Part shown: in pieces, positions 1 to 64,000 of the stretch | How positions within the stretch are numbered: position 1 is the first letter of the stretch | How the letters are laid out: each line of letters opens with the position of its first letter | Assembly: GCA_017610325.1 (NCBI GenBank) | Contig: JAFCCF010000002.1 | Location: forward strand, 8,999 to 72,998 | Length of the DNA stretch: 64,000 nucleotides | DNA from: Candidatus Aminicenantes bacterium | GTDB lineage: Archaea; Nanobdellota; Nanobdellia; Woesearchaeales; JAFCCF01 | Reading direction: 5' to 3' | Position numbers and translations under genes: made by a program | Notes under the pieces: generated by a model | The model's database searches: none | Seen by the model: the letters and a program-made list of their open reading frames with translations, nothing else | Told to the model about the DNA's origin: nothing

Positions 1-224
1 ACGAGAAACCAGAAGACACAGAAGACTTTGGAGAAGAGCCAGCTGAAGAAGAGACAAAGGAACAGCCAGAAGAGGCTGAAGAAGAAGCTCCAGCTGAAGG
101 AGAGGCACCTGCAGAGGAAGTAGCAGAAGAGACTGAGGAAGAAGCTCCAGCTGAAGAAAAGACAAAGGAACAGCCAGAAGAGGCTGAAGAAGAAGCTCCA
201 GCTGAAGAAGAGAAGAAAGAGTAA
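1..224 (+). CDS. 3' end of a CDS entering from upstream; acidic Glu/Ala/Pro-rich low-complexity C-terminus
   Basis: Frame open from the window edge to TAA at 222-224. The unit gaagaagctccagctgaag recurs at about 81, 138 and 189 (EEAPAEE-type repeats). A T-rich tract follows. Confidence 0.6.
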   Translation, partial: EKPEDTEDFGEEPAEEETKEQPEEAEEEAPAEGEAPAEEVAEETEEEAPAEEKTKEQPEEAEEEAPAEEEKKE

Positions 225-298
225 AACCAATTAAATAACTTATTCTTTTTTTATTTATTTTTTATTATTGATGGATACTATGGCGCCTATTCAAACCC

Positions 299-478
299 TT
301 ATAAAAGGGGATAGATATATGAGGAGAATGGGACAGCCTGACTGAACATGATTATCGCTCCCAGAAGCAAGAGAAGAATGATAAGGGGAAGCAACCACCA
401 TTTCTTGTTCTGCTTCATGAACTGCCATAAATCAATCAAAAGATAAAATTTCTTCTGGATTAGCGATCTTTGTTTCAT
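299..478 (-). CDS. small membrane protein, DUF5989-like (59 aa, just below the ORF-track cutoff)
   Basis: ATG at 478, TAA at 301-299. Translation is MKQRSLIQKKFYLLIDLWQFMKQNKKWWLLPLIILLLLLGAIIMFSQAVPFSSYIYPLL. The LW.F.K..KKWWL.P + LLLLG + aromatic tail pattern recalls DUF5989 from memory. It lies directly downstream of the SGNH gene. Confidence 0.5.
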   Translation of the reverse strand: MKQRSLIQKKFYLLIDLWQFMKQNKKWWLLPLIILLLLLGAIIMFSQAVPFSSYIYPLL

Positions 479-502
479 TGTACTCCTAGATTATTTATTT
501 TA

Positions 503-1741
503 TTAATCTGGTACTAAGTGATTGTTCTTAAAATAGTCATAAATTGCATCAGCTGCAACCCTGTGTCCCAGCACGTTCGGGTGAATTGAATCAAGTTCAT
601 TAATCTTGAGCACATCGGCATCATATTCTATAAATACTGGAAGCAAATCCAATACAGCGAAACCATTTGCCTCTGCTTCTGCACTTACTTTTTCATGAAG
701 ATGTGTCAGGGGATATACCGGATATTGTTCTGAATCAAAAAAAAGAGGGTATATAACCACCATGACCTTAAAATTATCCTCTTCTGCCATCTTGGAAATT
801 TGTTCAAATGAGAAAACAACACGTTGCCAAGTGCAGTCATCATTGTGCAGGCCTTCATAGAACTCAGGGTCATTCTCAAGATAGTAAATTTGTTCACTCA
901 GTTCCCTGCCACCAGATTTGACTCTGATACTGTATATATTTTTACTGAAAACAACATAATCCAGGAACTTTGATTTTTTAAAAAAATTCTTTAATTTACA
1001 TTTAAATGGGGCAGATATATGTTTCAATACTTCTGTTTCCCTGTTAATCTTTCTATCTCTCGTGAAAAAGTCTATGTTGTTTCCGTAAGCCATTGGATCA
1101 TTGAGGACATAGTCAATAACAACTAGGTCAGGCTTGTACTGCCACCCTAATTTACTAAAAAACTCAACTTCCTGCAAAATAGAGTACCCATTTACTCCCA
1201 TCATGATAAGATTAAATTTTGTCTGCACCCTTTTTGCATTCAGCAAATCACTGAGCAGAGCAACAAATGTTGCATTTGGATTCACCCCATGGCCCACGGT
1301 GACTGAATCGCCAAGGAATATTATATCAAAATCATCTTCCCGGAATCTGTCTCTGGGATAAAATCTGCTGCCTGTGGTGTACGCAAGGATTGGATTATCT
1401 GAAGCAAGAATGGGTGCATATCTTTGTGTACTATACAGCCAATCATCATATTTGCTGTCGATGTTCCTATATACTGCCTCAGCTATGGCAAAGAAAAGAA
1501 GCAGAGTACAAAACAAAAGCATGAATTTCTTCAACAGCTGCAAACCATATAATCTTTTAATAAAAGGCAAGGCGAGAAAAACCAACATCACAATAATTGT
1601 GATAATATTTACAAAAAAGAGAACTTTGGACTTGGAAAATATATTGCTCCTAAAAAGATATACAAGAACAAGTACAAGTATTATTATTATCAGGCGAGTC
1701 TGAGATTTATCCCTCCCTTGTTTTGCTAACATTATTTTCAT
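503..1741 (-). CDS. membrane-anchored SGNH/GDSL-family hydrolase (esterase/acyl-modifying enzyme)
   Basis: N-terminal TM helices. Block I is FLGDSVTVGHG (GDS nucleophile); the C-terminal DSIHPNVLGH gives the DxxH catalytic pair. Confidence 0.75.
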   Translation of the reverse strand: MKIMLAKQGRDKSQTRLIIIILVLVLVYLFRSNIFSKSKVLFFVNIITIIVMLVFLALPFIKRLYGLQLLKKFMLLFCTLLLFFAIAEAVYRNIDSKYDDWLYSTQRYAPILASDNPILAYTTGSRFYPRDRFREDDFDIIFLGDSVTVGHGVNPNATFVALLSDLLNAKRVQTKFNLIMMGVNGYSILQEVEFFSKLGWQYKPDLVVIDYVLNDPMAYGNNIDFFTRDRKINRETEVLKHISAPFKCKLKNFFKKSKFLDYVVFSKNIYSIRVKSGGRELSEQIYYLENDPEFYEGLHNDDCTWQRVVFSFEQISKMAEEDNFKVMVVIYPLFFDSEQYPVYPLTHLHEKVSAEAEANGFAVLDLLPVFIEYDADVLKINELDSIHPNVLGHRVAADAIYDYFKNNHLVPD

Positions 1742-1841
1742 ATATGGTGAAATGTTATAAATCTTTTCCTATTTGCGAATACCATAACAAAGAATGAGAT
1801 TATCAATAACTTTTATAAACTTAATTTAATATCTAATTATT

Positions 1842-2387
1842 ATGAGACTCTTTATTGCTATTGAGGTTCCAGATGAGATAAGGGCTTATGCTGTTTCTTT
1901 GGCAGAGCCTTTGAAAGACAGCCCAGGCAGCATAAACTGGGTCAAGAAAGAGAACATGCACCTAACCCTAAAATTTCTTGGCGAGGTTGATGATGACAGT
2001 ACAGGCAAGATTACAGAAGCCCTGAAAGAAATTAAATTTGAGGATTTTGAGGCAAACACTGCTGAGCTTGGCGCGTTTCCAAGCATGGATTATATACGCG
2101 TGCTCTGGCTAGGCATTGAGCCACATGACAAAATCAACGCTTTACAGCAGCAGTTAGAACAGGTACTGCAGCCACTTGCCTTCAAGAAAGACAATAAGTT
2201 CCACCCTCATCTTACCCTGGCCCGGGTTAAGTTTCTGAAAGAAAAGCAACAGTTTACTGACAAGATTAAGCAGATTCAGGTTGAAAAAAAGCAGTTTAGT
2301 GTAAAAAAAATAAAATTAATAAAAAGTATCCTGACAAAGCAGGGGCCTATATACAGGACTATGTTTGAGTTTAACCTAAGTATTTAA
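1842..2387 (+). CDS. thpR: RNA 2',3'-cyclic phosphodiesterase / 2'-5' RNA ligase (2H phosphoesterase, LigT/ThpR)
   Basis: Two HxTx motifs (HLTLKFLG and HPHLTLARV); size about 180 aa. TATA-like cttttataaac lies about 30 nt upstream of the ATG. Confidence 0.85.
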   Translation: MRLFIAIEVPDEIRAYAVSLAEPLKDSPGSINWVKKENMHLTLKFLGEVDDDSTGKITEALKEIKFEDFEANTAELGAFPSMDYIRVLWLGIEPHDKINALQQQLEQVLQPLAFKKDNKFHPHLTLARVKFLKEKQQFTDKIKQIQVEKKQFSVKKIKLIKSILTKQGPIYRTMFEFNLSI

Positions 2388-2544
2388 ACTTCTTAAAAAC
2401 AGAAACCTTTATAAATCGCATAAAGTCTCCAACCTTTATAGCCTACGTGCAGGGGAAGGTGCTTTGTGCAGACCCTGTTCACGCTGCTGAGGCGATAAAA
2501 ATGCAGCTTAGCATTTTCTATCGTTGTTAATGGAGGTAATCAAT

Positions 2545-3144
2545 ATGACCGAAGAACAATTGCTGGTACCAACTAAGACTTACCTTAAGTCAGGTATACA
2601 TATCGGAACAAAGTTTCAGACAAAATACATGGAACAGTTTATCTACAAGACCAGGCCAGATGGGTTGTCGGTGCTTAACCTACAGAAGATAGATGAGAGG
2701 ATCCAGATTATGATAAACTTTCTTTCGCACTATGCCCCAGATGAAATACTTATCGTGAGCAGAAGAGAAAATGGTTGGAAGCCTGTCAAGCTACTGGCAG
2801 AGCTTACAGGCATAAAAGTGTATGCTGGAAGATACCCGCCAGGAATAATGACCAACCCAAACCTAAAACATTACACTGAGGTTAAGATATTGGTTGTCAC
2901 AGACAGCTGGGTTGACAGGAATGCTGTGAACGAAGCAATGAAGGTTGGAATCCCTGTTATTGCACTGTGCGACACAAACAACCAGGCAAACAATCTTGAC
3001 CTTATTGTACCATGTAATAATAAGGGAAAGAAGAGCCTTGGCCTGTTGTTCTACATACTAACAAAGAACTACCTGAAAAACAGGGGACTTATCGAAAAAG
3101 AGAGTGACTTCAAAAAGACAATTGGGGACTTCACAGAAGAATAA
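2545..3144 (+). CDS. rps2: 30S ribosomal protein uS2
   Basis: LLVPTKTYLKSGIHIGTKFQTKYM...RPDGLSVLNLQKIDERI is typical of archaeal S2. ATG 2545 is preceded by GGAGGT at 2532-2537; the track start at 2524 is a TTG extension. Confidence 0.9.
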   Translation: MTEEQLLVPTKTYLKSGIHIGTKFQTKYMEQFIYKTRPDGLSVLNLQKIDERIQIMINFLSHYAPDEILIVSRRENGWKPVKLLAELTGIKVYAGRYPPGIMTNPNLKHYTEVKILVVTDSWVDRNAVNEAMKVGIPVIALCDTNNQANNLDLIVPCNNKGKKSLGLLFYILTKNYLKNRGLIEKESDFKKTIGDFTEE

Positions 3145-3145
3145 T

Positions 3146-3826
3146 TTATTTTTCTTCTTCTTCTATTCCATTATTTACTATCCTAAATATAAACTCCTTC
3201 CCTTCTGGGATTGAGCGATGTTTTCTTATTATTGCTGCGCGTTTTGTCTTAAATTTCTTTAGCTCAATAAGGCATTTGCTGCTATACTTAATCACATCTC
3301 CACCAACTATCCTTACATCATCATTATTCTCCATCTTGGAATAGACCTGGCTGGTGACCAATATAGGTATATTATGTTTTCTGGTAATTTCTACAAGATT
3401 CGACAACTGCCCGCCAAAAATCCTGCTAACTTCATATATCTCCTTGTTCTTGCCAACCTCCAGCCTGTAGAAGGTTGAGATTGTATCTACAATGATTAAT
3501 CCAATCTTATCATTTACTGACTTCTTGAGCTTTGCAAAGGTATTGCGTTGCTCTAAGAACGAGGTAGGTTTTAGGAAAAGCACGTTCTTAAGTATGTCAT
3601 CATAATCATCGCAGATTTGTTTGAATCTGTCAATAGAATATGAACCCTCAGTATCAATATATATTACTTTTTTCCCGCTCTCAACCACTTTCTTAAGGCA
3701 TAACAAGCAGAAATTAGTCTTTCCGCTGCCAGCTGGACCATATATGGTGCTCACAGTATCATACTCATATCCGCCGTTCAAGAAATCATCAAAAGCATCT
3801 GAACCTGTTGAAATCCTGTTTCCCAT
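3146..3826 (-). CDS. radB: RadB-type RecA-family ATPase (DNA repair and recombination protein RadB)
   Basis: Short (226 aa) RecA core. Walker A GPAGSGKTNF, Walker B LIIVDTIS, N-terminus STGSDAFDDFLNGG. Confidence 0.8.
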   Translation of the reverse strand: MGNRISTGSDAFDDFLNGGYEYDTVSTIYGPAGSGKTNFCLLCLKKVVESGKKVIYIDTEGSYSIDRFKQICDDYDDILKNVLFLKPTSFLEQRNTFAKLKKSVNDKIGLIIVDTISTFYRLEVGKNKEIYEVSRIFGGQLSNLVEITRKHNIPILVTSQVYSKMENNDDVRIVGGDVIKYSSKCLIELKKFKTKRAAIIRKHRSIPEGKEFIFRIVNNGIEEEEK

Positions 3827-3845
3827 ACTAAGAAGAACAATTCAG

Positions 3846-3898
3846 GTATTTAAATACGTTTCTAAATTCTCTATAATTTTCTAAAACTATTTAAAGCA
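3846..3898. promoter_or_regulatory. divergent promoter region (two TATA boxes)
   Basis: Palindromic tatttaaata (3848-3857) lies about 26 nt from the radB ATG at 3826. aaaactatttaaagc (3884-3898) lies about 27 nt upstream of ATG 3918, implying near-leaderless transcripts. Confidence 0.5.
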
Positions 3899-3917
3899 AT
3901 ACAGTTTAGTTAGGTTT

Positions 3918-5426
3918 ATGAGAAAGGACCACATCAGGCTAATCCTAATCTCAATATTCTTAGTTACACTTATAATGCGGTTGTACTTCTCTTTCCAGAC
4001 CACCTATTTTAGTGAGGATCAGAGCTATTTCCTGATTAGGCAGGCAGAATATATAACCGAAAACAGCGTGCCAATGTTCTACGACTCGCTTAGCTATGGG
4101 GGTAGGCTTACAATTAGCACCCCACTTTATTACTATGTATTGGCATTTTTTAACCTATTCTTACCAATAACCCTTGTTGGAAAGCTCATTCCAAACATAT
4201 TTGCAGCATCGCTTGTCTTTATAGTGTACCTTCTGTCAAAACAGATATCAAAGAATGAGGAGGCAGCACTCTTTACAGCATTTATCTCAGGCTTTATACC
4301 CATCTTTCTTAAAATCACAATCAATAACATATCCTTATTTTCCTTAGTGATACCACTTACATTTCTCACCTTGTATTTTTTTATAAAATCAAGGGAAAAC
4401 AAGAATTACATTGTGTTTTATCTACTAAGCTTCTTGGCGCTTTGCCTGACCCATTCATCTACGTTCCTATTTATTGTAGCACTTATGCTTTATCTGTTCC
4501 TCTCATGGCTGGAGAAACAGAAAATAACAAAAGCAGAGGTTGAGATTACAATATTTTCGCTGTTCTTCTTGCTCTGGTCACAATTCCTTATATACAAAAA
4601 TGCATTCCTTGAGGAAGGGCCAGGAATTATATGGCAGAATATACCATCCCCAATCCTGAGCCAGTATTTTGCAAAGTTTAATCTGTTGTCTGCAATTGTA
4701 AGCATTGGCCTTATTCCGTTCCTGTTTGGAATTTACATAATATACAGGTACCTTTTCAAAACAAAGAATAAAGAGGTGCTTTTATTTGCGAGCTTTGCGC
4801 TCTCAGTTTTCCTACTGCTCTGGCTAAGGCTAATAGAGATTAATATTGGCCTTGCCTTCCTTGGCATTGTGCTTGTCATACTCTTTTCCTATTCTTATAA
4901 ATTGTTATTTTCATATACTGAGAAAACACGTTTCTCTAAAAAACTGGTCTTTTTTGTCCTAGTGTTTATCTTTATTATTGCCTCAATCATACCTTCTTTT
5001 GAGGTATCACGTAAGACCATCTCTGAAGCTTATACAGATGATGAGATAAGTGCTTTTGAGTGGCTGAGGAACAATACACCAGTTGATAGCACTGTTGTTG
5101 CAACTGTGCGAGAGGGTGGCCTCATCAACTATGTTGCAGAAAGGAGGAATGTCATAGATTCAAATTTCTTGTTTGCAAAGAATGCAGAAAGACGGTTAGA
5201 GGATGTAAAGCTTATCTACACAACCTTTTTGGAGACAGATGCAATCACGCACCTTAACAAGTACAATATAAGCTACATTGTGCTTTCAGACAGGGCAAGG
5301 GAACTCTACGACATCAGGGCTCTAAGCTACACTAGTGACACCAACTGCTTTGAACTTGTCTATAACAAGAGAACAAGAATATATAAATCAATTTGTAAGA
5401 AAGAGGAAATAAAAATTGAAATTTAA
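3918..5426 (+). CDS. polytopic GT-C-fold glycosyltransferase-like membrane protein (STT3/ArnT/PMT-like) with C-terminal soluble domain
   Basis: About 11 predicted TM helices; first-loop acidic motif FSEDQSYFLIRQAEYI. The roughly 150-aa C-terminal domain is non-membrane. No WWDYG motif seen. Confidence 0.55.
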   Translation: MRKDHIRLILISIFLVTLIMRLYFSFQTTYFSEDQSYFLIRQAEYITENSVPMFYDSLSYGGRLTISTPLYYYVLAFFNLFLPITLVGKLIPNIFAASLVFIVYLLSKQISKNEEAALFTAFISGFIPIFLKITINNISLFSLVIPLTFLTLYFFIKSRENKNYIVFYLLSFLALCLTHSSTFLFIVALMLYLFLSWLEKQKITKAEVEITIFSLFFLLWSQFLIYKNAFLEEGPGIIWQNIPSPILSQYFAKFNLLSAIVSIGLIPFLFGIYIIYRYLFKTKNKEVLLFASFALSVFLLLWLRLIEINIGLAFLGIVLVILFSYSYKLLFSYTEKTRFSKKLVFFVLVFIFIIASIIPSFEVSRKTISEAYTDDEISAFEWLRNNTPVDSTVVATVREGGLINYVAERRNVIDSNFLFAKNAERRLEDVKLIYTTFLETDAITHLNKYNISYIVLSDRARELYDIRALSYTSDTNCFELVYNKRTRIYKSICKKEEIKIEI

Positions 5427-6849
5427 ACTGTTCTTAATTACTGTATTTGTCACAGCTTTTTTACTAGTGTTGCCATATTCATTAAGAACCCTGGACGACA
5501 ATCCCTTATTTCCTGGCGAGGAAACCTATTACCATACCAGAATCGCAAGGCAGATTCTTGGGCACAACATCCAACAACCTGATGCCTTTGCATATGATGG
5601 AAGACCATATAATATAAACCCCTATCATTTCCTACTTGCAGGAGCAGGCGCAATTGTTGGGTTTAACAATGCCTCCACATTCTTACCGATTATTCTAGGT
5701 ATAGTTTCAACAATAATCCTCTTCTTAATACTTCAACAGTTTAAATTACATGTCAAGCTAAAAACCATAACTCTGCTCTTCTGGACGTTGTCTCCCATCT
5801 TTATATATACATTTACACTCTCTAATCCTTATTCTCTCCTTATCCCGCTTAATCTTCTTGGAGTCTATTTATTTATGAGAAAGGAAAAGGTTTCCTTTGT
5901 ACTCTCTGTAATTTGTTTTGCAATGATTCCCTTATTTGGTTTTTACCATGCAATAATCCCTATTATGGTATTGTTCTTCCTGTCCATCAAAAAGAAAAGC
6001 AGGCTCAAAAAATTTTACACCGTGCTTACAATAATCGCATTTATAGCAATTGTTTACAATGGTTACCTGTTGTTATCAGGGAACTATCTGCAAAACATCA
6101 GGCAGATTCAGCCAGATCTCATAAGGAATTCAATATCTGACCTCGGCGGCAAGATGGGGGTTGGAATATTTAATATTGCCCTATTGTTTATTGGTCTGTT
6201 AGTATTATGGGGGCATAGGAAAAAGTTTTACTCTGCTTACTATTCATTTATTATATTGGCGTTGCTCTACACATTTATTGATTTTAGTTTTATCATATAT
6301 CTTAACATAGTGGTCATTCTGATTGGTGCGTTTGGTTTTTATCATCTGCTCAAAAGGAGGTGGCAGCTGAAAATAATCAAGACACTTACACAACTATTGG
6401 TGATATGTGGGTTGCTATTCTCAACAGTTTCTTATATTGACAGAGTTGGTTCAATGGAACCAAACAATGAAATTGTTGACAGCCTTTTATGGCTTAAATC
6501 AAATTCAGATGAGGATGGTGTAATCCTAAGCCACGAGAGCAATGGTTTTTGGATAGAATACATCTCAGAGCGCATCACAATCTCAGATAGCATTACCAAA
6601 CATACGCCAGGAGCAAGAATCATCCAGAACCTGTCAGATGAAGTGTTTTACTCCAGAGATCTTGTAGAGACAACCTCGCTCTTACAAGGTTCAGGAGTTT
6701 CACATATCTGGGTTGATAGTAAAATGGGGTCCGGAGAGGTCTGGACAAAGAATAAGGAGGGTTTGCTTTTCCTCTTTAGAAACAGCGAAACATTTAAAAA
6801 GCCCTATAACTCGACCAATGTGAGGGTTTGGGAGTTTTTGAAAAGATGA
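5416..6849 (+). CDS. polytopic GT-C-fold glycosyltransferase-like membrane protein (second paralogue)
   Basis: TTG start overlaps the upstream stop by 11 nt. First-loop motif PGEETYYHTRIARQIL, multi-TM body, soluble C-terminal domain. Confidence 0.5.
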   Translation: MKFKLFLITVFVTAFLLVLPYSLRTLDDNPLFPGEETYYHTRIARQILGHNIQQPDAFAYDGRPYNINPYHFLLAGAGAIVGFNNASTFLPIILGIVSTIILFLILQQFKLHVKLKTITLLFWTLSPIFIYTFTLSNPYSLLIPLNLLGVYLFMRKEKVSFVLSVICFAMIPLFGFYHAIIPIMVLFFLSIKKKSRLKKFYTVLTIIAFIAIVYNGYLLLSGNYLQNIRQIQPDLIRNSISDLGGKMGVGIFNIALLFIGLLVLWGHRKKFYSAYYSFIILALLYTFIDFSFIIYLNIVVILIGAFGFYHLLKRRWQLKIIKTLTQLLVICGLLFSTVSYIDRVGSMEPNNEIVDSLLWLKSNSDEDGVILSHESNGFWIEYISERITISDSITKHTPGARIIQNLSDEVFYSRDLVETTSLLQGSGVSHIWVDSKMGSGEVWTKNKEGLLFLFRNSETFKKPYNSTNVRVWEFLKR

Positions 6850-6854
6850 TTTAG

Positions 6855-8141
6855 ATGAATACATTTATGGGCTTGTTATTATGGTTGATGTATCTCTTAT
6901 CTTTGTATGTAGGGGTATATTGGTTGATAGCGCTGATAGAGCATAAAAAAGACTTTTCTAAGAAAAAGCCTGAAAAGATCGCATTAAAAAAATACCCCTT
7001 CGTTTCAATCCTTATCCCTGTATTTAATGGGGGGAATTCAGTTGCCGGAACATTAAAGTCCGCAGCTAAGCTTGATTATCCTAAAGATAGATATGAAATA
7101 ATTCTTATTAATGACGGCTCAACTGATAACACTAAACAGGTGATTTTGGGTGAGATAAAAAACCACCAAAAACATAATATTAAACTAATCAATCAGTCAA
7201 ATCAGGGCAAGGCAGAGGCCATGAACAATGCGCTTAAGATTATCAAAGGAGAATTCTTCGCATGCCTTGATGCAGATTCATTTGTTGAAAAGTATGCGCT
7301 TAGGAACATGCTAGGGATCTTCGAACAAAATGATGACAAACTCACAATAGTGACTCCTGTTATGCAGGTGGTATCTCCAAAAAGCGTATTACAGTGGCTA
7401 CAGAAGATTGAGTATGTTGTATCGGTTTTTGTTGTCAGGATTATGAGCCACATTGACACGATTTATGTTGCTCCCGGGCCATTCAGCATTTACAGGGCAA
7501 AGGTTATCAAAAAACTTGGCGGCTTTGACGGCAGCACTGGTACTGAGGATCAGGAGATTGGCTATAGGGTACAGAAACACCATTTAAGGATAAAACAGTG
7601 TTCAGAAGCCATAGTGCAAACTGTTGCACCAAAAACCATAATTGCTCTTTATTGCCAGAGAAGGCGCTGGATGCATGGTTCATTACTAAATATAATTAAA
7701 TATAAAAAGCTTATCTTTAACAGGAACTATGGGGATTTTGGCATGTTCCAGGCGCCCCTGAATATGCTAATTTATTTTTTTAGCATATGTTCAATTACTT
7801 TTTTCGGTTACTTTGTTGTATGGCCTATTATCAAGCTTACTAAAAATCTTTTCCTGATAAGGTTCGACATAATGCCTTACCTAAAGAATTTCCTCGATGG
7901 TATATTTAAAACAAACTTTAAAATAATAAATCTCAGCGTGGGCAGGTTGTTTGTGTTTTTGCTGGTGATATCAATTAGTATTATACTTCTCTATCTTGCA
8001 TACCAGCATTCCCAAGACACACTAACAAAAACAAAAAAGCTTTATATCGTGCCTTATCTCTTCCTGTATTACCTATTCATCAGCTTTGTAGGGTTCAAAG
8101 CGATTTTTGATGTTATGCTTGGCAGGAAAATAAAATGGTGA
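6855..8141 (+). CDS. processive family-2 glycosyltransferase (beta-glycan synthase type) with C-terminal TM bundle
   Basis: Motifs: ILIPVFNG, INDGSTDNT, LDADS (DxD), GTEDQEIG (TED), QRRRW (QxxRW). TM helices flank the catalytic domain. Confidence 0.8.
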   Translation: MNTFMGLLLWLMYLLSLYVGVYWLIALIEHKKDFSKKKPEKIALKKYPFVSILIPVFNGGNSVAGTLKSAAKLDYPKDRYEIILINDGSTDNTKQVILGEIKNHQKHNIKLINQSNQGKAEAMNNALKIIKGEFFACLDADSFVEKYALRNMLGIFEQNDDKLTIVTPVMQVVSPKSVLQWLQKIEYVVSVFVVRIMSHIDTIYVAPGPFSIYRAKVIKKLGGFDGSTGTEDQEIGYRVQKHHLRIKQCSEAIVQTVAPKTIIALYCQRRRWMHGSLLNIIKYKKLIFNRNYGDFGMFQAPLNMLIYFFSICSITFFGYFVVWPIIKLTKNLFLIRFDIMPYLKNFLDGIFKTNFKIINLSVGRLFVFLLVISISIILLYLAYQHSQDTLTKTKKLYIVPYLFLYYLFISFVGFKAIFDVMLGRKIKW

Positions 8142-8836
8142 GTCACAGAAAAATTAGTTGGCACAGATATTTCATTGCAGCAGTTATTGCGCTTCTTATA
8201 TTTTCCCTAGGACTATCTCTTGGAATGATTATTGACAATGAACGTTTCAAGTGGATTATTACTCAGAATGAGAAGCAAGAGATTGATTATCGAAGTTTGC
8301 AGTTTCAGTACTTATACATTAACTCCGTGCTTGGTGATGATAATGAAACCTGCGCTGTTTTGCAAATCCAGCTAGAGGATACCCTCTCAGACCTAGGATA
8401 TAGTCTTGATAAACTACTTAATTTTCAGAAAGAGAGCAACCTTAACAAAGAAGAGTATGACCTTCTTCATAGGAGATATATAATAGACAATCTTGAGTAC
8501 TGGTTGTTTGCAAAGAAGACTAAGGACCTGTGCAACACAGACCTTGTTACTGTGTTGTATTTTTTCTCTGGTACTGAATGTGATATTTGCCCAGACCAAG
8601 GTGTGATTTTAACATATTTCAAAAGAAAATATGAAGAAAAACTCCTTATCTTTCCGATTGATGTTGACCTTGAGGAAGATGAGCCCATTATCAAGATTCT
8701 GAAAAGAAGATACAAGGTATATAATTATCCTACTATCATTGTAGAAGACAGTAAATTCGAGGGTGTTGTGCAAAAGAGTGACCTAGCAGAGATTATCTGC
8801 GACAATTTCAATGACCCAGCAAGCTGTCAAACCTAA
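8135..8836 (+). CDS. membrane-anchored thioredoxin-like protein (CxxC)
   Basis: N-terminal TM helix. FFSGTECDICPDQG carries a CxxC in a Trx-like strand-helix context. It overlaps the GT2 gene by 7 nt. Confidence 0.4.
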   Translation: MVSHRKISWHRYFIAAVIALLIFSLGLSLGMIIDNERFKWIITQNEKQEIDYRSLQFQYLYINSVLGDDNETCAVLQIQLEDTLSDLGYSLDKLLNFQKESNLNKEEYDLLHRRYIIDNLEYWLFAKKTKDLCNTDLVTVLYFFSGTECDICPDQGVILTYFKRKYEEKLLIFPIDVDLEEDEPIIKILKRRYKVYNYPTIIVEDSKFEGVVQKSDLAEIICDNFNDPASCQT

Positions 8837-8868
8837 AATCAAAACATTTTTATTGGATTATTAATAAC

Positions 8869-11361
8869 ATGTCTTGTATGGACGTGAAGAACTTTTTTGA
8901 GAAAAATAAGGGACTTTGTATTCTAATCTTTATATTTGCGCTCATTAAACTTATAATTTTGCCCAAGCTAAATTTTTTGTATTGGGATGAAGCAGTTTAT
9001 CTTTCAATTGGAAAATATATCTATTCTGCTGGTAGTTCTGGGTTTTTTGAGATTATCAGGCCGCTTGGCCTGCCGCTAGTGCTTGGATGGTTCTGGCTGC
9101 TCAAGCTTGATTATATCCTATTTTCAAAGATTTTCATGATAATTATCTCATTAGGGTACATTTTAACAGCATACTTCTTGTCAGCTAAGCTTTTTAACAA
9201 GAAAATAGGAATATTAACAGTCACCCTACTCATTGTAACTCCCGTGTTCTTCGGTTTCAGCAGCCTTATACTTACTGGAGTGCCAGCTGCCATGTTTATC
9301 CTTTTGGCAATCTACTTTTTTATGCAAAAAAATAATTTGTTCCTGTCCGGATTATTCACCGCACTTGCATTCTTATTCAGGTTTCCTGCAGGACTTGTAC
9401 TGGTTGTTGTTTGCGCAGGCCTTATCCTACAGTATATTCAGGAAAAGAAGAAACAAATTCTCCAGCTCGCTAAGAGAAACGCAATTTATGTTGGTTCATT
9501 TGTCTTGTTTACGCTTCCGTACATTATTTTTAACTATATCAAATACCATAATGTAACAAGCGAGCTTAACCATGCCCTATTTAGGCCCTGGATAATGGGC
9601 ATATGGCACCAGGGCAATCCAGCTGGCTGGGTTGGTTCAGGATTATCTAGTGTGCTTTACTACCCAATACAACTTTTCCTGCAGAACATATTTTTCATTT
9701 TTGTTATTGTTGCAATTGTATTCTGGATAAAGAACAAAAATTACAGGAATTACAGATTTAACACAATACTAATTGCGCTGGTGCTCTTCCTGGTATACTT
9801 CTCATACATCTCAAATAAACAGATAAGGTTTAGTATTTTGTTCCTACCATTCCTTGCAATGCTTTCAGCTTATGGCGTGCTTGAGCTGTACAAGCTGGCA
9901 AAGAAGAGGTTTAGGAAAGATACAGTTAAAACAATTATTATTATCCTCTGCTTTGCACAGTTTTTGGCAGTAACAAACATATTTATTGGCAACAGCATTG
10001 GGCATGTCTTGACAAGGCCAAGACCAATGGCTTACCCTGCGCTTACAGAGTTCTTTGAATCAAACAGTATTATGGGCGATGTGATGGCAACAGAGCCAAT
10101 TGCATCAGCATATATTGATAACAGGTTTATCCCAAACTTTTATTCCTATGACACGCTTATTGGCGACTTCAGCTCTAATAGATCTGCGATGTACCTAATT
10201 CACTATCCTGAAGGAATTTGGTGCCCGGAGTATAACTTCCAGTGCTTTACAGACAGAAAACGCGTTACTCAATATTTTATGCAAGAGTACAACCTTGTGT
10301 TTTTTGATAATGAAACTGAGCTATATGTGTTTAGCAAGAACTTTTCACTGCCTCCATTGAACATGGAACAGTTGCAGAAGACAAGGGCAGACCTGGTTAC
10401 AAATCCTAATGCAGTTGATTCCGTGGTTGTTTTTAGAATAGAAAATGCAGGAAGCCTTTTCAGGGAAGATAAAAAGGGCAACATCTGGCAGCGTGACAAA
10501 TTCGAGAAGCTAAATTCCATCTTTGAAGATACAAAAGTTACATGGAGCATAATACCTGCAGATATTGAGGGCTTGAATGAAAAGAGCAGACACTATCTCC
10601 GGGAATATGTGGCAAATCACAGCATCAACATTGCGCAGAAGGGTTATGAGCACAAGGACAATGGATTCGGGAGCGAATTCAGGGGACTGCCTCACTCAAA
10701 GCAGATGGATAAGATTATCCAGGGAAGGATTGTGCTCGAGAATGAGTTTGGCAAGGAAATTACACTTTTCATACCTCCGTTTAATTCAGCAGATGAAAAC
10801 ACATTGCGCATCTTGGATGCTCTAGATTATGCAGTTTATTCATCTACTCCCGGAGATCAGCTTTTTGTGACAGATAGAAACATCAACAGGTATGACCAGT
10901 TGATACCATTCACAGACTGGCAAAAGGGCGGTAACCTTGATTTTGATACACTCAAGGCTCAGTTTGATTCATTCAATAAATTCAAAGATTATATAATCAT
11001 AACAATTGAATACTATATGTTATCTGATGAAGATTTTGAAACCATTGAAAGGTTTCTGGGGTATGTACAATCCAAAAATATTATTGTTATGGACCTTAAG
11101 GGGCTGGACAGATGGTATAGGTTCAGGGAGAGCGTGGATTTTTCAATAGATAACCAGGTTGTAAACATTTACCCCCCTGAGAGCGAGTTCGATGACTATC
11201 TTACACTTGGTTTTTACGTGCCCAGCAACTTCACAATCAGCTCAACTCTTGAAACAGTTAAAATTATTAGCTTCAATGAAGCAGAGATTAATGTGTGCCT
11301 CAACAGCAAATGTTATAAACTTGAACCAAACATATTAAGGAAAATTGAAATCACTGAATGA
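8869..11361 (+). CDS. fusion protein: GT-C (ArnT/PMT_2-like) glycosyltransferase + C-terminal polysaccharide-deacetylase-like (DUF2334-like) domain
   Basis: N-terminal half is polytopic with the LYWDEAVYLSIGKYIYS loop motif. The C-terminal half (WSIIPADIEG...NIAQKGYEHKDNGFGSEF...LFIPPFNSADENTLRIL) resembles DUF2334/NodB-like deacetylases from memory. Confidence 0.55.
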   Translation: MSCMDVKNFFEKNKGLCILIFIFALIKLIILPKLNFLYWDEAVYLSIGKYIYSAGSSGFFEIIRPLGLPLVLGWFWLLKLDYILFSKIFMIIISLGYILTAYFLSAKLFNKKIGILTVTLLIVTPVFFGFSSLILTGVPAAMFILLAIYFFMQKNNLFLSGLFTALAFLFRFPAGLVLVVVCAGLILQYIQEKKKQILQLAKRNAIYVGSFVLFTLPYIIFNYIKYHNVTSELNHALFRPWIMGIWHQGNPAGWVGSGLSSVLYYPIQLFLQNIFFIFVIVAIVFWIKNKNYRNYRFNTILIALVLFLVYFSYISNKQIRFSILFLPFLAMLSAYGVLELYKLAKKRFRKDTVKTIIIILCFAQFLAVTNIFIGNSIGHVLTRPRPMAYPALTEFFESNSIMGDVMATEPIASAYIDNRFIPNFYSYDTLIGDFSSNRSAMYLIHYPEGIWCPEYNFQCFTDRKRVTQYFMQEYNLVFFDNETELYVFSKNFSLPPLNMEQLQKTRADLVTNPNAVDSVVVFRIENAGSLFREDKKGNIWQRDKFEKLNSIFEDTKVTWSIIPADIEGLNEKSRHYLREYVANHSINIAQKGYEHKDNGFGSEFRGLPHSKQMDKIIQGRIVLENEFGKEITLFIPPFNSADENTLRILDALDYAVYSSTPGDQLFVTDRNINRYDQLIPFTDWQKGGNLDFDTLKAQFDSFNKFKDYIIITIEYYMLSDEDFETIERFLGYVQSKNIIVMDLKGLDRWYRFRESVDFSIDNQVVNIYPPESEFDDYLTLGFYVPSNFTISSTLETVKIISFNEAEINVCLNSKCYKLEPNILRKIEITE

Positions 11362-12757
11362 AAAAAAAGAGATATTTGTAATTATTCTGCTTTCAATTCT
11401 AGTTAGACTTGTGTTTTCTGTTAAACAGTTTGCACTTACATGGGATTCTGCAGTGTATCTTGGCATGGCAAAGTATATTTTTTCCCTAGGCAATCTTGGA
11501 TTATGGGAGCCGATAAGGCCTGTTGTGTGGCCATTCCTGCTTGGCATTTTCTGGAAATCGGGTTTGGATGCAGTAGCTTTTGGACGATTGCTTGAGATAA
11601 CACTTAGCATTGCCTCAATCTACCTGCTCTTCAAAATTTGCGAGAAAATATTTGACAAGAACATTGCGCTTATTGCATCATTCTTCTTCTCATTCTCACT
11701 CACATTCCTGGAACTTGAGTTTAACTTGCAGACCGGAATCCTGGCAACATTCCTTATTCTGCTGTCAATTTACCTTTTCCTCAGACAGAAAATTTTCCTG
11801 GCAGGCCTTTTTGCAGGCCTGGCATTTCTCACAAAGTTCTACTATGGTGTATTCATAATTATACTGTTAGTATTCATGATAAAGCAAGTCAGCATCAAGA
11901 ATTACAAGAACTTGTTGCTTGGATTTGGCATACCATTGCTTCCATACCTGATTGCCAATACATTCCTGTATAAGAATCCTTTTTTTCCTTTTATCTCTGC
12001 GAATTATGTTATAAATCATGTTATTGCATGTAATTTCCTAAACCCCCAACCCTGGTATTACTTTTTCCAGAGAATATTTATCGAAAATCCACTGAATATC
12101 ATTGCGCTTCTTGGTGTGGTGCTATTATTAAAAAAGCCAAAACTTGACAGGATATTTTTTCTCAGCTTGTTTGTCCTGCCGCTTGCATATTTAACAACAC
12201 TCTCATGCAAGACACCAAGGTATCTTTTGCTGATTTTGCCCTTCCTGCTGCCATTGACTGCACTAGGAATTGACTTTATCATGGACAAGCTAAAGAAAAA
12301 CCTTCGCTTGCTTTTCCTTTTAATCATAATCATATTTGCAGCAGCTTATCCGTTTTATATTCTGTTCAAGGTCCCTGTTCCAGAAGAAAATCTGGACTAC
12401 TACAACCATTTTAAAGGGATTGAGCCAGACAAGTTAGTGCTGACAAATAATCCTAAACTGGCATTGTACACAGACAACAAGCTTGAGCTCTTGTACTATC
12501 CGCTGTACAATTCATCAAAGGCAGAATATTACTCAGATGATGTTGTTGACAAAAAGCGCGATTATGTGTTTATTGATACTTGCTATGGTGATATGATCTG
12601 CAAGCCAGGTGACTTGGTTTGCATTAATGCGACAAATAATCTGATGCAGGTATTAAAAGACAATTATGAAACTGTTTATTATGCTAACCATACTGTGTGC
12701 GAATACTTTATCTTTTCCTACAAATCAGAACATAGTGAGGATACAGGGGATGTTTAA
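11345..12757 (+). CDS. GT-C (ArnT/PMT_2-like) glycosyltransferase, fourth paralogue
   Basis: Loop motif LTWDSAVYLGMAKYIFS is paralogous to WDEAVY in the upstream gene. Multi-TM with a soluble C-terminus. The TTG start lies in the same aaaattgaaat junction seen at 5416. Confidence 0.6.
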   Translation: MKSLNEKKEIFVIILLSILVRLVFSVKQFALTWDSAVYLGMAKYIFSLGNLGLWEPIRPVVWPFLLGIFWKSGLDAVAFGRLLEITLSIASIYLLFKICEKIFDKNIALIASFFFSFSLTFLELEFNLQTGILATFLILLSIYLFLRQKIFLAGLFAGLAFLTKFYYGVFIIILLVFMIKQVSIKNYKNLLLGFGIPLLPYLIANTFLYKNPFFPFISANYVINHVIACNFLNPQPWYYFFQRIFIENPLNIIALLGVVLLLKKPKLDRIFFLSLFVLPLAYLTTLSCKTPRYLLLILPFLLPLTALGIDFIMDKLKKNLRLLFLLIIIIFAAAYPFYILFKVPVPEENLDYYNHFKGIEPDKLVLTNNPKLALYTDNKLELLYYPLYNSSKAEYYSDDVVDKKRDYVFIDTCYGDMICKPGDLVCINATNNLMQVLKDNYETVYYANHTVCEYFIFSYKSEHSEDTGDV

Positions 12758-13316
12758 TCTCTCTGAACCCAACATCAAAGCCAACTTTTTCCAGTTTTTT
12801 CTTAAGATTCTTTGAACTCTGGAAATAATAATCTCCTGGGTTCATTATTAAATCCCCTAAATAGTTTAGCCAGAACTTTATGGCTGGTTTTTTATCAATC
12901 TCCTTGATTATCAGGACATTTGTCTTGTCAAATCTTTTGTAGCATTTATGGAAAAATATTTTTTGCTGTTCAAGCGGAACATGGTGTAAGAGGTCAACAG
13001 CTAGCAGGATTTGGTTCTTTTTTATTGCAACTGTTTCCAGCAGGCTGGCAACCTTGAACCTTATGTTTGGAAGCTTCCATATCTTTTTTGCAAGCTTTAT
13101 GCGCTCGTCATCAATGTCAAATCCGGTGACTATTCTACCTTTCATGCAAAGATATGCTGATGTCAGGCCATAACTGCAGCCAATCTCTACAATATTTCCT
13201 TTTGGTATAATCTTTTCAATGTTGCTAAATGGAAAAATCAATGATTTTAGAAATACATAGAGTTTTAGCTTAAAGCTGGGCATGTTGTGCAGCATAATTC
13301 TCTCTGTTTTGTCCAT
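12708..13316 (-). CDS. class I SAM-dependent methyltransferase
   Basis: Motif I VEIGCSYGLTSAY; acidic loop GFDIDDERI; 202 aa. Convergent with and overlapping the 3' end of the upstream GT-C gene. Confidence 0.65.
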   Translation of the reverse strand: MDKTERIMLHNMPSFKLKLYVFLKSLIFPFSNIEKIIPKGNIVEIGCSYGLTSAYLCMKGRIVTGFDIDDERIKLAKKIWKLPNIRFKVASLLETVAIKKNQILLAVDLLHHVPLEQQKIFFHKCYKRFDKTNVLIIKEIDKKPAIKFWLNYLGDLIMNPGDYYFQSSKNLKKKLEKVGFDVGFREIKHPLYPHYVLICRKR

Positions 13317-13334
13317 TAATCACTGAAATAATCC

Positions 13335-13348
13335 AAAACTATATAAAT
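13335..13348 (+). promoter_or_regulatory. TATA box for the UbiA-family gene
   Basis: aaaactatataaat is centred about 28 nt upstream of ATG 13370. Confidence 0.5.
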
Positions 13349-13369
13349 TTTTATTGCTGACAACAGAAT

Positions 13370-14197
13370 ATGCGCTATATTAGGATACTTAGACCGCAGC
13401 AATGGTACAAGAATCTTGTTGTCTTCCTTGCACTTGTTTATTCAGGTAACCTGTTAAATCTTAGCCTGTTCCAGGGCACTGTGCTTGGATTTGTCAGTCT
13501 GTGTCTAATCTCATCTTCAGGATATATTCTTAATGATGTGCTTGACAGGAGATATGATAAGAGGCACCCAGAAAAATCAAAAACGCCGATTGCAAGCGGC
13601 GAGATTAGTGTTATAAATGCAGTGCTGTATGCGGCTACGCTGCTGGTTATTGGATTAGTGCTTGCATTTTACCTTAACCTGTACTTTTTATCTTCTATGG
13701 TGCTATTGTTTGTCCTGACACTGCTTTACTCGATATTCATCAAGCATATTGCATTTCTTGACATACTTGTGATTGCAATAAATTTTGTGATAAGAGCGGT
13801 GAGCGGAGCATACCTCATAAATGTTTATATATCTCCCTGGCTCATCATGTGTCCATTTTTTCTTTCATTGTTCCTATCAGCTGGCAAGAGAAGAGCAGAG
13901 TCTTTGTTTGCATCTAGGTTCAAGCCAGTGCTTAAAGCATACACCAAAGAGATAACATCTACCCTTATAGTAATAACCGCAACAATTCTAATATTAACCT
14001 ATACCCTCTACACGATGAGCGTCAACGAAACCCTCATGTTCACGCTTCCGATTGTACTGTATGGAATATTCCTGTACCTTGGCTTTATATTCAAGAATGA
14101 AAAGGTTGCCAGATATCCTTTCCTTGTATTCAAAGATTATAGAATGATAACCATAATTGTCTTCTGGATTATTATCACTGTTTTGGTTCTATACTAA
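13370..14197 (+). CDS. UbiA-superfamily prenyltransferase, decaprenyl-phosphate 5-phosphoribosyltransferase-like subfamily
   Basis: LRPQQWYKNLVVF near the N-terminus and NDVLDRRYDKRHPEKSKTPIASGEIS mirror the Rv3806c-type motifs RP.QW.KN and ND..D...D..HP.K..RPIA.G. About 8 TM helices. Confidence 0.65.
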   Translation: MRYIRILRPQQWYKNLVVFLALVYSGNLLNLSLFQGTVLGFVSLCLISSSGYILNDVLDRRYDKRHPEKSKTPIASGEISVINAVLYAATLLVIGLVLAFYLNLYFLSSMVLLFVLTLLYSIFIKHIAFLDILVIAINFVIRAVSGAYLINVYISPWLIMCPFFLSLFLSAGKRRAESLFASRFKPVLKAYTKEITSTLIVITATILILTYTLYTMSVNETLMFTLPIVLYGIFLYLGFIFKNEKVARYPFLVFKDYRMITIIVFWIIITVLVLY

Positions 14198-14668
14198 TTA
14201 TCCTTTTCTAACCTTGATAAGATCACCAATAGTAAGCGCCTCGCCCTTACCCTTTGTAGCCTCTACAGCTTCTTCTTTATGCATCTCCACCAGCGTTATT
14301 TTAAAGAATTTTTCCAGTTTCCTGGCAAGTTCAATGTTTGGCTCAAAATGTCCCCTCTCAATATTATGCAACAGGCTTTCTTTTACTGCAAGCTTTTTTG
14401 CAGCATCTTCCTGTTTCAGACCCACCTTTTCCCTGCCTGTTTTTATTCTTCCTGGGTAATCTGAAACGACCAGTTGTACAATCTTAGGTCCAGATACAGC
14501 TTTTATCTCTTGTTTTTCAAGTTTCTTTTTTTTCTTTGCAGGCAGTTTAATCTTCACCTTTTCTATTACCTTACCCATCTTGCTACAGCCAGGGCACACA
14601 CTAAGTTCAGTACCTTCAATCTCTACCTTTACAGTTGCATCTTTTGAACCACATATGCTACATAAGAT
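14198..14668 (-). CDS. mbf1: archaeal multiprotein bridging factor 1 (aMBF1): N-terminal zinc ribbon + XRE-type HTH
   Basis: HTH region is GREKVGLKQEDAAKKLAVKESLLHNIERGHFEPNIELARKLEKFF. The zinc ribbon CSIC...CPGC requires extension upstream of the track GTG (14599). The in-frame region up to the stop at 14707-14705 has no ATG/GTG/TTG, so the start is placed at ATC 14668-14666 behind a GGGTGG SD-like box. The 5' end is uncertain. Confidence 0.75.
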   Translation of the reverse strand: MLCSICGSKDATVKVEIEGTELSVCPGCSKMGKVIEKVKIKLPAKKKKKLEKQEIKAVSGPKIVQLVVSDYPGRIKTGREKVGLKQEDAAKKLAVKESLLHNIERGHFEPNIELARKLEKFFKITLVEMHKEEAVEATKGKGEALTIGDLIKVRKG

Positions 14669-14775
14669 ATTCCCACCCAGGTTAAGGTATAGGAACTGGA
14701 ATATTTATATCTTTCGATATAATGGGAAACTTGCTGTAGCCCAAGAGATAATACAACCTGAGAAAAACCAGAGAG

Positions 14776-15186
14776 TTAACCTTTGATAATTGTCACAGTT
14801 ATTGTTCTTTCACTTCTTGGCCCATCAAATTCGCATAACATTATAGACTGCCACCTGCCAAGCTGTAGCTTGCTGTTTTTTACGGGGATTGTCTCGCTTG
14901 GACCTATAATTGCTGCTTTGATATGTGAATCTGCATTACCATCAACCTGATCATGCCTCCATTTTCCCTGGGGAATCAGCTTTGCGAGCATATCATTAAT
15001 GTCAAGGCAGATATTCGGGTCATAATTCTCATTTATAACAATTGCGGCAGTTGCATGCTGCACAAATATACTGCATAACCCTTCTTTTACACCTGAGTTT
15101 GTTACAATCTCTTCTACCTTGCGGTTTATATCAATTATCTCCATACGCTGAGATGTGTTTATTGTGAATGTGTGCTGCATAAACAA
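14776..15186 (-). CDS. YjbQ/UPF0047-family protein (secondary thiamine-phosphate synthase-like)
   Basis: Supporting segments: GLCSIFVQHATAAIVINENYDPNI, GNADSHIKAAIIGPSETIPV, LQLGRWQSIMLCEFDGPR. Confidence 0.8.
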   Translation of the reverse strand: MFMQHTFTINTSQRMEIIDINRKVEEIVTNSGVKEGLCSIFVQHATAAIVINENYDPNICLDINDMLAKLIPQGKWRHDQVDGNADSHIKAAIIGPSETIPVKNSKLQLGRWQSIMLCEFDGPRSERTITVTIIKG

Positions 15187-15283
15187 TAGATAGCCCTAGA
15201 TATTTATATATATTTCGCAATAACTTCAATTTGGTTCAAAGTTTAGTTAATTATTTATATATTAAGTTTGATTACTTAGTGTT

Positions 15284-15916
15284 ATGACAGAAGAATCATT
15301 TATGTTGGTGTCTCTGAAAGAGAGCAAGGCGAAAAAGCTGGCAGAGGTAATAGGTAATGATACCTGCAGGAAGATACTTGATTTTCTGGCGTCAAAAAAA
15401 TCTGCAACAGAGACAGAGATATCAAAAGATCTTAATATCCCTATATCTACTGTACACTACAACCTAAAACATCTTCTCGAAAATAAACTGGTTAAAGCAG
15501 ATGAATACCATTACAGTAAGAAAGGTAAGGAAGTGAACCATTATTCGCTGACAAACAAACTAATCATAATTGCCCCAAGCAGGAAAGGGAAATTCATGGA
15601 TAAACTAAAATCCATATTACCAATCTCATTAATAGCGGTATTTGGTGCCGGAATAATCCATTTTATGTCTATATTTAAGTCAGGAGGCACATTTGCCGCT
15701 ATGGGTATACAAAGGTCAGCCAGCGAAAAAATGCTGGCAGCAGCACCCGCAGTAATGGGCGAGGCAGCAGATGCTGCAATTGCAACCACGACCACACTCC
15801 AACAAATAATTGTACAGCCAGTTGTGCAGCAGTCAAACCTCGCTTTGTGGTTCTTGTTCGGAGCAGCATTTACAATAGTGCTCTTCCTGCTTATTGAATT
15901 GTTTAGAAAACGATAA
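15284..15916 (+). CDS. ArsR-like winged-helix protein with C-terminal membrane anchors
   Basis: N-terminal wHTH (CRKILDFLASKKSATETEISKDLNIPISTVHYNLKHLLENKLV) followed by two hydrophobic segments. Confidence 0.6.
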   Translation: MTEESFMLVSLKESKAKKLAEVIGNDTCRKILDFLASKKSATETEISKDLNIPISTVHYNLKHLLENKLVKADEYHYSKKGKEVNHYSLTNKLIIIAPSRKGKFMDKLKSILPISLIAVFGAGIIHFMSIFKSGGTFAAMGIQRSASEKMLAAAPAVMGEAADAAIATTTTLQQIIVQPVVQQSNLALWFLFGAAFTIVLFLLIELFRKR

Positions 15917-15959
15917 TTCTTCAGTAAACTTTATATAGGTCTCTTTCTTCTGTTTTTCT

Positions 15960-16559
15960 ATGGCAACAGAAGAGTTAAGTGGTAAGGAAAGGCTTGAGCA
16001 GGGCTGGATTAGGACCAGCGCCATAATTGAGGTGCTTGGCAAGCCAAAAGAGCATGTTGAGCAGATGCTTAAAGATTATGTTAAACAGATTCATGAGAAA
16101 AAAGAGATTAGGGTTATTAAAGAAGAGTTTGAACCTGCCAAAAAGCAGAAGGAAACCCTGTTCAGCACATTTGTCGACATTGAGTTCTGGGCTAAAAATG
16201 TTGCAGAGCTTGTATGGTTCTGCTTTGATTTCATGCCTTCCAGTGTAGAGGTAATTGAACCAGAAACAATAAATTATAAATCACACGATTTCTCAGGATT
16301 CCTTAATGATTTACAGGCCAGGTTGCACAACCTTGATATGATTATCAAAAAGTTCTCAGCTGAGAGTGGTGTTTTGCAGAGAAATACAAAACAGCTGCTT
16401 AGAAATATTGTGCTCATTGCCCTAAAAGAAAAGGATTCAACGATTGATGAGCTAGCCAGCTACGTTGGAATAGAGCCAAAAAAGCTTGGACCATTCCTTA
16501 AAGAGATGGAGGAAGAGGCCCTTGTAGAGAACAAGGAAGGATCATATTCAAAAAAATGA
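15960..16559 (+). CDS. hypothetical protein with C-terminal winged-helix; sits in the ScpA position upstream of scpB
   Basis: 199 aa. C-terminus DSTIDELASYVGIEPKKLGPFLKEMEEEALV is wHTH-like. The ATGA overlap with scpB implies translational coupling. No recognisable kleisin motifs. Confidence 0.4.
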   Translation: MATEELSGKERLEQGWIRTSAIIEVLGKPKEHVEQMLKDYVKQIHEKKEIRVIKEEFEPAKKQKETLFSTFVDIEFWAKNVAELVWFCFDFMPSSVEVIEPETINYKSHDFSGFLNDLQARLHNLDMIIKKFSAESGVLQRNTKQLLRNIVLIALKEKDSTIDELASYVGIEPKKLGPFLKEMEEEALVENKEGSYSKK

Positions 16560-17494
16560 AGGATATAAAAGACAAGGTTGAAGCAGTTCTTTTTGCCAGC
16601 GGAAGAAAGATGCATATAGATGAGATTTCCAAGTTGTGTAGGGTTAAGGATACTGACCTTGTCAAGAATGCCCTGAAAGAGTTGCAGAATGAATATGATG
16701 GAAGGGGGGGCCCCCTACTTGTTTTAGGAGAGGGTGATGTGTGGAACCTCAATGTTGGAGAACGGCACCTTCCACTTGTGCAAAAAATTGTTTCTGAGAC
16801 TGAGTTGAGCAAAACCTTGCTTGAAACATTGGCGGTGATTGCATGGAAACAGCCAATCATGCAATCTGATGTTATCAAGGTAAGAACAAACAAGGCATAT
16901 GACCACATACACCAACTTGTTGAAATGGGTTTCCTTGCATCTAAAAAGTATGGTAGGACGCGCGAGCTTAAGCTTACTGAAAACTTCTTCAAATATTTTG
17001 ACATTGAAGGTGAGAAGGACATTAAAGATGTTTTCAAGGACATAGAAGCAAAAAAAGATATAATTAAAAAAGAAGCAGAAGCTAAGAGAAAACTGAGAGA
17101 AGACGAGAAGCTGAAGCAAGAAGAGGAAGAGATAAAACAAGCAGAGCAAGACCAGAGAACATCAAAAGAAAAAATTCAAGAGCTCGTCACAGAGGCAAAA
17201 AAGACCATGGCAGAAGAAGAATCAGTAGAACCACAGGAAGAGAACAGGGAAACAGAAGAAAATGAAGAACCTATGCCTCGGGCTGAAGATAAAGATACAG
17301 ATGGACCTGAACCAGAGATGCCAATTATACCAGTAGGGATTGAAAGTGAAGCCTCAGAAGAAACAGCTGAGCAGCCTGAAGAAGAACCTTCACTGGAACC
17401 AGAAACAGAGAAATCACTTGAAGAAGGGGTTAAGGGAGAGATAGAAAAAGAAGAACAAGAAGAAGAAAAAAAAGAAGAAAATGCTACTTCTTAG
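16556..17494 (+). CDS. scpB: segregation and condensation protein B (ScpB) with long acidic C-terminal tail
   Basis: VEAVLFASGRKMHIDEISKL and LLETLAVIAWKQPIMQSDVIKVR are tandem wHTH ScpB signatures. The last ~150 aa are an E/K-rich low-complexity tail. Confidence 0.8.
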   Translation: MKDIKDKVEAVLFASGRKMHIDEISKLCRVKDTDLVKNALKELQNEYDGRGGPLLVLGEGDVWNLNVGERHLPLVQKIVSETELSKTLLETLAVIAWKQPIMQSDVIKVRTNKAYDHIHQLVEMGFLASKKYGRTRELKLTENFFKYFDIEGEKDIKDVFKDIEAKKDIIKKEAEAKRKLREDEKLKQEEEEIKQAEQDQRTSKEKIQELVTEAKKTMAEEESVEPQEENRETEENEEPMPRAEDKDTDGPEPEMPIIPVGIESEASEETAEQPEEEPSLEPETEKSLEEGVKGEIEKEEQEEEKKEENATS

Positions 17495-17624
17495 ATGTCC
17501 ACAGTGTAAGCAAACAATGAAGTATCAGGCAACGGATAACAAGCCTGTTGAAAAGAAAGTTAAGCGCTGCGTTTATTGCGGAAAAAACTTTAAAATAAGG
17601 CAGAATGTTGAGAAAATACTATGA
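17481..17624 (+). CDS. small zinc-ribbon protein (47 aa, below the ORF-track cutoff)
   Basis: MLLLRCPQCKQTMKYQATDNKPVEKKVKRCVYCGKNFKIRQNVEKIL has CPxC...CxxC spacing. ATG 17481 overlaps the scpB 3' end by 14 nt; TGA at 17622-17624. Confidence 0.45.
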   Translation: MLLLRCPQCKQTMKYQATDNKPVEKKVKRCVYCGKNFKIRQNVEKIL

Positions 17625-17788
17625 ATTTTGACACTGTTCTCAGCTAGTCAGGGCACAGTATTCAAACAGCTGAAACCCCTTAATTCATGCAGGAGGCTAC
17701 TTCTACCACTATTATACAACCAAAAGATTTATATAAACAAGCACATTATTTTCTATTAAGAAAGGTGTATTCTGACACATAAAATTTG

Positions 17789-17817
17789 AGCTAAAATAAG
17801 CTAAAAATTAGCTAAAA
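17789..17817 (+). promoter_or_regulatory. three phased direct repeats (agctaaaa) immediately upstream of gyrA
   Basis: agctaaaa occurs at 17789, 17799 and 17810 (10-11 bp spacing), ending 11 nt before ATG 17828. The TATA-like gatttatataaac lies further upstream (about 17726). Confidence 0.35.
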
Positions 17818-17827
17818 ATGCAATAAA

Positions 17828-20485
17828 ATGGAAGACCCAGCAGACAAGGAAAAACAGGAAGAAAATAAGGAAGCAGCCAAAGAAGAGGCTCAAGAAAAGG
17901 TAGTTGAGAAAATAGTCCCTCGATTGATTGAAGAAGAGATGAAGCAAAGCTATCTGGATTATGCTATGTCTGTTATAGTGAGCAGGGCACTTCCAGATGT
18001 ACGCGATGGCCTAAAACCAGTACATCGTAGAATTCTGTTTGCAATGAACAAGATTGGTATAACTCATGATAAACCATTTAAGAAAAGTGCCAGAATTGTT
18101 GGAGATGTTCTTGGTAAGTATCATCCGCATGGTGATACTGCAGTATATGATTCAATGGTCAGGATGGCCCAGTCATTTTCTTTGAGATATCCGCTTGTAC
18201 AGGGTCAGGGTAATTTTGGAAGCGTTGACGGCGATTCAGCAGCTGCAATGAGATATACAGAAGCAAGGCTCAACAAGCTTGCTGAGGAAATGCTTGAGGA
18301 TATTGAAAAAGAGACAGTAATGTTCCAGCCAAACTTTGACGGAAGCCTAAAAGAACCCACTGTGTTGCCTTGCAAGGTTCCAAATCTGCTAATCAACGGC
18401 TCAAGTGGAATCGCAGTTGGAATGGCAACAAATATCCCGCCCCATAACATGAATGAAGTATGCGATGCTGCAGTTGCACAAATAGATAACCCAGAAATTA
18501 GTGTCGAAGAACTAATGCAATATGTAAAAGGTCCGGATTTTCCAACTGGCGCTTCAATATCTGGCACAAACGGCATAAAAAGAGCATACCTGACAGGATA
18601 TGGCAAAATTTATGTTAAATCAAAGACAAGGTTTGAAGAGCATAAGAACAAAAAATGTATAGTTATTCCTGAGATTCCTTACCAGGTTAACAAGGCACAG
18701 TTGATTCAACATATAGCAGAGCTTGTTAAGGAGAAAAAAATAGAGGGCATTGCAGATCTAAGAGATGAGAGTGACAGAGACGGCATGAGGGTCGTTATTG
18801 ACCTTAAGAAGGATGCTAACCAGGACATTGTGCTTAACCAGCTCATGAAATACTCTAGGATGCAGGTAACATACCCCATAAATATGCTTGCCCTGGTAAA
18901 AGGCGAGCCAAAGACACTTAATCTAAAGCAGTTGATAAAATATTTTATTGAGCACCGTGTTGATGTTATTACAAGGCGCACACAATTTGAGCTCAAGAAA
19001 GCAAAAGAGCGCGCACATATTCTGAAAGGCCTGATTATTGCAATTGACAACATTGATGAGGTTATACCTAAAATAAGGTCTTCTGAGAATGTTGAAGCTG
19101 CAAAAGCAGTGCTCATACGCGATTACACACTAACAGAAATTCAGGCGCAGGCAATACTTGACATGAAGCTCCAAAAACTAGCATCACTTGAGCAAGCCAA
19201 AATCAAGGAAGAGCACACAGAACGTCTAACAAAGATTAAGGAACTTATTGAGCTTCTATCATCTGACAAGAAGATTTATGACATTATCAAAAATGAACTT
19301 ACTGAATTAAAGAGCAAGTATGGTGACGAGAGAAAGACTGAAGTTATCGATGCTGAGGAAGAAGAACTAATCATCGAAGATCTTATCAAGCCTGAGGACC
19401 AGGTTGTTACTGTTACACATGCTGGCTATATCAAGAGAACTCCGATGGGTGTTTATAAGGCGCAGAAGCGTGGTGGTAAGGGGATTATTGCAACTGAAAC
19501 TCGGGAAGAGGACTTTGTTGAGAAAATATTTATTGCTAATACCCGTAATTATTTGATGTTCTTCACAAACCTTGGAAAGGTGTACTGGCTAAAAGTTTAT
19601 ATGATACCTGAGGCAAGCAGAACAGCAAAAGGCAAGGCGATTGTAAACCTAATAGAGATGGAAAAAGGAGGGGTTGTAACAGCAATAATACCAATAAAGA
19701 AATTTGATGAGAATCATTTCCTTGTCCAGTCTACAAAGAAAGGTATTGTCAAGAAGACAAACCTCCTGGCTTATTCCAGGCCAAGAAAAGGCGGAATCCG
19801 TGCAATAACTCTCGGACCAGGAGATAGCCTCCTTAATGTCAAGATAACTGACGGTCAGCAGCAGATACTTGTTGCTACAAGGAATGGCATGACAGTCAAG
19901 TTTCATGAAAAATATCTGCGTCCAGTTGGCAGGCCATCCAAGGGGGTGATTGGCATAAGGCTGAAAGGAGATGATGCAGTCATTGGAATGGTGATAGCGC
20001 GCGATGACAAAACCTTGCTATCGGTCACAGAACACGGCTATGGAAAGCGTTCTAAAGTTTCGGATTACAGGCTGATTGGCAGGGGTGGTGTAGGAGTCAT
20101 AAACATCCAGTGTAGTGACAGAAACGGAAAGGTTGTAACAATAAAATCTGTTGAGAATACAACAGAGCTGATGCTTGTAAGCATGAAGGGCATTGGAATC
20201 AGGATTCCGGCAAACAACATACCAATCATTGGCAGGAACACGCAGGGTGTCAGGCTGATGAAGCTTAACCCAGGCGACAAGACAGTTGCAGCTGCCAAAA
20301 TCGAAGAAGAAAACAATGCCAATAACAACAACAATAACAACAACAATAACAACAACAATAACAACAACAATAACAACAACAATAACAACAACAATAACAA
20401 CAACAATAACAACAATAACAACAATAACAATAACAACAACAACAACAACAACAACAATATGGTTGAACAAGGCAGCAGTAATTAA
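17828..20485 (+). CDS. gyrA: DNA gyrase subunit A (bacterial type) with poly-Asn C-terminal tail
   Basis: N-terminal signature is [32 protein letters not shown]. Also has YHPHGD, the active-site region AAMRYTE, and C-terminal beta-pinwheel repeats. Confidence 0.92.
20321..20458 (+). repeat. AAY microsatellite encoding 46 consecutive Asn inside gyrA
   Basis: (aataacaacaac)n degenerates to (aac)n. It is in frame with gyrA (offset 2493 nt from the ATG). Confidence 0.95.
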
Positions 20486-20516
20486 ACTTAAATACTACTA
20501 ATTCTTCCTTATTCTC

Positions 20517-21605
20517 ATGAAAGCATTGGGTATTACCCATAAAGGGGCAGAAGATATAGCCTGTCTTGAAATCAAGGAATTGATTGGTACAAAGGCAACT
20601 GTAAAACCTTCTGTTGTAGTGTTTACTGCAAAAAAAGTAGAGGATTTGTGCAAGCTGTGCTATAAAGGCCAATCATTCAGGAGGGTGATGTTGCTTTTGA
20701 AAGAATTTAAGGTTACAAAAGAATTGCTAAACATGAAAAAAGAGCTAAATGCAATTGATTTTTCAAAGCACGTTAAGAAAAACCAGACATTCAGGGTTGA
20801 ATGTGTCAGAATCGGCGAGCATAGTTTCCAGAGCAGTGATATAGCTGAGGAAGCTGGAGCTGTTATTGATGGAAAAGTTGACTTGGAAAACCCTGACATT
20901 AGATTCTTAATATATATCCATGATAGGGATGCGTACTTAGGCATTGATTTTTCAGGGTTTGACATGTCAAAGCGCGATTATAAAATTTTTGCGCCAGCAT
21001 TTACAATTAAGGGCACAATAGCATATACACTTGTCAGGCTTTCTGGCTATAAAAAGGGCAAGGTGTTTGTTGACCCATTCTGCGGCTCAGCAACTATTCC
21101 AATTGAGGCAGCGTTCTTTGCATCATGTTTTCCAGTTAATTTCTACAGGAAGGAAAAATTTGCATTCCTCAAGTTCATAGATTACAAATTTAGGGATATA
21201 AAACCAAAAAAGCAGAAAATATCTGGTTATGACACACAGCTAAGGATGGTTAGGCAGGCTCAGAAAAATGCCCAGATTGCTGGTGTGAAAAAAATAATTG
21301 AGCTGAGCAAGATTGAAGTTTCATGGATGGACACAAAGTTTAAGGAAGCAACAGTTGACTGCATTGCATCAAACATGCCAGTTTATTCAGAGCGCGTTGA
21401 TAAAAAAGCAGTGGAAAAATCATACCATGAGTTGTTCTACCAGGCAAAGTATGTGCTAAAGAAAACAGGAAAAATAGCACTGGCATGCAACAAGCCAGAG
21501 ATTATCAAAGCAGCTGCAGAAAAACACAGTTTCAAGCTCGAAGAAGAAAGAATAATCATGCAGGGCAAGATGGAACTTGCAATCCTTGTTTTCAAAAAGA
21601 GTTAA
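20517..21605 (+). CDS. THUMP-domain RNA (guanine-N2)-methyltransferase-like (Trm14/COG0116 type)
   Basis: N-terminal ~150 aa look THUMP-like. MTase motif I is DPFCGSATIPIEAA; motif IV-like is ASNMPVY. Confidence 0.65.
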   Translation: MKALGITHKGAEDIACLEIKELIGTKATVKPSVVVFTAKKVEDLCKLCYKGQSFRRVMLLLKEFKVTKELLNMKKELNAIDFSKHVKKNQTFRVECVRIGEHSFQSSDIAEEAGAVIDGKVDLENPDIRFLIYIHDRDAYLGIDFSGFDMSKRDYKIFAPAFTIKGTIAYTLVRLSGYKKGKVFVDPFCGSATIPIEAAFFASCFPVNFYRKEKFAFLKFIDYKFRDIKPKKQKISGYDTQLRMVRQAQKNAQIAGVKKIIELSKIEVSWMDTKFKEATVDCIASNMPVYSERVDKKAVEKSYHELFYQAKYVLKKTGKIALACNKPEIIKAAAEKHSFKLEEERIIMQGKMELAILVFKKS

Positions 21606-21637
21606 ATTTATATATTCTCATATTCTTAACTAAAACA

Positions 21638-22153
21638 ATGAAAAATATCAAAGAAAAGATTCTGTCAATTGCAATTGCAATCATTTTGCTGTTATTCATA
21701 GCTTATGGCATCAATACATTTTTTCCTAATCCAGAATATGATGATTTCTGCATAGAAAAACCATACAGGATTAACATAACTGAAGAAGAATGTGTTTCAG
21801 ATGGCGGAAAATGGACCCAGGAAAGGATTCCTAAAATAGCAGGTGAGCCAGAACAGAGCGGTTACTGCGATATAACCTATACATGCAGGCAGGAGCTTGA
21901 AGATTCAAGGGAAAAATACAACAAAATCGTGTTTATTATCTCTGGAATACTTGGCCTGTTTTGCGTAATCCTTGGCGGAATTGTGTTAAAGGTAGAATCT
22001 GTCTCAGTTGGAATCATGGGCGGCGGAATATTAACTATCATTTATGGAACAATCCGTTACTGGGGTAATCTGGAAGATGTTGGAAGGTTTCTGATACTAG
22101 GCTTAATCCTAGCAGTCTTGATAATTCTTGGCTATAAATACATTAAAAAATAG
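21638..22153 (+). CDS. membrane protein (N-terminal anchor, Cys-containing ectodomain, 3 C-terminal TM)
   Basis: ATG 21638 begins MKNIKEKILSIAIAIILLLF. The track extension back to 21485 overlaps the upstream gene and is unlikely. Confidence 0.55.
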   Translation: MKNIKEKILSIAIAIILLLFIAYGINTFFPNPEYDDFCIEKPYRINITEEECVSDGGKWTQERIPKIAGEPEQSGYCDITYTCRQELEDSREKYNKIVFIISGILGLFCVILGGIVLKVESVSVGIMGGGILTIIYGTIRYWGNLEDVGRFLILGLILAVLIILGYKYIKK

Positions 22154-22198
22154 CCCCAAGGAGTTAAATTTATAAATTATATTATCCTATTTATTATT

Positions 22199-22294
22199 AT
22201 GAATCTAATTATGAAGTGCATATCGATTTTTATCTTGGTGGTTGTATCTATTACAATATTTGGCTTGATTCTAGCTTTTATAAAAGCGATGTGA
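22199..22294 (+). CDS. possible 31-aa single-TM micropeptide
   Basis: MNLIMKCISIFILVVVSITIFGLILAFIKAM. Only ORF logic and hydrophobicity support it. Confidence 0.2.
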   Translation: MNLIMKCISIFILVVVSITIFGLILAFIKAM

Positions 22295-22310
22295 TGTTAG
22301 AAAAAACATT

Positions 22311-22321
22311 AAATTTATAAA
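22311..22321 (+). promoter_or_regulatory. TATA box for RNase P RNA
   Basis: aaatttataaa is centred about 28 nt upstream of the P1 helix start at 22344. Confidence 0.55.
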
Positions 22322-22343
22322 GTGTGTTTTATTCCTTATCTCT

Positions 22344-22646
22344 GTAGGGAAGTGCTTAACAACCGGTTTTACCGAGGAAAGTCCACCCACCGCGAAAGAC
22401 CACCTGTTTGCGCAGGATTTCGAAAGGGATGGCAACCACTCAGAAACGAAACCACCATAATTTAGGATGATGGGCGCGAAGGTGCTGGCAACAGTGCTGA
22501 GTTAACCCCCTGACATTTTTTATGGAAAGGATGAAACGGTGAGCCCTGGTTGGTGCAAGTTGTTACAACGCTTAGTTAAATGTTAAGGCAGGCTGTTCAT
22601 GTTCAATGCGTGAAGCCTGACAGAAGGTGGCTTATAGCTTCCCTAC
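22344..22646 (+). ncRNA. rnpB: RNase P RNA (archaeal type-A-like)
   Basis: Universal CR-I GAGGAAAGTCC at 22374-22384. CR-V-like ACAGAAGGTGGCTTA near the 3' end. Terminal P1 pairing is GTAGGGAAG (22344-) with CTTCCCTAC (-22646). It is a GC-rich island in AT-rich DNA. Confidence 0.9.
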
Positions 22647-22680
22647 ACCTTTTTAATAAAAATCAGGAGAATGTTTTAGC

Positions 22681-22848
22681 ATGGCAAAAGACACCAAAAT
22701 TTCAATGCCCTCTGGAATTGGGGGACTTGTAAGGTATTTTGACGATTACAAGAGCAAGATAGAGTTTAAGCCTGGTGTTGTGATTATCTTTGTTATCGTA
22801 GTTATCATAATCATCATAATTCTGCACATCTACAAACCTGGTCTATAA
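22681..22848 (+). CDS. secG: preprotein translocase subunit Sec61beta (55 aa, below the ORF-track cutoff)
   Basis: MAKDTKISMPSGIGGLVRYFDDYKSKIEFKPGVVIIFVIVVIIIIIILHIYKPGL has the GL.RYFD motif plus a C-terminal TM anchor. TAA at 22846-22848. Confidence 0.8.
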   Translation: MAKDTKISMPSGIGGLVRYFDDYKSKIEFKPGVVIIFVIVVIIIIIILHIYKPGL

Positions 22849-22849
22849 A

Positions 22850-23194
22850 ATGATTCCTGGCATGAATCCACGAAAAATGCAGCAGGCTATGAAGCGCATG
22901 GGCATTCAGCAGGTAGAGATAGAAGCAACAGAGGTTATAATTAAATGTCCAGATAAGGAAATAATAATAACAAATCCAAATGTTTCTAAAGTTAATATGA
23001 TGGGCCAGCAGACATATCAAATAGTTGGAGAAGAGCATGAACGAGGACTCTCAACTGAGCCTGAGATAAACAAGGATGATATCAAGACCGTAGCAGAGCA
23101 AGCAGAAGTGACTGAAGAAGAGGCAAAAAAGGCAATTGAAGAGGCAAAAGGCGACCTTGCACAGGCAATTCTTTCTTTAAAGAATTCCGGATAA
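22850..23194 (+). CDS. nac: nascent polypeptide-associated complex protein (archaeal NAC, NAC + UBA domains)
   Basis: MNPRKMQQAMKRMGIQQVEIEATEVII...NPNVSKVNMMGQQTYQIVGE, with a C-terminal UBA-like EEEAKKAIEEAKGDLAQAIL. Confidence 0.9.
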   Translation: MIPGMNPRKMQQAMKRMGIQQVEIEATEVIIKCPDKEIIITNPNVSKVNMMGQQTYQIVGEEHERGLSTEPEINKDDIKTVAEQAEVTEEEAKKAIEEAKGDLAQAILSLKNSG

Positions 23195-23249
23195 AAAATA
23201 ACAAACTTTTTATACCCTGACTAACATAAATCTACTTAGCGGGGGCAAA

Positions 23250-23714
23250 ATGGAAAAACACCAGCAGGCCAAGATGCGGGCTGAGCGATATATTAAAATC
23301 GCCGATCACATGCTTACCCAAACATTTCCCCTGCTTAAAGATCCGAAATTATTGCTGGCAGTGATGCAAAACATTTTTTTATCACTGAGATACTCGATGG
23401 AAACCCTGCTTTATTATGACAGGCTCTATAAGAAGATTCCTCCGTTCCAGGAGAATTTCGAGTCAAAGTTTAATATGTTCAGGCAGAAGCTAATTGTAAG
23501 GTACAGCATCGATAGGCGGTATGTGAACCTGATTCAGGATATAAAAGAGCTGATAATTGAACACAAGAAGAGCCCAGTTGAATTCACTAGAAAAGACAAA
23601 TTTGTGATATGCTCAGAAAACTATCAAATGAAAACAATTGGCGTTGAGCAAATGAAGGGATATGTGCAGGAAGCCAAAAAATTTTACAATTACATTAACC
23701 AAAAAATACCATAA
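23250..23714 (+). CDS. hypothetical helical protein, paralogue A (first gene of the MinD operon)
   Basis: 154 aa with no recognisable family. Shares architecture and the C-terminal pattern EF.R....(V/I)....I...V..Y...(A/T)K.F..(Y/F)I with the next gene. Confidence 0.5.
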   Translation: MEKHQQAKMRAERYIKIADHMLTQTFPLLKDPKLLLAVMQNIFLSLRYSMETLLYYDRLYKKIPPFQENFESKFNMFRQKLIVRYSIDRRYVNLIQDIKELIIEHKKSPVEFTRKDKFVICSENYQMKTIGVEQMKGYVQEAKKFYNYINQKIP

Positions 23715-23715
23715 C

Positions 23716-24174
23716 ATGAATCACTCTATATTAAATGCAATAAAAGAGCTAAGAAGGTCAGAGCACCTGCTATATGTTAGCTTAAAATACACAAGGACTG
23801 CAGATGTTATTAAAAGCGTAATAGCCAGATTAATAGAATCCTTTGACTGGATTCTTGATGGTTTAATGGAAAAATTCAAGGATGAGAAAAAAATACAAGA
23901 AATCCCATTTGCGCCAAGGCTGAAATGTGAGGTCATCAAGGAACAATATTCTGACGATTCTAAATTACATGATTTTCTTGATTTCTACCTCCTACTGAGG
24001 AGGCTTAATCGGGCAGAGTATACTGAGAGCAACGAGTTCAGGCGACATGTTACAATGACGGCGCATATTAAAGGTGAAGAGGATATTCCGGTTGATATTG
24101 ACACTGTAAGCGAATACTTACAAAAAACAAAAGATTTTATAGAGTTCATTAAACCTAGGTTAGAAAATGAGTAA
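23716..24174 (+). CDS. hypothetical helical protein, paralogue B
   Basis: ATG 23716 lies 1 nt after the upstream stop; 152 aa. The track start at 23662 is an overlapping extension. Confidence 0.5.
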   Translation: MNHSILNAIKELRRSEHLLYVSLKYTRTADVIKSVIARLIESFDWILDGLMEKFKDEKKIQEIPFAPRLKCEVIKEQYSDDSKLHDFLDFYLLLRRLNRAEYTESNEFRRHVTMTAHIKGEEDIPVDIDTVSEYLQKTKDFIEFIKPRLENE

Positions 24175-24943
24175 ATCTATCGGAGTTATCAGCGGGAAGG
24201 GTGGTGTCGGTAAAACAACCACAGTTATAAACTTGGGTTCTGCCCTGAACCAGTTTGGACATGAAGTGATTGTTGTAGATGCAAATATATCTTCCCCTAA
24301 CATGGGTACTTACCTTGGTAATCCAATAGTCGCAGCAACACTAAATGATGTTATAATGGGCAAGAAGACCATGCAAGATGCTATGGTGATGCACCAGTCT
24401 GGCTTAAGAACAGTCTTCTCAAGCATTTCTTTTGAGGATATTAAGAACACAGATGTTAAAAAGCTCGCAGAAACACTTAAACAGATGAAAGGGTTTGGCG
24501 ACATTATACTCATTGACGGGTCATCCGGACAAACAGACGAGACAATAGAGGTTGTGAAAGCGAGCGATGAAGTGCTTGTTGTTACAACACCTGATCTGAC
24601 TTCTGTAACAGACACAGTAAGGACCATCAAGATTGCAAATGAACATGGTGCAAATGTGCTTGGCATTGTGATTACAATGGCAAAGAATCAGTTACATGAG
24701 ATGCAGGTGAAAAACATAGAGGAAATGACAAACCATAAGGTGATTTCAGTTATCCCCGAAGATGAGATGGTGAAGCTCGCTGCCAAGACCAAATATCCAA
24801 TAACCTATTCATATCCTGATTCACCTGCAGCAGTAAATTATAAAAAGCTGGCTGCATACTTAATTGGCCAGAAGTATGAGCATGAGGTTGCCAGCAAAGA
24901 AGAGGGCAATATACTCTCATCTATACTGGGTGGGTTGAAATGA
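24167..24943 (+). CDS. minD: MinD/ParA-family P-loop ATPase (archaeal MinD-like)
   Basis: Deviant Walker A is GVISGKGGVGKTTTVINLGSAL; Walker B-like is IILIDGSSG. Overlaps the upstream gene by 8 nt. Confidence 0.85.
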   Translation: MSKSIGVISGKGGVGKTTTVINLGSALNQFGHEVIVVDANISSPNMGTYLGNPIVAATLNDVIMGKKTMQDAMVMHQSGLRTVFSSISFEDIKNTDVKKLAETLKQMKGFGDIILIDGSSGQTDETIEVVKASDEVLVVTTPDLTSVTDTVRTIKIANEHGANVLGIVITMAKNQLHEMQVKNIEEMTNHKVISVIPEDEMVKLAAKTKYPITYSYPDSPAAVNYKKLAAYLIGQKYEHEVASKEEGNILSSILGGLK

Positions 24944-25371
24944 AAAAAGAGGGGAATGTTCAATATGCAAAAAGCATGCACAGGATACATTATTGGTTGA
25001 CACTGATGGTGCTCACTATCTGTAGTTTTCTTATCACTTTTATTCTTATTCCATTTATGCTTGTGCTGAATAACATGGCAATCAATTTTATTGTGATAAT
25101 ACTTGGCCTGCTTTTTGGCCTGATATTTACTTTTGTTGTGCTTGATCTCGAGCACCTTGAGAAATACCATCATGTGTTTGCAGGTTTATTCATACCTCTC
25201 GTCGCATTAATCAACATGTTGGTGCTGATAATCTTAACAACAAGAATTGCCGCAATATTCAACATAAGCATCCAGAGAGACCCAGTTATAATCAGTATGC
25301 TCTATCTTGGGTCATTTGTGCTGCCGTATCTTTTGTATAATTACGCACGGCATCTAAAGGCAAAGAAATAG
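24940..25371 (+). CDS. small polytopic membrane protein (4 TM), last gene of the MinD operon
   Basis: ATGA overlap with minD; four hydrophobic helices. Confidence 0.55.
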   Translation: MKKEGNVQYAKSMHRIHYWLTLMVLTICSFLITFILIPFMLVLNNMAINFIVIILGLLFGLIFTFVVLDLEHLEKYHHVFAGLFIPLVALINMLVLIILTTRIAAIFNISIQRDPVIISMLYLGSFVLPYLLYNYARHLKAKK

Positions 25372-25538
25372 TACGGGTTTCAATGCCCCTTATCATTCTG
25401 TTATGGGTTTCCTCACTGCGTTCGTCAAGCCCACTTAGAAAAAATAATAGGTCCATTAGTGTGGCTTTATGCCGCACGATCCCGTCCAAGCCTGATACCC
25501 CCCAAGGGGTTCCAGGAACTTGTTCCTGATAAGGGTTG

Positions 25539-25556
25539 AGGGCGATAGGGGGGAAT
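25539..25556 (-). repeat. 18-bp duplicate of the tRNA-His 3' end (T-stem 3' half + acceptor 3' half)
   Basis: agggcgataggggggaat at 25539-25556 is identical to 25630-25647 inside/abutting tRNA-His. The copies are direct repeats 91 bp apart. Confidence 0.9.
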
Positions 25557-25620
25557 GTCCACGTTAGAACCTATGGTTCCGACACCTCACAGAGATTTGT
25601 TCGCTTTACTCACAAATCAA

Positions 25621-25631
25621 GAAAAAAGAAG
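25621..25631 (-). terminator. oligo-T terminator after tRNA-His
   Basis: The minus strand reads cttcttttttc immediately after discriminator C73. Confidence 0.45.
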
Positions 25632-25723
25632 GGCGATAGGGGGGAATTGAACCCCCTCCTAGGGATTTCTGCAGTCAAAATCACTGCCACAGTCCCTCAT
25701 TCTACCATTAAACTACTACCGCC
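25632..25723 (-). tRNA. tRNA-His (GUG) with encoded G-1 and a 20-nt canonical (37/38) intron
   Basis: G-1 + GCGGTAG/CTATCGC acceptor (one G-U) + C73. D arm is GTTT-AATGGTA-GAAT. Anticodon stem is AGGGA/TCCCT with loop CTGTGG|intron CAGTGATTTTGACTGCAGAA|A. T arm is GGGGG-TTCAATT-CCCCC. Confidence 0.9.
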
Positions 25724-25749
25724 AATATAGGTCTAAGAAATCAGGATTT

Positions 25750-25760
25750 CCTTATAAATG
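25750..25760 (-). promoter_or_regulatory. TATA box for tRNA-His
   Basis: Minus-strand catttataagg is centred about 32 nt upstream of the tRNA 5' end. Confidence 0.5.
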
Positions 25761-25815
25761 TTACGTAAAACAATAAATATTTATACAATGAGTAAGAAGA
25801 TATAATTGTCAACAA

Positions 25816-26805
25816 ATGGCATTATTAAATTATATTATCATTATTATCTTGCTCAGTCTTTCTGGGTTATTTTCAGGCCTAACATTAGGTCTTATGAGTC
25901 TGGACCCTTTTGATCTGAAGAGAAAGGTAAAGCTCAAGGACAGGTACGCAAAGAGAATCCTTCCTATACGAAAAAACGGAAACCTGCTGCTTTGCACACT
26001 CTTGCTTGGAAATGTTGCAGTGAACGCTGCCTTAGCAGTTTTCTTGGGTTCAATCACCGCAGGTATTATGGCAGGGGTTGTTGCAACTGGCTTGATTGTG
26101 ATACTTGGCGAAATCATTCCGCAGGCAATGTTTTCCAAATATGGTCTAGAATTAGGTTCAAAATTTGTTTGGCTTGTTTATATATTTATTGTGCTACTCT
26201 ATCCTGTCACAAAGCCAATTTCAATGGTGCTTGATTATTTCCTTGGAGGGGAGCTCCCAACAATGTTTTCAAAACGCGAGTTAAGGTTGTTTGTGCAGGA
26301 GCAGAAAAAACATAACAACTCAGACATAAGCAAGCATGAGTTCCAGATACTTGAAGGTGGGCTTGGTTTTTCAGAGAGGTTTGTCAAAGATGTTATGACT
26401 CCTGTTGTTAACACTTTCTTTGTTAAACAAGACACTATTCTAGACAAAGGAAAGTTGCAGGAGATTCATGCAAGAGGCCATTCCCGCATACCGGTTTATT
26501 TTGAAACAAGTGAGCTAAACAAGGTAGTTGGCATATTGTATACAAAAGACCTTATTGCACTTGATCCTGACGATAACATACGCGTAAAAGAAATTATGCG
26601 TGCAAATGCACATTTTATCAAGGAAAATGACAAACTGGGTAGAGTGCTGGACATATTTAAGAAGAGCAAGGTGCATCTGCTTATTGTGTTAAACCAGTAT
26701 AAGCAGGTGTCAGGCATTGTTACCCTGGAGGATGTACTTGAGGAGATTGTCGGAGAGATTGTTGACGAGTATGATAAATTTGTGGATATGCGTCAGGTAA
26801 GTTAG
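25816..26805 (+). CDS. CNNM/DUF21 transmembrane domain + CBS-pair protein (CorB-like Mg2+/Co2+ transporter family)
   Basis: DUF21 signature LLLGNVAVNAAL; a CBS pair follows (VMTPVVNTFFV ... IVTLEDVLEEIVGEI). No CorC_HlyC C-terminal domain. Confidence 0.8.
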   Translation: MALLNYIIIIILLSLSGLFSGLTLGLMSLDPFDLKRKVKLKDRYAKRILPIRKNGNLLLCTLLLGNVAVNAALAVFLGSITAGIMAGVVATGLIVILGEIIPQAMFSKYGLELGSKFVWLVYIFIVLLYPVTKPISMVLDYFLGGELPTMFSKRELRLFVQEQKKHNNSDISKHEFQILEGGLGFSERFVKDVMTPVVNTFFVKQDTILDKGKLQEIHARGHSRIPVYFETSELNKVVGILYTKDLIALDPDDNIRVKEIMRANAHFIKENDKLGRVLDIFKKSKVHLLIVLNQYKQVSGIVTLEDVLEEIVGEIVDEYDKFVDMRQVS

Positions 26806-26824
26806 GTGAATTTAAGAGGAGCAT

Positions 26825-27913
26825 GTGACAGATATCTTTATAAACCAACACGCGTTCTCACCAAATATGAAAAAATACTTTCAAGAAAATATACCAAAGA
26901 TTGACAAAGCTGTCAATGAATTTTTTCCAAGAGAGGTGTCTGAGTCTTGGATAAGGCAAAACATCAGCGAGTTTTCATATTCTTTTGACCTTGAAGCATG
27001 GAAACGGGTGTGCAGTGGCCCGTTTTATGAGTTGTTTGACAGGGGCGGCAAGAGGCTAAGACCTCTTCTGACTATATTGATTCACGATGCTTTGAAGGGA
27101 AGCTGTGCCGAGGTTCATCAATTTGCAATAATCTCAGAGATTATTCACTCAGGTACATTAATTGTTGATGATATTGAAGATAATTCCAAGTTCAGGCGCG
27201 GCAAGCCACCAGTGCACAAGGTTCACGGCATTAATATTTCCATTAACAATGGATACTTTCTTTCATTTTTTCCACAATTGATTATAAAACAAAGCAATCT
27301 CAACGAAGAGAAAAAGGCTAAGTTATACAACACTATTGTTGAGGAGATGACAAGAATTCATATTGGTCAGGGAATGGATCTGCTCTGGAGCCAGGAAAAA
27401 CAGTATGGTATATCACTGGACGAATACCTGCAGATGTGTGCATATAAGACAGGCGCCCTGCTAAGAATCGCGATGAAAATCGGCGCCATACTTGCTGACG
27501 CACCTGAGGAAATCCTAGCAAAGCTGGAAGAACTGGCAGCATCAATGGGAATCGCGTTCCAGATTCAGGATGATATACTTAATCTAAAACCAACAGGGGA
27601 ATGGGGCAAGGAAACTGGCGAGGATATCACTGAAGGCAAACTGACCTATATGTCAATTGATGTAATGTCCCAAGCAGATGAAGAAGATAAGAAAGAACTG
27701 GCGAGAATTCTCGCAGCAGCAATAGAAGATAAAGCAGAAATCCAGAAAGCAATAGATATCATGGATAAGTACGATTCATTTTCAAGGGCGCATAAATTCT
27801 CAGAGCAGTTGATAGAATCATCAAAAAAAATAGTCAACGAGAGCTTTGGCGATTCTGAATACAAGAGGGTATTCCTAGAAATTCTTGATTATGTCATAAC
27901 TAGGAGAAAATAA
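26825..27913 (+). CDS. idsA: trans-polyprenyl diphosphate synthase (GGPP synthase-like)
   Basis: First Asp-rich motif LIVDDIEDNSKFRRGKP, second FQIQDDILN. GTG start in the track; an internal ATG (MKKYFQ) is possible. Confidence 0.85.
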   Translation: MTDIFINQHAFSPNMKKYFQENIPKIDKAVNEFFPREVSESWIRQNISEFSYSFDLEAWKRVCSGPFYELFDRGGKRLRPLLTILIHDALKGSCAEVHQFAIISEIIHSGTLIVDDIEDNSKFRRGKPPVHKVHGINISINNGYFLSFFPQLIIKQSNLNEEKKAKLYNTIVEEMTRIHIGQGMDLLWSQEKQYGISLDEYLQMCAYKTGALLRIAMKIGAILADAPEEILAKLEELAASMGIAFQIQDDILNLKPTGEWGKETGEDITEGKLTYMSIDVMSQADEEDKKELARILAAAIEDKAEIQKAIDIMDKYDSFSRAHKFSEQLIESSKKIVNESFGDSEYKRVFLEILDYVITRRK

Positions 27914-28157
27914 CCAAAAAATATTTATTCTCTGTTCCTAATCTTAATAAATATGCAGAAACCACTCTTAACCTTAAAGCCAGATATTATGAATGCGCTG
28001 TTTCCTATATTTTTTAGGAACCTGTTTATATGCTAGAGTCCTAACTTGTATAAACCGTAAGTTTTATAAACCGACCCGGATTTCTTCCTCGTAACAAGCT
28101 CGAGTTCAGTAATTGAGCGTATCTAGGGCTAGAATGAGATTATTCTAGCATATTAAA

Positions 28158-28631
28158 ATGGCAGAACAAGATTTTAGGCATATTATAAGAATTGTAAATA
28201 CAGACATTGATGGAAACAAGGCAATAGTTGACGCTCTGAGAAAAATAAAGGGAGTTGGCTTTATATTCGCTAACATGATTTGTTCAATAGCTGGTATTGA
28301 CAAGAGACAGAAAACAGGGCATATGCTCGATGTAGAAATAAAGAAATTGGATGAAATATTAAGGAACCCTACAAAATTCAATGTTCCTGCATATATGCTT
28401 AACAGGAGAAGAGACTATGAAACTGGAGAAGATATACATATTCTGACAACAGATTTAAAGTTTATCCAAGACAGCGATAAAAAGAGAATGGGCAAGACCA
28501 AGTCATATAGGGGAATGAGGCTTGCAACCGGTCTTCCTGTCAGGGGTCAGAAAACAAGGTCAAATTTCAGGAAAAACAAGGGCAAGGTACAGGGTGTTAA
28601 GAGAAAGAAAGGTAAAGGTGGACGTGTTTAG
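28158..28631 (+). CDS. rps13: 30S ribosomal protein uS13
   Basis: FRHIIRIVNTDIDGNKAIVDALRKIKGVG...YRGMRLATGLPVRGQKTRSNFRK. Confidence 0.92.
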   Translation: MAEQDFRHIIRIVNTDIDGNKAIVDALRKIKGVGFIFANMICSIAGIDKRQKTGHMLDVEIKKLDEILRNPTKFNVPAYMLNRRRDYETGEDIHILTTDLKFIQDSDKKRMGKTKSYRGMRLATGLPVRGQKTRSNFRKNKGKVQGVKRKKGKGGRV

Positions 28632-28641
28632 GTGATTAAAC

Positions 28642-29373
28642 TTGGGAGATCCAAAGAAACCAAGAAAAAAATATTCAACCCCAATGCATCCGTGGCAATC
28701 AGCCAGGATTGAGGGGGAAAAGCAGTTAATTAGAGAGTATGGTCTAAAAAACAAGAAAGAAATCTGGCAGATGAAATCTTTGCTTAAGAGATTTTTCGCT
28801 CAGGTTAAAGAATCTATTGTAGCAAAAGGTAAGCAGGCAGAGAAAGAGCAAGAACAATTCATGAAAAGACTTCAAAGCTTGGGTCTTATAAAAAAGACTT
28901 CAAAGACAGAGGATGTGCTTGGGCTTACCATTAATGATTTAATGGAGAGAAGGCTGCAGACATTTATCTTAAGAAAAGGTTTTGCCAGAAGTGTTAAGCA
29001 GGCAAGGCAGTTCATAACCCACGGCCATATCCTGGTTGGTGCAAAGAAAATTACGTCTCCATCATACTTGGTAAGGGCCGAGGAAGAGAATCAGGTTAAT
29101 TTTGTTCCAACTTCTGAGCTATCAGACTCAGAACATCCTGAAAGAGAAATTAAGAAGCTGGCAAAGGCACCTAAAAAAGAAAAAAGTACAGAAAAGCCTA
29201 AAGAAAAGCCTAAGGAAAAGTCTAAGGAAAAGCCTAAAGAAAAGCCTAAAGAAAAGCCTAAAGAAAAGCCTAAAGAAAAGCCTAAAGAAAAGCCTAAAGA
29301 AAAACCTACGGAAAAGCCAAAGGATAAACCTAAAGAAAAAAAGGCAGAGGTAAAAGATGAGAAATCAAAGTAG
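28642..29373 (+). CDS. rps4: 30S ribosomal protein uS4 with ~60-aa KPKE-repeat C-terminal extension
   Basis: [17 protein letters not shown]...[10 protein letters not shown]...[23 protein letters not shown], then (KPKE)n. TTG start. Confidence 0.9.
29191..29340 (+). repeat. 12-bp tandem repeat (gaaaagcctaaa)n encoding EKPK/KPKE units inside rps4
   Basis: About 12 near-identical in-frame units. Confidence 0.9.
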
Positions 29374-29767
29374 GCAACATAACATTAGGTGGGGTATATG
29401 CCATATCTACTCATCATACAACAACACAATAATCCATATAACAGATATTACTGGTTCTGAATCTATTGCAAGAACATCTGGCGGTCAGGTTGTAAAAGCT
29501 GATAGGCTTGAGTCTTCACCAACAGCAGCAATGATTGCTGCAAAAAAGGCTGCAGAGACTGCGATGGAACAGGGCATTAATGGGATTCACGTGAAGATAA
29601 AGGCCCCCGGAGGCCACAATGGACCAGCAAACCCAGGACCGGGTGCTCAGGCTGCCATTAGGGCATTGAGCAGGATGGGTTTAAGAATAGGGATTATTGA
29701 GGATGTTACCCCAGTACCCCATAATGGATGCCGGAAAAAGGGCGGAAGAAGGGGTAGACGGGTTTAA
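29357..29767 (+). CDS. rps11: 30S ribosomal protein uS11
   Basis: [22 protein letters not shown]...[11 protein letters not shown]...[11 protein letters not shown]...[12 protein letters not shown]. Confidence 0.92.
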
Positions 29768-29784
29768 TTTGGAGGTCTTGGAAA

Positions 29785-30573
29785 ATGGAGGTAAGATTAC
29801 TTGATAAAAATAAGGAGAAAACAAAGGTTTCGTTTATATTAAAAAACTCGGTTCCAAGCTTTGCAAATGCCATTAGGAGAACTATAATGGACGAGGTCCC
29901 AACACTAGCAGTTGAGGATGTTGAGTTCAGAAAGAATAGTTCAATACTCTATGATGAAATGATTGCACATAGGCTCGGCCTTATTCCACTTAACACAGAT
30001 TTAAAGAGCTATGATCTACCTGAAAAATGCACATGCAAGGGAGAGGGCTGTGCAAAGTGCCAGTTAAAGATGGTATTAAAGGCTAAAGGCCCTACAACTG
30101 TGTATGCTTCAGATCTGAAAATAAATGATCCAAAGATAAAACCAATCTACCCACAGATGCCTATTGTGAAGCTTATCAAGAACCAGCAGGTTGAGCTGGA
30201 GGCCACGGCAGTTTTGGGCCAGGGAAGAAATCATGCAAAATGGAGCCCAGGCCTTGTACATTATAAGTATAAGCCTGCAATTGAAGTTGGCAAGGTTGAT
30301 AATGCAAATGAGGTAGCTGCAGTTTGTCCGCTAAATATATTTGAGGTAAAGGGCGGTAAGTTAATAGTTAACAAAGAGAAGATGTTGTCCTGCCATCTTT
30401 GCGGCGCATGCCACGAGAAAAATCCCCAGGTTAAGATTAATGAAAGTGAGACTGAATTCGTGTTTTTTATCGAATCATGGGGGCAGCTCAACTATAAAGA
30501 AATGCTCACAGAGGCAGTTAAACTTTTCCAGTCACATTTGAATGAGTTTATTGATATTATGAAAAAGAAGTAA
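29785..30573 (+). CDS. rpoD: DNA-directed RNA polymerase subunit D (Rpo3)
   Basis: FANAIRRTIMDEVPTLAVEDVEF..NSSILYDEMIAHRLGLIPL. The Cys cluster CPLN...CHLCGAC marks a Fe-S-type domain. Confidence 0.9.
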   Translation: MEVRLLDKNKEKTKVSFILKNSVPSFANAIRRTIMDEVPTLAVEDVEFRKNSSILYDEMIAHRLGLIPLNTDLKSYDLPEKCTCKGEGCAKCQLKMVLKAKGPTTVYASDLKINDPKIKPIYPQMPIVKLIKNQQVELEATAVLGQGRNHAKWSPGLVHYKYKPAIEVGKVDNANEVAAVCPLNIFEVKGGKLIVNKEKMLSCHLCGACHEKNPQVKINESETEFVFFIESWGQLNYKEMLTEAVKLFQSHLNEFIDIMKKK

Positions 30574-30599
30574 CCTCGCATATATCTATATGTCTTAGT

Positions 30600-30732
30600 G
30601 CGGGGGTGGCAGAGTTTGGTCAAATGCGCAAGGTTGAGGTAGCGGAAATGCGACGCATTTCCTGGGTGTGAAGCCAAGCTTCAAACGCCTTGTCCCTTAG
30701 TGGGTGCGCGCGTTCGAATCGCGTCCCCCGCA
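30600..30732 (+). tRNA. tRNA-Leu (GAG), class II, with a 47-nt canonical intron; embedded in the r-protein/RNAP operon
   Basis: Acceptor GCGGGGG/CCCCCGC + A73. Anticodon stem CAAGG/CCTTG with loop TTGAGG|intron|G; intron CTTCAA pairs with the anticodon TTGAGG. Long variable arm TCCCTTAGTGGGTGC. T arm GCGCG-TTCGAAT-CGCGT. Confidence 0.88.
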
Positions 30733-30746
30733 TTCAAAACAACAAA

Positions 30747-31094
30747 ATGAAAAACATCCAAATCCAGGGATTGATTAGTGAATTGAAAAGGATTTCAATA
30801 GAGGAAAAAGTAAACATCTGGAAGAGGATTGCTTCAGACTTGCAAAAACCTACAAGAAAGAGAAGGATAGTTAACCTTAGCAGGATAAATAGATACGCAA
30901 AAGAGAATGATACTATTGTTGTACCAGGAAAAGTTCTGGCAAACGGGGAGCTTGACCATAAGCTCACAATAGCCGCCTATACTTTCTCTGGCGAAGCACT
31001 GAAGAAGATAAAAGAATCTGGATGCATCGCAATGAACATTCCAGAGCTTCTTGAGAAAAATCCAAAAGCAAACAAAATAAGGATAATTGGTTAA
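30747..31094 (+). CDS. rpl18e: 50S ribosomal protein eL18 (L18e)
   Basis: MKNIQIQGLISELKR...QKPTRKRRIVNLSRINRYAKENDTIVVPGKVL. The track start 30690 would overlap the tRNA, so ATG 30747 is used. Confidence 0.88.
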   Translation: MKNIQIQGLISELKRISIEEKVNIWKRIASDLQKPTRKRRIVNLSRINRYAKENDTIVVPGKVLANGELDHKLTIAAYTFSGEALKKIKESGCIAMNIPELLEKNPKANKIRIIG

Positions 31095-31515
31095 AATGAA
31101 AGTATATGATGCAACTGACACAATCCTTGGAAGGCTGGCTACAGTCGTAGCAAAGCAGGCATTGCTTGGCGAGACTGTCAAGATAGTTAATGCTGGCAAG
31201 GCAATTATCACTGGTAGTAAGAAGGATGTTTTTAAGAGATACAGACGAAAAGTAGACATGGGCGGTCCATTCAATGGACCATATATACCGAGGATGTCTG
31301 ACAGGTTTGTGAGGCGAGTTGTTAGGGGTATGCTGCCATACAAGCAGCCTAAGGGAAGAGATGCATTCAAGAGAATTATGTGCCACATAGATGTTCCTGA
31401 AAGCATGAAAGATGAGAAGATTATTAAGCTGGAAGCAGCTAACATAAAAAAGCTTCCAAATCTAAAATATCTTGCTGTGAAAGACGTATGTAAATTATTG
31501 GGGGGTAAGTTATGA
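31087..31515 (+). CDS. rpl13: 50S ribosomal protein uL13
   Basis: VYDATDTILGRLATVVAKQALLGETVKIVNA...RGMLPYKQPKGRDAFKRI. Confidence 0.92.
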   Translation: MVKMKVYDATDTILGRLATVVAKQALLGETVKIVNAGKAIITGSKKDVFKRYRRKVDMGGPFNGPYIPRMSDRFVRRVVRGMLPYKQPKGRDAFKRIMCHIDVPESMKDEKIIKLEAANIKKLPNLKYLAVKDVCKLLGGKL

Positions 31516-31910
31516 AAGTAGTGCATGTATCTGGAACGAGGAAAAGAGCAACTGCAAGGGCGACATTGAAGCCAGGTAGTGGTGTGGTTAAGGTAAACAA
31601 TACACTGATTGAGAATATACAACCAGAGCTTGCAAGACTTAAAATAAGAGAACCACTTCTGCTTGCAGGGGAAATTGCAAATAAGGTAGATATTAAGGTT
31701 AATGTTAATGGCGGCGGCGTAATGAGCCAGGCAGATGCCTGCAGGCTTGCAATCGCAAGAGCATTAGTGGAGTTTTCAAAGGATAAGACGCTTGAGAAAA
31801 GATTCCTTGAATATGACAGGCATCTTATGGTGGCAGATGTAAGGCGTAAGGAAGTATGTAAACCTAATATATCTAAGGCTAGGAAAAAGCGGCAAAAGTC
31901 GTATCGTTAA
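31512..31910 (+). CDS. rps9: 30S ribosomal protein uS9
   Basis: GTRKRATARATLKPGSG...GGGVMSQADACRLAIARAL...ARKKRQKSYR. Confidence 0.92.
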   Translation: MKVVHVSGTRKRATARATLKPGSGVVKVNNTLIENIQPELARLKIREPLLLAGEIANKVDIKVNVNGGGVMSQADACRLAIARALVEFSKDKTLEKRFLEYDRHLMVADVRRKEVCKPNISKARKKRQKSYR

Positions 31911-31924
31911 AAAGGTGAAACAAG

Positions 31925-32122
31925 ATGTTAATTCCAATCAGATGCTTTTCGTGCGGTAAACCAATCGCACACCTATGGGAAATATACCAGCAAAAGCTTA
32001 AGGCAGGCGAAGATTCAAAGAAGGTAATGGATGAGCTTGGCTTGGAAAGATACTGCTGTAGGGCAGCACTGCTCGGCCACGTTGACCTAATCGACACAGT
32101 AGCCCAGTTCAAGAAATTTTAA
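31925..32122 (+). CDS. rpoN: DNA-directed RNA polymerase subunit N (Rpo10)
   Basis: MLIPIRCFSCGKPIAHLWEIYQ...RYCCRAALLGHVDLID. Confidence 0.92.
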   Translation: MLIPIRCFSCGKPIAHLWEIYQQKLKAGEDSKKVMDELGLERYCCRAALLGHVDLIDTVAQFKKF

Positions 32123-32140
32123 TTATTTATCTTTTTTAAC

Positions 32141-32154
32141 AAAATTTAAATAAA
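32141..32154 (+). promoter_or_regulatory. TATA box for leuS
   Basis: aaaatttaaataaa is centred about 29 nt upstream of ATG 32177. Confidence 0.5.
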
Positions 32155-32176
32155 CCCTATCATTCTATCCTCTATT

Positions 32177-34831
32177 ATGGCAGAATTCAATAAGATAGAG
32201 AAAAAGTGGCAGGATAGGTGGGCCAAGGCTAAGATATTTGAGGTAAAGGAAGAGCCTAAGAAGAAAAAGTACTATGTCTTGGAGATGTATCCATATCCTT
32301 CATCCTCGGGCCTGCACATGGGCCATGCAAGAAACTATGCGATAGGTGACTGCTTTGCGCGCTATAAGAGGATGCACGGTTTTAATGTTTTATATCCAAT
32401 GGGTTATGATTCTTTTGGGTTGCCAGCTGAGAATGCAGCAATAAAGGCAAGGTCACACCCCAAGTTATTCACAGAAAAAGCTATCAAGAACTTTGTAAGA
32501 CAACAGAAAGAGCTTGGCCTGAGTTATGACTGGAACAAGATGCTGGCAAGCCACACCCCAGAATATTATAAATGGGACCAGTGGATATTTCTGCAGTTGT
32601 TTAAGAAGGGCTTGGCATACAAAAAGGTTGCAGCTGTTAACTGGTGCCCTGAGTGCAACACTGTGCTGGCAAATGAGCAGGTGGTGCAGGGCAAGTGCTG
32701 GCGCCACACTGAGACTGATGTTATCCAGAAGGAACTTAATCAATGGTTCTTTAAGATAACTGATTATGCTGACCAACTTCTTGATGATATTGAAAAACTA
32801 AAAGAATGGCCTGAAGATGTTAAACAAATGCAGAGAAACTGGATTGGAAGAAAAGAATGGATTGATGTAGACTATCAAATTGAGGGAACTGACAAGAAAA
32901 TAACAGTTTCAACAACAAGGCCAGATACTAATTATGGAGCTACCTTTATTGTTCTAGCGCCAGAGCACCCATTGTTGTCAAAAGAAGCAGTAATTATACC
33001 TGATGAGAACAGAAAGGATGTGGACAATTACATTAAGTATGCATTAAGAAAAACAGAGGAAGAAAGAATTAATGAGAAGGGAAGAAAATCAGGTGTATTT
33101 ACCGGCCTTTATTGTCTTAACAATCTGACAAAAAAGAGAATGCCAATCTGGATAACTGATTTTGTGCTGATGACTGTTGGTACAGGTGCTGTTGTTGGTG
33201 TTCCTGGCCATGATATTAGGGATTTTGAGTTTGCAGAGCAATTTGGTTTAGACATTGTTAGGGTAGTGGTTGGCTCAGACGGAGACAAATCTCCAATTAC
33301 AACCAAAGAACAGGTGCAGGAAGAGGAAGGAACAATGATTAATTCTGATTTCCTGGATGGAATGAACATCCATGATGCAACCAAGAAGATTATGGATTAT
33401 CTGGAAAAAAAAGGTGAAGGAAAGAGAATTATGCGTTATCATCTTAAAGACTGGTTAATCTCCAGGCAGCGCTTCTGGGGATGTCCGATTCCAATTGTGT
33501 ACTGTGAGAAGTGCGGCGAGGTTCCTGTTCCTGAGAATGATCTTCCAGTCAAGCTTCCAGATGATATTAAGTTCACATTTACAAAGGGCAATCCTCTGGA
33601 GAATGTCAAGGATTTCATAAACACAAAATGCCCAAAGTGCGGCGGCAAGGCAACAAGAGAGACAGACACAATGGACACATTTGTGGATTCAAGCTGGTAT
33701 ATGCTGCGATATTGCGACGCAAAGAATGACAAAAAGATATTTGACAGCAAAAAGGTAAATTACTGGCTGCCAATTGATACATATATTGGCGGCAGAGAGC
33801 ATGCAACTGGCCACCTGCTCTATTTTAGATTCTTCACCAAGTTCTTCAAGGACATTGGTATAATTAATTTTGATGAGCCTGCCATAAGATTGTTTAACCA
33901 AGGCATGTTGCACAAAGATGGTTATGTCATGAGCAAGTCCAGGGGAAATGTGATTACACAAGAGGAGATTGCAAAAAAATATGGCATTGACACTGCACGG
34001 TTCTTTATGCTGTTTGTTGCCTCGCCTGGTAAGGACATGGAGTGGAGTGATGAGACAGTTGAGGGCACATTCAGATTTCTTAACAAGGCATACAAGCTTG
34101 CTGAGAAAAAGCTTTCTGACAAGGTTGACAAGAAGGTGCAGAGCAAGATGCACAAGACAATCAAGGGTGTTACAGGGGATATTGACAATTTCAGGCTGAA
34201 CCTGGCACTTATCAAGATTATGGAGTACACAGACTTTCTTTCAAAGCAGGAGCAACTTCCAAAAGATGCACTTAAGGCACTTATCCTACTCCTTTCACCA
34301 TTCACACCACACATTGCTGAAGAAATGTGGGAAAAGATAGGTGAGAAGCCATTTGCATCTCTGACTAGCTGGCCAAAGCACGATGACAAGAAGATTGATG
34401 ACAAGATTGAAGAGACCATGAATATAATTGACAAGGCAGTTACAGATATAAGGGCTGTGCTCAAGCTTGCTAACCTGGATAAGCCAAAGAAGGTATCCTT
34501 GTTTATATCAGAACAGTGGAAATATGAATTTTTTAAGAAATTGAGGAAAGAGCTGGCTAAAACAAGGGATGTTGGTAGTATTATCAAGGCTGTGATGGAC
34601 AAGGAGCATGGCAAGGACATCTCAAGGCTTGTGCCAAAGCTTGTCAAGGATGAGTCAAAGATTCCTAGCGTGGTACTTGACCAGAAAACTGAGTTTGATG
34701 CATTAAAGGATGCAGTCAAGCACCTTGAGCAGGAATTCAGGTGTACTGTTGAGGTTGTCAAGGCACATGATTCAAAAGAGGCAAAGGCTCAGCAGGCAAT
34801 GCCATCCAAGCCAGCAATTCTCATAGAATGA
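32177..34831 (+). CDS. leuS: leucine--tRNA ligase, bacterial-type
   Basis: HIGH region is PYPSSSGLHMGHARNY. Bacterial-type blocks are MGYDSFGLPAENAAIK and VNWCPECNTVLANEQVVQGKCWRH...QWFFKITDYADQLL...VKQMQRNWIGR. The KMSKS-like motif is VMSKSRGN. Confidence 0.92.
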   Translation: MAEFNKIEKKWQDRWAKAKIFEVKEEPKKKKYYVLEMYPYPSSSGLHMGHARNYAIGDCFARYKRMHGFNVLYPMGYDSFGLPAENAAIKARSHPKLFTEKAIKNFVRQQKELGLSYDWNKMLASHTPEYYKWDQWIFLQLFKKGLAYKKVAAVNWCPECNTVLANEQVVQGKCWRHTETDVIQKELNQWFFKITDYADQLLDDIEKLKEWPEDVKQMQRNWIGRKEWIDVDYQIEGTDKKITVSTTRPDTNYGATFIVLAPEHPLLSKEAVIIPDENRKDVDNYIKYALRKTEEERINEKGRKSGVFTGLYCLNNLTKKRMPIWITDFVLMTVGTGAVVGVPGHDIRDFEFAEQFGLDIVRVVVGSDGDKSPITTKEQVQEEEGTMINSDFLDGMNIHDATKKIMDYLEKKGEGKRIMRYHLKDWLISRQRFWGCPIPIVYCEKCGEVPVPENDLPVKLPDDIKFTFTKGNPLENVKDFINTKCPKCGGKATRETDTMDTFVDSSWYMLRYCDAKNDKKIFDSKKVNYWLPIDTYIGGREHATGHLLYFRFFTKFFKDIGIINFDEPAIRLFNQGMLHKDGYVMSKSRGNVITQEEIAKKYGIDTARFFMLFVASPGKDMEWSDETVEGTFRFLNKAYKLAEKKLSDKVDKKVQSKMHKTIKGVTGDIDNFRLNLALIKIMEYTDFLSKQEQLPKDALKALILLLSPFTPHIAEEMWEKIGEKPFASLTSWPKHDDKKIDDKIEETMNIIDKAVTDIRAVLKLANLDKPKKVSLFISEQWKYEFFKKLRKELAKTRDVGSIIKAVMDKEHGKDISRLVPKLVKDESKIPSVVLDQKTEFDALKDAVKHLEQEFRCTVEVVKAHDSKEAKAQQAMPSKPAILIE

Positions 34832-35379
34832 GTTTCAGAAAACAGGTTTTTGACTTTTACAGGGCTGTTGTGAGTGAGAAAAGCCTGAAGATTATACTGG
34901 TGGTTGTTTTTGTGCTCTTCATCTTTCTGCTTCTGAAAAATGTTTTTATTATACTACTATTGCTTGTGATTGGAGCAATCTCCCTTTTACACAATATTTT
35001 CACCAGAAATACAATTGGTTTTGAATTATGCATATTTGCAACTGTATTTTGTGCAATTAATTTTGGCGCTGGTGCAGGCATATTTGTGGGAATATTTTCA
35101 GTTTTAATTGGTTTTATGTTGAGTGGGAATGTTGATGAGGGAATACTGCTCATATTAATTGTATTTATATTAATAGGATTCTTTGCATCAATGTTCAGCT
35201 TTGAGAATATCTTTATAGTTGGTCTGGTCGCAACAATTGTTTATGATATTATTATTGTTGGATTCTACATATTAATGGGTTCAAGTCCAATTAAAAATAT
35301 AAGCTATTTCTTGACACATGTTTTGTTGAACTACTATATATTCAAATATCTGCCAGCAGTGTTTGCAGGTATAATATAA
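34828..35379 (+). CDS. polytopic membrane protein, unknown function
   Basis: ATGA overlap with leuS; 5-6 hydrophobic helices. Confidence 0.5.
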   Translation: MSFRKQVFDFYRAVVSEKSLKIILVVVFVLFIFLLLKNVFIILLLLVIGAISLLHNIFTRNTIGFELCIFATVFCAINFGAGAGIFVGIFSVLIGFMLSGNVDEGILLILIVFILIGFFASMFSFENIFIVGLVATIVYDIIIVGFYILMGSSPIKNISYFLTHVLLNYYIFKYLPAVFAGII

Positions 35380-35479
35380 AAAGTGAGCAGGCATGCACAG
35401 AAATGAATACAAACCATAATCATTAGCTTACCCCGATTTATCCTCATCTCCGCTACCCCATAAGCACCAATAATCATGA

Positions 35480-35709
35480 TTAATGCTGCTTCCTTCCAGA
35501 CCTGACATAGTTTTCAAAAATATCAGTCCTACGGGACAGAAAATCATTGTCCAAACCAAGACCAATAACCATGGAAAGCATCGCTTCCCATGCTTCGGTT
35601 CCACCGTATAGCCCGTTTGCGGTAACAGGAGAGGGCTAATCTCCCAACCTAGCCTGCTCGAGGATGGGGATGATTTTGGCTTTTTTAAGGTTTTCGGAAT
35701 AGTTGAACG
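35480..35709 (-). pseudogene. start-less gene remnant with an in-frame TAG, abutting the IS
   Basis: Minus-strand frame reads ...ENLKKAKIIPILEQARLGD*PSPVTANGLYGGTEAWEAMLSMVIGLGLDNDFLSRRTDIFENYVRSGRKQH*. TAG at 35638-35636, TAA at 35482-35480. No start codon even across the reconstructed pre-insertion junction. GC is visibly above the local background. Confidence 0.4.
35695..35709. repeat. left 15-bp target-site duplication of the IS
   Basis: cggaatagttgaacg, identical to 36558-36572. Confidence 0.85.
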
Positions 35710-35770
35710 TGTGTAGTATCATGACATATGTCACCACCTTTTAAATTCAGCTATTTTTTGCTGAATTTAG

Positions 35771-35998
35771 GTGGTATATATGAACAAAGCAGAGATAAGA
35801 AAAGAATTCTTCAAGTTAAAAAACAAAGGTTTTTCCTATGCGCAATGTAGAAGGATACTGAAAGCAAAGCATAGATATGAAGTCACAATTAGGACTCTCA
35901 AAAGATGGATTAAGCGACTTGAGTCTGATAATTGGGATTTGTTAACCTTACTTGAACATCTCAAAAATCACTATAAACCGGATACTACAGAAACATAA
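35771..35998 (+). CDS. IS transposase N-terminal HTH part (orfA)
   Basis: FSYAQCRRILKAKHRYEVTIRTLKRWIKR is HTH-like. It ends in the overlap with orfB. Confidence 0.6.
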   Translation: MVYMNKAEIRKEFFKLKNKGFSYAQCRRILKAKHRYEVTIRTLKRWIKRLESDNWDLLTLLEHLKNHYKPDTTET

Positions 35999-36527
35999 TC
36001 TATGTCGAGAAACGAAGAACAGAGGTAAACAAAAAAAGTGGGTTAGATGGCAGAGAGAGCATCCAAATAGTCTATGGCAGGTTGATCATACAGATGAACA
36101 AGAATTGTTTGATTGCTATACTCTTTCTGTGTTAGATGATTGTTCTAGATATAGTTTAGCTTTAGTTAAGCTAAATAGAGTTACAACCAATGCAGTAACT
36201 ATAATACTAGATAATCTCATTAAAAAACATGGTAAACCTCGTCAGATACTTACAGATAATGGGGGGGCGTATGGTTTAAAAAGCAGACATAGTAAATTTG
36301 ATAGATGGTGTAGAAGAAGAGGGATAGAACACATAAGAACAAAGGTGCATAGTCCAACTACTAATGGTAAGGTAGAGAGATTGTTTAAGACAATGGATGA
36401 TGAGTTAGAGTTTTGTAATAAGGATCTTGAGTTATTTAGAATGAGGTATAATCATTTCAGACCTCATTCAAGCTTGAATAATAAAGCTCCTGCCGAGATA
36501 TATTTTGCGTTTCATAGGCTCTTTTAG
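35952..36527 (+). CDS. IS transposase DDE (rve) catalytic part (orfB), +1 frame relative to orfA
   Basis: WQVDHTDE (D), LTDNGGAYG (D), NGKVERLFKTMDDE (E), plus ITINRILQKHNL as a second HTH. The frame switch lies around the ctcaaaaatc run. Confidence 0.7.
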   Translation: MNISKITINRILQKHNLCRETKNRGKQKKWVRWQREHPNSLWQVDHTDEQELFDCYTLSVLDDCSRYSLALVKLNRVTTNAVTIILDNLIKKHGKPRQILTDNGGAYGLKSRHSKFDRWCRRRGIEHIRTKVHSPTTNGKVERLFKTMDDELEFCNKDLELFRMRYNHFRPHSSLNNKAPAEIYFAFHRLF

Positions 36528-36557
36528 TACTAGTGACATATGTCATGAGAGCGCACA

Positions 36558-36572
36558 CGGAATAGTTGAACG
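36558..36572. repeat. right 15-bp target-site duplication of the IS
   Basis: cggaatagttgaacg. Confidence 0.85.
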
Positions 36573-36622
36573 AAACTTATTTAAGAGAGCTTTACCAAAA
36601 TATACATAAAAAAGGTGTTATA

Positions 36623-37003
36623 ATGACAAAAGAACAGGGCTTTTACACAATAATCATCTCTATTGTTGCTCTTGTTGCTCTTGTGAGTTTGTTTCTCAAT
36701 TTTGAGCCTAGGGAGCCCTTTACTAATTCTAAGTATAAAAGCACAAACCTGATGGGGCAGGCCTCAGCAGAACCCTTGGATAAGTTATATTATGAGGCAC
36801 TTTGGATTGAGTTCCAACTGTATGAGAGGGAAGACCCGCAGTTGGAAAAGACGAACCTTGTTGGAAAGCCCTTTTTTGTTAAGAAGAAGTACTGGGATCA
36901 AACCTGCGATTATTTTTCAAAATGGGCAGCGCATGTTGAGGATTCTAACAATGAGGAGCAATTCTTTGAGAGTTGTATGGAAAATAACCTTCTGAAAATT
37001 TAG
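36623..37003 (+). CDS. small signal-anchored/secreted protein
   Basis: ATG 36623 is preceded by AAGGTG. It begins MTKEQGFYTIIISIVALVALVSLF. The track TTG start 36566 lies inside the IS target duplication. Confidence 0.5.
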   Translation: MTKEQGFYTIIISIVALVALVSLFLNFEPREPFTNSKYKSTNLMGQASAEPLDKLYYEALWIEFQLYEREDPQLEKTNLVGKPFFVKKKYWDQTCDYFSKWAAHVEDSNNEEQFFESCMENNLLKI

Positions 37004-37104
37004 AATTCCCAAATTGATTTTCCTCCAAGAATGGAAACAGTTATAAACCAGTATAGTCTTAGGTATACTCAACCAGATTTAAATAAATAAAACGAGGTGA
37101 AAAA

Positions 37105-37422
37105 ATGTCTGATAAAACAAATTACTATCTTATTTCAATGGTTGCTATTGTAGCTATTGTTGGAATAGTTGTTTTGTTTTCCGGAAGCAATCAAGGAGTA
37201 ACATCTCCCTCAGGAACCTTAGATGCAGAGTATGACGGGAATGACCCAAGCGAGGAATTCTACAATAGTAACGTTGTTGGGGAGCATGGAAGGGGAGTTG
37301 AATATAAATGTGTAGGGGGAGCAATGAATACAGAGACTTGTGGAACTTTTACTAGATCTAAAGCAGCAAGAGATTGTAGGACTGGTGGCGGCGTGTGCCG
37401 TAGTCCAAACGAAAGAGTTTAA
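37105..37422 (+). CDS. small signal-anchored/secreted Cys-containing protein
   Basis: MSDKTNYYLISMVAIVAIVGIVVLF is an N-terminal anchor similar to the preceding gene. GAGGTG lies upstream of the ATG. Confidence 0.5.
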   Translation: MSDKTNYYLISMVAIVAIVGIVVLFSGSNQGVTSPSGTLDAEYDGNDPSEEFYNSNVVGEHGRGVEYKCVGGAMNTETCGTFTRSKAARDCRTGGGVCRSPNERV

Positions 37423-37435
37423 TCCAGTATATTAA

Positions 37436-38461
37436 ATGGTACTAGAACACCTATTCCCAGAGAACTGGCTTGAGAAAAAGATAAGGTATGCTTTTATAAT
37501 TGCAGTTGTGTATTCAACGCTTGGCATAATTGTGGCCAGGCTTTTGTTTGGGGCAAATTCAGGTATTGTTTCTGTTGTTTTTACTTCTCTTCTGCTGCTT
37601 CCGTACCTTCAGAAGCTATTTGTAAAGGAGGAGAAAAAAGAAGAGAAGGAAAAAAGGTTTTCCCTAAAAGAACTTTGGAAAGACAACAAAGTTGCTATTA
37701 AAGTGTACATGACACTCTTTTTGGGAATCTTCTTTACATATGCATTTTATTCCTTTTTATTGCCACAGCTTGGCTTTAACACATTCAACATCTTCAAGGA
37801 ACAACTCTTTGTTGACCCTGCCCTAAGAGGCCATGCATTTGGCTATGGAACATTCCTATCAATCCTATCAAATAACTGGTGGGTGTTGCTTGCATGCTTT
37901 TTGATTGCCCTTGTTGTTGGAAACGGCGCTGTATTTTTCATTACCTGGAACGCAAGTGCCTGGGGAACACTCTTAGGTTATAGGGCATTGACAGCCGCAT
38001 GGTATTCTGGTGCAAACCCTTATTGGTGTCTGCTGGTTATCTTTGTTATTACATTGCCACATCTTATCTTGGAAGGCGGTGCGTATATCCTGGCAGCAAT
38101 ATCAGGTAGTGTAATCTCAGATGGGATAATCAAAAAATCAAAGGAAGTCAAGGCATTTATCCAATATGCGGCAGTTGGTGTAGTTGTATTCGTTTTGTTC
38201 TATTTTACCTATAAAATCATAATCGGGACAACAAGTACAGTAACATTCAGCTTGCTGAGTATCGTTATAATAACTGGCTTAATACATTTAATAGGAAGGT
38301 TGTTCAAAAGCAAAAAACACAAAGAGGTTTTCATCTATAACTATAACCTTTTTATTATTGCAATCATTGTGTTTGCGATTGGAGCATTGGTTGAAACATT
38401 TGTTCTTAATTATTCAGGCATATTGAACGATATTTACTATTATAGCTTTATGTTTAGATGA
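37436..38461 (+). CDS. SpoIIM/DUF95-like polytopic membrane protein
   Basis: LSNNWWVLLACFLIALVVGNGAVFFITWNASAWG and LPHLILEGGAYILAA resemble the stage II sporulation protein M family, from memory. Confidence 0.55.
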   Translation: MVLEHLFPENWLEKKIRYAFIIAVVYSTLGIIVARLLFGANSGIVSVVFTSLLLLPYLQKLFVKEEKKEEKEKRFSLKELWKDNKVAIKVYMTLFLGIFFTYAFYSFLLPQLGFNTFNIFKEQLFVDPALRGHAFGYGTFLSILSNNWWVLLACFLIALVVGNGAVFFITWNASAWGTLLGYRALTAAWYSGANPYWCLLVIFVITLPHLILEGGAYILAAISGSVISDGIIKKSKEVKAFIQYAAVGVVVFVLFYFTYKIIIGTTSTVTFSLLSIVIITGLIHLIGRLFKSKKHKEVFIYNYNLFIIAIIVFAIGALVETFVLNYSGILNDIYYYSFMFR

Positions 38462-38521
38462 ATGCTCAATATTTCAGAAATATTTATATAATACCCTTCA
38501 TATTATCTATTCTGGGGGAAG

Positions 38522-39322
38522 ATGGAAGATAGGATATTATTTCTGGGAACTGGCGGTGATATAATTATAGTTGGAAAGCAGGTTCTTGGTGCTGGTGGAA
38601 TAATACTTGATGTAGAAGGGATGCAGTTTCATATTGACCCTGGACCAGGCGCCCTAACTGCGGCTAAGCAGTATGATATTAACCTTAGGGAGAATACTGC
38701 TGTGTTTGTTTCCCACAACCATTTAAATCATTGTAATGATATCAATGCCGTGATTGGTGCTATGACACATTCGGGTATGGATATTAAGGGTGTGGTTGTC
38801 ACAAATAAGACTGTATTCAACGGCACTGAGGAGATGCTGCCTGTACTAACAAATTTCCATAAACAGTGCCTTGAGAGGAGCATAGCAATGGACGCTGGCC
38901 AGAAGCTTGGAATAAATAATGTCGAGGTTAGGGCAATACCTGCAAAGCATACAGACCCTAATTCAATTGGTTTCAAGTTTTTCACACCAAAGTTAATACT
39001 CACCTATACATCCGATACAGGATATGACGAAGATCTTATCCAGCATTATAAGGATTCTGATGTTATTATCCTAAATGTCTTGAATCCAAAAGGTGTAAAG
39101 AACGAATTTCAGCTTTCAACCGATGATGCAATAAAGATTCTTGAGGCAGTTAAACCAAAGCTAGCAATAATAACTCATTTTGGTGTTAAGATGATTAAGG
39201 CAGACGTTATTAATGAGGCTAGGGAGATACAGAAATCTACTGGCGTGCAGACAATTGCAGCGAAAGACGGCATGGTGGTCAACCCATTAACTTATTCTAC
39301 AAGCGTAAAACGGAAAATCTAA
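38522..39322 (+). CDS. metallo-beta-lactamase-fold hydrolase
   Basis: ILFLGTGG; VFVSHNHLNHCND (HxHxxH variant); ITHFG near the C-terminus. Confidence 0.6.
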   Translation: MEDRILFLGTGGDIIIVGKQVLGAGGIILDVEGMQFHIDPGPGALTAAKQYDINLRENTAVFVSHNHLNHCNDINAVIGAMTHSGMDIKGVVVTNKTVFNGTEEMLPVLTNFHKQCLERSIAMDAGQKLGINNVEVRAIPAKHTDPNSIGFKFFTPKLILTYTSDTGYDEDLIQHYKDSDVIILNVLNPKGVKNEFQLSTDDAIKILEAVKPKLAIITHFGVKMIKADVINEAREIQKSTGVQTIAAKDGMVVNPLTYSTSVKRKI

Positions 39323-40236
39323 ATCAGAAGCAGGATAATTCCATATCCCATAAAGCAACCTAAGCTTATAAATGGCATTGCAGGATAGAACTTGCCCTCT
39401 TTGCTCAGGAACATAAGCCCAGCCAATGCAAGGGTTGCAAACCCCGCAATTATCATGGCCATGGACAAGGCTGCGCTGAAAGCCAGACCACTCAGCACAA
39501 GTTTTTCCATGACAACAGCTGCAAATAGGATTGGAAATGCAACATCCCCGCCTCCAATAATTGCACTGCTCGCTTTACTGACAACTGTTTTTGTTATTTT
39601 AACTCCTTTTTTTGCGACTTTAGTCTTTTTTGGTGCTTTCTTTTTATATGATATTGATAAACCAGCAAATATTTTCGAGTCTGTCTGGAACTCTGCAAGC
39701 TTTACCATGTGTTTGCTCTTCCATACAGCTATCATGTCATAGACTGAGATTATCAATAGTAGCATTATCACAGAGAATAGGTTTAGTATTGGAACAAATA
39801 TAGCAGCTAAGCCGCCGTATATGAATATCTCGGTTATGTTATGGATAATAGGGTTTGTCTTTAGGATTTTCCAGATAGCAAACAATAGTGCAAGTATGAA
39901 CGCAACCAGTTGCGGCAGGAATGCTCCTAAAGCAAACGAAAGGCACATTACCACAGCCAAGAAATACCACATCTTCCACAACCTTACTTTCTTGAACTTG
40001 ATAATCAATAACATGACCCCGGTTCCAACCAACACCCCAAGTATTATGTAAATGAATGAGCTTGTCTTTGGAACATCTGGGCGTTCAAAGCCAAATGGAA
40101 GCTCATTGTATGTAACCTCACCGGTCTCAGCTGTTGCAGCAATATCAATATACTTTGCATTGATTACAATCCCAATTACCTGCGCACAGAAAAAAACAAG
40201 GATAAGAAATAATGTTATCTTAAGTGTGTGTTTCAT
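39319..40236 (-). CDS. presenilin/signal-peptide-peptidase homologue (GxGD intramembrane aspartyl protease, A22 family)
   Basis: ISVYDMIAVW (YD), IIGGGDVAFPILF (GxGD), YPAMPFISLG (PAL-like). About 9 TM helices. Confidence 0.8.
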   Translation of the reverse strand: MKHTLKITLFLILVFFCAQVIGIVINAKYIDIAATAETGEVTYNELPFGFERPDVPKTSSFIYIILGVLVGTGVMLLIIKFKKVRLWKMWYFLAVVMCLSFALGAFLPQLVAFILALLFAIWKILKTNPIIHNITEIFIYGGLAAIFVPILNLFSVIMLLLIISVYDMIAVWKSKHMVKLAEFQTDSKIFAGLSISYKKKAPKKTKVAKKGVKITKTVVSKASSAIIGGGDVAFPILFAAVVMEKLVLSGLAFSAALSMAMIIAGFATLALAGLMFLSKEGKFYPAMPFISLGCFMGYGIILLLI

Positions 40237-40862
40237 TGTAACCTCTTTATTGCTTCATAGGTTCTTATTAAATCCTTTGCTTCAACATAAATTATTAATT
40301 CAGGTGTACAGCTCAATATCTCCACTATATTTATTCTGTTGGTCTGTAGGTTTGCTGTGATATAAGCTACAATGCCCTTTGTCTTGATTGCGCTCTCCGG
40401 GAAAGTCAGGTTAAGCTCCGCTATGCTGTTTATTACTTTTATTATGTCCCTTCTATTGAAAATCTCCTTGAGCTTGTTAACTTTAGAACCATCCACAAAC
40501 AACTTCAATGATTGATTGCCTTCAACAATCTTGAGTGTCTCATTTTTGTTATAGTTCACTAAAGAGATTACCTGCCCTAATTTTGAAAGAACCTCTTGAT
40601 TTTTCTCAAGGCATACAATAGATATACCTTCTTTTGTGGTAATGTTAATCTTTTTAACAATATCTAGTGTATCCTTGTCTGTTTTAGTAATCTCAATCCT
40701 TCTCAGTGCTGTGATTACTGCATCAGTTCTGTCACTTAGTTTGTCTTCCCGGATAATGTGCTTGGCAAGAGCCCTTCTGTTAATCAGGTCTTTTACAAAA
40801 GCACCCTTTATGTCTGGGTTTTTGTTAAAAAAATAATTTAGCTCAAAGGTTAGATTGGTCAT
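40233..40862 (-). CDS. hypothetical protein, possible C-terminal ACT-like domain
   Basis: 209 aa. The C-terminus KGIVAYITANLQTNRINIVEILSCTPELIIYVEAKDLIRTYEAI is ACT-like. Has an ATGA-type overlap with the presenilin homologue gene. Confidence 0.4.
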   Translation of the reverse strand: MTNLTFELNYFFNKNPDIKGAFVKDLINRRALAKHIIREDKLSDRTDAVITALRRIEITKTDKDTLDIVKKINITTKEGISIVCLEKNQEVLSKLGQVISLVNYNKNETLKIVEGNQSLKLFVDGSKVNKLKEIFNRRDIIKVINSIAELNLTFPESAIKTKGIVAYITANLQTNRINIVEILSCTPELIIYVEAKDLIRTYEAIKRLQ

Positions 40863-41054
40863 ATTTACTTGAAACTGGTCAAAATTATATAAACTTTTCT
40901 ATTTTTGTCACAATACTTAAATACAACCTGGATGTTACACAGGAACAACATGAGAACTAACCATTATACAGGATATATCGCTTGGTGGTAATTCTACTTC
41001 TCTCATTGTCAAAAAGGTGATAATTCAACATGTAATTTTAAGGAGGAAAATAAA

Positions 41055-41669
41055 ATGAAAGCTCAAACACAAAAAGAACAAACAATCGAAAGCCCGGTTA
41101 AGGCATTGCTGCCAGAGCATGCAAGTTCAATAGAAGGAACAACCATTGTTGATAGATCCTATTTTAGAGGCTATATGGGGCAGCACTATCCTGGTCTGCT
41201 TAAGCTAAAGCCTGTGAAAAATATGCTTCAGAGCGGTGTTTTTAGCGCAAAGTTGCATTCATTTTCTTTTTTGCCAAGATTATTTGATATTGATGACTAT
41301 GTTGTTAATACCATAGTTGTTATACAGAATGGCAGCAATCCACTTTATGTACGGACAAACAACAATGGAACAAGCAAGCTAAATGAAAGAACAGCAATGA
41401 GAAGCATTGACCTACATAATTGCAATGGCCACTGCGAGAGCTATAAGATTCAAAATTCAGAGAATCTATATTCTGCATTGGTTACCACAGATGCTAAAGA
41501 GCTGCGAAGTCCGCTTTATGACCCTTCAATGAAGGTTAGTGGCCCATTAAATGACAGAGTACAGAAATTAATGGAGAATGAAGAGTTTAATAGATTGCGC
41601 AGTGCTTTTGGGTCTATTACGTATCGGGACAAGGATGGTACGATTGTGACAAGCGGTATATTTTGTTAA
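41055..41669 (+). CDS. hypothetical protein
   Basis: 204-aa ORF with AGGAGG 8 nt upstream of the ATG. No recognisable motifs. Confidence 0.45.
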   Translation: MKAQTQKEQTIESPVKALLPEHASSIEGTTIVDRSYFRGYMGQHYPGLLKLKPVKNMLQSGVFSAKLHSFSFLPRLFDIDDYVVNTIVVIQNGSNPLYVRTNNNGTSKLNERTAMRSIDLHNCNGHCESYKIQNSENLYSALVTTDAKELRSPLYDPSMKVSGPLNDRVQKLMENEEFNRLRSAFGSITYRDKDGTIVTSGIFC

Positions 41670-41826
41670 TGTTTCATATCGAATATAAAATTTAAATACA
41701 ACCAGCTACTCATAAACTAAAAAATGCAAACATCAACTCTATTCGGGAATGGAAAGGGTTTTGATAGTCTGTGCCATTTGTTCTATTGTTAGTGACATTA
41801 ATGCTCTAATTCAGTAAGCTTTTTAT

Positions 41827-42939
41827 ATGAATCAGCCAATACTGTACTTTATGACAAAAATCATAGATCCTTACGGGTCAGAATTGGTAGAGGATTATGC
41901 CAAGGTTATCAAAGAGTTTGGCCTTGATAGTTTTAGCGTTAAGAAGTTTCCTAAGCCAAACAAGCTCATGAGGCGCGGTGTTGTGTTTGCTGGCCGTGAC
42001 CTGGAAATCGTCTCAAAGTGCATCAAGGAAAAAAAGCCATTCTATGTGCTAAGCGGTATCATGCCAACCAATGATAAAATTCACTTTGGCACAAAGATGG
42101 TTGTTGAGAACATCCGTTACTTCCAGGAGCAGGGTGCAGAGACATATATTCTGATTGCAGACCTTGAGGCAGCTGCTGCAAGAGGGGTTTCACTTGAAGA
42201 GGGGAGGAAGCGCGCAATGGATTTTCATATTCCAGCATACCTTGCTCTAGGTCTTGACCCTAAAAAGACAATCTTTTATTTCCAGTCAGATAACAAAGCA
42301 GTCATGCACATGGCATATGAATTCAGCAAAAAGATTACGCTTAATGAGTTCCGGGCAATCTACGGAGTTGCAGACCCTGGCAGGATAATGTCGGCAGTTA
42401 CGCAGGTTGGTGACGTGTTGTTCCCCCAGCTTAAGGAGAGGATGCCTGGTATCATCCCGGTTGGCATTGACCAGGACCCGCACATCAGGCTTGCAAGGGA
42501 CGTTGTAAAGCGCAGCAAGGACAAGAAATTTTTCCCAGTATCCTCCTTATACCATAAATATACTCCCAGTCTTGATGGTAGAGTTAAAATGTCAAAGTCA
42601 AGGCCAGAATCATGCATAGAACTTCCAGAAGATCCAAAGCAGGTCTGTAAGAAGATAATGCGCGCAAAGACGGGTGGTAGGGACACAACAGAGGAACAGA
42701 GAAAAAAAGGCGGCCAACCTGAAAAATGCATGATTTTTGAGTTCTACAAACAACACTTGATTGAGGACGATAAAGAACTCCAAAATATCTATGACAGGTG
42801 TAAGAAGGGAGAACTGCTCTGTGGCGAAGACAAACAGCTTTGTTGCAAGAAGATGACTGCATTCCTGAAAGACTTTGAAGAGAAAGTTAAGCAGAACAAG
42901 AAAAAGGTTGATAAGCTTCACTTTATCCAGTTTAAGTGA
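41827..42939 (+). CDS. trpS: tryptophan--tRNA ligase (archaeal/eukaryotic type)
   Basis: Class Ic core: FYVLSGIMPTNDKIHFGT (HIGH-like), KMSKSRPES (KMSKS), TGGRDTTEEQRKKGGQPEKC (archaeal TrpRS block). Confidence 0.8.
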   Translation: MNQPILYFMTKIIDPYGSELVEDYAKVIKEFGLDSFSVKKFPKPNKLMRRGVVFAGRDLEIVSKCIKEKKPFYVLSGIMPTNDKIHFGTKMVVENIRYFQEQGAETYILIADLEAAAARGVSLEEGRKRAMDFHIPAYLALGLDPKKTIFYFQSDNKAVMHMAYEFSKKITLNEFRAIYGVADPGRIMSAVTQVGDVLFPQLKERMPGIIPVGIDQDPHIRLARDVVKRSKDKKFFPVSSLYHKYTPSLDGRVKMSKSRPESCIELPEDPKQVCKKIMRAKTGGRDTTEEQRKKGGQPEKCMIFEFYKQHLIEDDKELQNIYDRCKKGELLCGEDKQLCCKKMTAFLKDFEEKVKQNKKKVDKLHFIQFK

Positions 42940-42981
42940 AAACAAAATTATATATACTTAATCCCTTAATTTCATAATAAT

Positions 42982-43227
42982 ATGGCAAAATATATCAAGA
43001 CAGAAAGGATACCCTTATCAGGTACTTTCATGATTATAAGCATTATTGGATTTATAATCAGTACACAATACACTTTCTCAGGTACCATGAACCAGATCTT
43101 TTTATTTATGGGTCCCTATATTGGCTATTCATTTGGAACAGCATTCATTTTAATATTCCTGCTGATGTTCATTGCTTCTATTGTCTCAATAACCCCGTCA
43201 TTTGACGAATTAAAAGAACTAAAATAA
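42982..43227 (+). CDS. small 2-TM membrane protein
   Basis: 81-aa ORF. TATA-like attatatatac lies about 30 nt upstream. Confidence 0.45.
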   Translation: MAKYIKTERIPLSGTFMIISIIGFIISTQYTFSGTMNQIFLFMGPYIGYSFGTAFILIFLLMFIASIVSITPSFDELKELK

Positions 43228-43566
43228 TTATTTCTGCAGCTTGTCAAACTTATCTTTGCACAGTGCTTCCTTTTTCCATACAACATGGCTGGCCCTCTTC
43301 TCAAAGAGTGCGATTGCCATCTGAATAACATTGGTCTGGAATTTTTTAAGATTTTTGTCCTTGACAACATCTTTTGCATCTTCAATGCATTCATTCATCA
43401 GCTTGGCATGCTCATGCCTGGTATTTTCATCAACAAGTTTTTCCTCTTCCTCTGTTAGAAATATCTCAACCCATCTTGGGTAGACTGATTTATCTGTAGT
43501 TTTTGGAAAGGATTTTGAAAAGGTCATAATAGGGGGTAATGTAAGAATATATTTAAGCTTTATCAA
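43228..43566 (-). CDS. hypothetical 112-aa protein coupled to the HerA-like ATPase
   Basis: The start overlaps the ATPase stop by 4 nt. Acidic/helical; no recognisable family. Confidence 0.45.
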   Translation of the reverse strand: MIKLKYILTLPPIMTFSKSFPKTTDKSVYPRWVEIFLTEEEEKLVDENTRHEHAKLMNECIEDAKDVVKDKNLKKFQTNVIQMAIALFEKRASHVVWKKEALCKDKFDKLQK

Positions 43567-44906
43567 AATTTATGCTCTTCCTTCTCTGGTTCAACTGCAG
43601 TTGGTGCCTGGCCGCCGTGCCAGGTAAATCTGGGCCTCACGCGCATTGGATACATCTTCTCGTTTGTGTCGTCAAATATAATCGCAGCTCCCTTGACGCG
43701 CGGCAGGTTTTCAAGATGATACGGCAGTGATTCCCTCATATAACTCTGCATCAGGGCCCCGAGCGCATCAGTATCAACCTTTGCTGTGATACGGTGGCTT
43801 AATACTGTGTCTGCTTGGGTCATGACATCTGTGTGTATCTTTCCTGGCTGCTGTGATGCCAGAATAAGCGAAATTCCTGGCTGCCTTCCCTCTCTAAGGA
43901 TTGTGATTAAGGGGTCTGTTGCGGTTGTCTTGCTGTCCTTTGGAAGGAACTCATGTGCCTCGTCAATTATTAGCCAGACAAGCGGTGTCTTTGTGGTCTG
44001 GTTTTCCTCTCCTCCAAAATAACTTGTGCTCTTGCTTATATCCCCAAACTCCTCAAATTTTCTTGATATCATCCTTTCTATGAATAGCTTCTGAGATACA
44101 AGGCCAATCACCAATGCCTTAATCTTCCATCCGTCTGACATAGTGGCATAGCAGCTAAGGTCAAGCACTGTCACCTGCCCTCCTTTAATCAAGTCCTTTA
44201 TGGGGGTCCCCTCTTTACTAAACACGCCCCATGTCTCGCTGTTCTTGAACCTGTTTTCAACAGCGTCCTTAACTTGCTGTTCAGACCTGTCATCTTTTTG
44301 CACTTCTTTGATAATATCTACGATTGAGAACTTACCCTTCTCCTTTCTGAGCTTGTTAATTATTCTCTCAATCAGTACCCCAATTGGTTCATTTGGCGAC
44401 ACCTCAAATGTAAGACACCAATCAGATGCGTCAAGCTCACTTGGTACTATTGAAAAGGCAACATCAGTTGGGATACCCTTATCCTTATATTCCTTAAAAT
44501 AGCCAACAGGTGTGAAAATCTTAACATCCTGTGCCTTTGTCTTAAGGTTCCATTCCCTTAACAGTTCCTCATCTTTTTTGTTCTCATAGCGCATTGTCCA
44601 GTAAATTCCCATTGTGTCAAGAATAACGACTGCAACATTCTGTTTAGTTTCTTCATCAAGGTCAGCCATGCCTTCTGCAATCACACCAAGGGTATATGAT
44701 TTCCCGCCGCCGCGCTTTCCACACACAAACACAACATGGCTTCTTGCAACATCAAGAAATATCTTATTTGACAAGGAGGTTGTCCGCCCCATCTTTACAT
44801 AGTGCTTGCCAAGATACACCAGGCCGCGTTCTCCAAAACGCTTTTTGTCCTCCTCACTCCTGCCTATCACTATATCATACATATGTCTCTTTATTGGGAC
44901 AAACAC
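43563..44906 (-). CDS. HerA/FtsK-like P-loop ATPase (DUF87/COG0433 type)
   Basis: Walker A VFVCGKRGGGKSYTLG; Walker B LVWLIIDEAHEFLP; followed by LILASQQPGKIH. Confidence 0.75.
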   Translation of the reverse strand: MFVPIKRHMYDIVIGRSEEDKKRFGERGLVYLGKHYVKMGRTTSLSNKIFLDVARSHVVFVCGKRGGGKSYTLGVIAEGMADLDEETKQNVAVVILDTMGIYWTMRYENKKDEELLREWNLKTKAQDVKIFTPVGYFKEYKDKGIPTDVAFSIVPSELDASDWCLTFEVSPNEPIGVLIERIINKLRKEKGKFSIVDIIKEVQKDDRSEQQVKDAVENRFKNSETWGVFSKEGTPIKDLIKGGQVTVLDLSCYATMSDGWKIKALVIGLVSQKLFIERMISRKFEEFGDISKSTSYFGGEENQTTKTPLVWLIIDEAHEFLPKDSKTTATDPLITILREGRQPGISLILASQQPGKIHTDVMTQADTVLSHRITAKVDTDALGALMQSYMRESLPYHLENLPRVKGAAIIFDDTNEKMYPMRVRPRFTWHGGQAPTAVEPEKEEHKF

Positions 44907-45015
44907 TATAAATAATTATCGGAAGATGTGCATTATATGTAATAAAAAAGCCCCCAATTACTTTTATAATAGTTCATTCATCTTGATAAAACACAAGGAA
45001 GCTTTTTTGATTCAA

Positions 45016-45213
45016 TTATTTCTTTAAATCTTTAAATTTTACAGAATGTTGTTCTCCTGCACTCCCCCAATTATCTAATTCTGTTTCATGTATTATAACA
45101 GTAACTGCTTGAGCAGGTATTCCTATTTCTGTAAAAACTTCTGTTATTTTTTTAATTATAACTGGCTTTCTTTCTTTTTCTAAAGGCCATGATTCAATGT
45201 TTACAATTGGCAT
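45016..45213 (-). CDS. 4-oxalocrotonate tautomerase-family protein
   Basis: MPIVNIESWP...KPVIIKKITEVFTEIGIPAQAVTVIIHETELDNWGSAGE. Has the Pro-1 signature after Met, so the start is placed at 45213. Confidence 0.7.
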   Translation of the reverse strand: MPIVNIESWPLEKERKPVIIKKITEVFTEIGIPAQAVTVIIHETELDNWGSAGEQHSVKFKDLKK

Positions 45214-45380
45214 ACCAATCACCTCATTTTAGAAGATTATCCAATCCTTTAATAAATTTCCCTTCTAGGAGTTTAACAATGATAATAGGCAATTAAGAAA
45301 ACAGCTTTAAACCGTAACATTTATTAATCTTTAATTTATCCAATGAGTTGAAACTATTCCAAAATGATAAATTGGTGAGA

Positions 45381-46736
45381 ATGGCAAAGAAAAAAGCAAA
45401 GAAAAAAAAGAAAAATTCAACTGGTAGAAAGATACTTTACATAATTCTAGTTGTAATCCTACTCATTATTGTTAGCAAATACCTCCCACAAGAAGGCGGG
45501 CAGGTTGCTGTATTGGTTAATGGCGAGCCAATCTACCTAAGCGAGGTTGAAGATACCTATTCTAAGCTAGAGGCTGCTGAGAGATTATATGTGACCAAGG
45601 ACATGCTAATCGGGCTCTTGGTTGATAACAAGTTGCTATTACAGAAGGCAGAGGAATCTGGCTTTAAGGTTACAGACAATGAAGTTGATTTAATGGTCGA
45701 TGCTTATAAGGGATATCTTCCAGAGGGGCAGTTTGAGGAACAGGTTATGTCTGATCAAAATAAGTTCAACAAATTCAAGGAAGATGTTAAGGAGAACCTG
45801 ATTGTCCAGAAATATTTAAAAAGTAAAATTCCAGAAGTTGAGGTCTTACCTGAGGAAGTACTGGCTTTCCTGGAACAGTATAAGAGCAGACTCAGCGGCG
45901 ACATGGTCAAGGCATCCCATATATTGGTTGAAACAATGGAAATAGCTGAGGAAGTTCTTAGCCAGCTGAAAGATGGCGCTGATTTTGCAGAACTTGCAAT
46001 GGAATATTCATTGGATCCTGGCTCAGGTGCAGCTGGCGGCGACCTTGGGTGGTTTGGTAGGGGTATTATGGTTCCTGAATTTGAGGAAGCAGCATTCAGT
46101 CTTGAACCTGGTGAAATATCCGAGCCTGTTGAGAGCTCGTTTGGCTTCCATATCATCAAACTTTTTAACAAAACCAGCATCACAATGCCAAATATTACGC
46201 AGGTTAGACCATTGATAGAATCCTCGCTCTTTAATGTTAAGTTGCAGACCAATACTGACAGGTTCACGGAGCTTCTCAATCAAATAAAGAATGAGAGCAT
46301 AATTGAAATTATTGTAACCTTTGCTGAGACAACTACAACTACTGAAGCAGCAACTTCTACAACAAAATTAGAAACCCTAGTAACTGAACAGCAGACAACC
46401 ACCACTAAAGAGGCTACCACTACAACCTTAAATAATGAGGCTGTTTTCAAGAATAGTTGCCTTGCTGATTATGATATCTATCAGGATATGGTATTCTATT
46501 TCTCTGAGGATAATGAGCGAAGCATGAGCATGTTTGAACTGGTAGAAGGCTTGAATGGCGGTTCAAAGGTATATTTCCTTGAAAAGGAGAGCGATAAAAT
46601 TAGTGTTTTGGATGAGTGCTTTCCAGAGCTGAACAAACAGATTTTGCCTCAGCTGGTCTGTATCAGCTCAGAAGAAATCAAGCTAGGAGAACTTAGCGAA
46701 GAAGAGCTGGCTGATTTTGCAGAATCTTGTTCTTAA
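45381..46736 (+). CDS. membrane-anchored parvulin-type peptidyl-prolyl isomerase (PrsA/SurA-like) with Thr-rich linker and unknown C-terminal domain
   Basis: ASHILVET...DGADFAELAMEYSLDPGSGAAGGDLGWFGRGIMVPEFEEAAF...SSFGFHIIKL. ATG 45381 follows GGTGA. A TTTTTEAATSTT linker is present. Confidence 0.8.
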   Translation: MAKKKAKKKKKNSTGRKILYIILVVILLIIVSKYLPQEGGQVAVLVNGEPIYLSEVEDTYSKLEAAERLYVTKDMLIGLLVDNKLLLQKAEESGFKVTDNEVDLMVDAYKGYLPEGQFEEQVMSDQNKFNKFKEDVKENLIVQKYLKSKIPEVEVLPEEVLAFLEQYKSRLSGDMVKASHILVETMEIAEEVLSQLKDGADFAELAMEYSLDPGSGAAGGDLGWFGRGIMVPEFEEAAFSLEPGEISEPVESSFGFHIIKLFNKTSITMPNITQVRPLIESSLFNVKLQTNTDRFTELLNQIKNESIIEIIVTFAETTTTTEAATSTTKLETLVTEQQTTTTKEATTTTLNNEAVFKNSCLADYDIYQDMVFYFSEDNERSMSMFELVEGLNGGSKVYFLEKESDKISVLDECFPELNKQILPQLVCISSEEIKLGELSEEELADFAESCS

Positions 46737-46786
46737 AAAAGAGAAATAAAAAAGAAACACGAAAAGAGCAAAGCTCTTTTGTGTCA

Positions 46787-48034
46787 TTAAAGGTCATTAA
46801 TTGTAATAATATTTATTCTAGTCTGATTGTTCTTGACCTTTGTCTCCATTGCCACAAGGTGTTTCACACTAACCCTTTCTGCAATAAGCACAAGGTTCTT
46901 GTCAATAACCCCGTCAAACACAATGGCGTAGATTCCCGAGCTTAAGCTTTTTACTGTTGTTGCGAGCTCGCTGAATGGTACCTTACCCAGAATGTTCATT
47001 TTATCATCCAGGATATAGGCACCCCTTGTTCCGACCAGGTCCTCAAGCATCTCTTTGAAGCGCTTCTTTTCATCTGCGCTTAGCTTTGGTGGTGCTGATT
47101 GTGTTGTTTCCCTTCTTACTGGCCTGTCCCTATCTTGACTGACTGGCCTTCTTGGCCTGTCGTCGGTTCGTTCACGAGACACAGGTCTCCTTCCATTCTT
47201 AGCACCAATCTCAAGCTTCACCTGTTCAGCTGCAATACGGTTTCTGAGGGCTTTGTGTATCTCTTTCTTTGTTATCTCTTCAACTTCCATTCCATCAGGT
47301 GCTTTTGTGATGTAATCAACCTCTGCAACAAGATTAAGTTCTTTGATTATCAGATCTCCTCCCCTGTCGCCGTCAACAAATGCAGTCATGATTTTCCTCT
47401 TGCTAAGCTCCTTGATAGTCTCTGGAACCGAAGTTCCGTTCATTGCAATTACATTCTTTATACTATGTTTAAGAAGATTCAGCACATCTGCTCTTCCTTC
47501 AACAACAATTATCTCGTCACTTTCATCAATTGTAGGTCCTGCTGGCAGCCTGTCCTTGCCATACTCCTGTATTTCCATAATTCTTACAGAATATGCAACC
47601 TCATCTGCAATTTCTTGGGAGTCTGGCATAACATTATCCATGAGGTTCTTGAGCAGTTCCTTTGCCCTTTCTATGACAAATTTTCTCTTTGAAATCCTGA
47701 CATCCTCTATCCTTGAGACCTTAATTTTTGCATTACATGGTCCAATTCTTTGGATAATCTCCATAGCAGCTCCAACTATTGAGGTTTCTGCCTTATCAAG
47801 TGAGGAAGGTATTATGATTGAACCCCTAGTCTTACCCCCTCTGGTGTCAACATTAACCTCAATCCTGCCAATTCTTCCTGATCTCTGCAGTTCTCTAAGC
47901 TCTAAATCAGGACCTAAAAGGCCTTCAGTCTGCCCGAAAATTGCTCCAATTACATCTGGTTTGTCCACAACACCCTCTATCTCGATTGTAGAGTGAACTA
48001 TGTACTTTGCTGAAACTGGGCTTATTTTTCCCAT
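46787..48034 (-). CDS. dnaG: archaeal DnaG (TOPRIM) primase/exosome-associated protein
   Basis: KYIVHSTIEIEGVVDKPDVIGAIFGQTEGLLG..LELRELQRSGRIGRIEV. TOPRIM block is IIVVEGRADVLNLL...FVDGDRGGDLI. GGAGGT lies 7 nt upstream. Confidence 0.9.
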   Translation of the reverse strand: MGKISPVSAKYIVHSTIEIEGVVDKPDVIGAIFGQTEGLLGPDLELRELQRSGRIGRIEVNVDTRGGKTRGSIIIPSSLDKAETSIVGAAMEIIQRIGPCNAKIKVSRIEDVRISKRKFVIERAKELLKNLMDNVMPDSQEIADEVAYSVRIMEIQEYGKDRLPAGPTIDESDEIIVVEGRADVLNLLKHSIKNVIAMNGTSVPETIKELSKRKIMTAFVDGDRGGDLIIKELNLVAEVDYITKAPDGMEVEEITKKEIHKALRNRIAAEQVKLEIGAKNGRRPVSRERTDDRPRRPVSQDRDRPVRRETTQSAPPKLSADEKKRFKEMLEDLVGTRGAYILDDKMNILGKVPFSELATTVKSLSSGIYAIVFDGVIDKNLVLIAERVSVKHLVAMETKVKNNQTRINIITINDL

Positions 48035-48290
48035 TTTTACTACCTCCGGTTACCGGTAGAAGGAGTATTCCAATCTATATCTTTCCTGTTTCCTAAAAAT
48101 ACAATCTATTAGTGAAATTATGATTGTAATCTCCTTCTCCTTCCTAAGAACAAGTATTAACCCTATGTTTATCGCGATTCAAAAACGTGAATAAACTCTT
48201 TTTTGACCATTTTAAGCGAATTTAACGATGATTATGATTGTTTTAGGTTAAATACTTGTTCTTTTTCCTTTTTATGACAATTAAAGGGTT

Positions 48291-48366
48291 TGTCGCCCGA
48301 AACACTAACTCCCAAGCTCATAGCTTGCATTTAGCGTCAGCTCCATTGAGTACTCTCGTGTCGGGC
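48291..48366 (-). ncRNA. candidate small structured RNA (H/ACA-like hairpin geometry; speculative)
   Basis: A GC-rich island. Minus strand GCCCGACAC...GTGTTTCGGGC closes a ~55-nt internal region containing the hairpin CAAGC-TATGA-GCTTG. The closing stem is followed by G-ACA. No covariation evidence is available. Confidence 0.2.
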
Positions 48367-48537
48367 TGTATTGCATAAGAGTGTCTCAAATTCACCGCCA
48401 AATAGCATGTATTCAGCTCATAAAAGGACCCATTTATGCAATATCGAATGTATTTTTTAAGATGTTTCAGACATTTAAATACCTTTGTTTTTGGAATATG
48501 TCACCACCAGTCAATAATTATGGGTGTGTATCTCTAA

Positions 48538-48551
48538 GAAATATTTATAAA
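48538..48551 (+). promoter_or_regulatory. TATA box for the RIO kinase gene
   Basis: aaatatttataaac is centred about 30 nt upstream of ATG 48574. Confidence 0.5.
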
Positions 48552-48573
48552 CACAGTAGTTTATCTTATTCTT

Positions 48574-49272
48574 ATGGGTAAGATTACGCGCGAGAAGTAC
48601 AAAACATATGAGAATGTGTTTGATGAGTTTACTTACAGGAATCTTCACAAGCTGATAACCCAGGGATATTTTGAGGGCCTTATTGGTCAAATTGAACTTG
48701 GCAAAGAAGCTAATGTGTTCACAGCTCAGACTAAAGATGGTGGTTTGGTTATTGTCAAAATCTACCGCTTAGAAACATGTGATTTTGGCAAGATGTATTC
48801 TTACATTAAGCCAGATCCAAGATATAACAACATCAAGAAAAATAAGCGCGCAATTATTTTTTCATGGGCGCAAAGAGAATACCGCAACCTGCTCAAGGCA
48901 AGGGAAGGTGGTGTTTCTGTTCCAAAGCCAATCAACTGCCTGCATAATATCCTTGTGATGGAGTTTATTGGCGAAAACAGCGCAGCTCCTATGGTCAAGG
49001 ACCATCATCCAAAGAACCCAAAAAAATTCTTTGACGCTGTTCTTGACAACATGAAAAAGCTCAATAAAGCTAAGCTTGTGCATGCTGATTTATCATGCTT
49101 CAACATCCTGAACCATAACGAGAAGCCAGTGTTTATTGATTTTTCACAGTCCACACCAACAGAGAACCCACATGCACAAGAATTCCTGCAGCGCGACGTA
49201 AAAAACATCGCTAATTTCTTCAACAAGATTGGATTAAAGGTTGATAAAGAGAAGATTATTCAAAAACTATAA
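48574..49272 (+). CDS. rio1: RIO-type serine/threonine protein kinase
   Basis: GKEANVFTA...VIVKIYR, REYRNLLKA, LVHADLSCFNIL, FIDFSQS. Confidence 0.85.
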   Translation: MGKITREKYKTYENVFDEFTYRNLHKLITQGYFEGLIGQIELGKEANVFTAQTKDGGLVIVKIYRLETCDFGKMYSYIKPDPRYNNIKKNKRAIIFSWAQREYRNLLKAREGGVSVPKPINCLHNILVMEFIGENSAAPMVKDHHPKNPKKFFDAVLDNMKKLNKAKLVHADLSCFNILNHNEKPVFIDFSQSTPTENPHAQEFLQRDVKNIANFFNKIGLKVDKEKIIQKL

Positions 49273-49298
49273 AAACCCCTGTTTGTTCTCTGATTGTT

Positions 49299-49847
49299 AT
49301 GGAAGCTACTGAATACTCATACGGCCTAAAGATACCTAAGAGCCGCATAGCTATGCTTATAGGCAAGAAAGGCGAAATAAAGAGAGAGCTTGAAAGAGAA
49401 ACAAAGTGTAAGATGGAGATAGACAGCAAAGAAGGTGATGTTACTGTGTCTGGCTCTGATGCAGTTAACCTGCTCTGCTTAAGAGAGATTATCAAGGCTG
49501 TTAGCCGCGGCTTTAATCCAGAGATTGCAAGACTTCTCCTAAAACAGGACTATGTATTTGAGCAGATTAACATAAATGATTTTGTCAAACATAGAAATCA
49601 TATGATCAGATTAAAGTCTAGGGTGATTGGCAGCGAGGGCAAGGCAAGAAAAACAATAGAAGAGCTGACTGAGACCTATATCTGCGTGTTTGGTAAGACA
49701 ATCAGTATCATTGGGTTTGGAGAACATGTGGCGTTGGCAAAGCGTGCAATAGAATCTCTGCTCAAAGGCAGCCCTCATGCTTCAGTTTACAAAGCCCTCG
49801 AGCGAAAGCGTATCCAATTGAAGAGAGCTGAATTCTTACAAAAATAA
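49299..49847 (+). CDS. double-KH-domain RNA-binding protein (Dim2/Pno1-like)
   Basis: IGKKGEIKRELERETKCKMEI and VIGSEGKARKTIEELTETYICVFG (two GxxG KH motifs). Adjacent to the RIO kinase, as is typical in archaea. Confidence 0.8.
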   Translation: MEATEYSYGLKIPKSRIAMLIGKKGEIKRELERETKCKMEIDSKEGDVTVSGSDAVNLLCLREIIKAVSRGFNPEIARLLLKQDYVFEQININDFVKHRNHMIRLKSRVIGSEGKARKTIEELTETYICVFGKTISIIGFGEHVALAKRAIESLLKGSPHASVYKALERKRIQLKRAEFLQK

Positions 49848-49872
49848 AAGCTTATAGAATCAATATGTTTCT

Positions 49873-49906
49873 GAGGTTCTGAAATTCTTAATTTCAGAAA
49901 CCTTTA
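49873..49906 (+). repeat. 34-bp conserved palindromic element, copy 1
   Basis: gaggttctgaaat-tctta-atttcagaaaccttta. The arms are identical to copy 2 at 58817-58850; only the 5-nt loop differs. Lies 26 nt after a stop codon. Confidence 0.85.
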
Positions 49907-49949
49907 TTAACCAGTGTCCTGGTTGTTTATTTTGTGGTTTTAATATAAC

Positions 49950-51632
49950 ATGGCAGGAACAAAAGCAGATGAGCTTGCAAAAAAGCAAAGAGAGATTGGA
50001 GTAGCTGAGTTTTTTGCTAGAAACCGCCATCTTCTTGGGTTTGACAATAAAAGAAAGGCGCTAATGACCACAATAAAGGAAGCTGTTGATAATTCCCTGG
50101 ATGCCTGCGATGAATCAGACATACTGCCTGAAATCAAGGTAGAGGTTATTGACATGGGCAATGACAGGTTCAGGGTTATTATTGAGGACAATGGACCAGG
50201 TATTGTGAAAAAGCAAATTCCAAACATATTTGCAAAGCTTCTCTACGGCTCTAAGTTCCACACACTCAAAATGAGCCGCGGGCAGCAGGGAATCGGAATC
50301 TCTGCATCTGTGATGTATGCCCAGCTCACAACAGGCAGGCCTGCAAAAATCAAGTCAAAGATTGATCCTGCAAGACCTGCGCATTACTATGAGCTGCATA
50401 TTAACACAAAGACAAACCAGCCAGAGATACTCAAAGAAGAACCTATTGAATGGTTGAAAGAGACTGGTACAAGGGTTGAGCTTGATATTGAGGCATCATA
50501 CCAGAAAGGAAACCAATCGATTGACTCTTATCTTAAGCAGACCGCAATTGTAAACCCCCATGCAACAATCATATACACAAATCCAAAGGCTGAGCAGATT
50601 ATATTTGCAAGGGCAACTGATAAGCTGCCTGCAAACCCAAAGGAAATCAAGCCGCATCCATATGGTGTTGAGCTTGGTGTGATGATGAAGCTTCTGAAAT
50701 ACACCGAGTATCGGACACTGCAGGCGTTCCTGATGAATGAGTTCTCGAGGGTTGGTTCAGGGGCTGCAAAACAGATATGCGAGAATGCAAAGCTGTTGCC
50801 AAATACCAAGCCAAAGAAAATGAACCAGGAGATGATTGAGCACCTGATGATGGGCATAAAACAGACAAGAATAATGACCCCACCAACTGATTGCGTTGTG
50901 CCTATTGGAGAACAAGAGCTGGAGAAAGGCCTCAAAAAAGAGGTTAATGCAGAATTTTATGCTTCAGTAACAAGGCCGCCAGCTGTGTACAGGGGCAACC
51001 CGTTCATAATTGAGGCTGCAATTGCATATGGTGGTGACCAGCCAAAGGACCAGTTAATCAGGCTTATGAGATTTGCAAACAAGGTGCCGTTGTTGTTCCA
51101 GCAGGGCGCATGTGGTGTAACAAGATCTGTTTCGAAAACAAGCTGGAGAGCATATGGTCTGAGCCAGAGCAATGGCACATTGCCAGTGGGTCCATGTACA
51201 CTTATTGTACATATCGCTTCTGTATGGGTGCCTTATACATCTGAGAGCAAGGAAGCAGTTGCGCAGTATCCTGAGATTCTCAAAGAGATGCGCCTGGCGC
51301 TCCAGGAGGTTGGCAGGAAGCTTGGCAGTTATGTTAATAAGAAAAAAAGGGTTGGGTTCGAGCTTCAGAAAAGAAGCTATATTGAGAAATATATTCCGCA
51401 TGTTGCTGAAGCACTTAAGGAATTATTAAAGCTTAACAAGGCAGATGAGATGGAGATTGAAAAGAAGTTAAGAGATGTGTTGGAGAAGCACCGCGGAAAG
51501 ATTGAAAAGGTTGATTTTGATCCAACAAAGAATGTTGAGTTTGATGAGGAATTTGCAAAGATAGGCAAGCAGGAAAAGCAAAAAACACTAACTGAGGAAG
51601 TTGATGATGAAAAAACCAATAAGTCAGCTTAA
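49950..51632 (+). CDS. top6B: DNA topoisomerase VI subunit B
   Basis: Bergerat ATPase fold: EAVDNSLDAC, EDNGPGI, GSKFH...SRGQQGIGISA. Confidence 0.92.
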   Translation: MAGTKADELAKKQREIGVAEFFARNRHLLGFDNKRKALMTTIKEAVDNSLDACDESDILPEIKVEVIDMGNDRFRVIIEDNGPGIVKKQIPNIFAKLLYGSKFHTLKMSRGQQGIGISASVMYAQLTTGRPAKIKSKIDPARPAHYYELHINTKTNQPEILKEEPIEWLKETGTRVELDIEASYQKGNQSIDSYLKQTAIVNPHATIIYTNPKAEQIIFARATDKLPANPKEIKPHPYGVELGVMMKLLKYTEYRTLQAFLMNEFSRVGSGAAKQICENAKLLPNTKPKKMNQEMIEHLMMGIKQTRIMTPPTDCVVPIGEQELEKGLKKEVNAEFYASVTRPPAVYRGNPFIIEAAIAYGGDQPKDQLIRLMRFANKVPLLFQQGACGVTRSVSKTSWRAYGLSQSNGTLPVGPCTLIVHIASVWVPYTSESKEAVAQYPEILKEMRLALQEVGRKLGSYVNKKKRVGFELQKRSYIEKYIPHVAEALKELLKLNKADEMEIEKKLRDVLEKHRGKIEKVDFDPTKNVEFDEEFAKIGKQEKQKTLTEEVDDEKTNKSA

Positions 51633-52689
51633 GGAAATAGCAGAGGGGGTCTTTAAGACAATCCTTAAAAAGAAGCAGCCTAAGCTGGAAATGCCATTAA
51701 GATCCTTGAATAATGTTTCTTATGACCCCAAGCTAGGCTATTTTGAATTAATTGGCAAAATGAAGGAGCGTACATTGACTGCTTCAACTATCAAAACATT
51801 CGCCCAGACACTTAAAATGATGGGCTTAAGCAAGCAGCTGATTGAGACAAATGACATTGCAACAAAGAGAGAGGCATATTATGTATCCAAGAACTGGGGA
51901 GATTCCCGCTTTAGTGAGCAGTCTGAATCTGATAATGTAATGGATGATGTTGAGGCAATGATGATGCTGAATCGGGAGCAGATTGGTTTTATTCCTGAGG
52001 AAAAAGGGGGGGATGTTGCTGGAAAGTTAACTGTGGTTGACCGTGATTCTGACACTGGAAAAGAGCTTAGGATTGACTGTACCAAGTTTGGCTCTGGCGC
52101 ATATTCGGTTCCAATCTCTGTGGAACATCTTAAATTCAAGACAGATGCAAAATTTATACTTGCAATTGAGACAGCTGGTATGTTCCAGCGCCTTGTGAAG
52201 CACAATTACTGGAAAAAAGCTAACTGCATCTTAATCTCTATGGGCGGTGTGCCAACAAGAGCACTGAGAAGGTTTATCAGAAGATTAAGTGATGAACTGA
52301 AGATACCTTCATATGCTTTTGTGGATTCTGATTTCTACGGCTATTTTAATATCTATAGGACCTTGAAAGTAGGTTCTGGAAATGCAGCGCACATTAACAA
52401 ATATTTTTCTGTCCCAAATGTAAGATTCCTTGGAGTTACTCCTCAAGATATAATTGATTACAAGCTTCCAACGCATCCTATGAAAGAAGTTGATATTAAG
52501 CGAGGTAAAGATGCTTTGAAAAATGATCCTTTTGTACATCATCATAAAGAATGGCAAAAAGCAATCAATTTACAGCTTAAAATGAAGGTTCGTGCAGAGC
52601 AACAAGCCTTAGCTGCCTGGGGTTTAAATTTTGTTATGGAAGAATATCTGCCTGCAAAACTTAAGAATCCAAAGTCCTGGTTGCCATAA
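51604..52689 (+). CDS. top6A: DNA topoisomerase VI subunit A (Spo11 family)
   Basis: REAYYVSKNWG (catalytic Tyr region). TOPRIM block is FILAIETAGMFQRL...ILISMGGVPTRA...AFVDSDFYG. Overlaps top6B by ~30 nt. Confidence 0.9.
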   Translation: MMKKPISQLKEIAEGVFKTILKKKQPKLEMPLRSLNNVSYDPKLGYFELIGKMKERTLTASTIKTFAQTLKMMGLSKQLIETNDIATKREAYYVSKNWGDSRFSEQSESDNVMDDVEAMMMLNREQIGFIPEEKGGDVAGKLTVVDRDSDTGKELRIDCTKFGSGAYSVPISVEHLKFKTDAKFILAIETAGMFQRLVKHNYWKKANCILISMGGVPTRALRRFIRRLSDELKIPSYAFVDSDFYGYFNIYRTLKVGSGNAAHINKYFSVPNVRFLGVTPQDIIDYKLPTHPMKEVDIKRGKDALKNDPFVHHHKEWQKAINLQLKMKVRAEQQALAAWGLNFVMEEYLPAKLKNPKSWLP

Positions 52690-52758
52690 TCTCTAAGCAT
52701 TGCTTATTCTATATCCACTACCCACTGGACATACTCAGAAATAATACACATTTCTGGT

Positions 52759-52785
52759 ATCCCAGGAATCTTTGATTCCCGGGAT
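52759..52785. terminator. hairpin between convergent top6A and cupin genes
   Basis: atcccaggaatc-ttt-gattcccgggat, 12-nt arms with one mismatch. Confidence 0.35.
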
Positions 52786-52821
52786 GTGCGCGTGAGATAT
52801 ATAAATCTGTAAAACCCCTCG

Positions 52822-53151
52822 TTACTCTAAGAAAAAATCTCCTTTTTGAAAATTAATCTTAAAAACAATCATCTTAAATTCCCTGTCATTTTCGTTTCTA
52901 AATCCATGACTTTCATTTTTATCTACATAAATTATATCGCCTGGATTTACTTCAAATTTGTTGTTATTGATTATCATAATTGCAGAGTTCTCTGTTATGT
53001 AAAAAATTTCATCAGTAAACTCGTGGCAATGGCATGGAACTTTTCCTTCTGGAACAACAATAACATCTTCAATAAGATTAATTTTCTTTTTTAAATCTTC
53101 AATTAGGATTCTTTTTTGATAGCTTTTTCCCTTAACATCAAGAACAAGTAT
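52822..53151 (-). CDS. cupin-domain protein lacking a canonical start codon (5' end uncertain; possibly a pseudogene)
   Basis: Minus-strand frame is open from 53214 to TAA at 52824-52822. It encodes ...VVPEGKVPCHCHEFTDEIFYITENSAIMIINNNKFEVNPGDIIYVDKNESHGFRN (cupin motifs HxH...E and GD...H). The only ATG/GTG/TTG lies inside the barrel (52 aa left), which is why it is absent from the ORF track. Confidence 0.5.
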   Translation of the reverse strand: MLVLDVKGKSYQKRILIEDLKKKINLIEDVIVVPEGKVPCHCHEFTDEIFYITENSAIMIINNNKFEVNPGDIIYVDKNESHGFRNENDREFKMIVFKINFQKGDFFLE

Positions 53152-53216
53152 AAAGGGCGTTTTGAGAAAGAATTTAAATAGTAGTTTTATTATTTTTATA
53201 TAAAAGATGTGTAATC

Positions 53217-55454
53217 ATGAAAAAAACAACTAACATTGTTATCCTATTTTCATTATTCCTGCTTTTATGTTTGTTAACAGTCAATGGCTCATCTGATTCT
53301 GCTTCGCTGGATGTTCCTCTTTTAGGCGTAGATATAGCAGGGATGTGCTGGGGAGACTCTATGCACATGATATTAAATTATGCAAGTGAAACTCCTTTCT
53401 ATGAAGAGATAGCATACTACGGCGGCAGCAGATTTGAGATGAGGCGGCAATTTGTTGGAGGAAGAGATGACCGAACAGGAAAATATACCCTTATGGAACA
53501 ATACATAGATCAAAATCTGATAGAACCATGGGTGATTGCACCAGAAGATATTCCACATCTGGCAGATGATTATGGATATACCTATCATCAAGCATACCTT
53601 ATATCTTCGCCACATTACATTTTTCCTTGTATACGAGAGCAGCAAGCAGGAGAAGAAAATATAGTGCGCTTTTCAGATGAAAATGAAGCTTTTCTTTTTT
53701 TAAAAGAACTGATTAATGATGGAACTCCGCTAATTGTTGAATTTCCAATGCATTTTGAAGTAGTCATGGGATATGACAATGCTCATGTTTTCCTAAACAA
53801 CCCCCAAGTAGATTTTTCAACAAGAGACACTTTCAATAATGATGGTTTTTTAAGTGAATGGAAAAAGCAAGGATATTTTATGCAGTGGTTTACGAAAAGC
53901 CGCGAGAAAAAAAGCATTGACGATATAATGTGGATGCTTAAAGAAGCGGCAAAAAGAGCTCATAAAAACATTGAGGATTATGCAAAACAAACAGAAGACG
54001 GGATCATAATCGATGATTATACAGGCCCTATCTCTGGCAACAATGTAAACCATCCTGAAAATTTAAGAGCTACAGCCCTGTATAGAGCACATATTTCTGA
54101 ATTTCTTTATGCGCATGGCTATGATCAAATTGCAGCAAAATACCAAGAATCAGCAGAGAAATTTACAGAAGCAGCAAAACTTTCCCAAAAGCAGAGGGTC
54201 TCTGTCCTAACGCAGATAGCTAAAACTGAAGAAGATGCATATAATTTATTTGTAAATATATTGCCTGAACCAGCAATTGAGTTAAATGAACCAGAAGACA
54301 TCAAGCAGACCCAAATGCAAATATCCTGGACACCATATACCAAAAATGATTTTGTAAGCTATGAAATCTATGTATCATGGCTTCCTGGTGTTCTCGGGAA
54401 AAAAGTTAAGACTATAACTGACAAAACAGCAGCATCAACAGCTATTGAAGGTTTAGAAAGAAGCAGAACATATTCCATAACAATAAAGGTTAACAGGCAG
54501 CAAGGATATGGATACTCAAATCAAGTAACTGCGCAAACAGCCAGAAGCCCATATATCACTTATTTAGAATTAAGTGAGGACTGGGATAATGTAATCAAGA
54601 TTAATTGGTTCAGACCTCTTAGAGATGATGTAGTGAGGTTTGAAATTTATGTTTCAACAGAACCATCTTTCACGCCAACAGAAGATAAATTAAAATCAAT
54701 AGTTCCTGCCCTGGACTTGATAGAAGGTGCAGCAGTTGTTCAGGAGTCTGGTACATATTATTTGAAGTTAAGGACAGTGTATGAAGATGGCACATTCTCT
54801 GATTCAGAAGAAGCATCTATCATCGTCGGAGAGATAACAAAGAGGTTTGTAGAAGTTCCCGACCCTTCAGAGAATGTTTGTGGGAATGGTAATTGCAATT
54901 CATATTTTGGGGAAAGTTATGAAAATTGTCCGCAGGATTGTCCTGTAAGACCAGGTCATGGGGACACTGAAGCAAGTTGTGGTGATGGCACCTGTGTAGA
55001 ACCCCAAGAAACACCTGAAAATTGCCCACAGGATTGCTCTCCAGCAACAGGTTATAAAGATGGTACTGAGGTAAATACCGGAGTAGATTGTGGTGATGGA
55101 AATTGTGTAGAACCCCAAGAAACACCTGAAAATTGCCCACAGGATTGCTCTCCAGCAACAGGTTATAAAGATGGTACTGAGGTAAATACTGGAGTAGATT
55201 GTGGTGATGGAAATTGTGTAGAACCCCAAGAAACACCTGAAAATTGCCCACAGGATTGCATTTTAGGTTATGAGGATGATACTGGGACAGTTTGTGGTGA
55301 TGGCATCTGTGAACCCCCAGAAACTAAAGACTTTTGCTGTGAGAATTGTGGAGGTTGCAACGTAGATAAAGAAATGAAAACTGAAAAAAATATTAATGAA
55401 GAAAAAAGTTTTTTTAGAATAATAATTGATTTCTTTAGGGGGTTATTTGGATAG
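53217..55454 (+). CDS. secreted multidomain protein: C39-like papain-fold peptidase + two FN3-like domains + Cys-rich CGDGxC...CPQDC repeats + hydrophobic C-terminus
   Basis: Signal peptide is MKKTTNIVILFSLFLLLCLLTVNG. Candidate peptidase residues are GMCWGDSMHMILNY (Cys) and MHFEVVMGYDNAHVFLNNP (His/Asn). FN3-like blocks are ISWTPY..FVSYEIYVS and INWFRP..VVRFEIYVS. Five Cys-rich modules follow. Confidence 0.65.
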   Translation: MKKTTNIVILFSLFLLLCLLTVNGSSDSASLDVPLLGVDIAGMCWGDSMHMILNYASETPFYEEIAYYGGSRFEMRRQFVGGRDDRTGKYTLMEQYIDQNLIEPWVIAPEDIPHLADDYGYTYHQAYLISSPHYIFPCIREQQAGEENIVRFSDENEAFLFLKELINDGTPLIVEFPMHFEVVMGYDNAHVFLNNPQVDFSTRDTFNNDGFLSEWKKQGYFMQWFTKSREKKSIDDIMWMLKEAAKRAHKNIEDYAKQTEDGIIIDDYTGPISGNNVNHPENLRATALYRAHISEFLYAHGYDQIAAKYQESAEKFTEAAKLSQKQRVSVLTQIAKTEEDAYNLFVNILPEPAIELNEPEDIKQTQMQISWTPYTKNDFVSYEIYVSWLPGVLGKKVKTITDKTAASTAIEGLERSRTYSITIKVNRQQGYGYSNQVTAQTARSPYITYLELSEDWDNVIKINWFRPLRDDVVRFEIYVSTEPSFTPTEDKLKSIVPALDLIEGAAVVQESGTYYLKLRTVYEDGTFSDSEEASIIVGEITKRFVEVPDPSENVCGNGNCNSYFGESYENCPQDCPVRPGHGDTEASCGDGTCVEPQETPENCPQDCSPATGYKDGTEVNTGVDCGDGNCVEPQETPENCPQDCSPATGYKDGTEVNTGVDCGDGNCVEPQETPENCPQDCILGYEDDTGTVCGDGICEPPETKDFCCENCGGCNVDKEMKTEKNINEEKSFFRIIIDFFRGLFG
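54978..55259 (+). repeat. 111-bp (37-aa) tandem repeat, about 2.5 near-identical copies, coding
   Basis: Copies start at 54978, 55089 and 55200. The unit is CGDG(T/N)CVEPQETPENCPQDCSPATGYKDGTEVNTGVD. Copy 3 is identical to copy 2 up to 55259. Confidence 0.9.
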
Positions 55455-55650
55455 AAAATTTAATTCTCAAAACGTCCAATTAAAAATAAATTTCTTGACG
55501 AAGTCAAGGCTAAATGTGCGAAGCACTTTAGACCCCCCCTTTTTTCTTTAGAACTTAAACACAATTGAACATAATCCATGTTAGCTTCCCCGGAGACTTT
55601 AGCCGTAGGGGCAAGTGACTTTAGTCACGTAGAGTCGCGCCTTATAGTTT

Positions 55651-55662
55651 GAAAAGAAAAAA
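55651..55662 (-). terminator. oligo-T terminator after tRNA-Arg
   Basis: The minus strand reads ttttttcttttc directly after the discriminator. Confidence 0.45.
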
Positions 55663-55780
55663 CGGGCCTAGAGGGACAGTCGAGCAAACGCCCTCGGTCG
55701 TTGCCGCAAGCGTCAACTATTCGAACCCCCGATTTACAGCTTAGAAGGCTGTCGCCTTATCCAGACTAGGCTATAGGCCC
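55663..55780 (-). tRNA. tRNA-Arg (UCU) with a 43-nt non-canonical intron in the T arm
   Basis: Acceptor GGGCCTA/TAGGCCC + G73. D arm GCCT-AGTCTGGATA-AGGC. Anticodon arm ACAGC-CTTCTAA-GCTGT. T stem GGGGG + loop TTCGAAT, then a 43-nt insert (AGTTGACGC...CGACTGT) before CCCTC. 118 nt total, 75 nt mature. Confidence 0.8.
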
Positions 55781-55804
55781 ATAAGGGTAAAGAGAAGGAA
55801 AATT

Positions 55805-55814
55805 GTTTATAAAT
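55805..55814 (-). promoter_or_regulatory. TATA box for tRNA-Arg, overlapping the stop codon of the upstream cupin gene
   Basis: Minus-strand atttataaac is centred about 30 nt upstream of the tRNA 5' end (55780). Confidence 0.5.
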
Positions 55815-56094
55815 CTTTGGATAAAAGGCCAACAACATACACATATTCCAGTATGCTTGTTGAGGTATTTTTTATGTTATGCTTTATGTTTGGCCCAATG
55901 TAGTGCGATTGGTGCTGTTCAAGCTGCACTGACTTGCCTTCTTTTAGCAGTGTTGTAGTTCCCCTCAGTACAATGATTATCTCCTCTTTGTTCTCAGTTA
56001 TGTGCTCGCCAATCTCTCCACCAGGTTCAAGAGTTATCTTTCTGCTTTTGAGAATTTTACTTGCAGGGGGTTTTATAATCAGTTCTTCCTTCAT
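55807..56094 (-). CDS. small cupin-domain protein
   Basis: ITLEPGGEIGEHITENKEEIIIVLRG...HYIGPNIKHNIKN. ATGA-type overlap with the upstream yhhQ-like gene. Confidence 0.7.
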   Translation of the reverse strand: MKEELIIKPPASKILKSRKITLEPGGEIGEHITENKEEIIIVLRGTTTLLKEGKSVQLEQHQSHYIGPNIKHNIKNTSTSILEYVYVVGLLSKDL

Positions 56095-56771
56095 TTAAAC
56101 ACACTCTTTTTTATCTTCTTTGCCCAGTATATAAACGGTGTGTCGCACGCAGCCACAATAACCTTCATAATATAAGAAGTAATGAAAATCTGTAGCATGA
56201 TGTTCCAGGAGAAGATGCCAACAAAGGCAATAAGTGTAAATATAATATTATCAATCAACTGGCTGAGTATTGTTGAGAGATTATTCCTTAACCACAGCTT
56301 TTTACCCTTCATTTTTTTCTTTAATTTTGCGAAAATCCACACATCGTGCATCTGTGAAATAAAATAAGCAGCAAGACTTGCCAGCGCAATCCTCGGCAGG
56401 AATGAAAATATTGCCTGAATATGCGGGCTGAGCAGGTCAGATTCATGCGGAATAAAGTTAAGTGTTACCTGCATGATGATTGTTGTTACAATGAGCACAA
56501 AAAAGCCAATCCACACTCCTTTTCTTGCTTCTTTTTTGTTATATTTCTCATTGAGGATATCAGTAACCAGAAAAATCGAGGAATAAATTATGTTGCCCAT
56601 TGCAGTCACAAGGCCAAAAAAACTAATTGTTTTCATGACCTGAATATTTGCAAGAATAACAGCCATGGCAATCCAAATATAGAGGCCAAGCCTGCCAAAC
56701 AGCTTATATGCTAGAATAACCATGAAAAAGCTTCCAATAAGCAGACCAAACCAGAGCAACTCGTTTATCAT
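56091..56771 (-). CDS. yhhQ: queuosine-precursor (7-deazaguanine) transporter, YhhQ/DUF165 (VUT) family
   Basis: IFLVTDILNEKYNKKEARKGVWIGF, RIALASLAAYFISQMHDVWIFAKLK, LWLRNNLSTILSQLIDNIIFTLIAF, IMKVIVAACDTPFIYW. Confidence 0.8.
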   Translation of the reverse strand: MINELLWFGLLIGSFFMVILAYKLFGRLGLYIWIAMAVILANIQVMKTISFFGLVTAMGNIIYSSIFLVTDILNEKYNKKEARKGVWIGFFVLIVTTIIMQVTLNFIPHESDLLSPHIQAIFSFLPRIALASLAAYFISQMHDVWIFAKLKKKMKGKKLWLRNNLSTILSQLIDNIIFTLIAFVGIFSWNIMLQIFITSYIMKVIVAACDTPFIYWAKKIKKSVFK

Positions 56772-56816
56772 CTTTAACCGAAAACATTATATTATTAATA
56801 TAATTTTGGTTTTGTA

Positions 56817-57995
56817 ATGGGATATTTAAAATTCAAAATAACATCGCAGGATAATAAGGCCCGCACTGGTGAGCTGAAACTAAGGCACGGTACTATCCAG
56901 ACGCCTGAGCTTATGCCGGTTGCAACAAAGGCAACAGTTAAGGCGCTTTCAGCTGATGAACTAATAGAAATGGGTGCACAATTATTGATATGTAATACAT
57001 ATCATCTCATGCTACAGCCAGGGGCAGATGTAATTCAAAAGCTGGGTGGACTTCACAAGTTCATGAACTGGAATAGGCCCTTGCTGACTGACTCAGGAGG
57101 TTTCCAGGCATTTTCACTTGGTCTTGGGTTAGAGCATGTAACTGGCAAGTATTTTCCTGAAGAGGGAAAGATAACCAAGAAACCAGAGAAATCCACTGTC
57201 AAGATAACTGACCGTGCTTTGTACTTCCGCTCAATATATGACAACTCACATAAATCCCTATCACCTGAGCTGTCAATCAAAATCCAGGAGATGCTGGGCG
57301 CTGACATGATTCTTGTGCTGGATGAATGCACTTCACCAATCTCTGGCAAGAAATATGTTGCTGAGAGCCTTGAAAGGACACACAAATGGGCTTTGCGCTG
57401 CATAAAAGTGCACAAGACAGACCAGGCACTTGTAGGTATTGTACAGGGCGGGCACTGGCAGGACCTAAGGAAGAAGAGCGCTGAGTTTATTGCATCACAG
57501 CCATTTGACAGCTTTGCCATAGGTGGCTCCCTTGGCAGGTCAAAGAAAGATATGCATAATATTCTAGAATGGACTGTTCCACTGCTTAAAGACAAGCCAA
57601 TCCACCTGCTTGGAATAGGTGTTGTTGAAGATTTGTTTGAGGCAGTTGAAAGAGGCATTGACCTTTTTGACTGCGTCAGCCCTACACGCATGGCAAGGGC
57701 CGGGTATGCATATGTCTCACCACCTTTAGGCAATGTCAAGAACAAGTTCAAATACAAACTTAAATCAGCCGCATTTGCACATGACTCAAAGCCAATTGAC
57801 AAGAACTGCAGCTGCAAGATATGCCAAAATTATTCGCGCGCTTATATTAATCATCTGTTCAAGGCAAATGAACTGCTTGCATACACTCTGCTGAGCTACC
57901 ACAACACTGTATTCTTTGTTAATCTCATGAAAGATATAAGAGAGGCAATCACAAAAGTAAAACTAACAGCATTGAAAAAGAGGTGGCTGAAGTGA
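56817..57995 (+). CDS. tgt: tRNA-guanine transglycosylase, bacterial (queuine/preQ1 TGT) type, no PUA domain
   Basis: ARTGEL..RHGTIQTPELMPV, LLTDSGGFQAFSLG, ILVLDEC, GIDLFDCVSPTRMAR, Zn motif CSCKICQNYSRAYINHL. 392 aa. Confidence 0.85.
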   Translation: MGYLKFKITSQDNKARTGELKLRHGTIQTPELMPVATKATVKALSADELIEMGAQLLICNTYHLMLQPGADVIQKLGGLHKFMNWNRPLLTDSGGFQAFSLGLGLEHVTGKYFPEEGKITKKPEKSTVKITDRALYFRSIYDNSHKSLSPELSIKIQEMLGADMILVLDECTSPISGKKYVAESLERTHKWALRCIKVHKTDQALVGIVQGGHWQDLRKKSAEFIASQPFDSFAIGGSLGRSKKDMHNILEWTVPLLKDKPIHLLGIGVVEDLFEAVERGIDLFDCVSPTRMARAGYAYVSPPLGNVKNKFKYKLKSAAFAHDSKPIDKNCSCKICQNYSRAYINHLFKANELLAYTLLSYHNTVFFVNLMKDIREAITKVKLTALKKRWLK

Positions 57996-58807
57996 GAACG
58001 CTTGTGCTTGAGGGAGGGGGCATGCGCAATGCCTTCACAGTAGGCGTTATTAAGCAGTTTCTTGAGAACGGCATAAACTATAGGTATTTTGATAATTATG
58101 TTGCAACATCTGTTGCCACATGGTCTACACTGTACTTTCTTGCAGACAGGTTCGATGTAGGCTACAGGCTCTGGAACAAAGACATCCCTGAATATTTCCG
58201 TGGCAGGCTGCTCAATTTTAACGAGGGAGCGGATTACCTGAAAAAACTTTTTAAGGAAACTGGCCCAGCCATACTGACGAAGATCTCTGCGCGCAAACAA
58301 AAGGTTTTTGTACCATTGACCAACATAAACACAATGAAAACAGAGTATTTCTGCCTTAATACAGCAAAAGACCCTCTTGACATCCTGCTGACCGCAGTTG
58401 CATGGCCTTTTTATTTCCCGCCAACTATTATAAATGGTAACCCCTATTATGACGGCGGCCTCACCTCTGCAATTCCTATTGAGAAGGCTGACATGCTTGG
58501 CTCAGATGAGAAATGGCTGATACTTACTTATCCCCTGGATTATCATAAGCGTGAGTTACCTTACAAATTAGGTTCTCTGTTTGCGCTTCATAAGCCAAGG
58601 CTGCGCAAACTGATTTCTCAAAGAGCTGTGCTGTACAATCAAACTCTGAGAGAAATAAACAAACGGGAAGACCTAATTGTGATTAGCCCGAAAAAGAATC
58701 TTCCTAATTTCAGGAAGACTGACTTGAAATCAATCAGAACAACTATCCGGCTAGGAAAGCAGGCAGCTACCGAGTTTCTAAAGAAGAGAAACCTTCTAAA
58801 AAACTAA
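57983..58807 (+). CDS. patatin-like phospholipase-domain protein with an atypical nucleophile elbow
   Basis: LVLEGGGMRNAF (oxyanion GGGxR), VATSVAT in place of GxSxG, YYDGGL (catalytic Asp). Confidence 0.65.
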   Translation: MAEVRTLVLEGGGMRNAFTVGVIKQFLENGINYRYFDNYVATSVATWSTLYFLADRFDVGYRLWNKDIPEYFRGRLLNFNEGADYLKKLFKETGPAILTKISARKQKVFVPLTNINTMKTEYFCLNTAKDPLDILLTAVAWPFYFPPTIINGNPYYDGGLTSAIPIEKADMLGSDEKWLILTYPLDYHKRELPYKLGSLFALHKPRLRKLISQRAVLYNQTLREINKREDLIVISPKKNLPNFRKTDLKSIRTTIRLGKQAATEFLKKRNLLKN

Positions 58808-58816
58808 TATTTTTTA

Positions 58817-58850
58817 GAGGTTCTGAAATATTTTATTTCAGAAACCTTTA
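58817..58850 (+). repeat. 34-bp conserved palindromic element, copy 2
   Basis: gaggttctgaaat-atttt-atttcagaaaccttta, 10 nt after the patatin stop. Its 3' end merges into the tRNA-Cys TATA box. Confidence 0.85.
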
Positions 58851-58856
58851 AATAGC
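58846..58856 (+). promoter_or_regulatory. TATA box for tRNA-Cys
   Basis: ctttaaatagc is centred about 29 nt upstream of 58880. Confidence 0.5.
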
Positions 58857-58879
58857 TTATTCTGTTCACTCGTCTTTAG

Positions 58880-58952
58880 GCGAGGGTGCCCAAGCGGCTA
58901 AGGGGAGTGGCTGCAACCCACTTATTCCAGGGTTCGAGTCCCTGCCCTCGCT
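58880..58952 (+). tRNA. tRNA-Cys (GCA), intron-less
   Basis: Acceptor GCGAGGG/CCCTCGC + U73. Anticodon arm AGTGG-CTGCAAC-CCACT. T arm CAGGG-TTCGAGT-CCCTG. Confidence 0.92.
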
Positions 58953-58960
58953 TTTTTTTT
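58953..58960 (+). terminator. oligo-T terminator after tRNA-Cys
   Basis: A run of T directly follows the discriminator. Confidence 0.5.
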
Positions 58961-58964
58961 AAAA

Positions 58965-59705
58965 ATGGATAAAATCAAAAAAGTCTTGATAACCAGCGAT
59001 GGTAAGAAGTTCTTTGTCAGAGATTTAACCAAGGATTTTCACTGCCAGTTTGGCTTTGTGAAGAAAGCTAATCTCAAGAAAAAAGAGGGCAGTACAATTA
59101 AGACAAACATAGGCAAGCAGATGATTATTCTCAAACCATCATTTATTGATATTTACAGGAAAATCAAGCGCGACCCGCAGATTATTCCGCCTAAGGATAT
59201 TGGTCTGATTATTGCTGAGACAGGTATCAATAAAAATTCTCTTGTTGTTGATGCTGGGGCCGGTTCGGGAGCATTGTGCTGTTTTCTAGCTCATGTTGTA
59301 AAAAAGGTGGTGACATATGAGCTTAGAGAAGATTTCTCTAAAACAGTCAAGCAGAACATTGAATTTCTCGGCCTGAAAAATATCATGCTCAAGAACAAGG
59401 ATGTTTACAAGGGAATCTCTGAGAGGGGTGTTGATTTAATCACATTAGACCTGCCAGAACCGTGGAAGGTTATAGAGCATGCAAGGAAAGCTCTGAAAAC
59501 CAGCGGTTTCCTGGTAAGTTATTCACCAACTATACCGCAGACAAATGACTTTGTGAATAAGGTAAACAATACAGAAGGCCTTATGCACATCAAGACAGTT
59601 GAACTGATACAGCGGGAGTGGGAGGTGAATGACAGAAAGGTCAGGCCAATGTCTAGAATGATTGGCCACACAGGTTTTCTAAGTTTTGTGAGAAGGGTAA
59701 AATGA
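58965..59705 (+). CDS. trmI: tRNA (adenine-N1)-methyltransferase TrmI (Gcd14 family)
   Basis: QIIPPKDIGLIIAETGI, VVDAGAGSGALCCFLA, DLITLDLPEPWKVIEHARKALKTSGFLVSYSPTIPQ, RPMSRMIGHTGFL. Confidence 0.85.
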   Translation: MDKIKKVLITSDGKKFFVRDLTKDFHCQFGFVKKANLKKKEGSTIKTNIGKQMIILKPSFIDIYRKIKRDPQIIPPKDIGLIIAETGINKNSLVVDAGAGSGALCCFLAHVVKKVVTYELREDFSKTVKQNIEFLGLKNIMLKNKDVYKGISERGVDLITLDLPEPWKVIEHARKALKTSGFLVSYSPTIPQTNDFVNKVNNTEGLMHIKTVELIQREWEVNDRKVRPMSRMIGHTGFLSFVRRVK

Positions 59706-60685
59706 AGAATCATCCACGCGACGGAAAAGAACTGATTGGGAAGGTAATTATCTGGTTCAAGGACATCAACAAGAATGACCTTGCACTTGTTGGGGGCAAG
59801 GGAACTGGCCTTGGGGAGCTCTTTAACAATGGCTTTCATGTTCCAAACGGCTTCTGTGTTTCTGCACTTGTATATGAGGATTTTGTGGTAAAGAATGAGC
59901 TGCAGGACAAGATTAAAGGCTTTTTGTGGGACCTTGATGTTGAAGATACTGAAAAGCTTGAGAAAGCAGCTAATAACATCAAGAAACTAATACTAAAAGC
60001 ACCAATGGATGAGCAGATTAAACAGCGAATCATAGGGGCATATCATGAAATGAAAAAAGGCTTTGTTGCTGTGCGCAGTTCAGCTACAGCTGAAGACCTG
60101 CCAACTGCGTCTTTTGCTGGCCAGCAGTCAACTTTTCTTAATGTTAATGGCGACGGAGCCTTGCTCAAGGCAGTGCAGGAATGCTGGGCATCGCTGTGGG
60201 AGCCCAGAGCAATTTTTTACAGGGAAAAGAACAACTTTGACCACATGATTGTGCTAATCTCTGTTGTGGTACAGCACATGGTGCAGCCAGACTGCGCAGG
60301 TGTGATATTTACAGCAAACCCAGTAACAAACAACAGGGAAGAAATCCTGGTTGAAGGCAGTTATGGTCTGGGTGAGATGGTAGTTTCTGGTCAAATCACA
60401 CCAGATTCTTTCATAATTGACAAGAAAACCCTGGAAATCAAGCAAAAGTCAATTGGCACAAAGTCAAAGCAGATGGTCAAGGCAAAGGACGGCAGCAATG
60501 AAATCAAGGATGTTGACCAGGAAATGCAGGAAAAGCAGTGTATTTCAGATGAACAGGTGAAGAAACTGGCAGAGATTGGAAAGAAGATTGAAAAGCACTT
60601 TAAATTTCCACAAGACTGCGAGTGGGCAATTGAAAATGATGAAATCTTCATGCTGCAATCAAGGCCCATCACAACACTGAAATGA
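59702..60685 (+). CDS. stand-alone PEP/pyruvate-binding (PPDK_N, ATP-grasp) domain protein
   Basis: LALVGGKGTGLGEL, VAVRSSATAEDLPTASFAGQQSTFLNV, WASLWEPRAIFYR, IFMLQSRPIT. It ends before any phosphohistidine swivel or PEP-utilising domain. Confidence 0.8.
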   Translation: MKNHPRDGKELIGKVIIWFKDINKNDLALVGGKGTGLGELFNNGFHVPNGFCVSALVYEDFVVKNELQDKIKGFLWDLDVEDTEKLEKAANNIKKLILKAPMDEQIKQRIIGAYHEMKKGFVAVRSSATAEDLPTASFAGQQSTFLNVNGDGALLKAVQECWASLWEPRAIFYREKNNFDHMIVLISVVVQHMVQPDCAGVIFTANPVTNNREEILVEGSYGLGEMVVSGQITPDSFIIDKKTLEIKQKSIGTKSKQMVKAKDGSNEIKDVDQEMQEKQCISDEQVKKLAEIGKKIEKHFKFPQDCEWAIENDEIFMLQSRPITTLK

Positions 60686-61242
60686 AATCCGAAATCCGCA
60701 TAATCGGTATTGATGATGCTCCTTTTAACAAGTTCAGGGACAAAAAAACACTTATTGTTGGCACAATCTTCCGCGGCGGACATTTCATGGATGGCCTAGT
60801 TTCTATTCTTATAGATATTGACGGAACAAACAGCACAGTGAGAATAGCTTCTATGGTCAATAAGTGCAAGTTTAAGCCCCAGCTCCAGGCAATAATGTTG
60901 GATGGCATTGCAGTTGGTGGCTTTAATGTGATTGACATAGAAAAACTGTATAAAAAAACAAAGATTCCAGTCATTGTCATAATGAGAAACTATCCCAAAT
61001 TTGAAAGGATAGTTGCAGCACTGAAAAAGATTGGAATGGAGAAAAAGATAAAACTTCTTGAAAGGGCAGGTAAGATTCACAGAGTAGGTAAAATCCATGT
61101 GCAGTTTATAGGCACAACACTTGAAAAAGTTAAGAAAATCCTCAAGATTTCATGCACGCATTCTCATGTGCCAGAACCAATAAGGATAGCGCACCTTATA
61201 GCTGGTGGAATAAAGACCGGAGAGAGCAAGAGAAGGGCTTAA
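60682..61242 (+). CDS. UPF0215/DUF99-family protein (endonuclease-V-like fold)
   Basis: IRIIGIDDAPF...LIVGTIFRGGHFMDGLVSILIDIDGTNST...LQAIMLDGIAVGGFNVIDI. Confidence 0.75.
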   Translation: MKSEIRIIGIDDAPFNKFRDKKTLIVGTIFRGGHFMDGLVSILIDIDGTNSTVRIASMVNKCKFKPQLQAIMLDGIAVGGFNVIDIEKLYKKTKIPVIVIMRNYPKFERIVAALKKIGMEKKIKLLERAGKIHRVGKIHVQFIGTTLEKVKKILKISCTHSHVPEPIRIAHLIAGGIKTGESKRRA

Positions 61243-61245
61243 TTC

Positions 61246-62010
61246 TCAGAAGAATATCAGCTTTATTGCTGAGACAACTACAAATACAATGTAAAACCCT
61301 TTTATCCACGCATTGCCTTTCTTAAGTGCAACATGCGCTCCTGCATATGAGCCAAGGGCCATTGCAGGAAATATCACAGCAGCATAAAGAATATTTACAA
61401 AACCATTTATTGCAAACACAATGATTGCTACAGCGTTGAGAATTGTTAGGGGGATCCTGTTTGTTCCTTTGAACTGTAGGAAGGTTAGTCCAAACAAGCC
61501 AATATAGATGTATGAATAAAATATTCCTGCACCACCACCAAAAAGACCAGACCAGAAAGCAGCAATAAGGAACAATGCATATCCTAATAATCTCTTTTTT
61601 GTGCTGACTATCTTTTTTGCAATACCAGCCCCCTTCTTAAGAAATACAAATGGCAGCATAATCAGGATAATAACACCAACTACCCTTGAAAGAAAATCTG
61701 GATTAGCTCTCACGAGTGTGTTTGAGCCAATAAATGCGCCAATAATACCAATCACAGACAAAGGAATGACAAGATTCCATACAATCTTCTTTGCCTTCCA
61801 GTATTTGTGCAGTGCTCCAAGGCCCATGCCAAATATGCCAATTTTGTTTGTGGCAATTGCAACCTGCGGAGGCAGGCCAAACATAATCATAAACGGAATT
61901 GTAATTAAGCCAGCGCCACCCATGACAGCACCAATAAAGCTAGCTACAAAACCAATACAAGCAATCAGTATCAGCAATAACCATAGCTCCATGCAAGAAA
62001 TTGAACACAT
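61246..62010 (-). CDS. TauE/SafE (DUF81) family anion exporter
   Basis: 8 TM helices with Gly-rich repeats (GAVMGGAGLITIPF, LFGGGAGIFY). The likely true start is MELWLL at 61992. Confidence 0.7.
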   Translation of the reverse strand: MCSISCMELWLLLILIACIGFVASFIGAVMGGAGLITIPFMIMFGLPPQVAIATNKIGIFGMGLGALHKYWKAKKIVWNLVIPLSVIGIIGAFIGSNTLVRANPDFLSRVVGVIILIMLPFVFLKKGAGIAKKIVSTKKRLLGYALFLIAAFWSGLFGGGAGIFYSYIYIGLFGLTFLQFKGTNRIPLTILNAVAIIVFAINGFVNILYAAVIFPAMALGSYAGAHVALKKGNAWIKGFYIVFVVVSAIKLIFF

Positions 62011-62084
62011 AGGGTATTAATATGTTTCGCTGTAGTACAGAATAAGTTCTATCTCCCTGTTGTAACATAAATTGCGGCTACAAA

Positions 62085-62813
62085 TCAATCAAAACCAGCA
62101 TATATCTCCCCGTTTATTATGTGGCTATAAACCTCATTACTGTCTGAAAAATAATATAAAAGCTCAATCTCAATTTTTGCTTTTTTGCTACTTGTTTTTT
62201 GTATACTACAACCATTAATTGTAAATGACTGGCTCATCCCATTCGCTATTCCAAGCTCACCAATGTACTCACATGAAGAGCCGCTTACAGAATCAGTTGC
62301 CTTTAATGATATAACCTTAATTCCCTTACCCATTCCATTTTCAAGCGCTAGTGTAATGCTATCCGGGGTTACTCTATAATCACTACAAACCATTCCAGTT
62401 GAAAATGTGCATCTTTCTGGGACTAATGTATTTGGATTCAATACACCAAAAAATGCAAACGAGCCAATAATTACCAAAGTTACAAATAATCCTCCAAAAG
62501 CTCCGATAATTATGCCTGCAATTGCAAGCCCTTTTCCTTTCTGGGAAGGGTCTTTTTTTATCTGTGATAATGCAATAATTCCAAATATTATTCCAAGAAT
62601 GCCAAACAAGAACCCAAATATCAGGGCAAGTATTGCCATTGTGTTTGTCTTGCCTTCTGTTGATGGCTGGCTACCTTGTTGAGGGTCTGGCTGCTGAGGA
62701 TTTGGCTGAGGGTCATTTGGATAAGAAGATGATTGTTGCTGAGCATAAGGACTAGGGGGCTGTTGTTGAGGATCTTGTTGTTGATAAGGGTCTTGACCAT
62801 TCATATCCATCAC
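62085..62813 (-). CDS. Gln/Pro-rich N-terminus + DUF4190-like double-TM + Cys-containing extracellular domain protein
   Basis: The first ~55 aa are about half Q/P (QQQDPQQQPPSPYAQQQ...). TM region is AILALIFGFLFGILGIIFGIIALSQIKK. The C-terminal domain has paired Cys residues. Confidence 0.55.
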   Translation of the reverse strand: MMDMNGQDPYQQQDPQQQPPSPYAQQQSSSYPNDPQPNPQQPDPQQGSQPSTEGKTNTMAILALIFGFLFGILGIIFGIIALSQIKKDPSQKGKGLAIAGIIIGAFGGLFVTLVIIGSFAFFGVLNPNTLVPERCTFSTGMVCSDYRVTPDSITLALENGMGKGIKVISLKATDSVSGSSCEYIGELGIANGMSQSFTINGCSIQKTSSKKAKIEIELLYYFSDSNEVYSHIINGEIYAGFD

Positions 62814-62994
62814 CAGTATGGATTATTGGGATTATCATATAAATCTCTTTCTGAAAACCCATGCACAAATCCCAACCTAATTGAAGACTTTCCGAAGACC
62901 CCCTTCAAACCCGGACACATTTCAACATTCGTCGCAACAATCCCTTCTTGACTGGGATTCTTTTGTTTTTTCCTGGCAAATCTTTTTTAAAACC

Positions 62995-64000
62995 ATGTTT
63001 TTAATGATGTGGGCAATGAAAAAAATAATCTTATTGCTTATGATGCTGGCATGTACAATGCCAGTTTATGCAAGTGTACAAATTTCTGAAGTGTACTATG
63101 ACCCTATTGCAACAGACAGTGGCGGCGAAGCTGTTGAATTGTATAACCCGCAAAATTATTCAGTTGATATCTCAGGCTATATTATCTCAACTGAGATTTC
63201 TGACAATGATGCTGTTTTGCCAGAAAGTGCTGTTATTGCTGCTCTTGGGTATTACCTTGTAGCAGACTCTGGCTGGTCTTCTAGCAAGGATGATGAAGGC
63301 TGGCCAGATGCTGATTATGAAGAGGCCATTACCCTGACCAACACAGATGCAGGTGTTGCTCTGAAAAATAGCAGTGGTTCTATCATAGATGCTGTTGGCT
63401 GGGGCAATTCCCTGAACATTGAAGCTGGATTATATGAAGATACACCTCACGAAGGTGCAGCGCAGGGCCAGAGCCTGCAAAGACAGCAGGACACAGATGA
63501 CAACAGCGCAGATTTCACAGCAGCACAACCTAATCTAAAAGCAAGCGTGGTTGTAGGTGACACAGAGCTGCAGCTGACAATAAACATAATAAACACCAAC
63601 CCAGACATTGATGGAGTTTCTGTTCTCACAGATGATGACAGCTTAAGCGAGGGTAGTCAGGTCATGCCAAATCCAAACTCCCAGAAAGACATCAAGGTTT
63701 CTGCAATCATGGAATTTCCAGGAGGTTATAATGAAAACTGTACAGCAACAGCAGATTTCAACTCACAGCAGTATGACATGGACCTTACTTGGCAGAATTT
63801 AACACACGCTGTGTTTAATGCAACCCTGGAGCTGCAATATTATGATGTTCCAGGCAATTATACTGTTACGGTCATAGCCACAAATCAGTATGGTGCTGAG
63901 ATAAGTTCAGCAGCAGAGTTTGAGTATCTTACCTTAACTGGAATCGCTCTTGATGCATCACAGTTGTCTTGCAACCTCATCTCTGGTAGCTCCTGTGAGA
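62995..64000 (+). CDS. secreted lamin-tail-domain (LTD) protein, 5' partial (runs off the window)
   Basis: Frame is open from ATG 62995 (also 63004, 63007, 63016) to the window end, so it is absent from the ORF track. Signal peptide is MKKIILLLMMLACTMPVYA (likely start 63016). The LTD signature is ISEVYYDP...GGEAVELYNPQNYSVDISGYII...ITLTNTDAGVALKN. Confidence 0.7.
   Translation, partial: MFLMMWAMKKIILLLMMLACTMPVYASVQISEVYYDPIATDSGGEAVELYNPQNYSVDISGYIISTEISDNDAVLPESAVIAALGYYLVADSGWSSSKDDEGWPDADYEEAITLTNTDAGVALKNSSGSIIDAVGWGNSLNIEAGLYEDTPHEGAAQGQSLQRQQDTDDNSADFTAAQPNLKASVVVGDTELQLTINIINTNPDIDGVSVLTDDDSLSEGSQVMPNPNSQKDIKVSAIMEFPGGYNENCTATADFNSQQYDMDLTWQNLTHAVFNATLELQYYDVPGNYTVTVIATNQYGAEISSAAEFEYLTLTGIALDASQLSCNLISGSSCE

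Follow-up and report, generated by a model that had tools for sequence, protein, structure and literature searches.

A candidate cell-envelope glycan operon of DPANN archaea built round a lipid-linked pentofuranose donor

We propose, with a probability of about 60%, that a gene cluster in a 64,000-nucleotide stretch of DNA (hereafter the window) is a glycan operon for the cell envelope that is conserved in DPANN (Woesearchaeota/Nanoarchaeota) archaea and centres on a lipid-linked pentofuranose donor. From its sequence, the locus appears to be an archaeal variant of the bacterial pentofuranose systems that combine a polyprenyl-phosphate 5-phosphoribosyltransferase (PPPRS) with GT-C transferases. 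The original prediction of a lipid-P-pentose donor system near the GT-C genes is supported, indirectly, by the family of the UbiA protein, by its linkage to D-type GT-C genes and by PAP2 phosphatase genes in relatives. The RNase P and SRP RNAs of the window are of archaeal origin, and its host belongs to the Woesearchaeota/Nanoarchaeota (DPANN) archaea.

Layout of the locus

Positions 3918-14197 hold eight tightly packed genes, every ORF of the original prediction being recovered at its coordinates. They encode four GT-C proteins (A to D), a GT2 of the PgaC/BcsA type, a membrane-anchored thioredoxin, a SAM methyltransferase and a UbiA protein:

3918..5426, + strand: GT-C A, 502 aa; short STT3/AglB-like glycosyltransferase
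5416..6849, + strand: GT-C B, 477 aa; tandem paralogue of A
6855..8141, + strand: membrane-integrated GT2 synthase of processive type (PgaC/IcaA/BcsA-like), 428 aa
8135..8836, + strand: membrane-anchored thioredoxin-fold protein with CxxC, 233 aa
8869..11361, + strand: GT-C C, 830 aa; D-type GT-C domain plus C-terminal DUF2334/CE4-like domain
11345..12757, + strand: GT-C D, 470 aa; ALG12/PIG-M/ArnT-like
12708..13316, - strand: class I SAM-dependent methyltransferase, 202 aa
13370..14197, + strand: UbiA-superfamily PPPRS/DPPRS of Rv3806c type, 275 aa; predicted polyprenyl-phosphate 5-phosphoribosyltransferase

Seven of the eight genes lie on the same strand; some neighbours overlap, by 11, 7 and 17 nt, and others are 5 and 32 nt apart. 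The methyltransferase gene (Methyltransf_25, 34.4 bits; Methyltransf_23, 28 bits) is convergent with D and divergent from UbiA, a placement common to the window and its near-identical copy; it also lies between a D-type gene and UbiA, in the same orientation, in six other loci. Lying on the opposite strand, it splits UbiA from the A-D operon in this genome, which counts against our main reading. The G+C content of the cluster (0.36-0.39) equals that of its flanks and its neighbours are housekeeping genes (rpS2, a RadA-like gene, a downstream HTH_3 gene, ScpB and GyrA), so the locus is not a compositional island.

The motifs cited in the original prediction were present in the translations, i.e., EDQSYF, GEETYYH, WDEAVY and WDSAVY directly after TM1 in the GT-C proteins, LDADS, GTEDQE and QRRRW in the GT2, CDIC in the 233-aa protein, and RPQQWYKN and NDVLDRRYDKRHPEKSKTPIASG in the UbiA protein.

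The UbiA protein

Sequence comparison clearly places the UbiA protein with the Rv3806c-type phosphoribosyltransferases. It matched PF01040 with 89.6 bits and the NCBIfam DPPRS model NF008977 with 192.4 bits, the best non-DPPRS model reaching 60 bits; in the window protein, as in each of the 26 aligned relatives, the lead of DPPRS models over all other UbiA subfamilies exceeds 130 bits. Some homologues are already named DPPRS by NCBI. The best solved-structure match by far was Rv3806c itself (8j8j, E = 2.2e-25), followed by AfUbiA (2.6e-7) and DGGGPS (8.8e-5). PRK08238, a 482-residue UbiA model, gave 155 bits, with matches at its C-terminal positions 195-439 only. Against our reading, the score of 192 bits falls below the NF008977 trusted cut-off of 234 bits.

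Using the residue roles described for Rv3806c (PMC10994848), we found nine of its 11 PRPP/Mg ligands kept in the window protein. Equivalents of R22, K28, Y70, N73, D77, K87, Y138 and K143 are present, Y157 is replaced by F, and R90 by T72. Across 84 DPANN homologues the binders of the PRPP 5-phosphate (K28, Y70 and Y157, the last as F), of Mg (N73, D77) and of pyrophosphate (R22, K87, Y138, K143) are kept; other UbiA enzymes do not conserve the residues that bind phosphoribose (PMC10994848). One substitution weighs on the other side: the window protein is alone among the 84 in carrying T at the R90 position, and an R90A mutant of Rv3806c lost 77% of its activity (PMC10994848).

These data make it very improbable that the protein is an ordinary prenyltransferase, i.e., an ether-lipid DGGGP synthase or a quinone or heme enzyme, misread as DPPRS-like. 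Its PF01040 membership, its weak matches to the DGGGPS, UbiA, CyoE and ChlG models and its score under the trusted cut-off would fit such an enzyme; however, those models gave at most 60 bits, DPPRS was the best match for every relative tested, the Rv3806c-specific residues that bind the 5-phosphate are retained, and a PAP2 phosphatase gene adjoins UbiA in relatives. Its placement in the DPPRS group, and not with the DGGGP, heme O or quinone prenyltransferases, thus holds on model scores, PDB match and ligand residues.

GT-C proteins, GT2 synthase and thioredoxin

No Pfam model matched A. Its AlphaFold model (pLDDT 89.7, pTM 0.88) retrieved STT3 in Foldseek (E = 1e-14, TMq 0.74-0.77), then AglB, PglB and DPY19, and its family profile matched STT3 sequences with E = 1.4e-8. 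SEDQSYFLIRQ of A aligned with EFDPYFNYRT of STT3A, the WWDYG position reads REG-G, and both WWDYG and the EL2 DxD/E motif are absent. B, which scored 18.5 bits against PMT_2 (under the cut-off), is 22% identical to A over 422 aa by BLASTP (E = 2e-13); hhalign of the A family with B gave a probability of 98.5% (E = 1.5e-15, 439 columns), with GEETYYH opposite EDQSYF. Together, sequence comparison and the model of A suggest a new assignment of A and B, as STT3-like proteins instead of generic GT-C proteins. A shares with the oligosaccharyltransferases (OSTs) STT3, AglB and PglB its fold, the EL1 D-x-Y-F-x-x-R motif, a G-x-x-I...R-x-x-x-x-D-x-N segment and a C-terminal globular domain, and B would share them by homology. 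Unlike those enzymes, A and B are only about 500 aa long, have WWDYG replaced and lack the EL2 DxD/DxE motif, and are therefore not canonical OSTs. These two short, STT3-like GT-Cs may have stood in tandem for a long time; because the sequon-binding WWDYG is lost, they probably transfer glycan to a non-canonical acceptor.

The fold of A also bears on the possibility that the locus serves N- or O-glycosylation of S-layer or surface proteins, with A and B as a heteromeric oligosaccharyltransferase of altered acceptor and the GT2 and D/C making a lipid-linked glycan. The STT3 fold, the AglB-like C-terminal domain (3vu0), the EL1 D-x-Y-F, and canonical STT3 genes adjoining UbiA in 11 other DPANN loci all speak for it. 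We nevertheless consider it quite unlikely: the OST-defining WWDYG and the EL2 metal motif are missing from A and B, and the GT2, with its QRRRW motif and C-terminal TM segments, is built like a self-exporting synthase, not like the GT2s that make lipid-linked glycans.

C matched Glyco_transf_22 (29.5 bits, cut-off 23.8) and PMT_2 (25.5 bits). Its D-type domain (about residues 1-470; 393 bits with the D-cluster HMM) is followed by a C-terminal extension with DUF2334 (28.7 bits, cut-off 26; aa 555-660, nt about 10531-10848), and this fusion of a deacetylase-like domain to a GT-C is confined to the sub-lineage of the window. D is 32% identical to C over 217 aa (E = 9e-27) and matched PMT_2 with 39.1 bits, over the 26.1 cut-off. 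The best 33 Foldseek matches of its model (pLDDT 88.5, pTM 0.90) were all GT-C proteins, among them STT3, ALG12, ArnT and AftB, with TM scores of 0.61/0.60 for ALG12 and 0.67/0.59 for ArnT; AftB and Emb were weaker matches. The D family profile matched GPI-MT-I and ALG12 with E = 1e-5. Since hhalign connects A with B and with D, with the acidic first-loop motifs lining up, and the models of A and D matched GT-C structures only, the assignment of all four polytopic proteins to GT-C stands. The nearest structural relatives of D use Dol-P-Man or Und-P-Ara4N, not pentofuranose, which argues against our main reading.

Duplication of a two-gene unit had been suggested by a shared junction and by KIEI-like tails on the upstream proteins. 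The tails are present (KIEI and KIEITE), and the 11-mer AAAATTGAAAT occurs at two sites only (5412 and 11341). With 0.38 copies expected and at least two in 3 of 100 shuffles, the latter is statistically weak, and apart from the window only its closest relative has the junction. The duplication fails because the paralogues run A-B and C-D, A-C and B-D being not significant in BLASTP; moreover, most relatives have A and B with a single D-type gene. We therefore rejected it.

The GT2 is of the membrane-integrated synthase type, as originally predicted. It matched Glycos_transf_2 (98.7 bits) and Glyco_tranf_2_3 (96.7 bits), aligned with BcsA (4hg6) over residues 18-348, and shows the D, DAD, TED and QRRRW motifs with hydrophobic helices on either side, as in PNAG and cellulose synthases (PgaC/IcaA, BcsA). 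It aligned end to end with the PgaC_IcaA model, at 165 bits far under the 422-bit equivalog cut-off. C carries an extracytoplasmic, CE4-superfamily-like domain (DUF2334), a parallel to the PgaB/IcaB deacetylases; unlike in PNAG systems, it is fused to a GT-C, and the locus lacks PgaD, PgaA and BcsB. In a 99.9% identical metagenome contig the GT2 gene is truncated by a deletion of 72 nt; the synthase may thus be dispensable, a point against our reading.

The 233-aa CxxC protein matched no Pfam or NCBIfam model, but a profile of 12 orthologues matched PDB thioredoxins (E = 2.5e-7). C149, C152, C73 and C133 are invariant, the CxxC and cis-Pro (YPT) are conserved, and the gene is kept in 12-13 cassette loci. 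We take this previously unassigned protein to be a thioredoxin on sequence grounds; it probably forms conserved disulfides in extracytoplasmic domains of the locus enzymes.

Conservation and a possible pathway

Synteny of the cassette extends to about 11-13 relatives at species level. The order A-B-GT2-Trx-(C)/D-UbiA was found in nine loci, with reduced forms elsewhere, and UbiA identity across full-cassette loci is just 41-61%. Of 83 loci, 26 have a D-type gene no more than 7 kb from UbiA, with a median gap of 376 bp, and 41 have a GT-C gene of any kind within that distance. A PAP2 phosphatase gene lies 0-96 bp downstream of UbiA in 11 loci, six of them cassette loci, where it reproduces the Rv3806c/Rv3807c pairing. 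Other DPANN loci have UbiA beside ArnE/ArnF-like small transporters, SDR epimerase-like genes or an FAD oxidoreductase. The 64-kb window holds no PAP2 or HAD 5'-phosphatase, flippase, epimerase or PRPP synthase, which counts against our reading. The absence of a DprE1/E2-like epimerase from the window had been noted originally, and no epimerase of any kind was found in any cassette-type relative either, so ribofuranose, rather than arabinose, would be the simplest sugar.

Could the clustering be mere operonic packaging, with the GT-Cs using Dol-P-hexose or Dol-PP-glycan and the UbiA product serving otherwise or serving a transferase encoded elsewhere? The best structure and sequence relatives of D are the Dol-P-Man-dependent ALG12, ALG9 and PIG-M, plus ArnT; A and B resemble STT3, a user of Dol-PP-oligosaccharide; the inverted methyltransferase means that UbiA is transcribed separately in the window; and about half of the DPANN loci have no GT-C gene within 7 kb of UbiA. 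However, D-type genes adjoin or overlap UbiA in many otherwise differing loci, spread over several UbiA sub-clades in a rough NJ tree, and the DPPRS product is, in every known use, a GT-C donor precursor (PMC11127046). The window cassette also has no Dol-P-hexose synthase (a short DPM1/GtrB-type GT2). Packaging alone is thus unlikely.

Under the pentofuranose-donor reading, the UbiA-type enzyme (13370-14197) would work at the cytoplasmic face. The 5'-phosphate would then be taken off, in several relatives by the PAP2 phosphatase encoded downstream and in this genome by a phosphatase encoded outside the window, and a flippase would turn polyprenyl-P-ribofuranose across the membrane. Outside, D and its paralogue C, with its extra deacetylase-like domain, would use this donor, as their conserved adjacency suggests. 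Least certainly, the acceptor may be a polymer, possibly GlcNAc-based, which the PgaC/BcsA-type GT2 would synthesise and export. The sugar would then be added after polymerisation, as happens in bacterial O-antigen side-chain systems and mycobacterial arabinogalactan.

The mycobacterial decaprenyl-phosphoryl-ribose/arabinose pathway comprises the DPPRS Rv3806c, the PAP2 phosphatase Rv3807c, DprE1/E2 and the GT-C transferases AftA-D/Emb, and the Mtb Rv3805c-Rv3808c locus holds GT-C transferases together with the GT2 polymerase GlfT2. The archaeal loci share the UbiA-type phosphoribosyltransferase with conserved PRPP and Mg ligands, the adjoining PAP2 gene (in relatives; the window has none) and the company of GT-Cs and a GT2. 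They differ in their archaeal host, where the carrier is presumably a dolichol-type lipid, in lacking DprE1/E2 homologues, in a GT2 that, unlike GlfT2, is a membrane-embedded synthase, and in GT-Cs that are ALG/PIG-M/ArnT-like and STT3-like rather than GT53/GT85/GT89.

Bacterial systems of PPPRS, flippase and GT-C, described for bacteria only, decorate polymers with pentofuranose and provide a precedent for our main reading (PMC11127046). In Citrobacter youngae, the three components of the side-chain system are ORF15 (PRP-PPPRS), ORF14 (MATE flippase) and ORF12 (GT136 GT-C) (Kelly et al. 2024, PMC11127046). The archaeal locus follows the same PPPRS and GT-C logic, with predicted extracytoplasmic, post-polymerisation addition of Ribf, a logic in which SDR epimerases are an optional means of diversifying the pentose. 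The archaeal locus differs in having no fused HAD phosphatase, MATE flippase or GT136-type GT-C with CBM; it carries four GT-Cs where the bacterial system has one, and also a synthase-type GT2 and a thioredoxin. A literature search found no paper describing a PPPRS and GT-C pentofuranose system in archaea. Our results suggest that archaea, too, have a type of cell-wall sugar pathway that is known only in bacteria.

Gene layout and chromosomal setting

All eight open reading frames of the original prediction were found at the coordinates claimed for them, and every peptide motif quoted for their products was present in the translations. Seven of the eight lie on the forward strand and are closely packed, with the following spacing.

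Features of the cassette, window 3918-14197
3918-5426, forward strand: A, putative STT3-like GT-C protein; overlaps B by 11 nt
5416-6849, forward strand: B, putative STT3-like GT-C protein; 5 nt gap to the GT2 gene
6855-8141, forward strand: GT2, putative synthase; overlaps the CxxC gene by 7 nt
8135-8836, forward strand: CxxC protein with a thioredoxin fold (Trx); 32 nt gap to C
8869-11361, forward strand: C, GT-C protein; overlaps D by 17 nt
11345-12757, forward strand: D, GT-C protein; ends 613 bp upstream of the UbiA gene
12708-13316, reverse strand: SAM methyltransferase (MT); convergent with D, divergent from the UbiA gene
13370-14197, forward strand: UbiA, predicted enzyme of the DPPRS/PPPRS (Rv3806c) type

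The window is archaeal, since it contains archaeal forms of both the RNase P RNA and the SRP RNA. The G+C content of the region (0.36-0.39) equals that of its flanks, which carry housekeeping genes (those for ribosomal protein S2, a RadA/KaiC-like ATPase, an HTH_3 protein, ScpB and gyrase A); across the rest of the 64 kb, most of the long open reading frames were scanned and likewise proved to be housekeeping genes. Because base composition is the same as in the flanks, and because L001 (the locus of a related DPANN archaeon) shares this housekeeping context, acquisition of the cassette as a horizontally transferred island was not supported.

The two tRNA finders differed at two places in the window. 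Aragorn called a 93-nt 'tRNA-His (atg)' at 35208-35300 (forward strand) that is not listed by Rfam, and Rfam called a 91-nt tRNA at 25632-25722 (reverse strand) that was missed by Aragorn; as both exceed the usual length, they may be intron-containing archaeal tRNAs. An rve-family integrase core reading frame of 191 aa (35952-36527), which adjoins the SRP RNA gene, may be what remains of an IS or transposase amid otherwise housekeeping genes. A trans-polyprenyl diphosphate synthase gene (218 bits; 26825-27913), located 12.6 kb downstream, indicates that the organism has some isoprenoid capacity. The 745-aa product of 53217-55454, which contains an fn3 domain, may be a surface protein and a target of glycosylation.

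Family and ligand residues of the UbiA enzyme

The UbiA protein scored 89.6 bits with the Pfam model PF01040 (cut-off 34.2). Its best NCBIfam match was NF008977 (DPPRS), at 192.4 bits, which is under the trusted cut-off of 234 bits. Three DPPRS models gave 192, 148 and 113 bits, and PRK08238, a 482-residue UbiA model of which only the C-terminal part was matched, gave 155 bits; the best UbiA subfamily outside DPPRS reached 60 bits, and DGGGP synthase 34-39 bits. DPPRS also ranked first for all 26 aligned DPANN relatives (best E value 9e-72). When solved structures were compared, Rv3806c (8j8j) was matched with an E value of 2e-25, AfUbiA with 3e-7 and DGGGPS with 9e-5. Some homologues carry the name 'decaprenyl-phosphate phosphoribosyltransferase' at NCBI, while the name used at JGI is '4-hydroxybenzoate polyprenyltransferase'.

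The structure paper on Rv3806c lists the ligands of PRPP and Mg, and reports that other UbiA enzymes do not share the phosphoribose-binding residues (PMC10994848). We mapped these ligand residues onto 84 DPANN homologues, as tabulated below. K28, Y70 and Y157 of Rv3806c, the ligands of the PRPP 5-phosphate (PMC10994848), correspond to K14, Y52 and F139 in the window protein, and the three positions were K, Y and F in 84/84 homologues; the position of Y157 is also F in some mycobacteria (PMC10994848). The Mg/pyrophosphate ligands checked were N73, D77, R22, K87, R90, Y138 and K143 (Rv3806c numbering), and six of these seven are present in the window protein (N55, D59, R8, K69, Y120 and K125), the exception being T72 at the position of R90.

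Ligand residues of Rv3806c in the 84 DPANN homologues and in the window UbiA
R22, K28, Y70, N73, D77, Y138: invariant in the homologues; present in the window
K87, K143: nearly invariant in the homologues; present in the window
Y157: F throughout the homologues; F139 in the window
Q135: T or S in the homologues; T117 in the window
R90: R in 80/84 homologues, K in 3; T72 in the window, the sole T

The T72 codon, which aligns with the pyrophosphate ligand R90, is at window 13583-13585. An R90A mutation caused a loss of 77% of the activity of Rv3806c (PMC10994848), so T72 is a caveat. Overall, all sequence tests point to membership of the window UbiA in the DPPRS/PPPRS clade, and the corresponding activity is predicted.

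GT-C proteins, synthase and thioredoxin

Single-sequence searches of the PDB with C, D and the C-terminal half of C gave no matches, so that family profiles and structure models were needed. In Pfam scans, C and D scored above the Glyco_transf_22 / PMT_2 cut-offs, B fell under the cut-off and A had no match; C also contains a DUF2334 / CE4-like domain barely above the Pfam cut-off. An HMM built from the D-type proteins adjoining DPANN UbiA genes gave 426 bits with D, 393 with C, 59 with A (E = 4e-18) and 26 with B (E = 4e-8). By hhalign, the A family matched B at 98.5% and the D family at 97.3%, with the first-loop motifs FSEDQSYF, FPGEETYY and TWDSAVY in the same columns. Confident structure models were obtained with AlphaFold for A (pLDDT 89.7, pTM 0.88) and D (pLDDT 88.5, pTM 0.90). 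In Foldseek searches the best 33 matches of the D model were GT-C proteins throughout (STT3, ALG12, ALG9, ArnT, AglB, PglB, AftB, PimE and Emb), and the A model matched GT-C structures only; by sequence profile, D was nearest to GPI mannosyltransferase I and ALG12. Taken as a set, A-D are polytopic proteins with an acidic first-loop motif and with profile or structure similarity to the GT-C fold.

The A model matched STT3 with an E value of 1e-14 and a TMq of 0.74-0.77, its C-terminal domain matched the globular domain of AglB-S2, and STT3 was also found by sequence with the A family profile (E = 1.4e-8). The STT3 match replaced an NCBIfam hint for A (Chlor_Arch_YYY C-terminal domain, 25 bits). 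In the A profile alignment, the EL1 segment EFDPYFNYRT of STT3A aligned with SEDQSYFLIRQ of A. The WWDYG motif was not found in A, where TVREGGLIN (family consensus slkeGslI) aligned with SWWDYGYQI of STT3A, or in B, which has ESNGFWIEY at that position by hhalign. Neither was the EL2 DxD/DxE motif found in the A family, in which 'n.Svsvys', containing no acidic residue, aligned with SYDNE of STT3A. Since A and B miss WWDYG and the EL2 acidic motif, they are, by profile and structure model, predicted short STT3-like GT-Cs that fail two defining features of an oligosaccharyltransferase.

How did the four GT-C genes arise? The original prediction had proposed duplication of a two-gene unit. By BLASTP, A aligned with B at 22% over 422 aa (E = 2e-13) and C with D at 32% over 217 aa (E = 9e-27), and there was no significant similarity between A and C or between B and D. 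The A+B pair was found in nearly all relatives, usually with a single D-type gene, and the long form of C with DUF2334 in the window, L001, L005 and L068 only. A duplicated two-gene unit was rejected because the paralogy is of A with B and C with D, and because relatives usually have one D-type gene. This paralogy, together with the wide distribution of A/B and the rarity of long C, points to two independent tandem duplications; the A/B duplication would thus be old, and the C/D duplication lineage-restricted.

Both GT-C pairs share a junction 11-mer, AAAATTGAAAT, at window 5412-5422 and 11341-11351, which contains the TTG start of the downstream gene and encodes the K-I-E-I tail of the upstream one. 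Its presence at both sites is real, and its non-randomness is weak. Near-copies, AAAATTGATAT and TAATTGAAAT, occur in L001, the closest relative, at about 2670-2685 and about 8612-8625. The AAAATTGA[A/T]AT junction with a KIEI/KIDI tail was found in the window and L001 only, other relatives having ATGA-type overlaps or ATG starts, and it may represent a lineage-specific translational-coupling context.

The GT2 sequence contains D, DAD, TED and QRRRW motifs with hydrophobic helices on either side. It aligned end to end with the PgaC/IcaA model TIGR03937, but its 165 bits fell short of the cut-off of 422 and hence of an equivalog-level match to PNAG synthase; residues 18-348 aligned with residues 111-457 of BcsA. 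The motifs, the flanking helices and both alignments point to a putative synthase of the self-exporting type. The proteins of the window were also located on a 98-kb NCBI contig. A JGI metagenome contig (3300033388; L085) is 99.9% identical to window 1664-15478, and its GT2 gene is without 72 nt (window 7295-7366; L085 5625-5640). The deletion junction creates an in-frame TAG that splits the synthase just past the DAD motif; either the variant is a natural knockout or the deletion is an artefact of assembly.

The 233-aa CxxC protein (8135-8836) has a transmembrane anchor and a thioredoxin fold (E = 2.5e-7 for its profile against PDB thioredoxins), with an invariant C149xxC152 and a conserved cis-Pro loop, Y-P-T. 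The A family (C477 and C493) and the D family (C419 and C426) each have a pair of invariant or near-invariant cysteines in the C-terminal domain, which is extracytoplasmic; these cysteines could be natural substrates of the operon's thioredoxin. The occurrence in one operon of such pairs and a conserved, membrane-anchored thioredoxin suggests dedicated disulfide formation.

Related loci and known pentofuranose pathways

Homologues of the UbiA protein with 41-61% identity were found in metagenome-assembled genomes named Woesearchaeota, Nanoarchaeota or Nanoarchaeia, and in a few named Altiarchaeota or Methanobacteriota. A relative is encoded in at least 457 species-representative genomes. In L001, whose UbiA is 61% identical, the order A-B-GT2-Trx-C-D-UbiA is kept together with the housekeeping context, and the methyltransferase is missing. 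Among 83 species-level loci, A-B-GT2-Trx-D-UbiA was also present in L022, L033, L035, L063, L068, L073, L076 and L084, and reduced forms, GT2-(Trx)-D-(MT)-UbiA, in L009, L017, L030, L036, L041 and L048. A D-type GT-C gene lay within 7 kb of UbiA in 26/83 loci (median gap 376 bp, often abutting or overlapping), and any GT-C gene in 41/83. In a rough neighbor-joining tree, which has no support values and was used only qualitatively, the cassette-linked UbiA proteins fell into more than one group.

Directly downstream of UbiA (median 11 bp), 11 loci have a gene for a 158-aa PAP2 phosphatase, six of these being cassette loci (L035, L041, L048, L063, L073 and L076). This adjacency is that of the Rv3806c/Rv3807c pair in mycobacteria; of the contextual evidence, it is what most strongly supports a phosphoribosyl-lipid product. 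Among the cassette loci, the PAP2 gene after UbiA and the inverted methyltransferase gene between D and UbiA (carried by the window, L005, L009, L011, L017, L030 and L036) never occur together; their distribution may follow clades, or the two may be functional alternatives.

A second recurrent UbiA neighborhood (about +/-6 kb around position 10001 in L007, L018, L021, L049, L074, L045, L026, L006 and L010) encodes an FAD protein of the amine-oxidoreductase type (PRK07233/HpnE-like), two proteins resembling SDR epimerases, a pair of EamA/SMR proteins, each of ~120 aa, with ArnE/ArnF as best NCBIfam matches, a 602-aa GT-C with a 99% hhalign match to the A family and, in some loci, STT3 and PAP2. 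Such a set resembles a complete lipid-linked pentose pathway in which the epimerising enzymes are not DprE1/E2 homologues. ArnE/ArnF-like pairs were near UbiA in 15 DPANN loci other than the window. A third type (L003, L012, L015, L023, L028, L031, L044, L061, L064 and L083) contains DUF362 proteins (found in 25 loci, at a median distance of 160 bp from UbiA), an FAD oxidoreductase and B12-binding radical SAM enzymes.

We searched the window for further pathway components, using HMMs made from the neighbors of DPANN UbiA genes and scanning most of the long open reading frames against Pfam. Within these 64 kb, no PAP2 or HAD phosphatase was found, no small EamA/SMR, MATE or GtrA flippase, no DprE1/E2-like, SDR or FAD oxidoreductase epimerase candidate, and no canonical STT3 or PRPP synthase. 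Cassette-type relatives likewise had no epimerase candidate near UbiA. The view that the sugar stays as ribofuranose, put forward in the original prediction, fits this absence from the window and from the cassette-type relatives, with genes elsewhere in the genome being possible.

In bacteria, 'three-component' systems consisting of a PPPRS, a flippase and a GT-C add alpha-pentofuranose side chains to polysaccharides after polymerisation (Kelly et al. 2024, PMC11127046). The lipid-linked ribose is converted by SDR epimerases where these are present; the survey covered bacteria and one phage (PMC11127046). The linkage of PPPRS and GT-C genes is common to these systems and to the window and its relatives; however, a phosphatase and a flippase are components of the former, and since both were looked for and not found in the 64-kb window, the cassette as seen there is not a full member. 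By analogy, it would work like the three-component systems and the mycobacterial DPR/DPA pathway, but it differs from both in that its GT-Cs are of other GT-C lineages and in having, in addition, a synthase, a thioredoxin and an STT3-like pair. In the literature on DPPRS/Rv3806c in archaea and on UbiA in DPANN we found no account of such a system; one DPANN paper mentioning a UbiA gene reads it as an ether-lipid or quinone prenyltransferase.

The central proposal, that the cassette represents GT-C glycosylation fed by a lipid-phosphate-linked pentose in an archaeon, was supported by sequence, structure-model and comparative-genomic evidence, and we put its probability at about 0.6. A wider reading, which we offer tentatively and regard as rather unlikely, is that DPANN as a group (the at least 457 species-level genomes with a UbiA homologue) make PRPP-derived polyprenyl-phospho-pentofuranose donors in two forms. 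In the cassette form, an envelope polysaccharide made by the synthase would receive ribofuranose from dedicated GT-Cs and be handled by WWD-less STT3-like enzymes, an analogue of arabinogalactan assembly. In the fuller module, comprising PPPRS, PAP2, an FAD oxidoreductase, two SDRs, an ArnE/F-like flippase pair and a GT-C/STT3, lipid-linked ribose would be epimerised to arabino- or xylofuranose by non-homologous analogues of DprE1/E2. The PRPP-derived polyprenyl-phospho-pentofuranose pathway is so far known in bacteria only, and an archaeal version would be new.

The arabinan pathway of mycobacteria, at which ethambutol and the benzothiazinones are aimed, depends on lipid-linked pentofuranose donors that derive from PRPP; only in 2024 was the use of such donors recognised as a general strategy for decorating bacterial surface glycans. 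Among the products of these loci, the UbiA enzyme, the D-type GT-C and the WWD-less STT3-like pair can be tested, and the pair is also of interest for the evolution of new acceptor specificities among oligosaccharyltransferases. If our proposal is true, archaeal glycan donors would extend beyond Dol-P-hexoses and Dol-PP-oligosaccharides. DPANN lineages are uncultivated and episymbiotic and attach to their hosts via their surfaces, and furanose-containing envelope polymers would be predicted in them.
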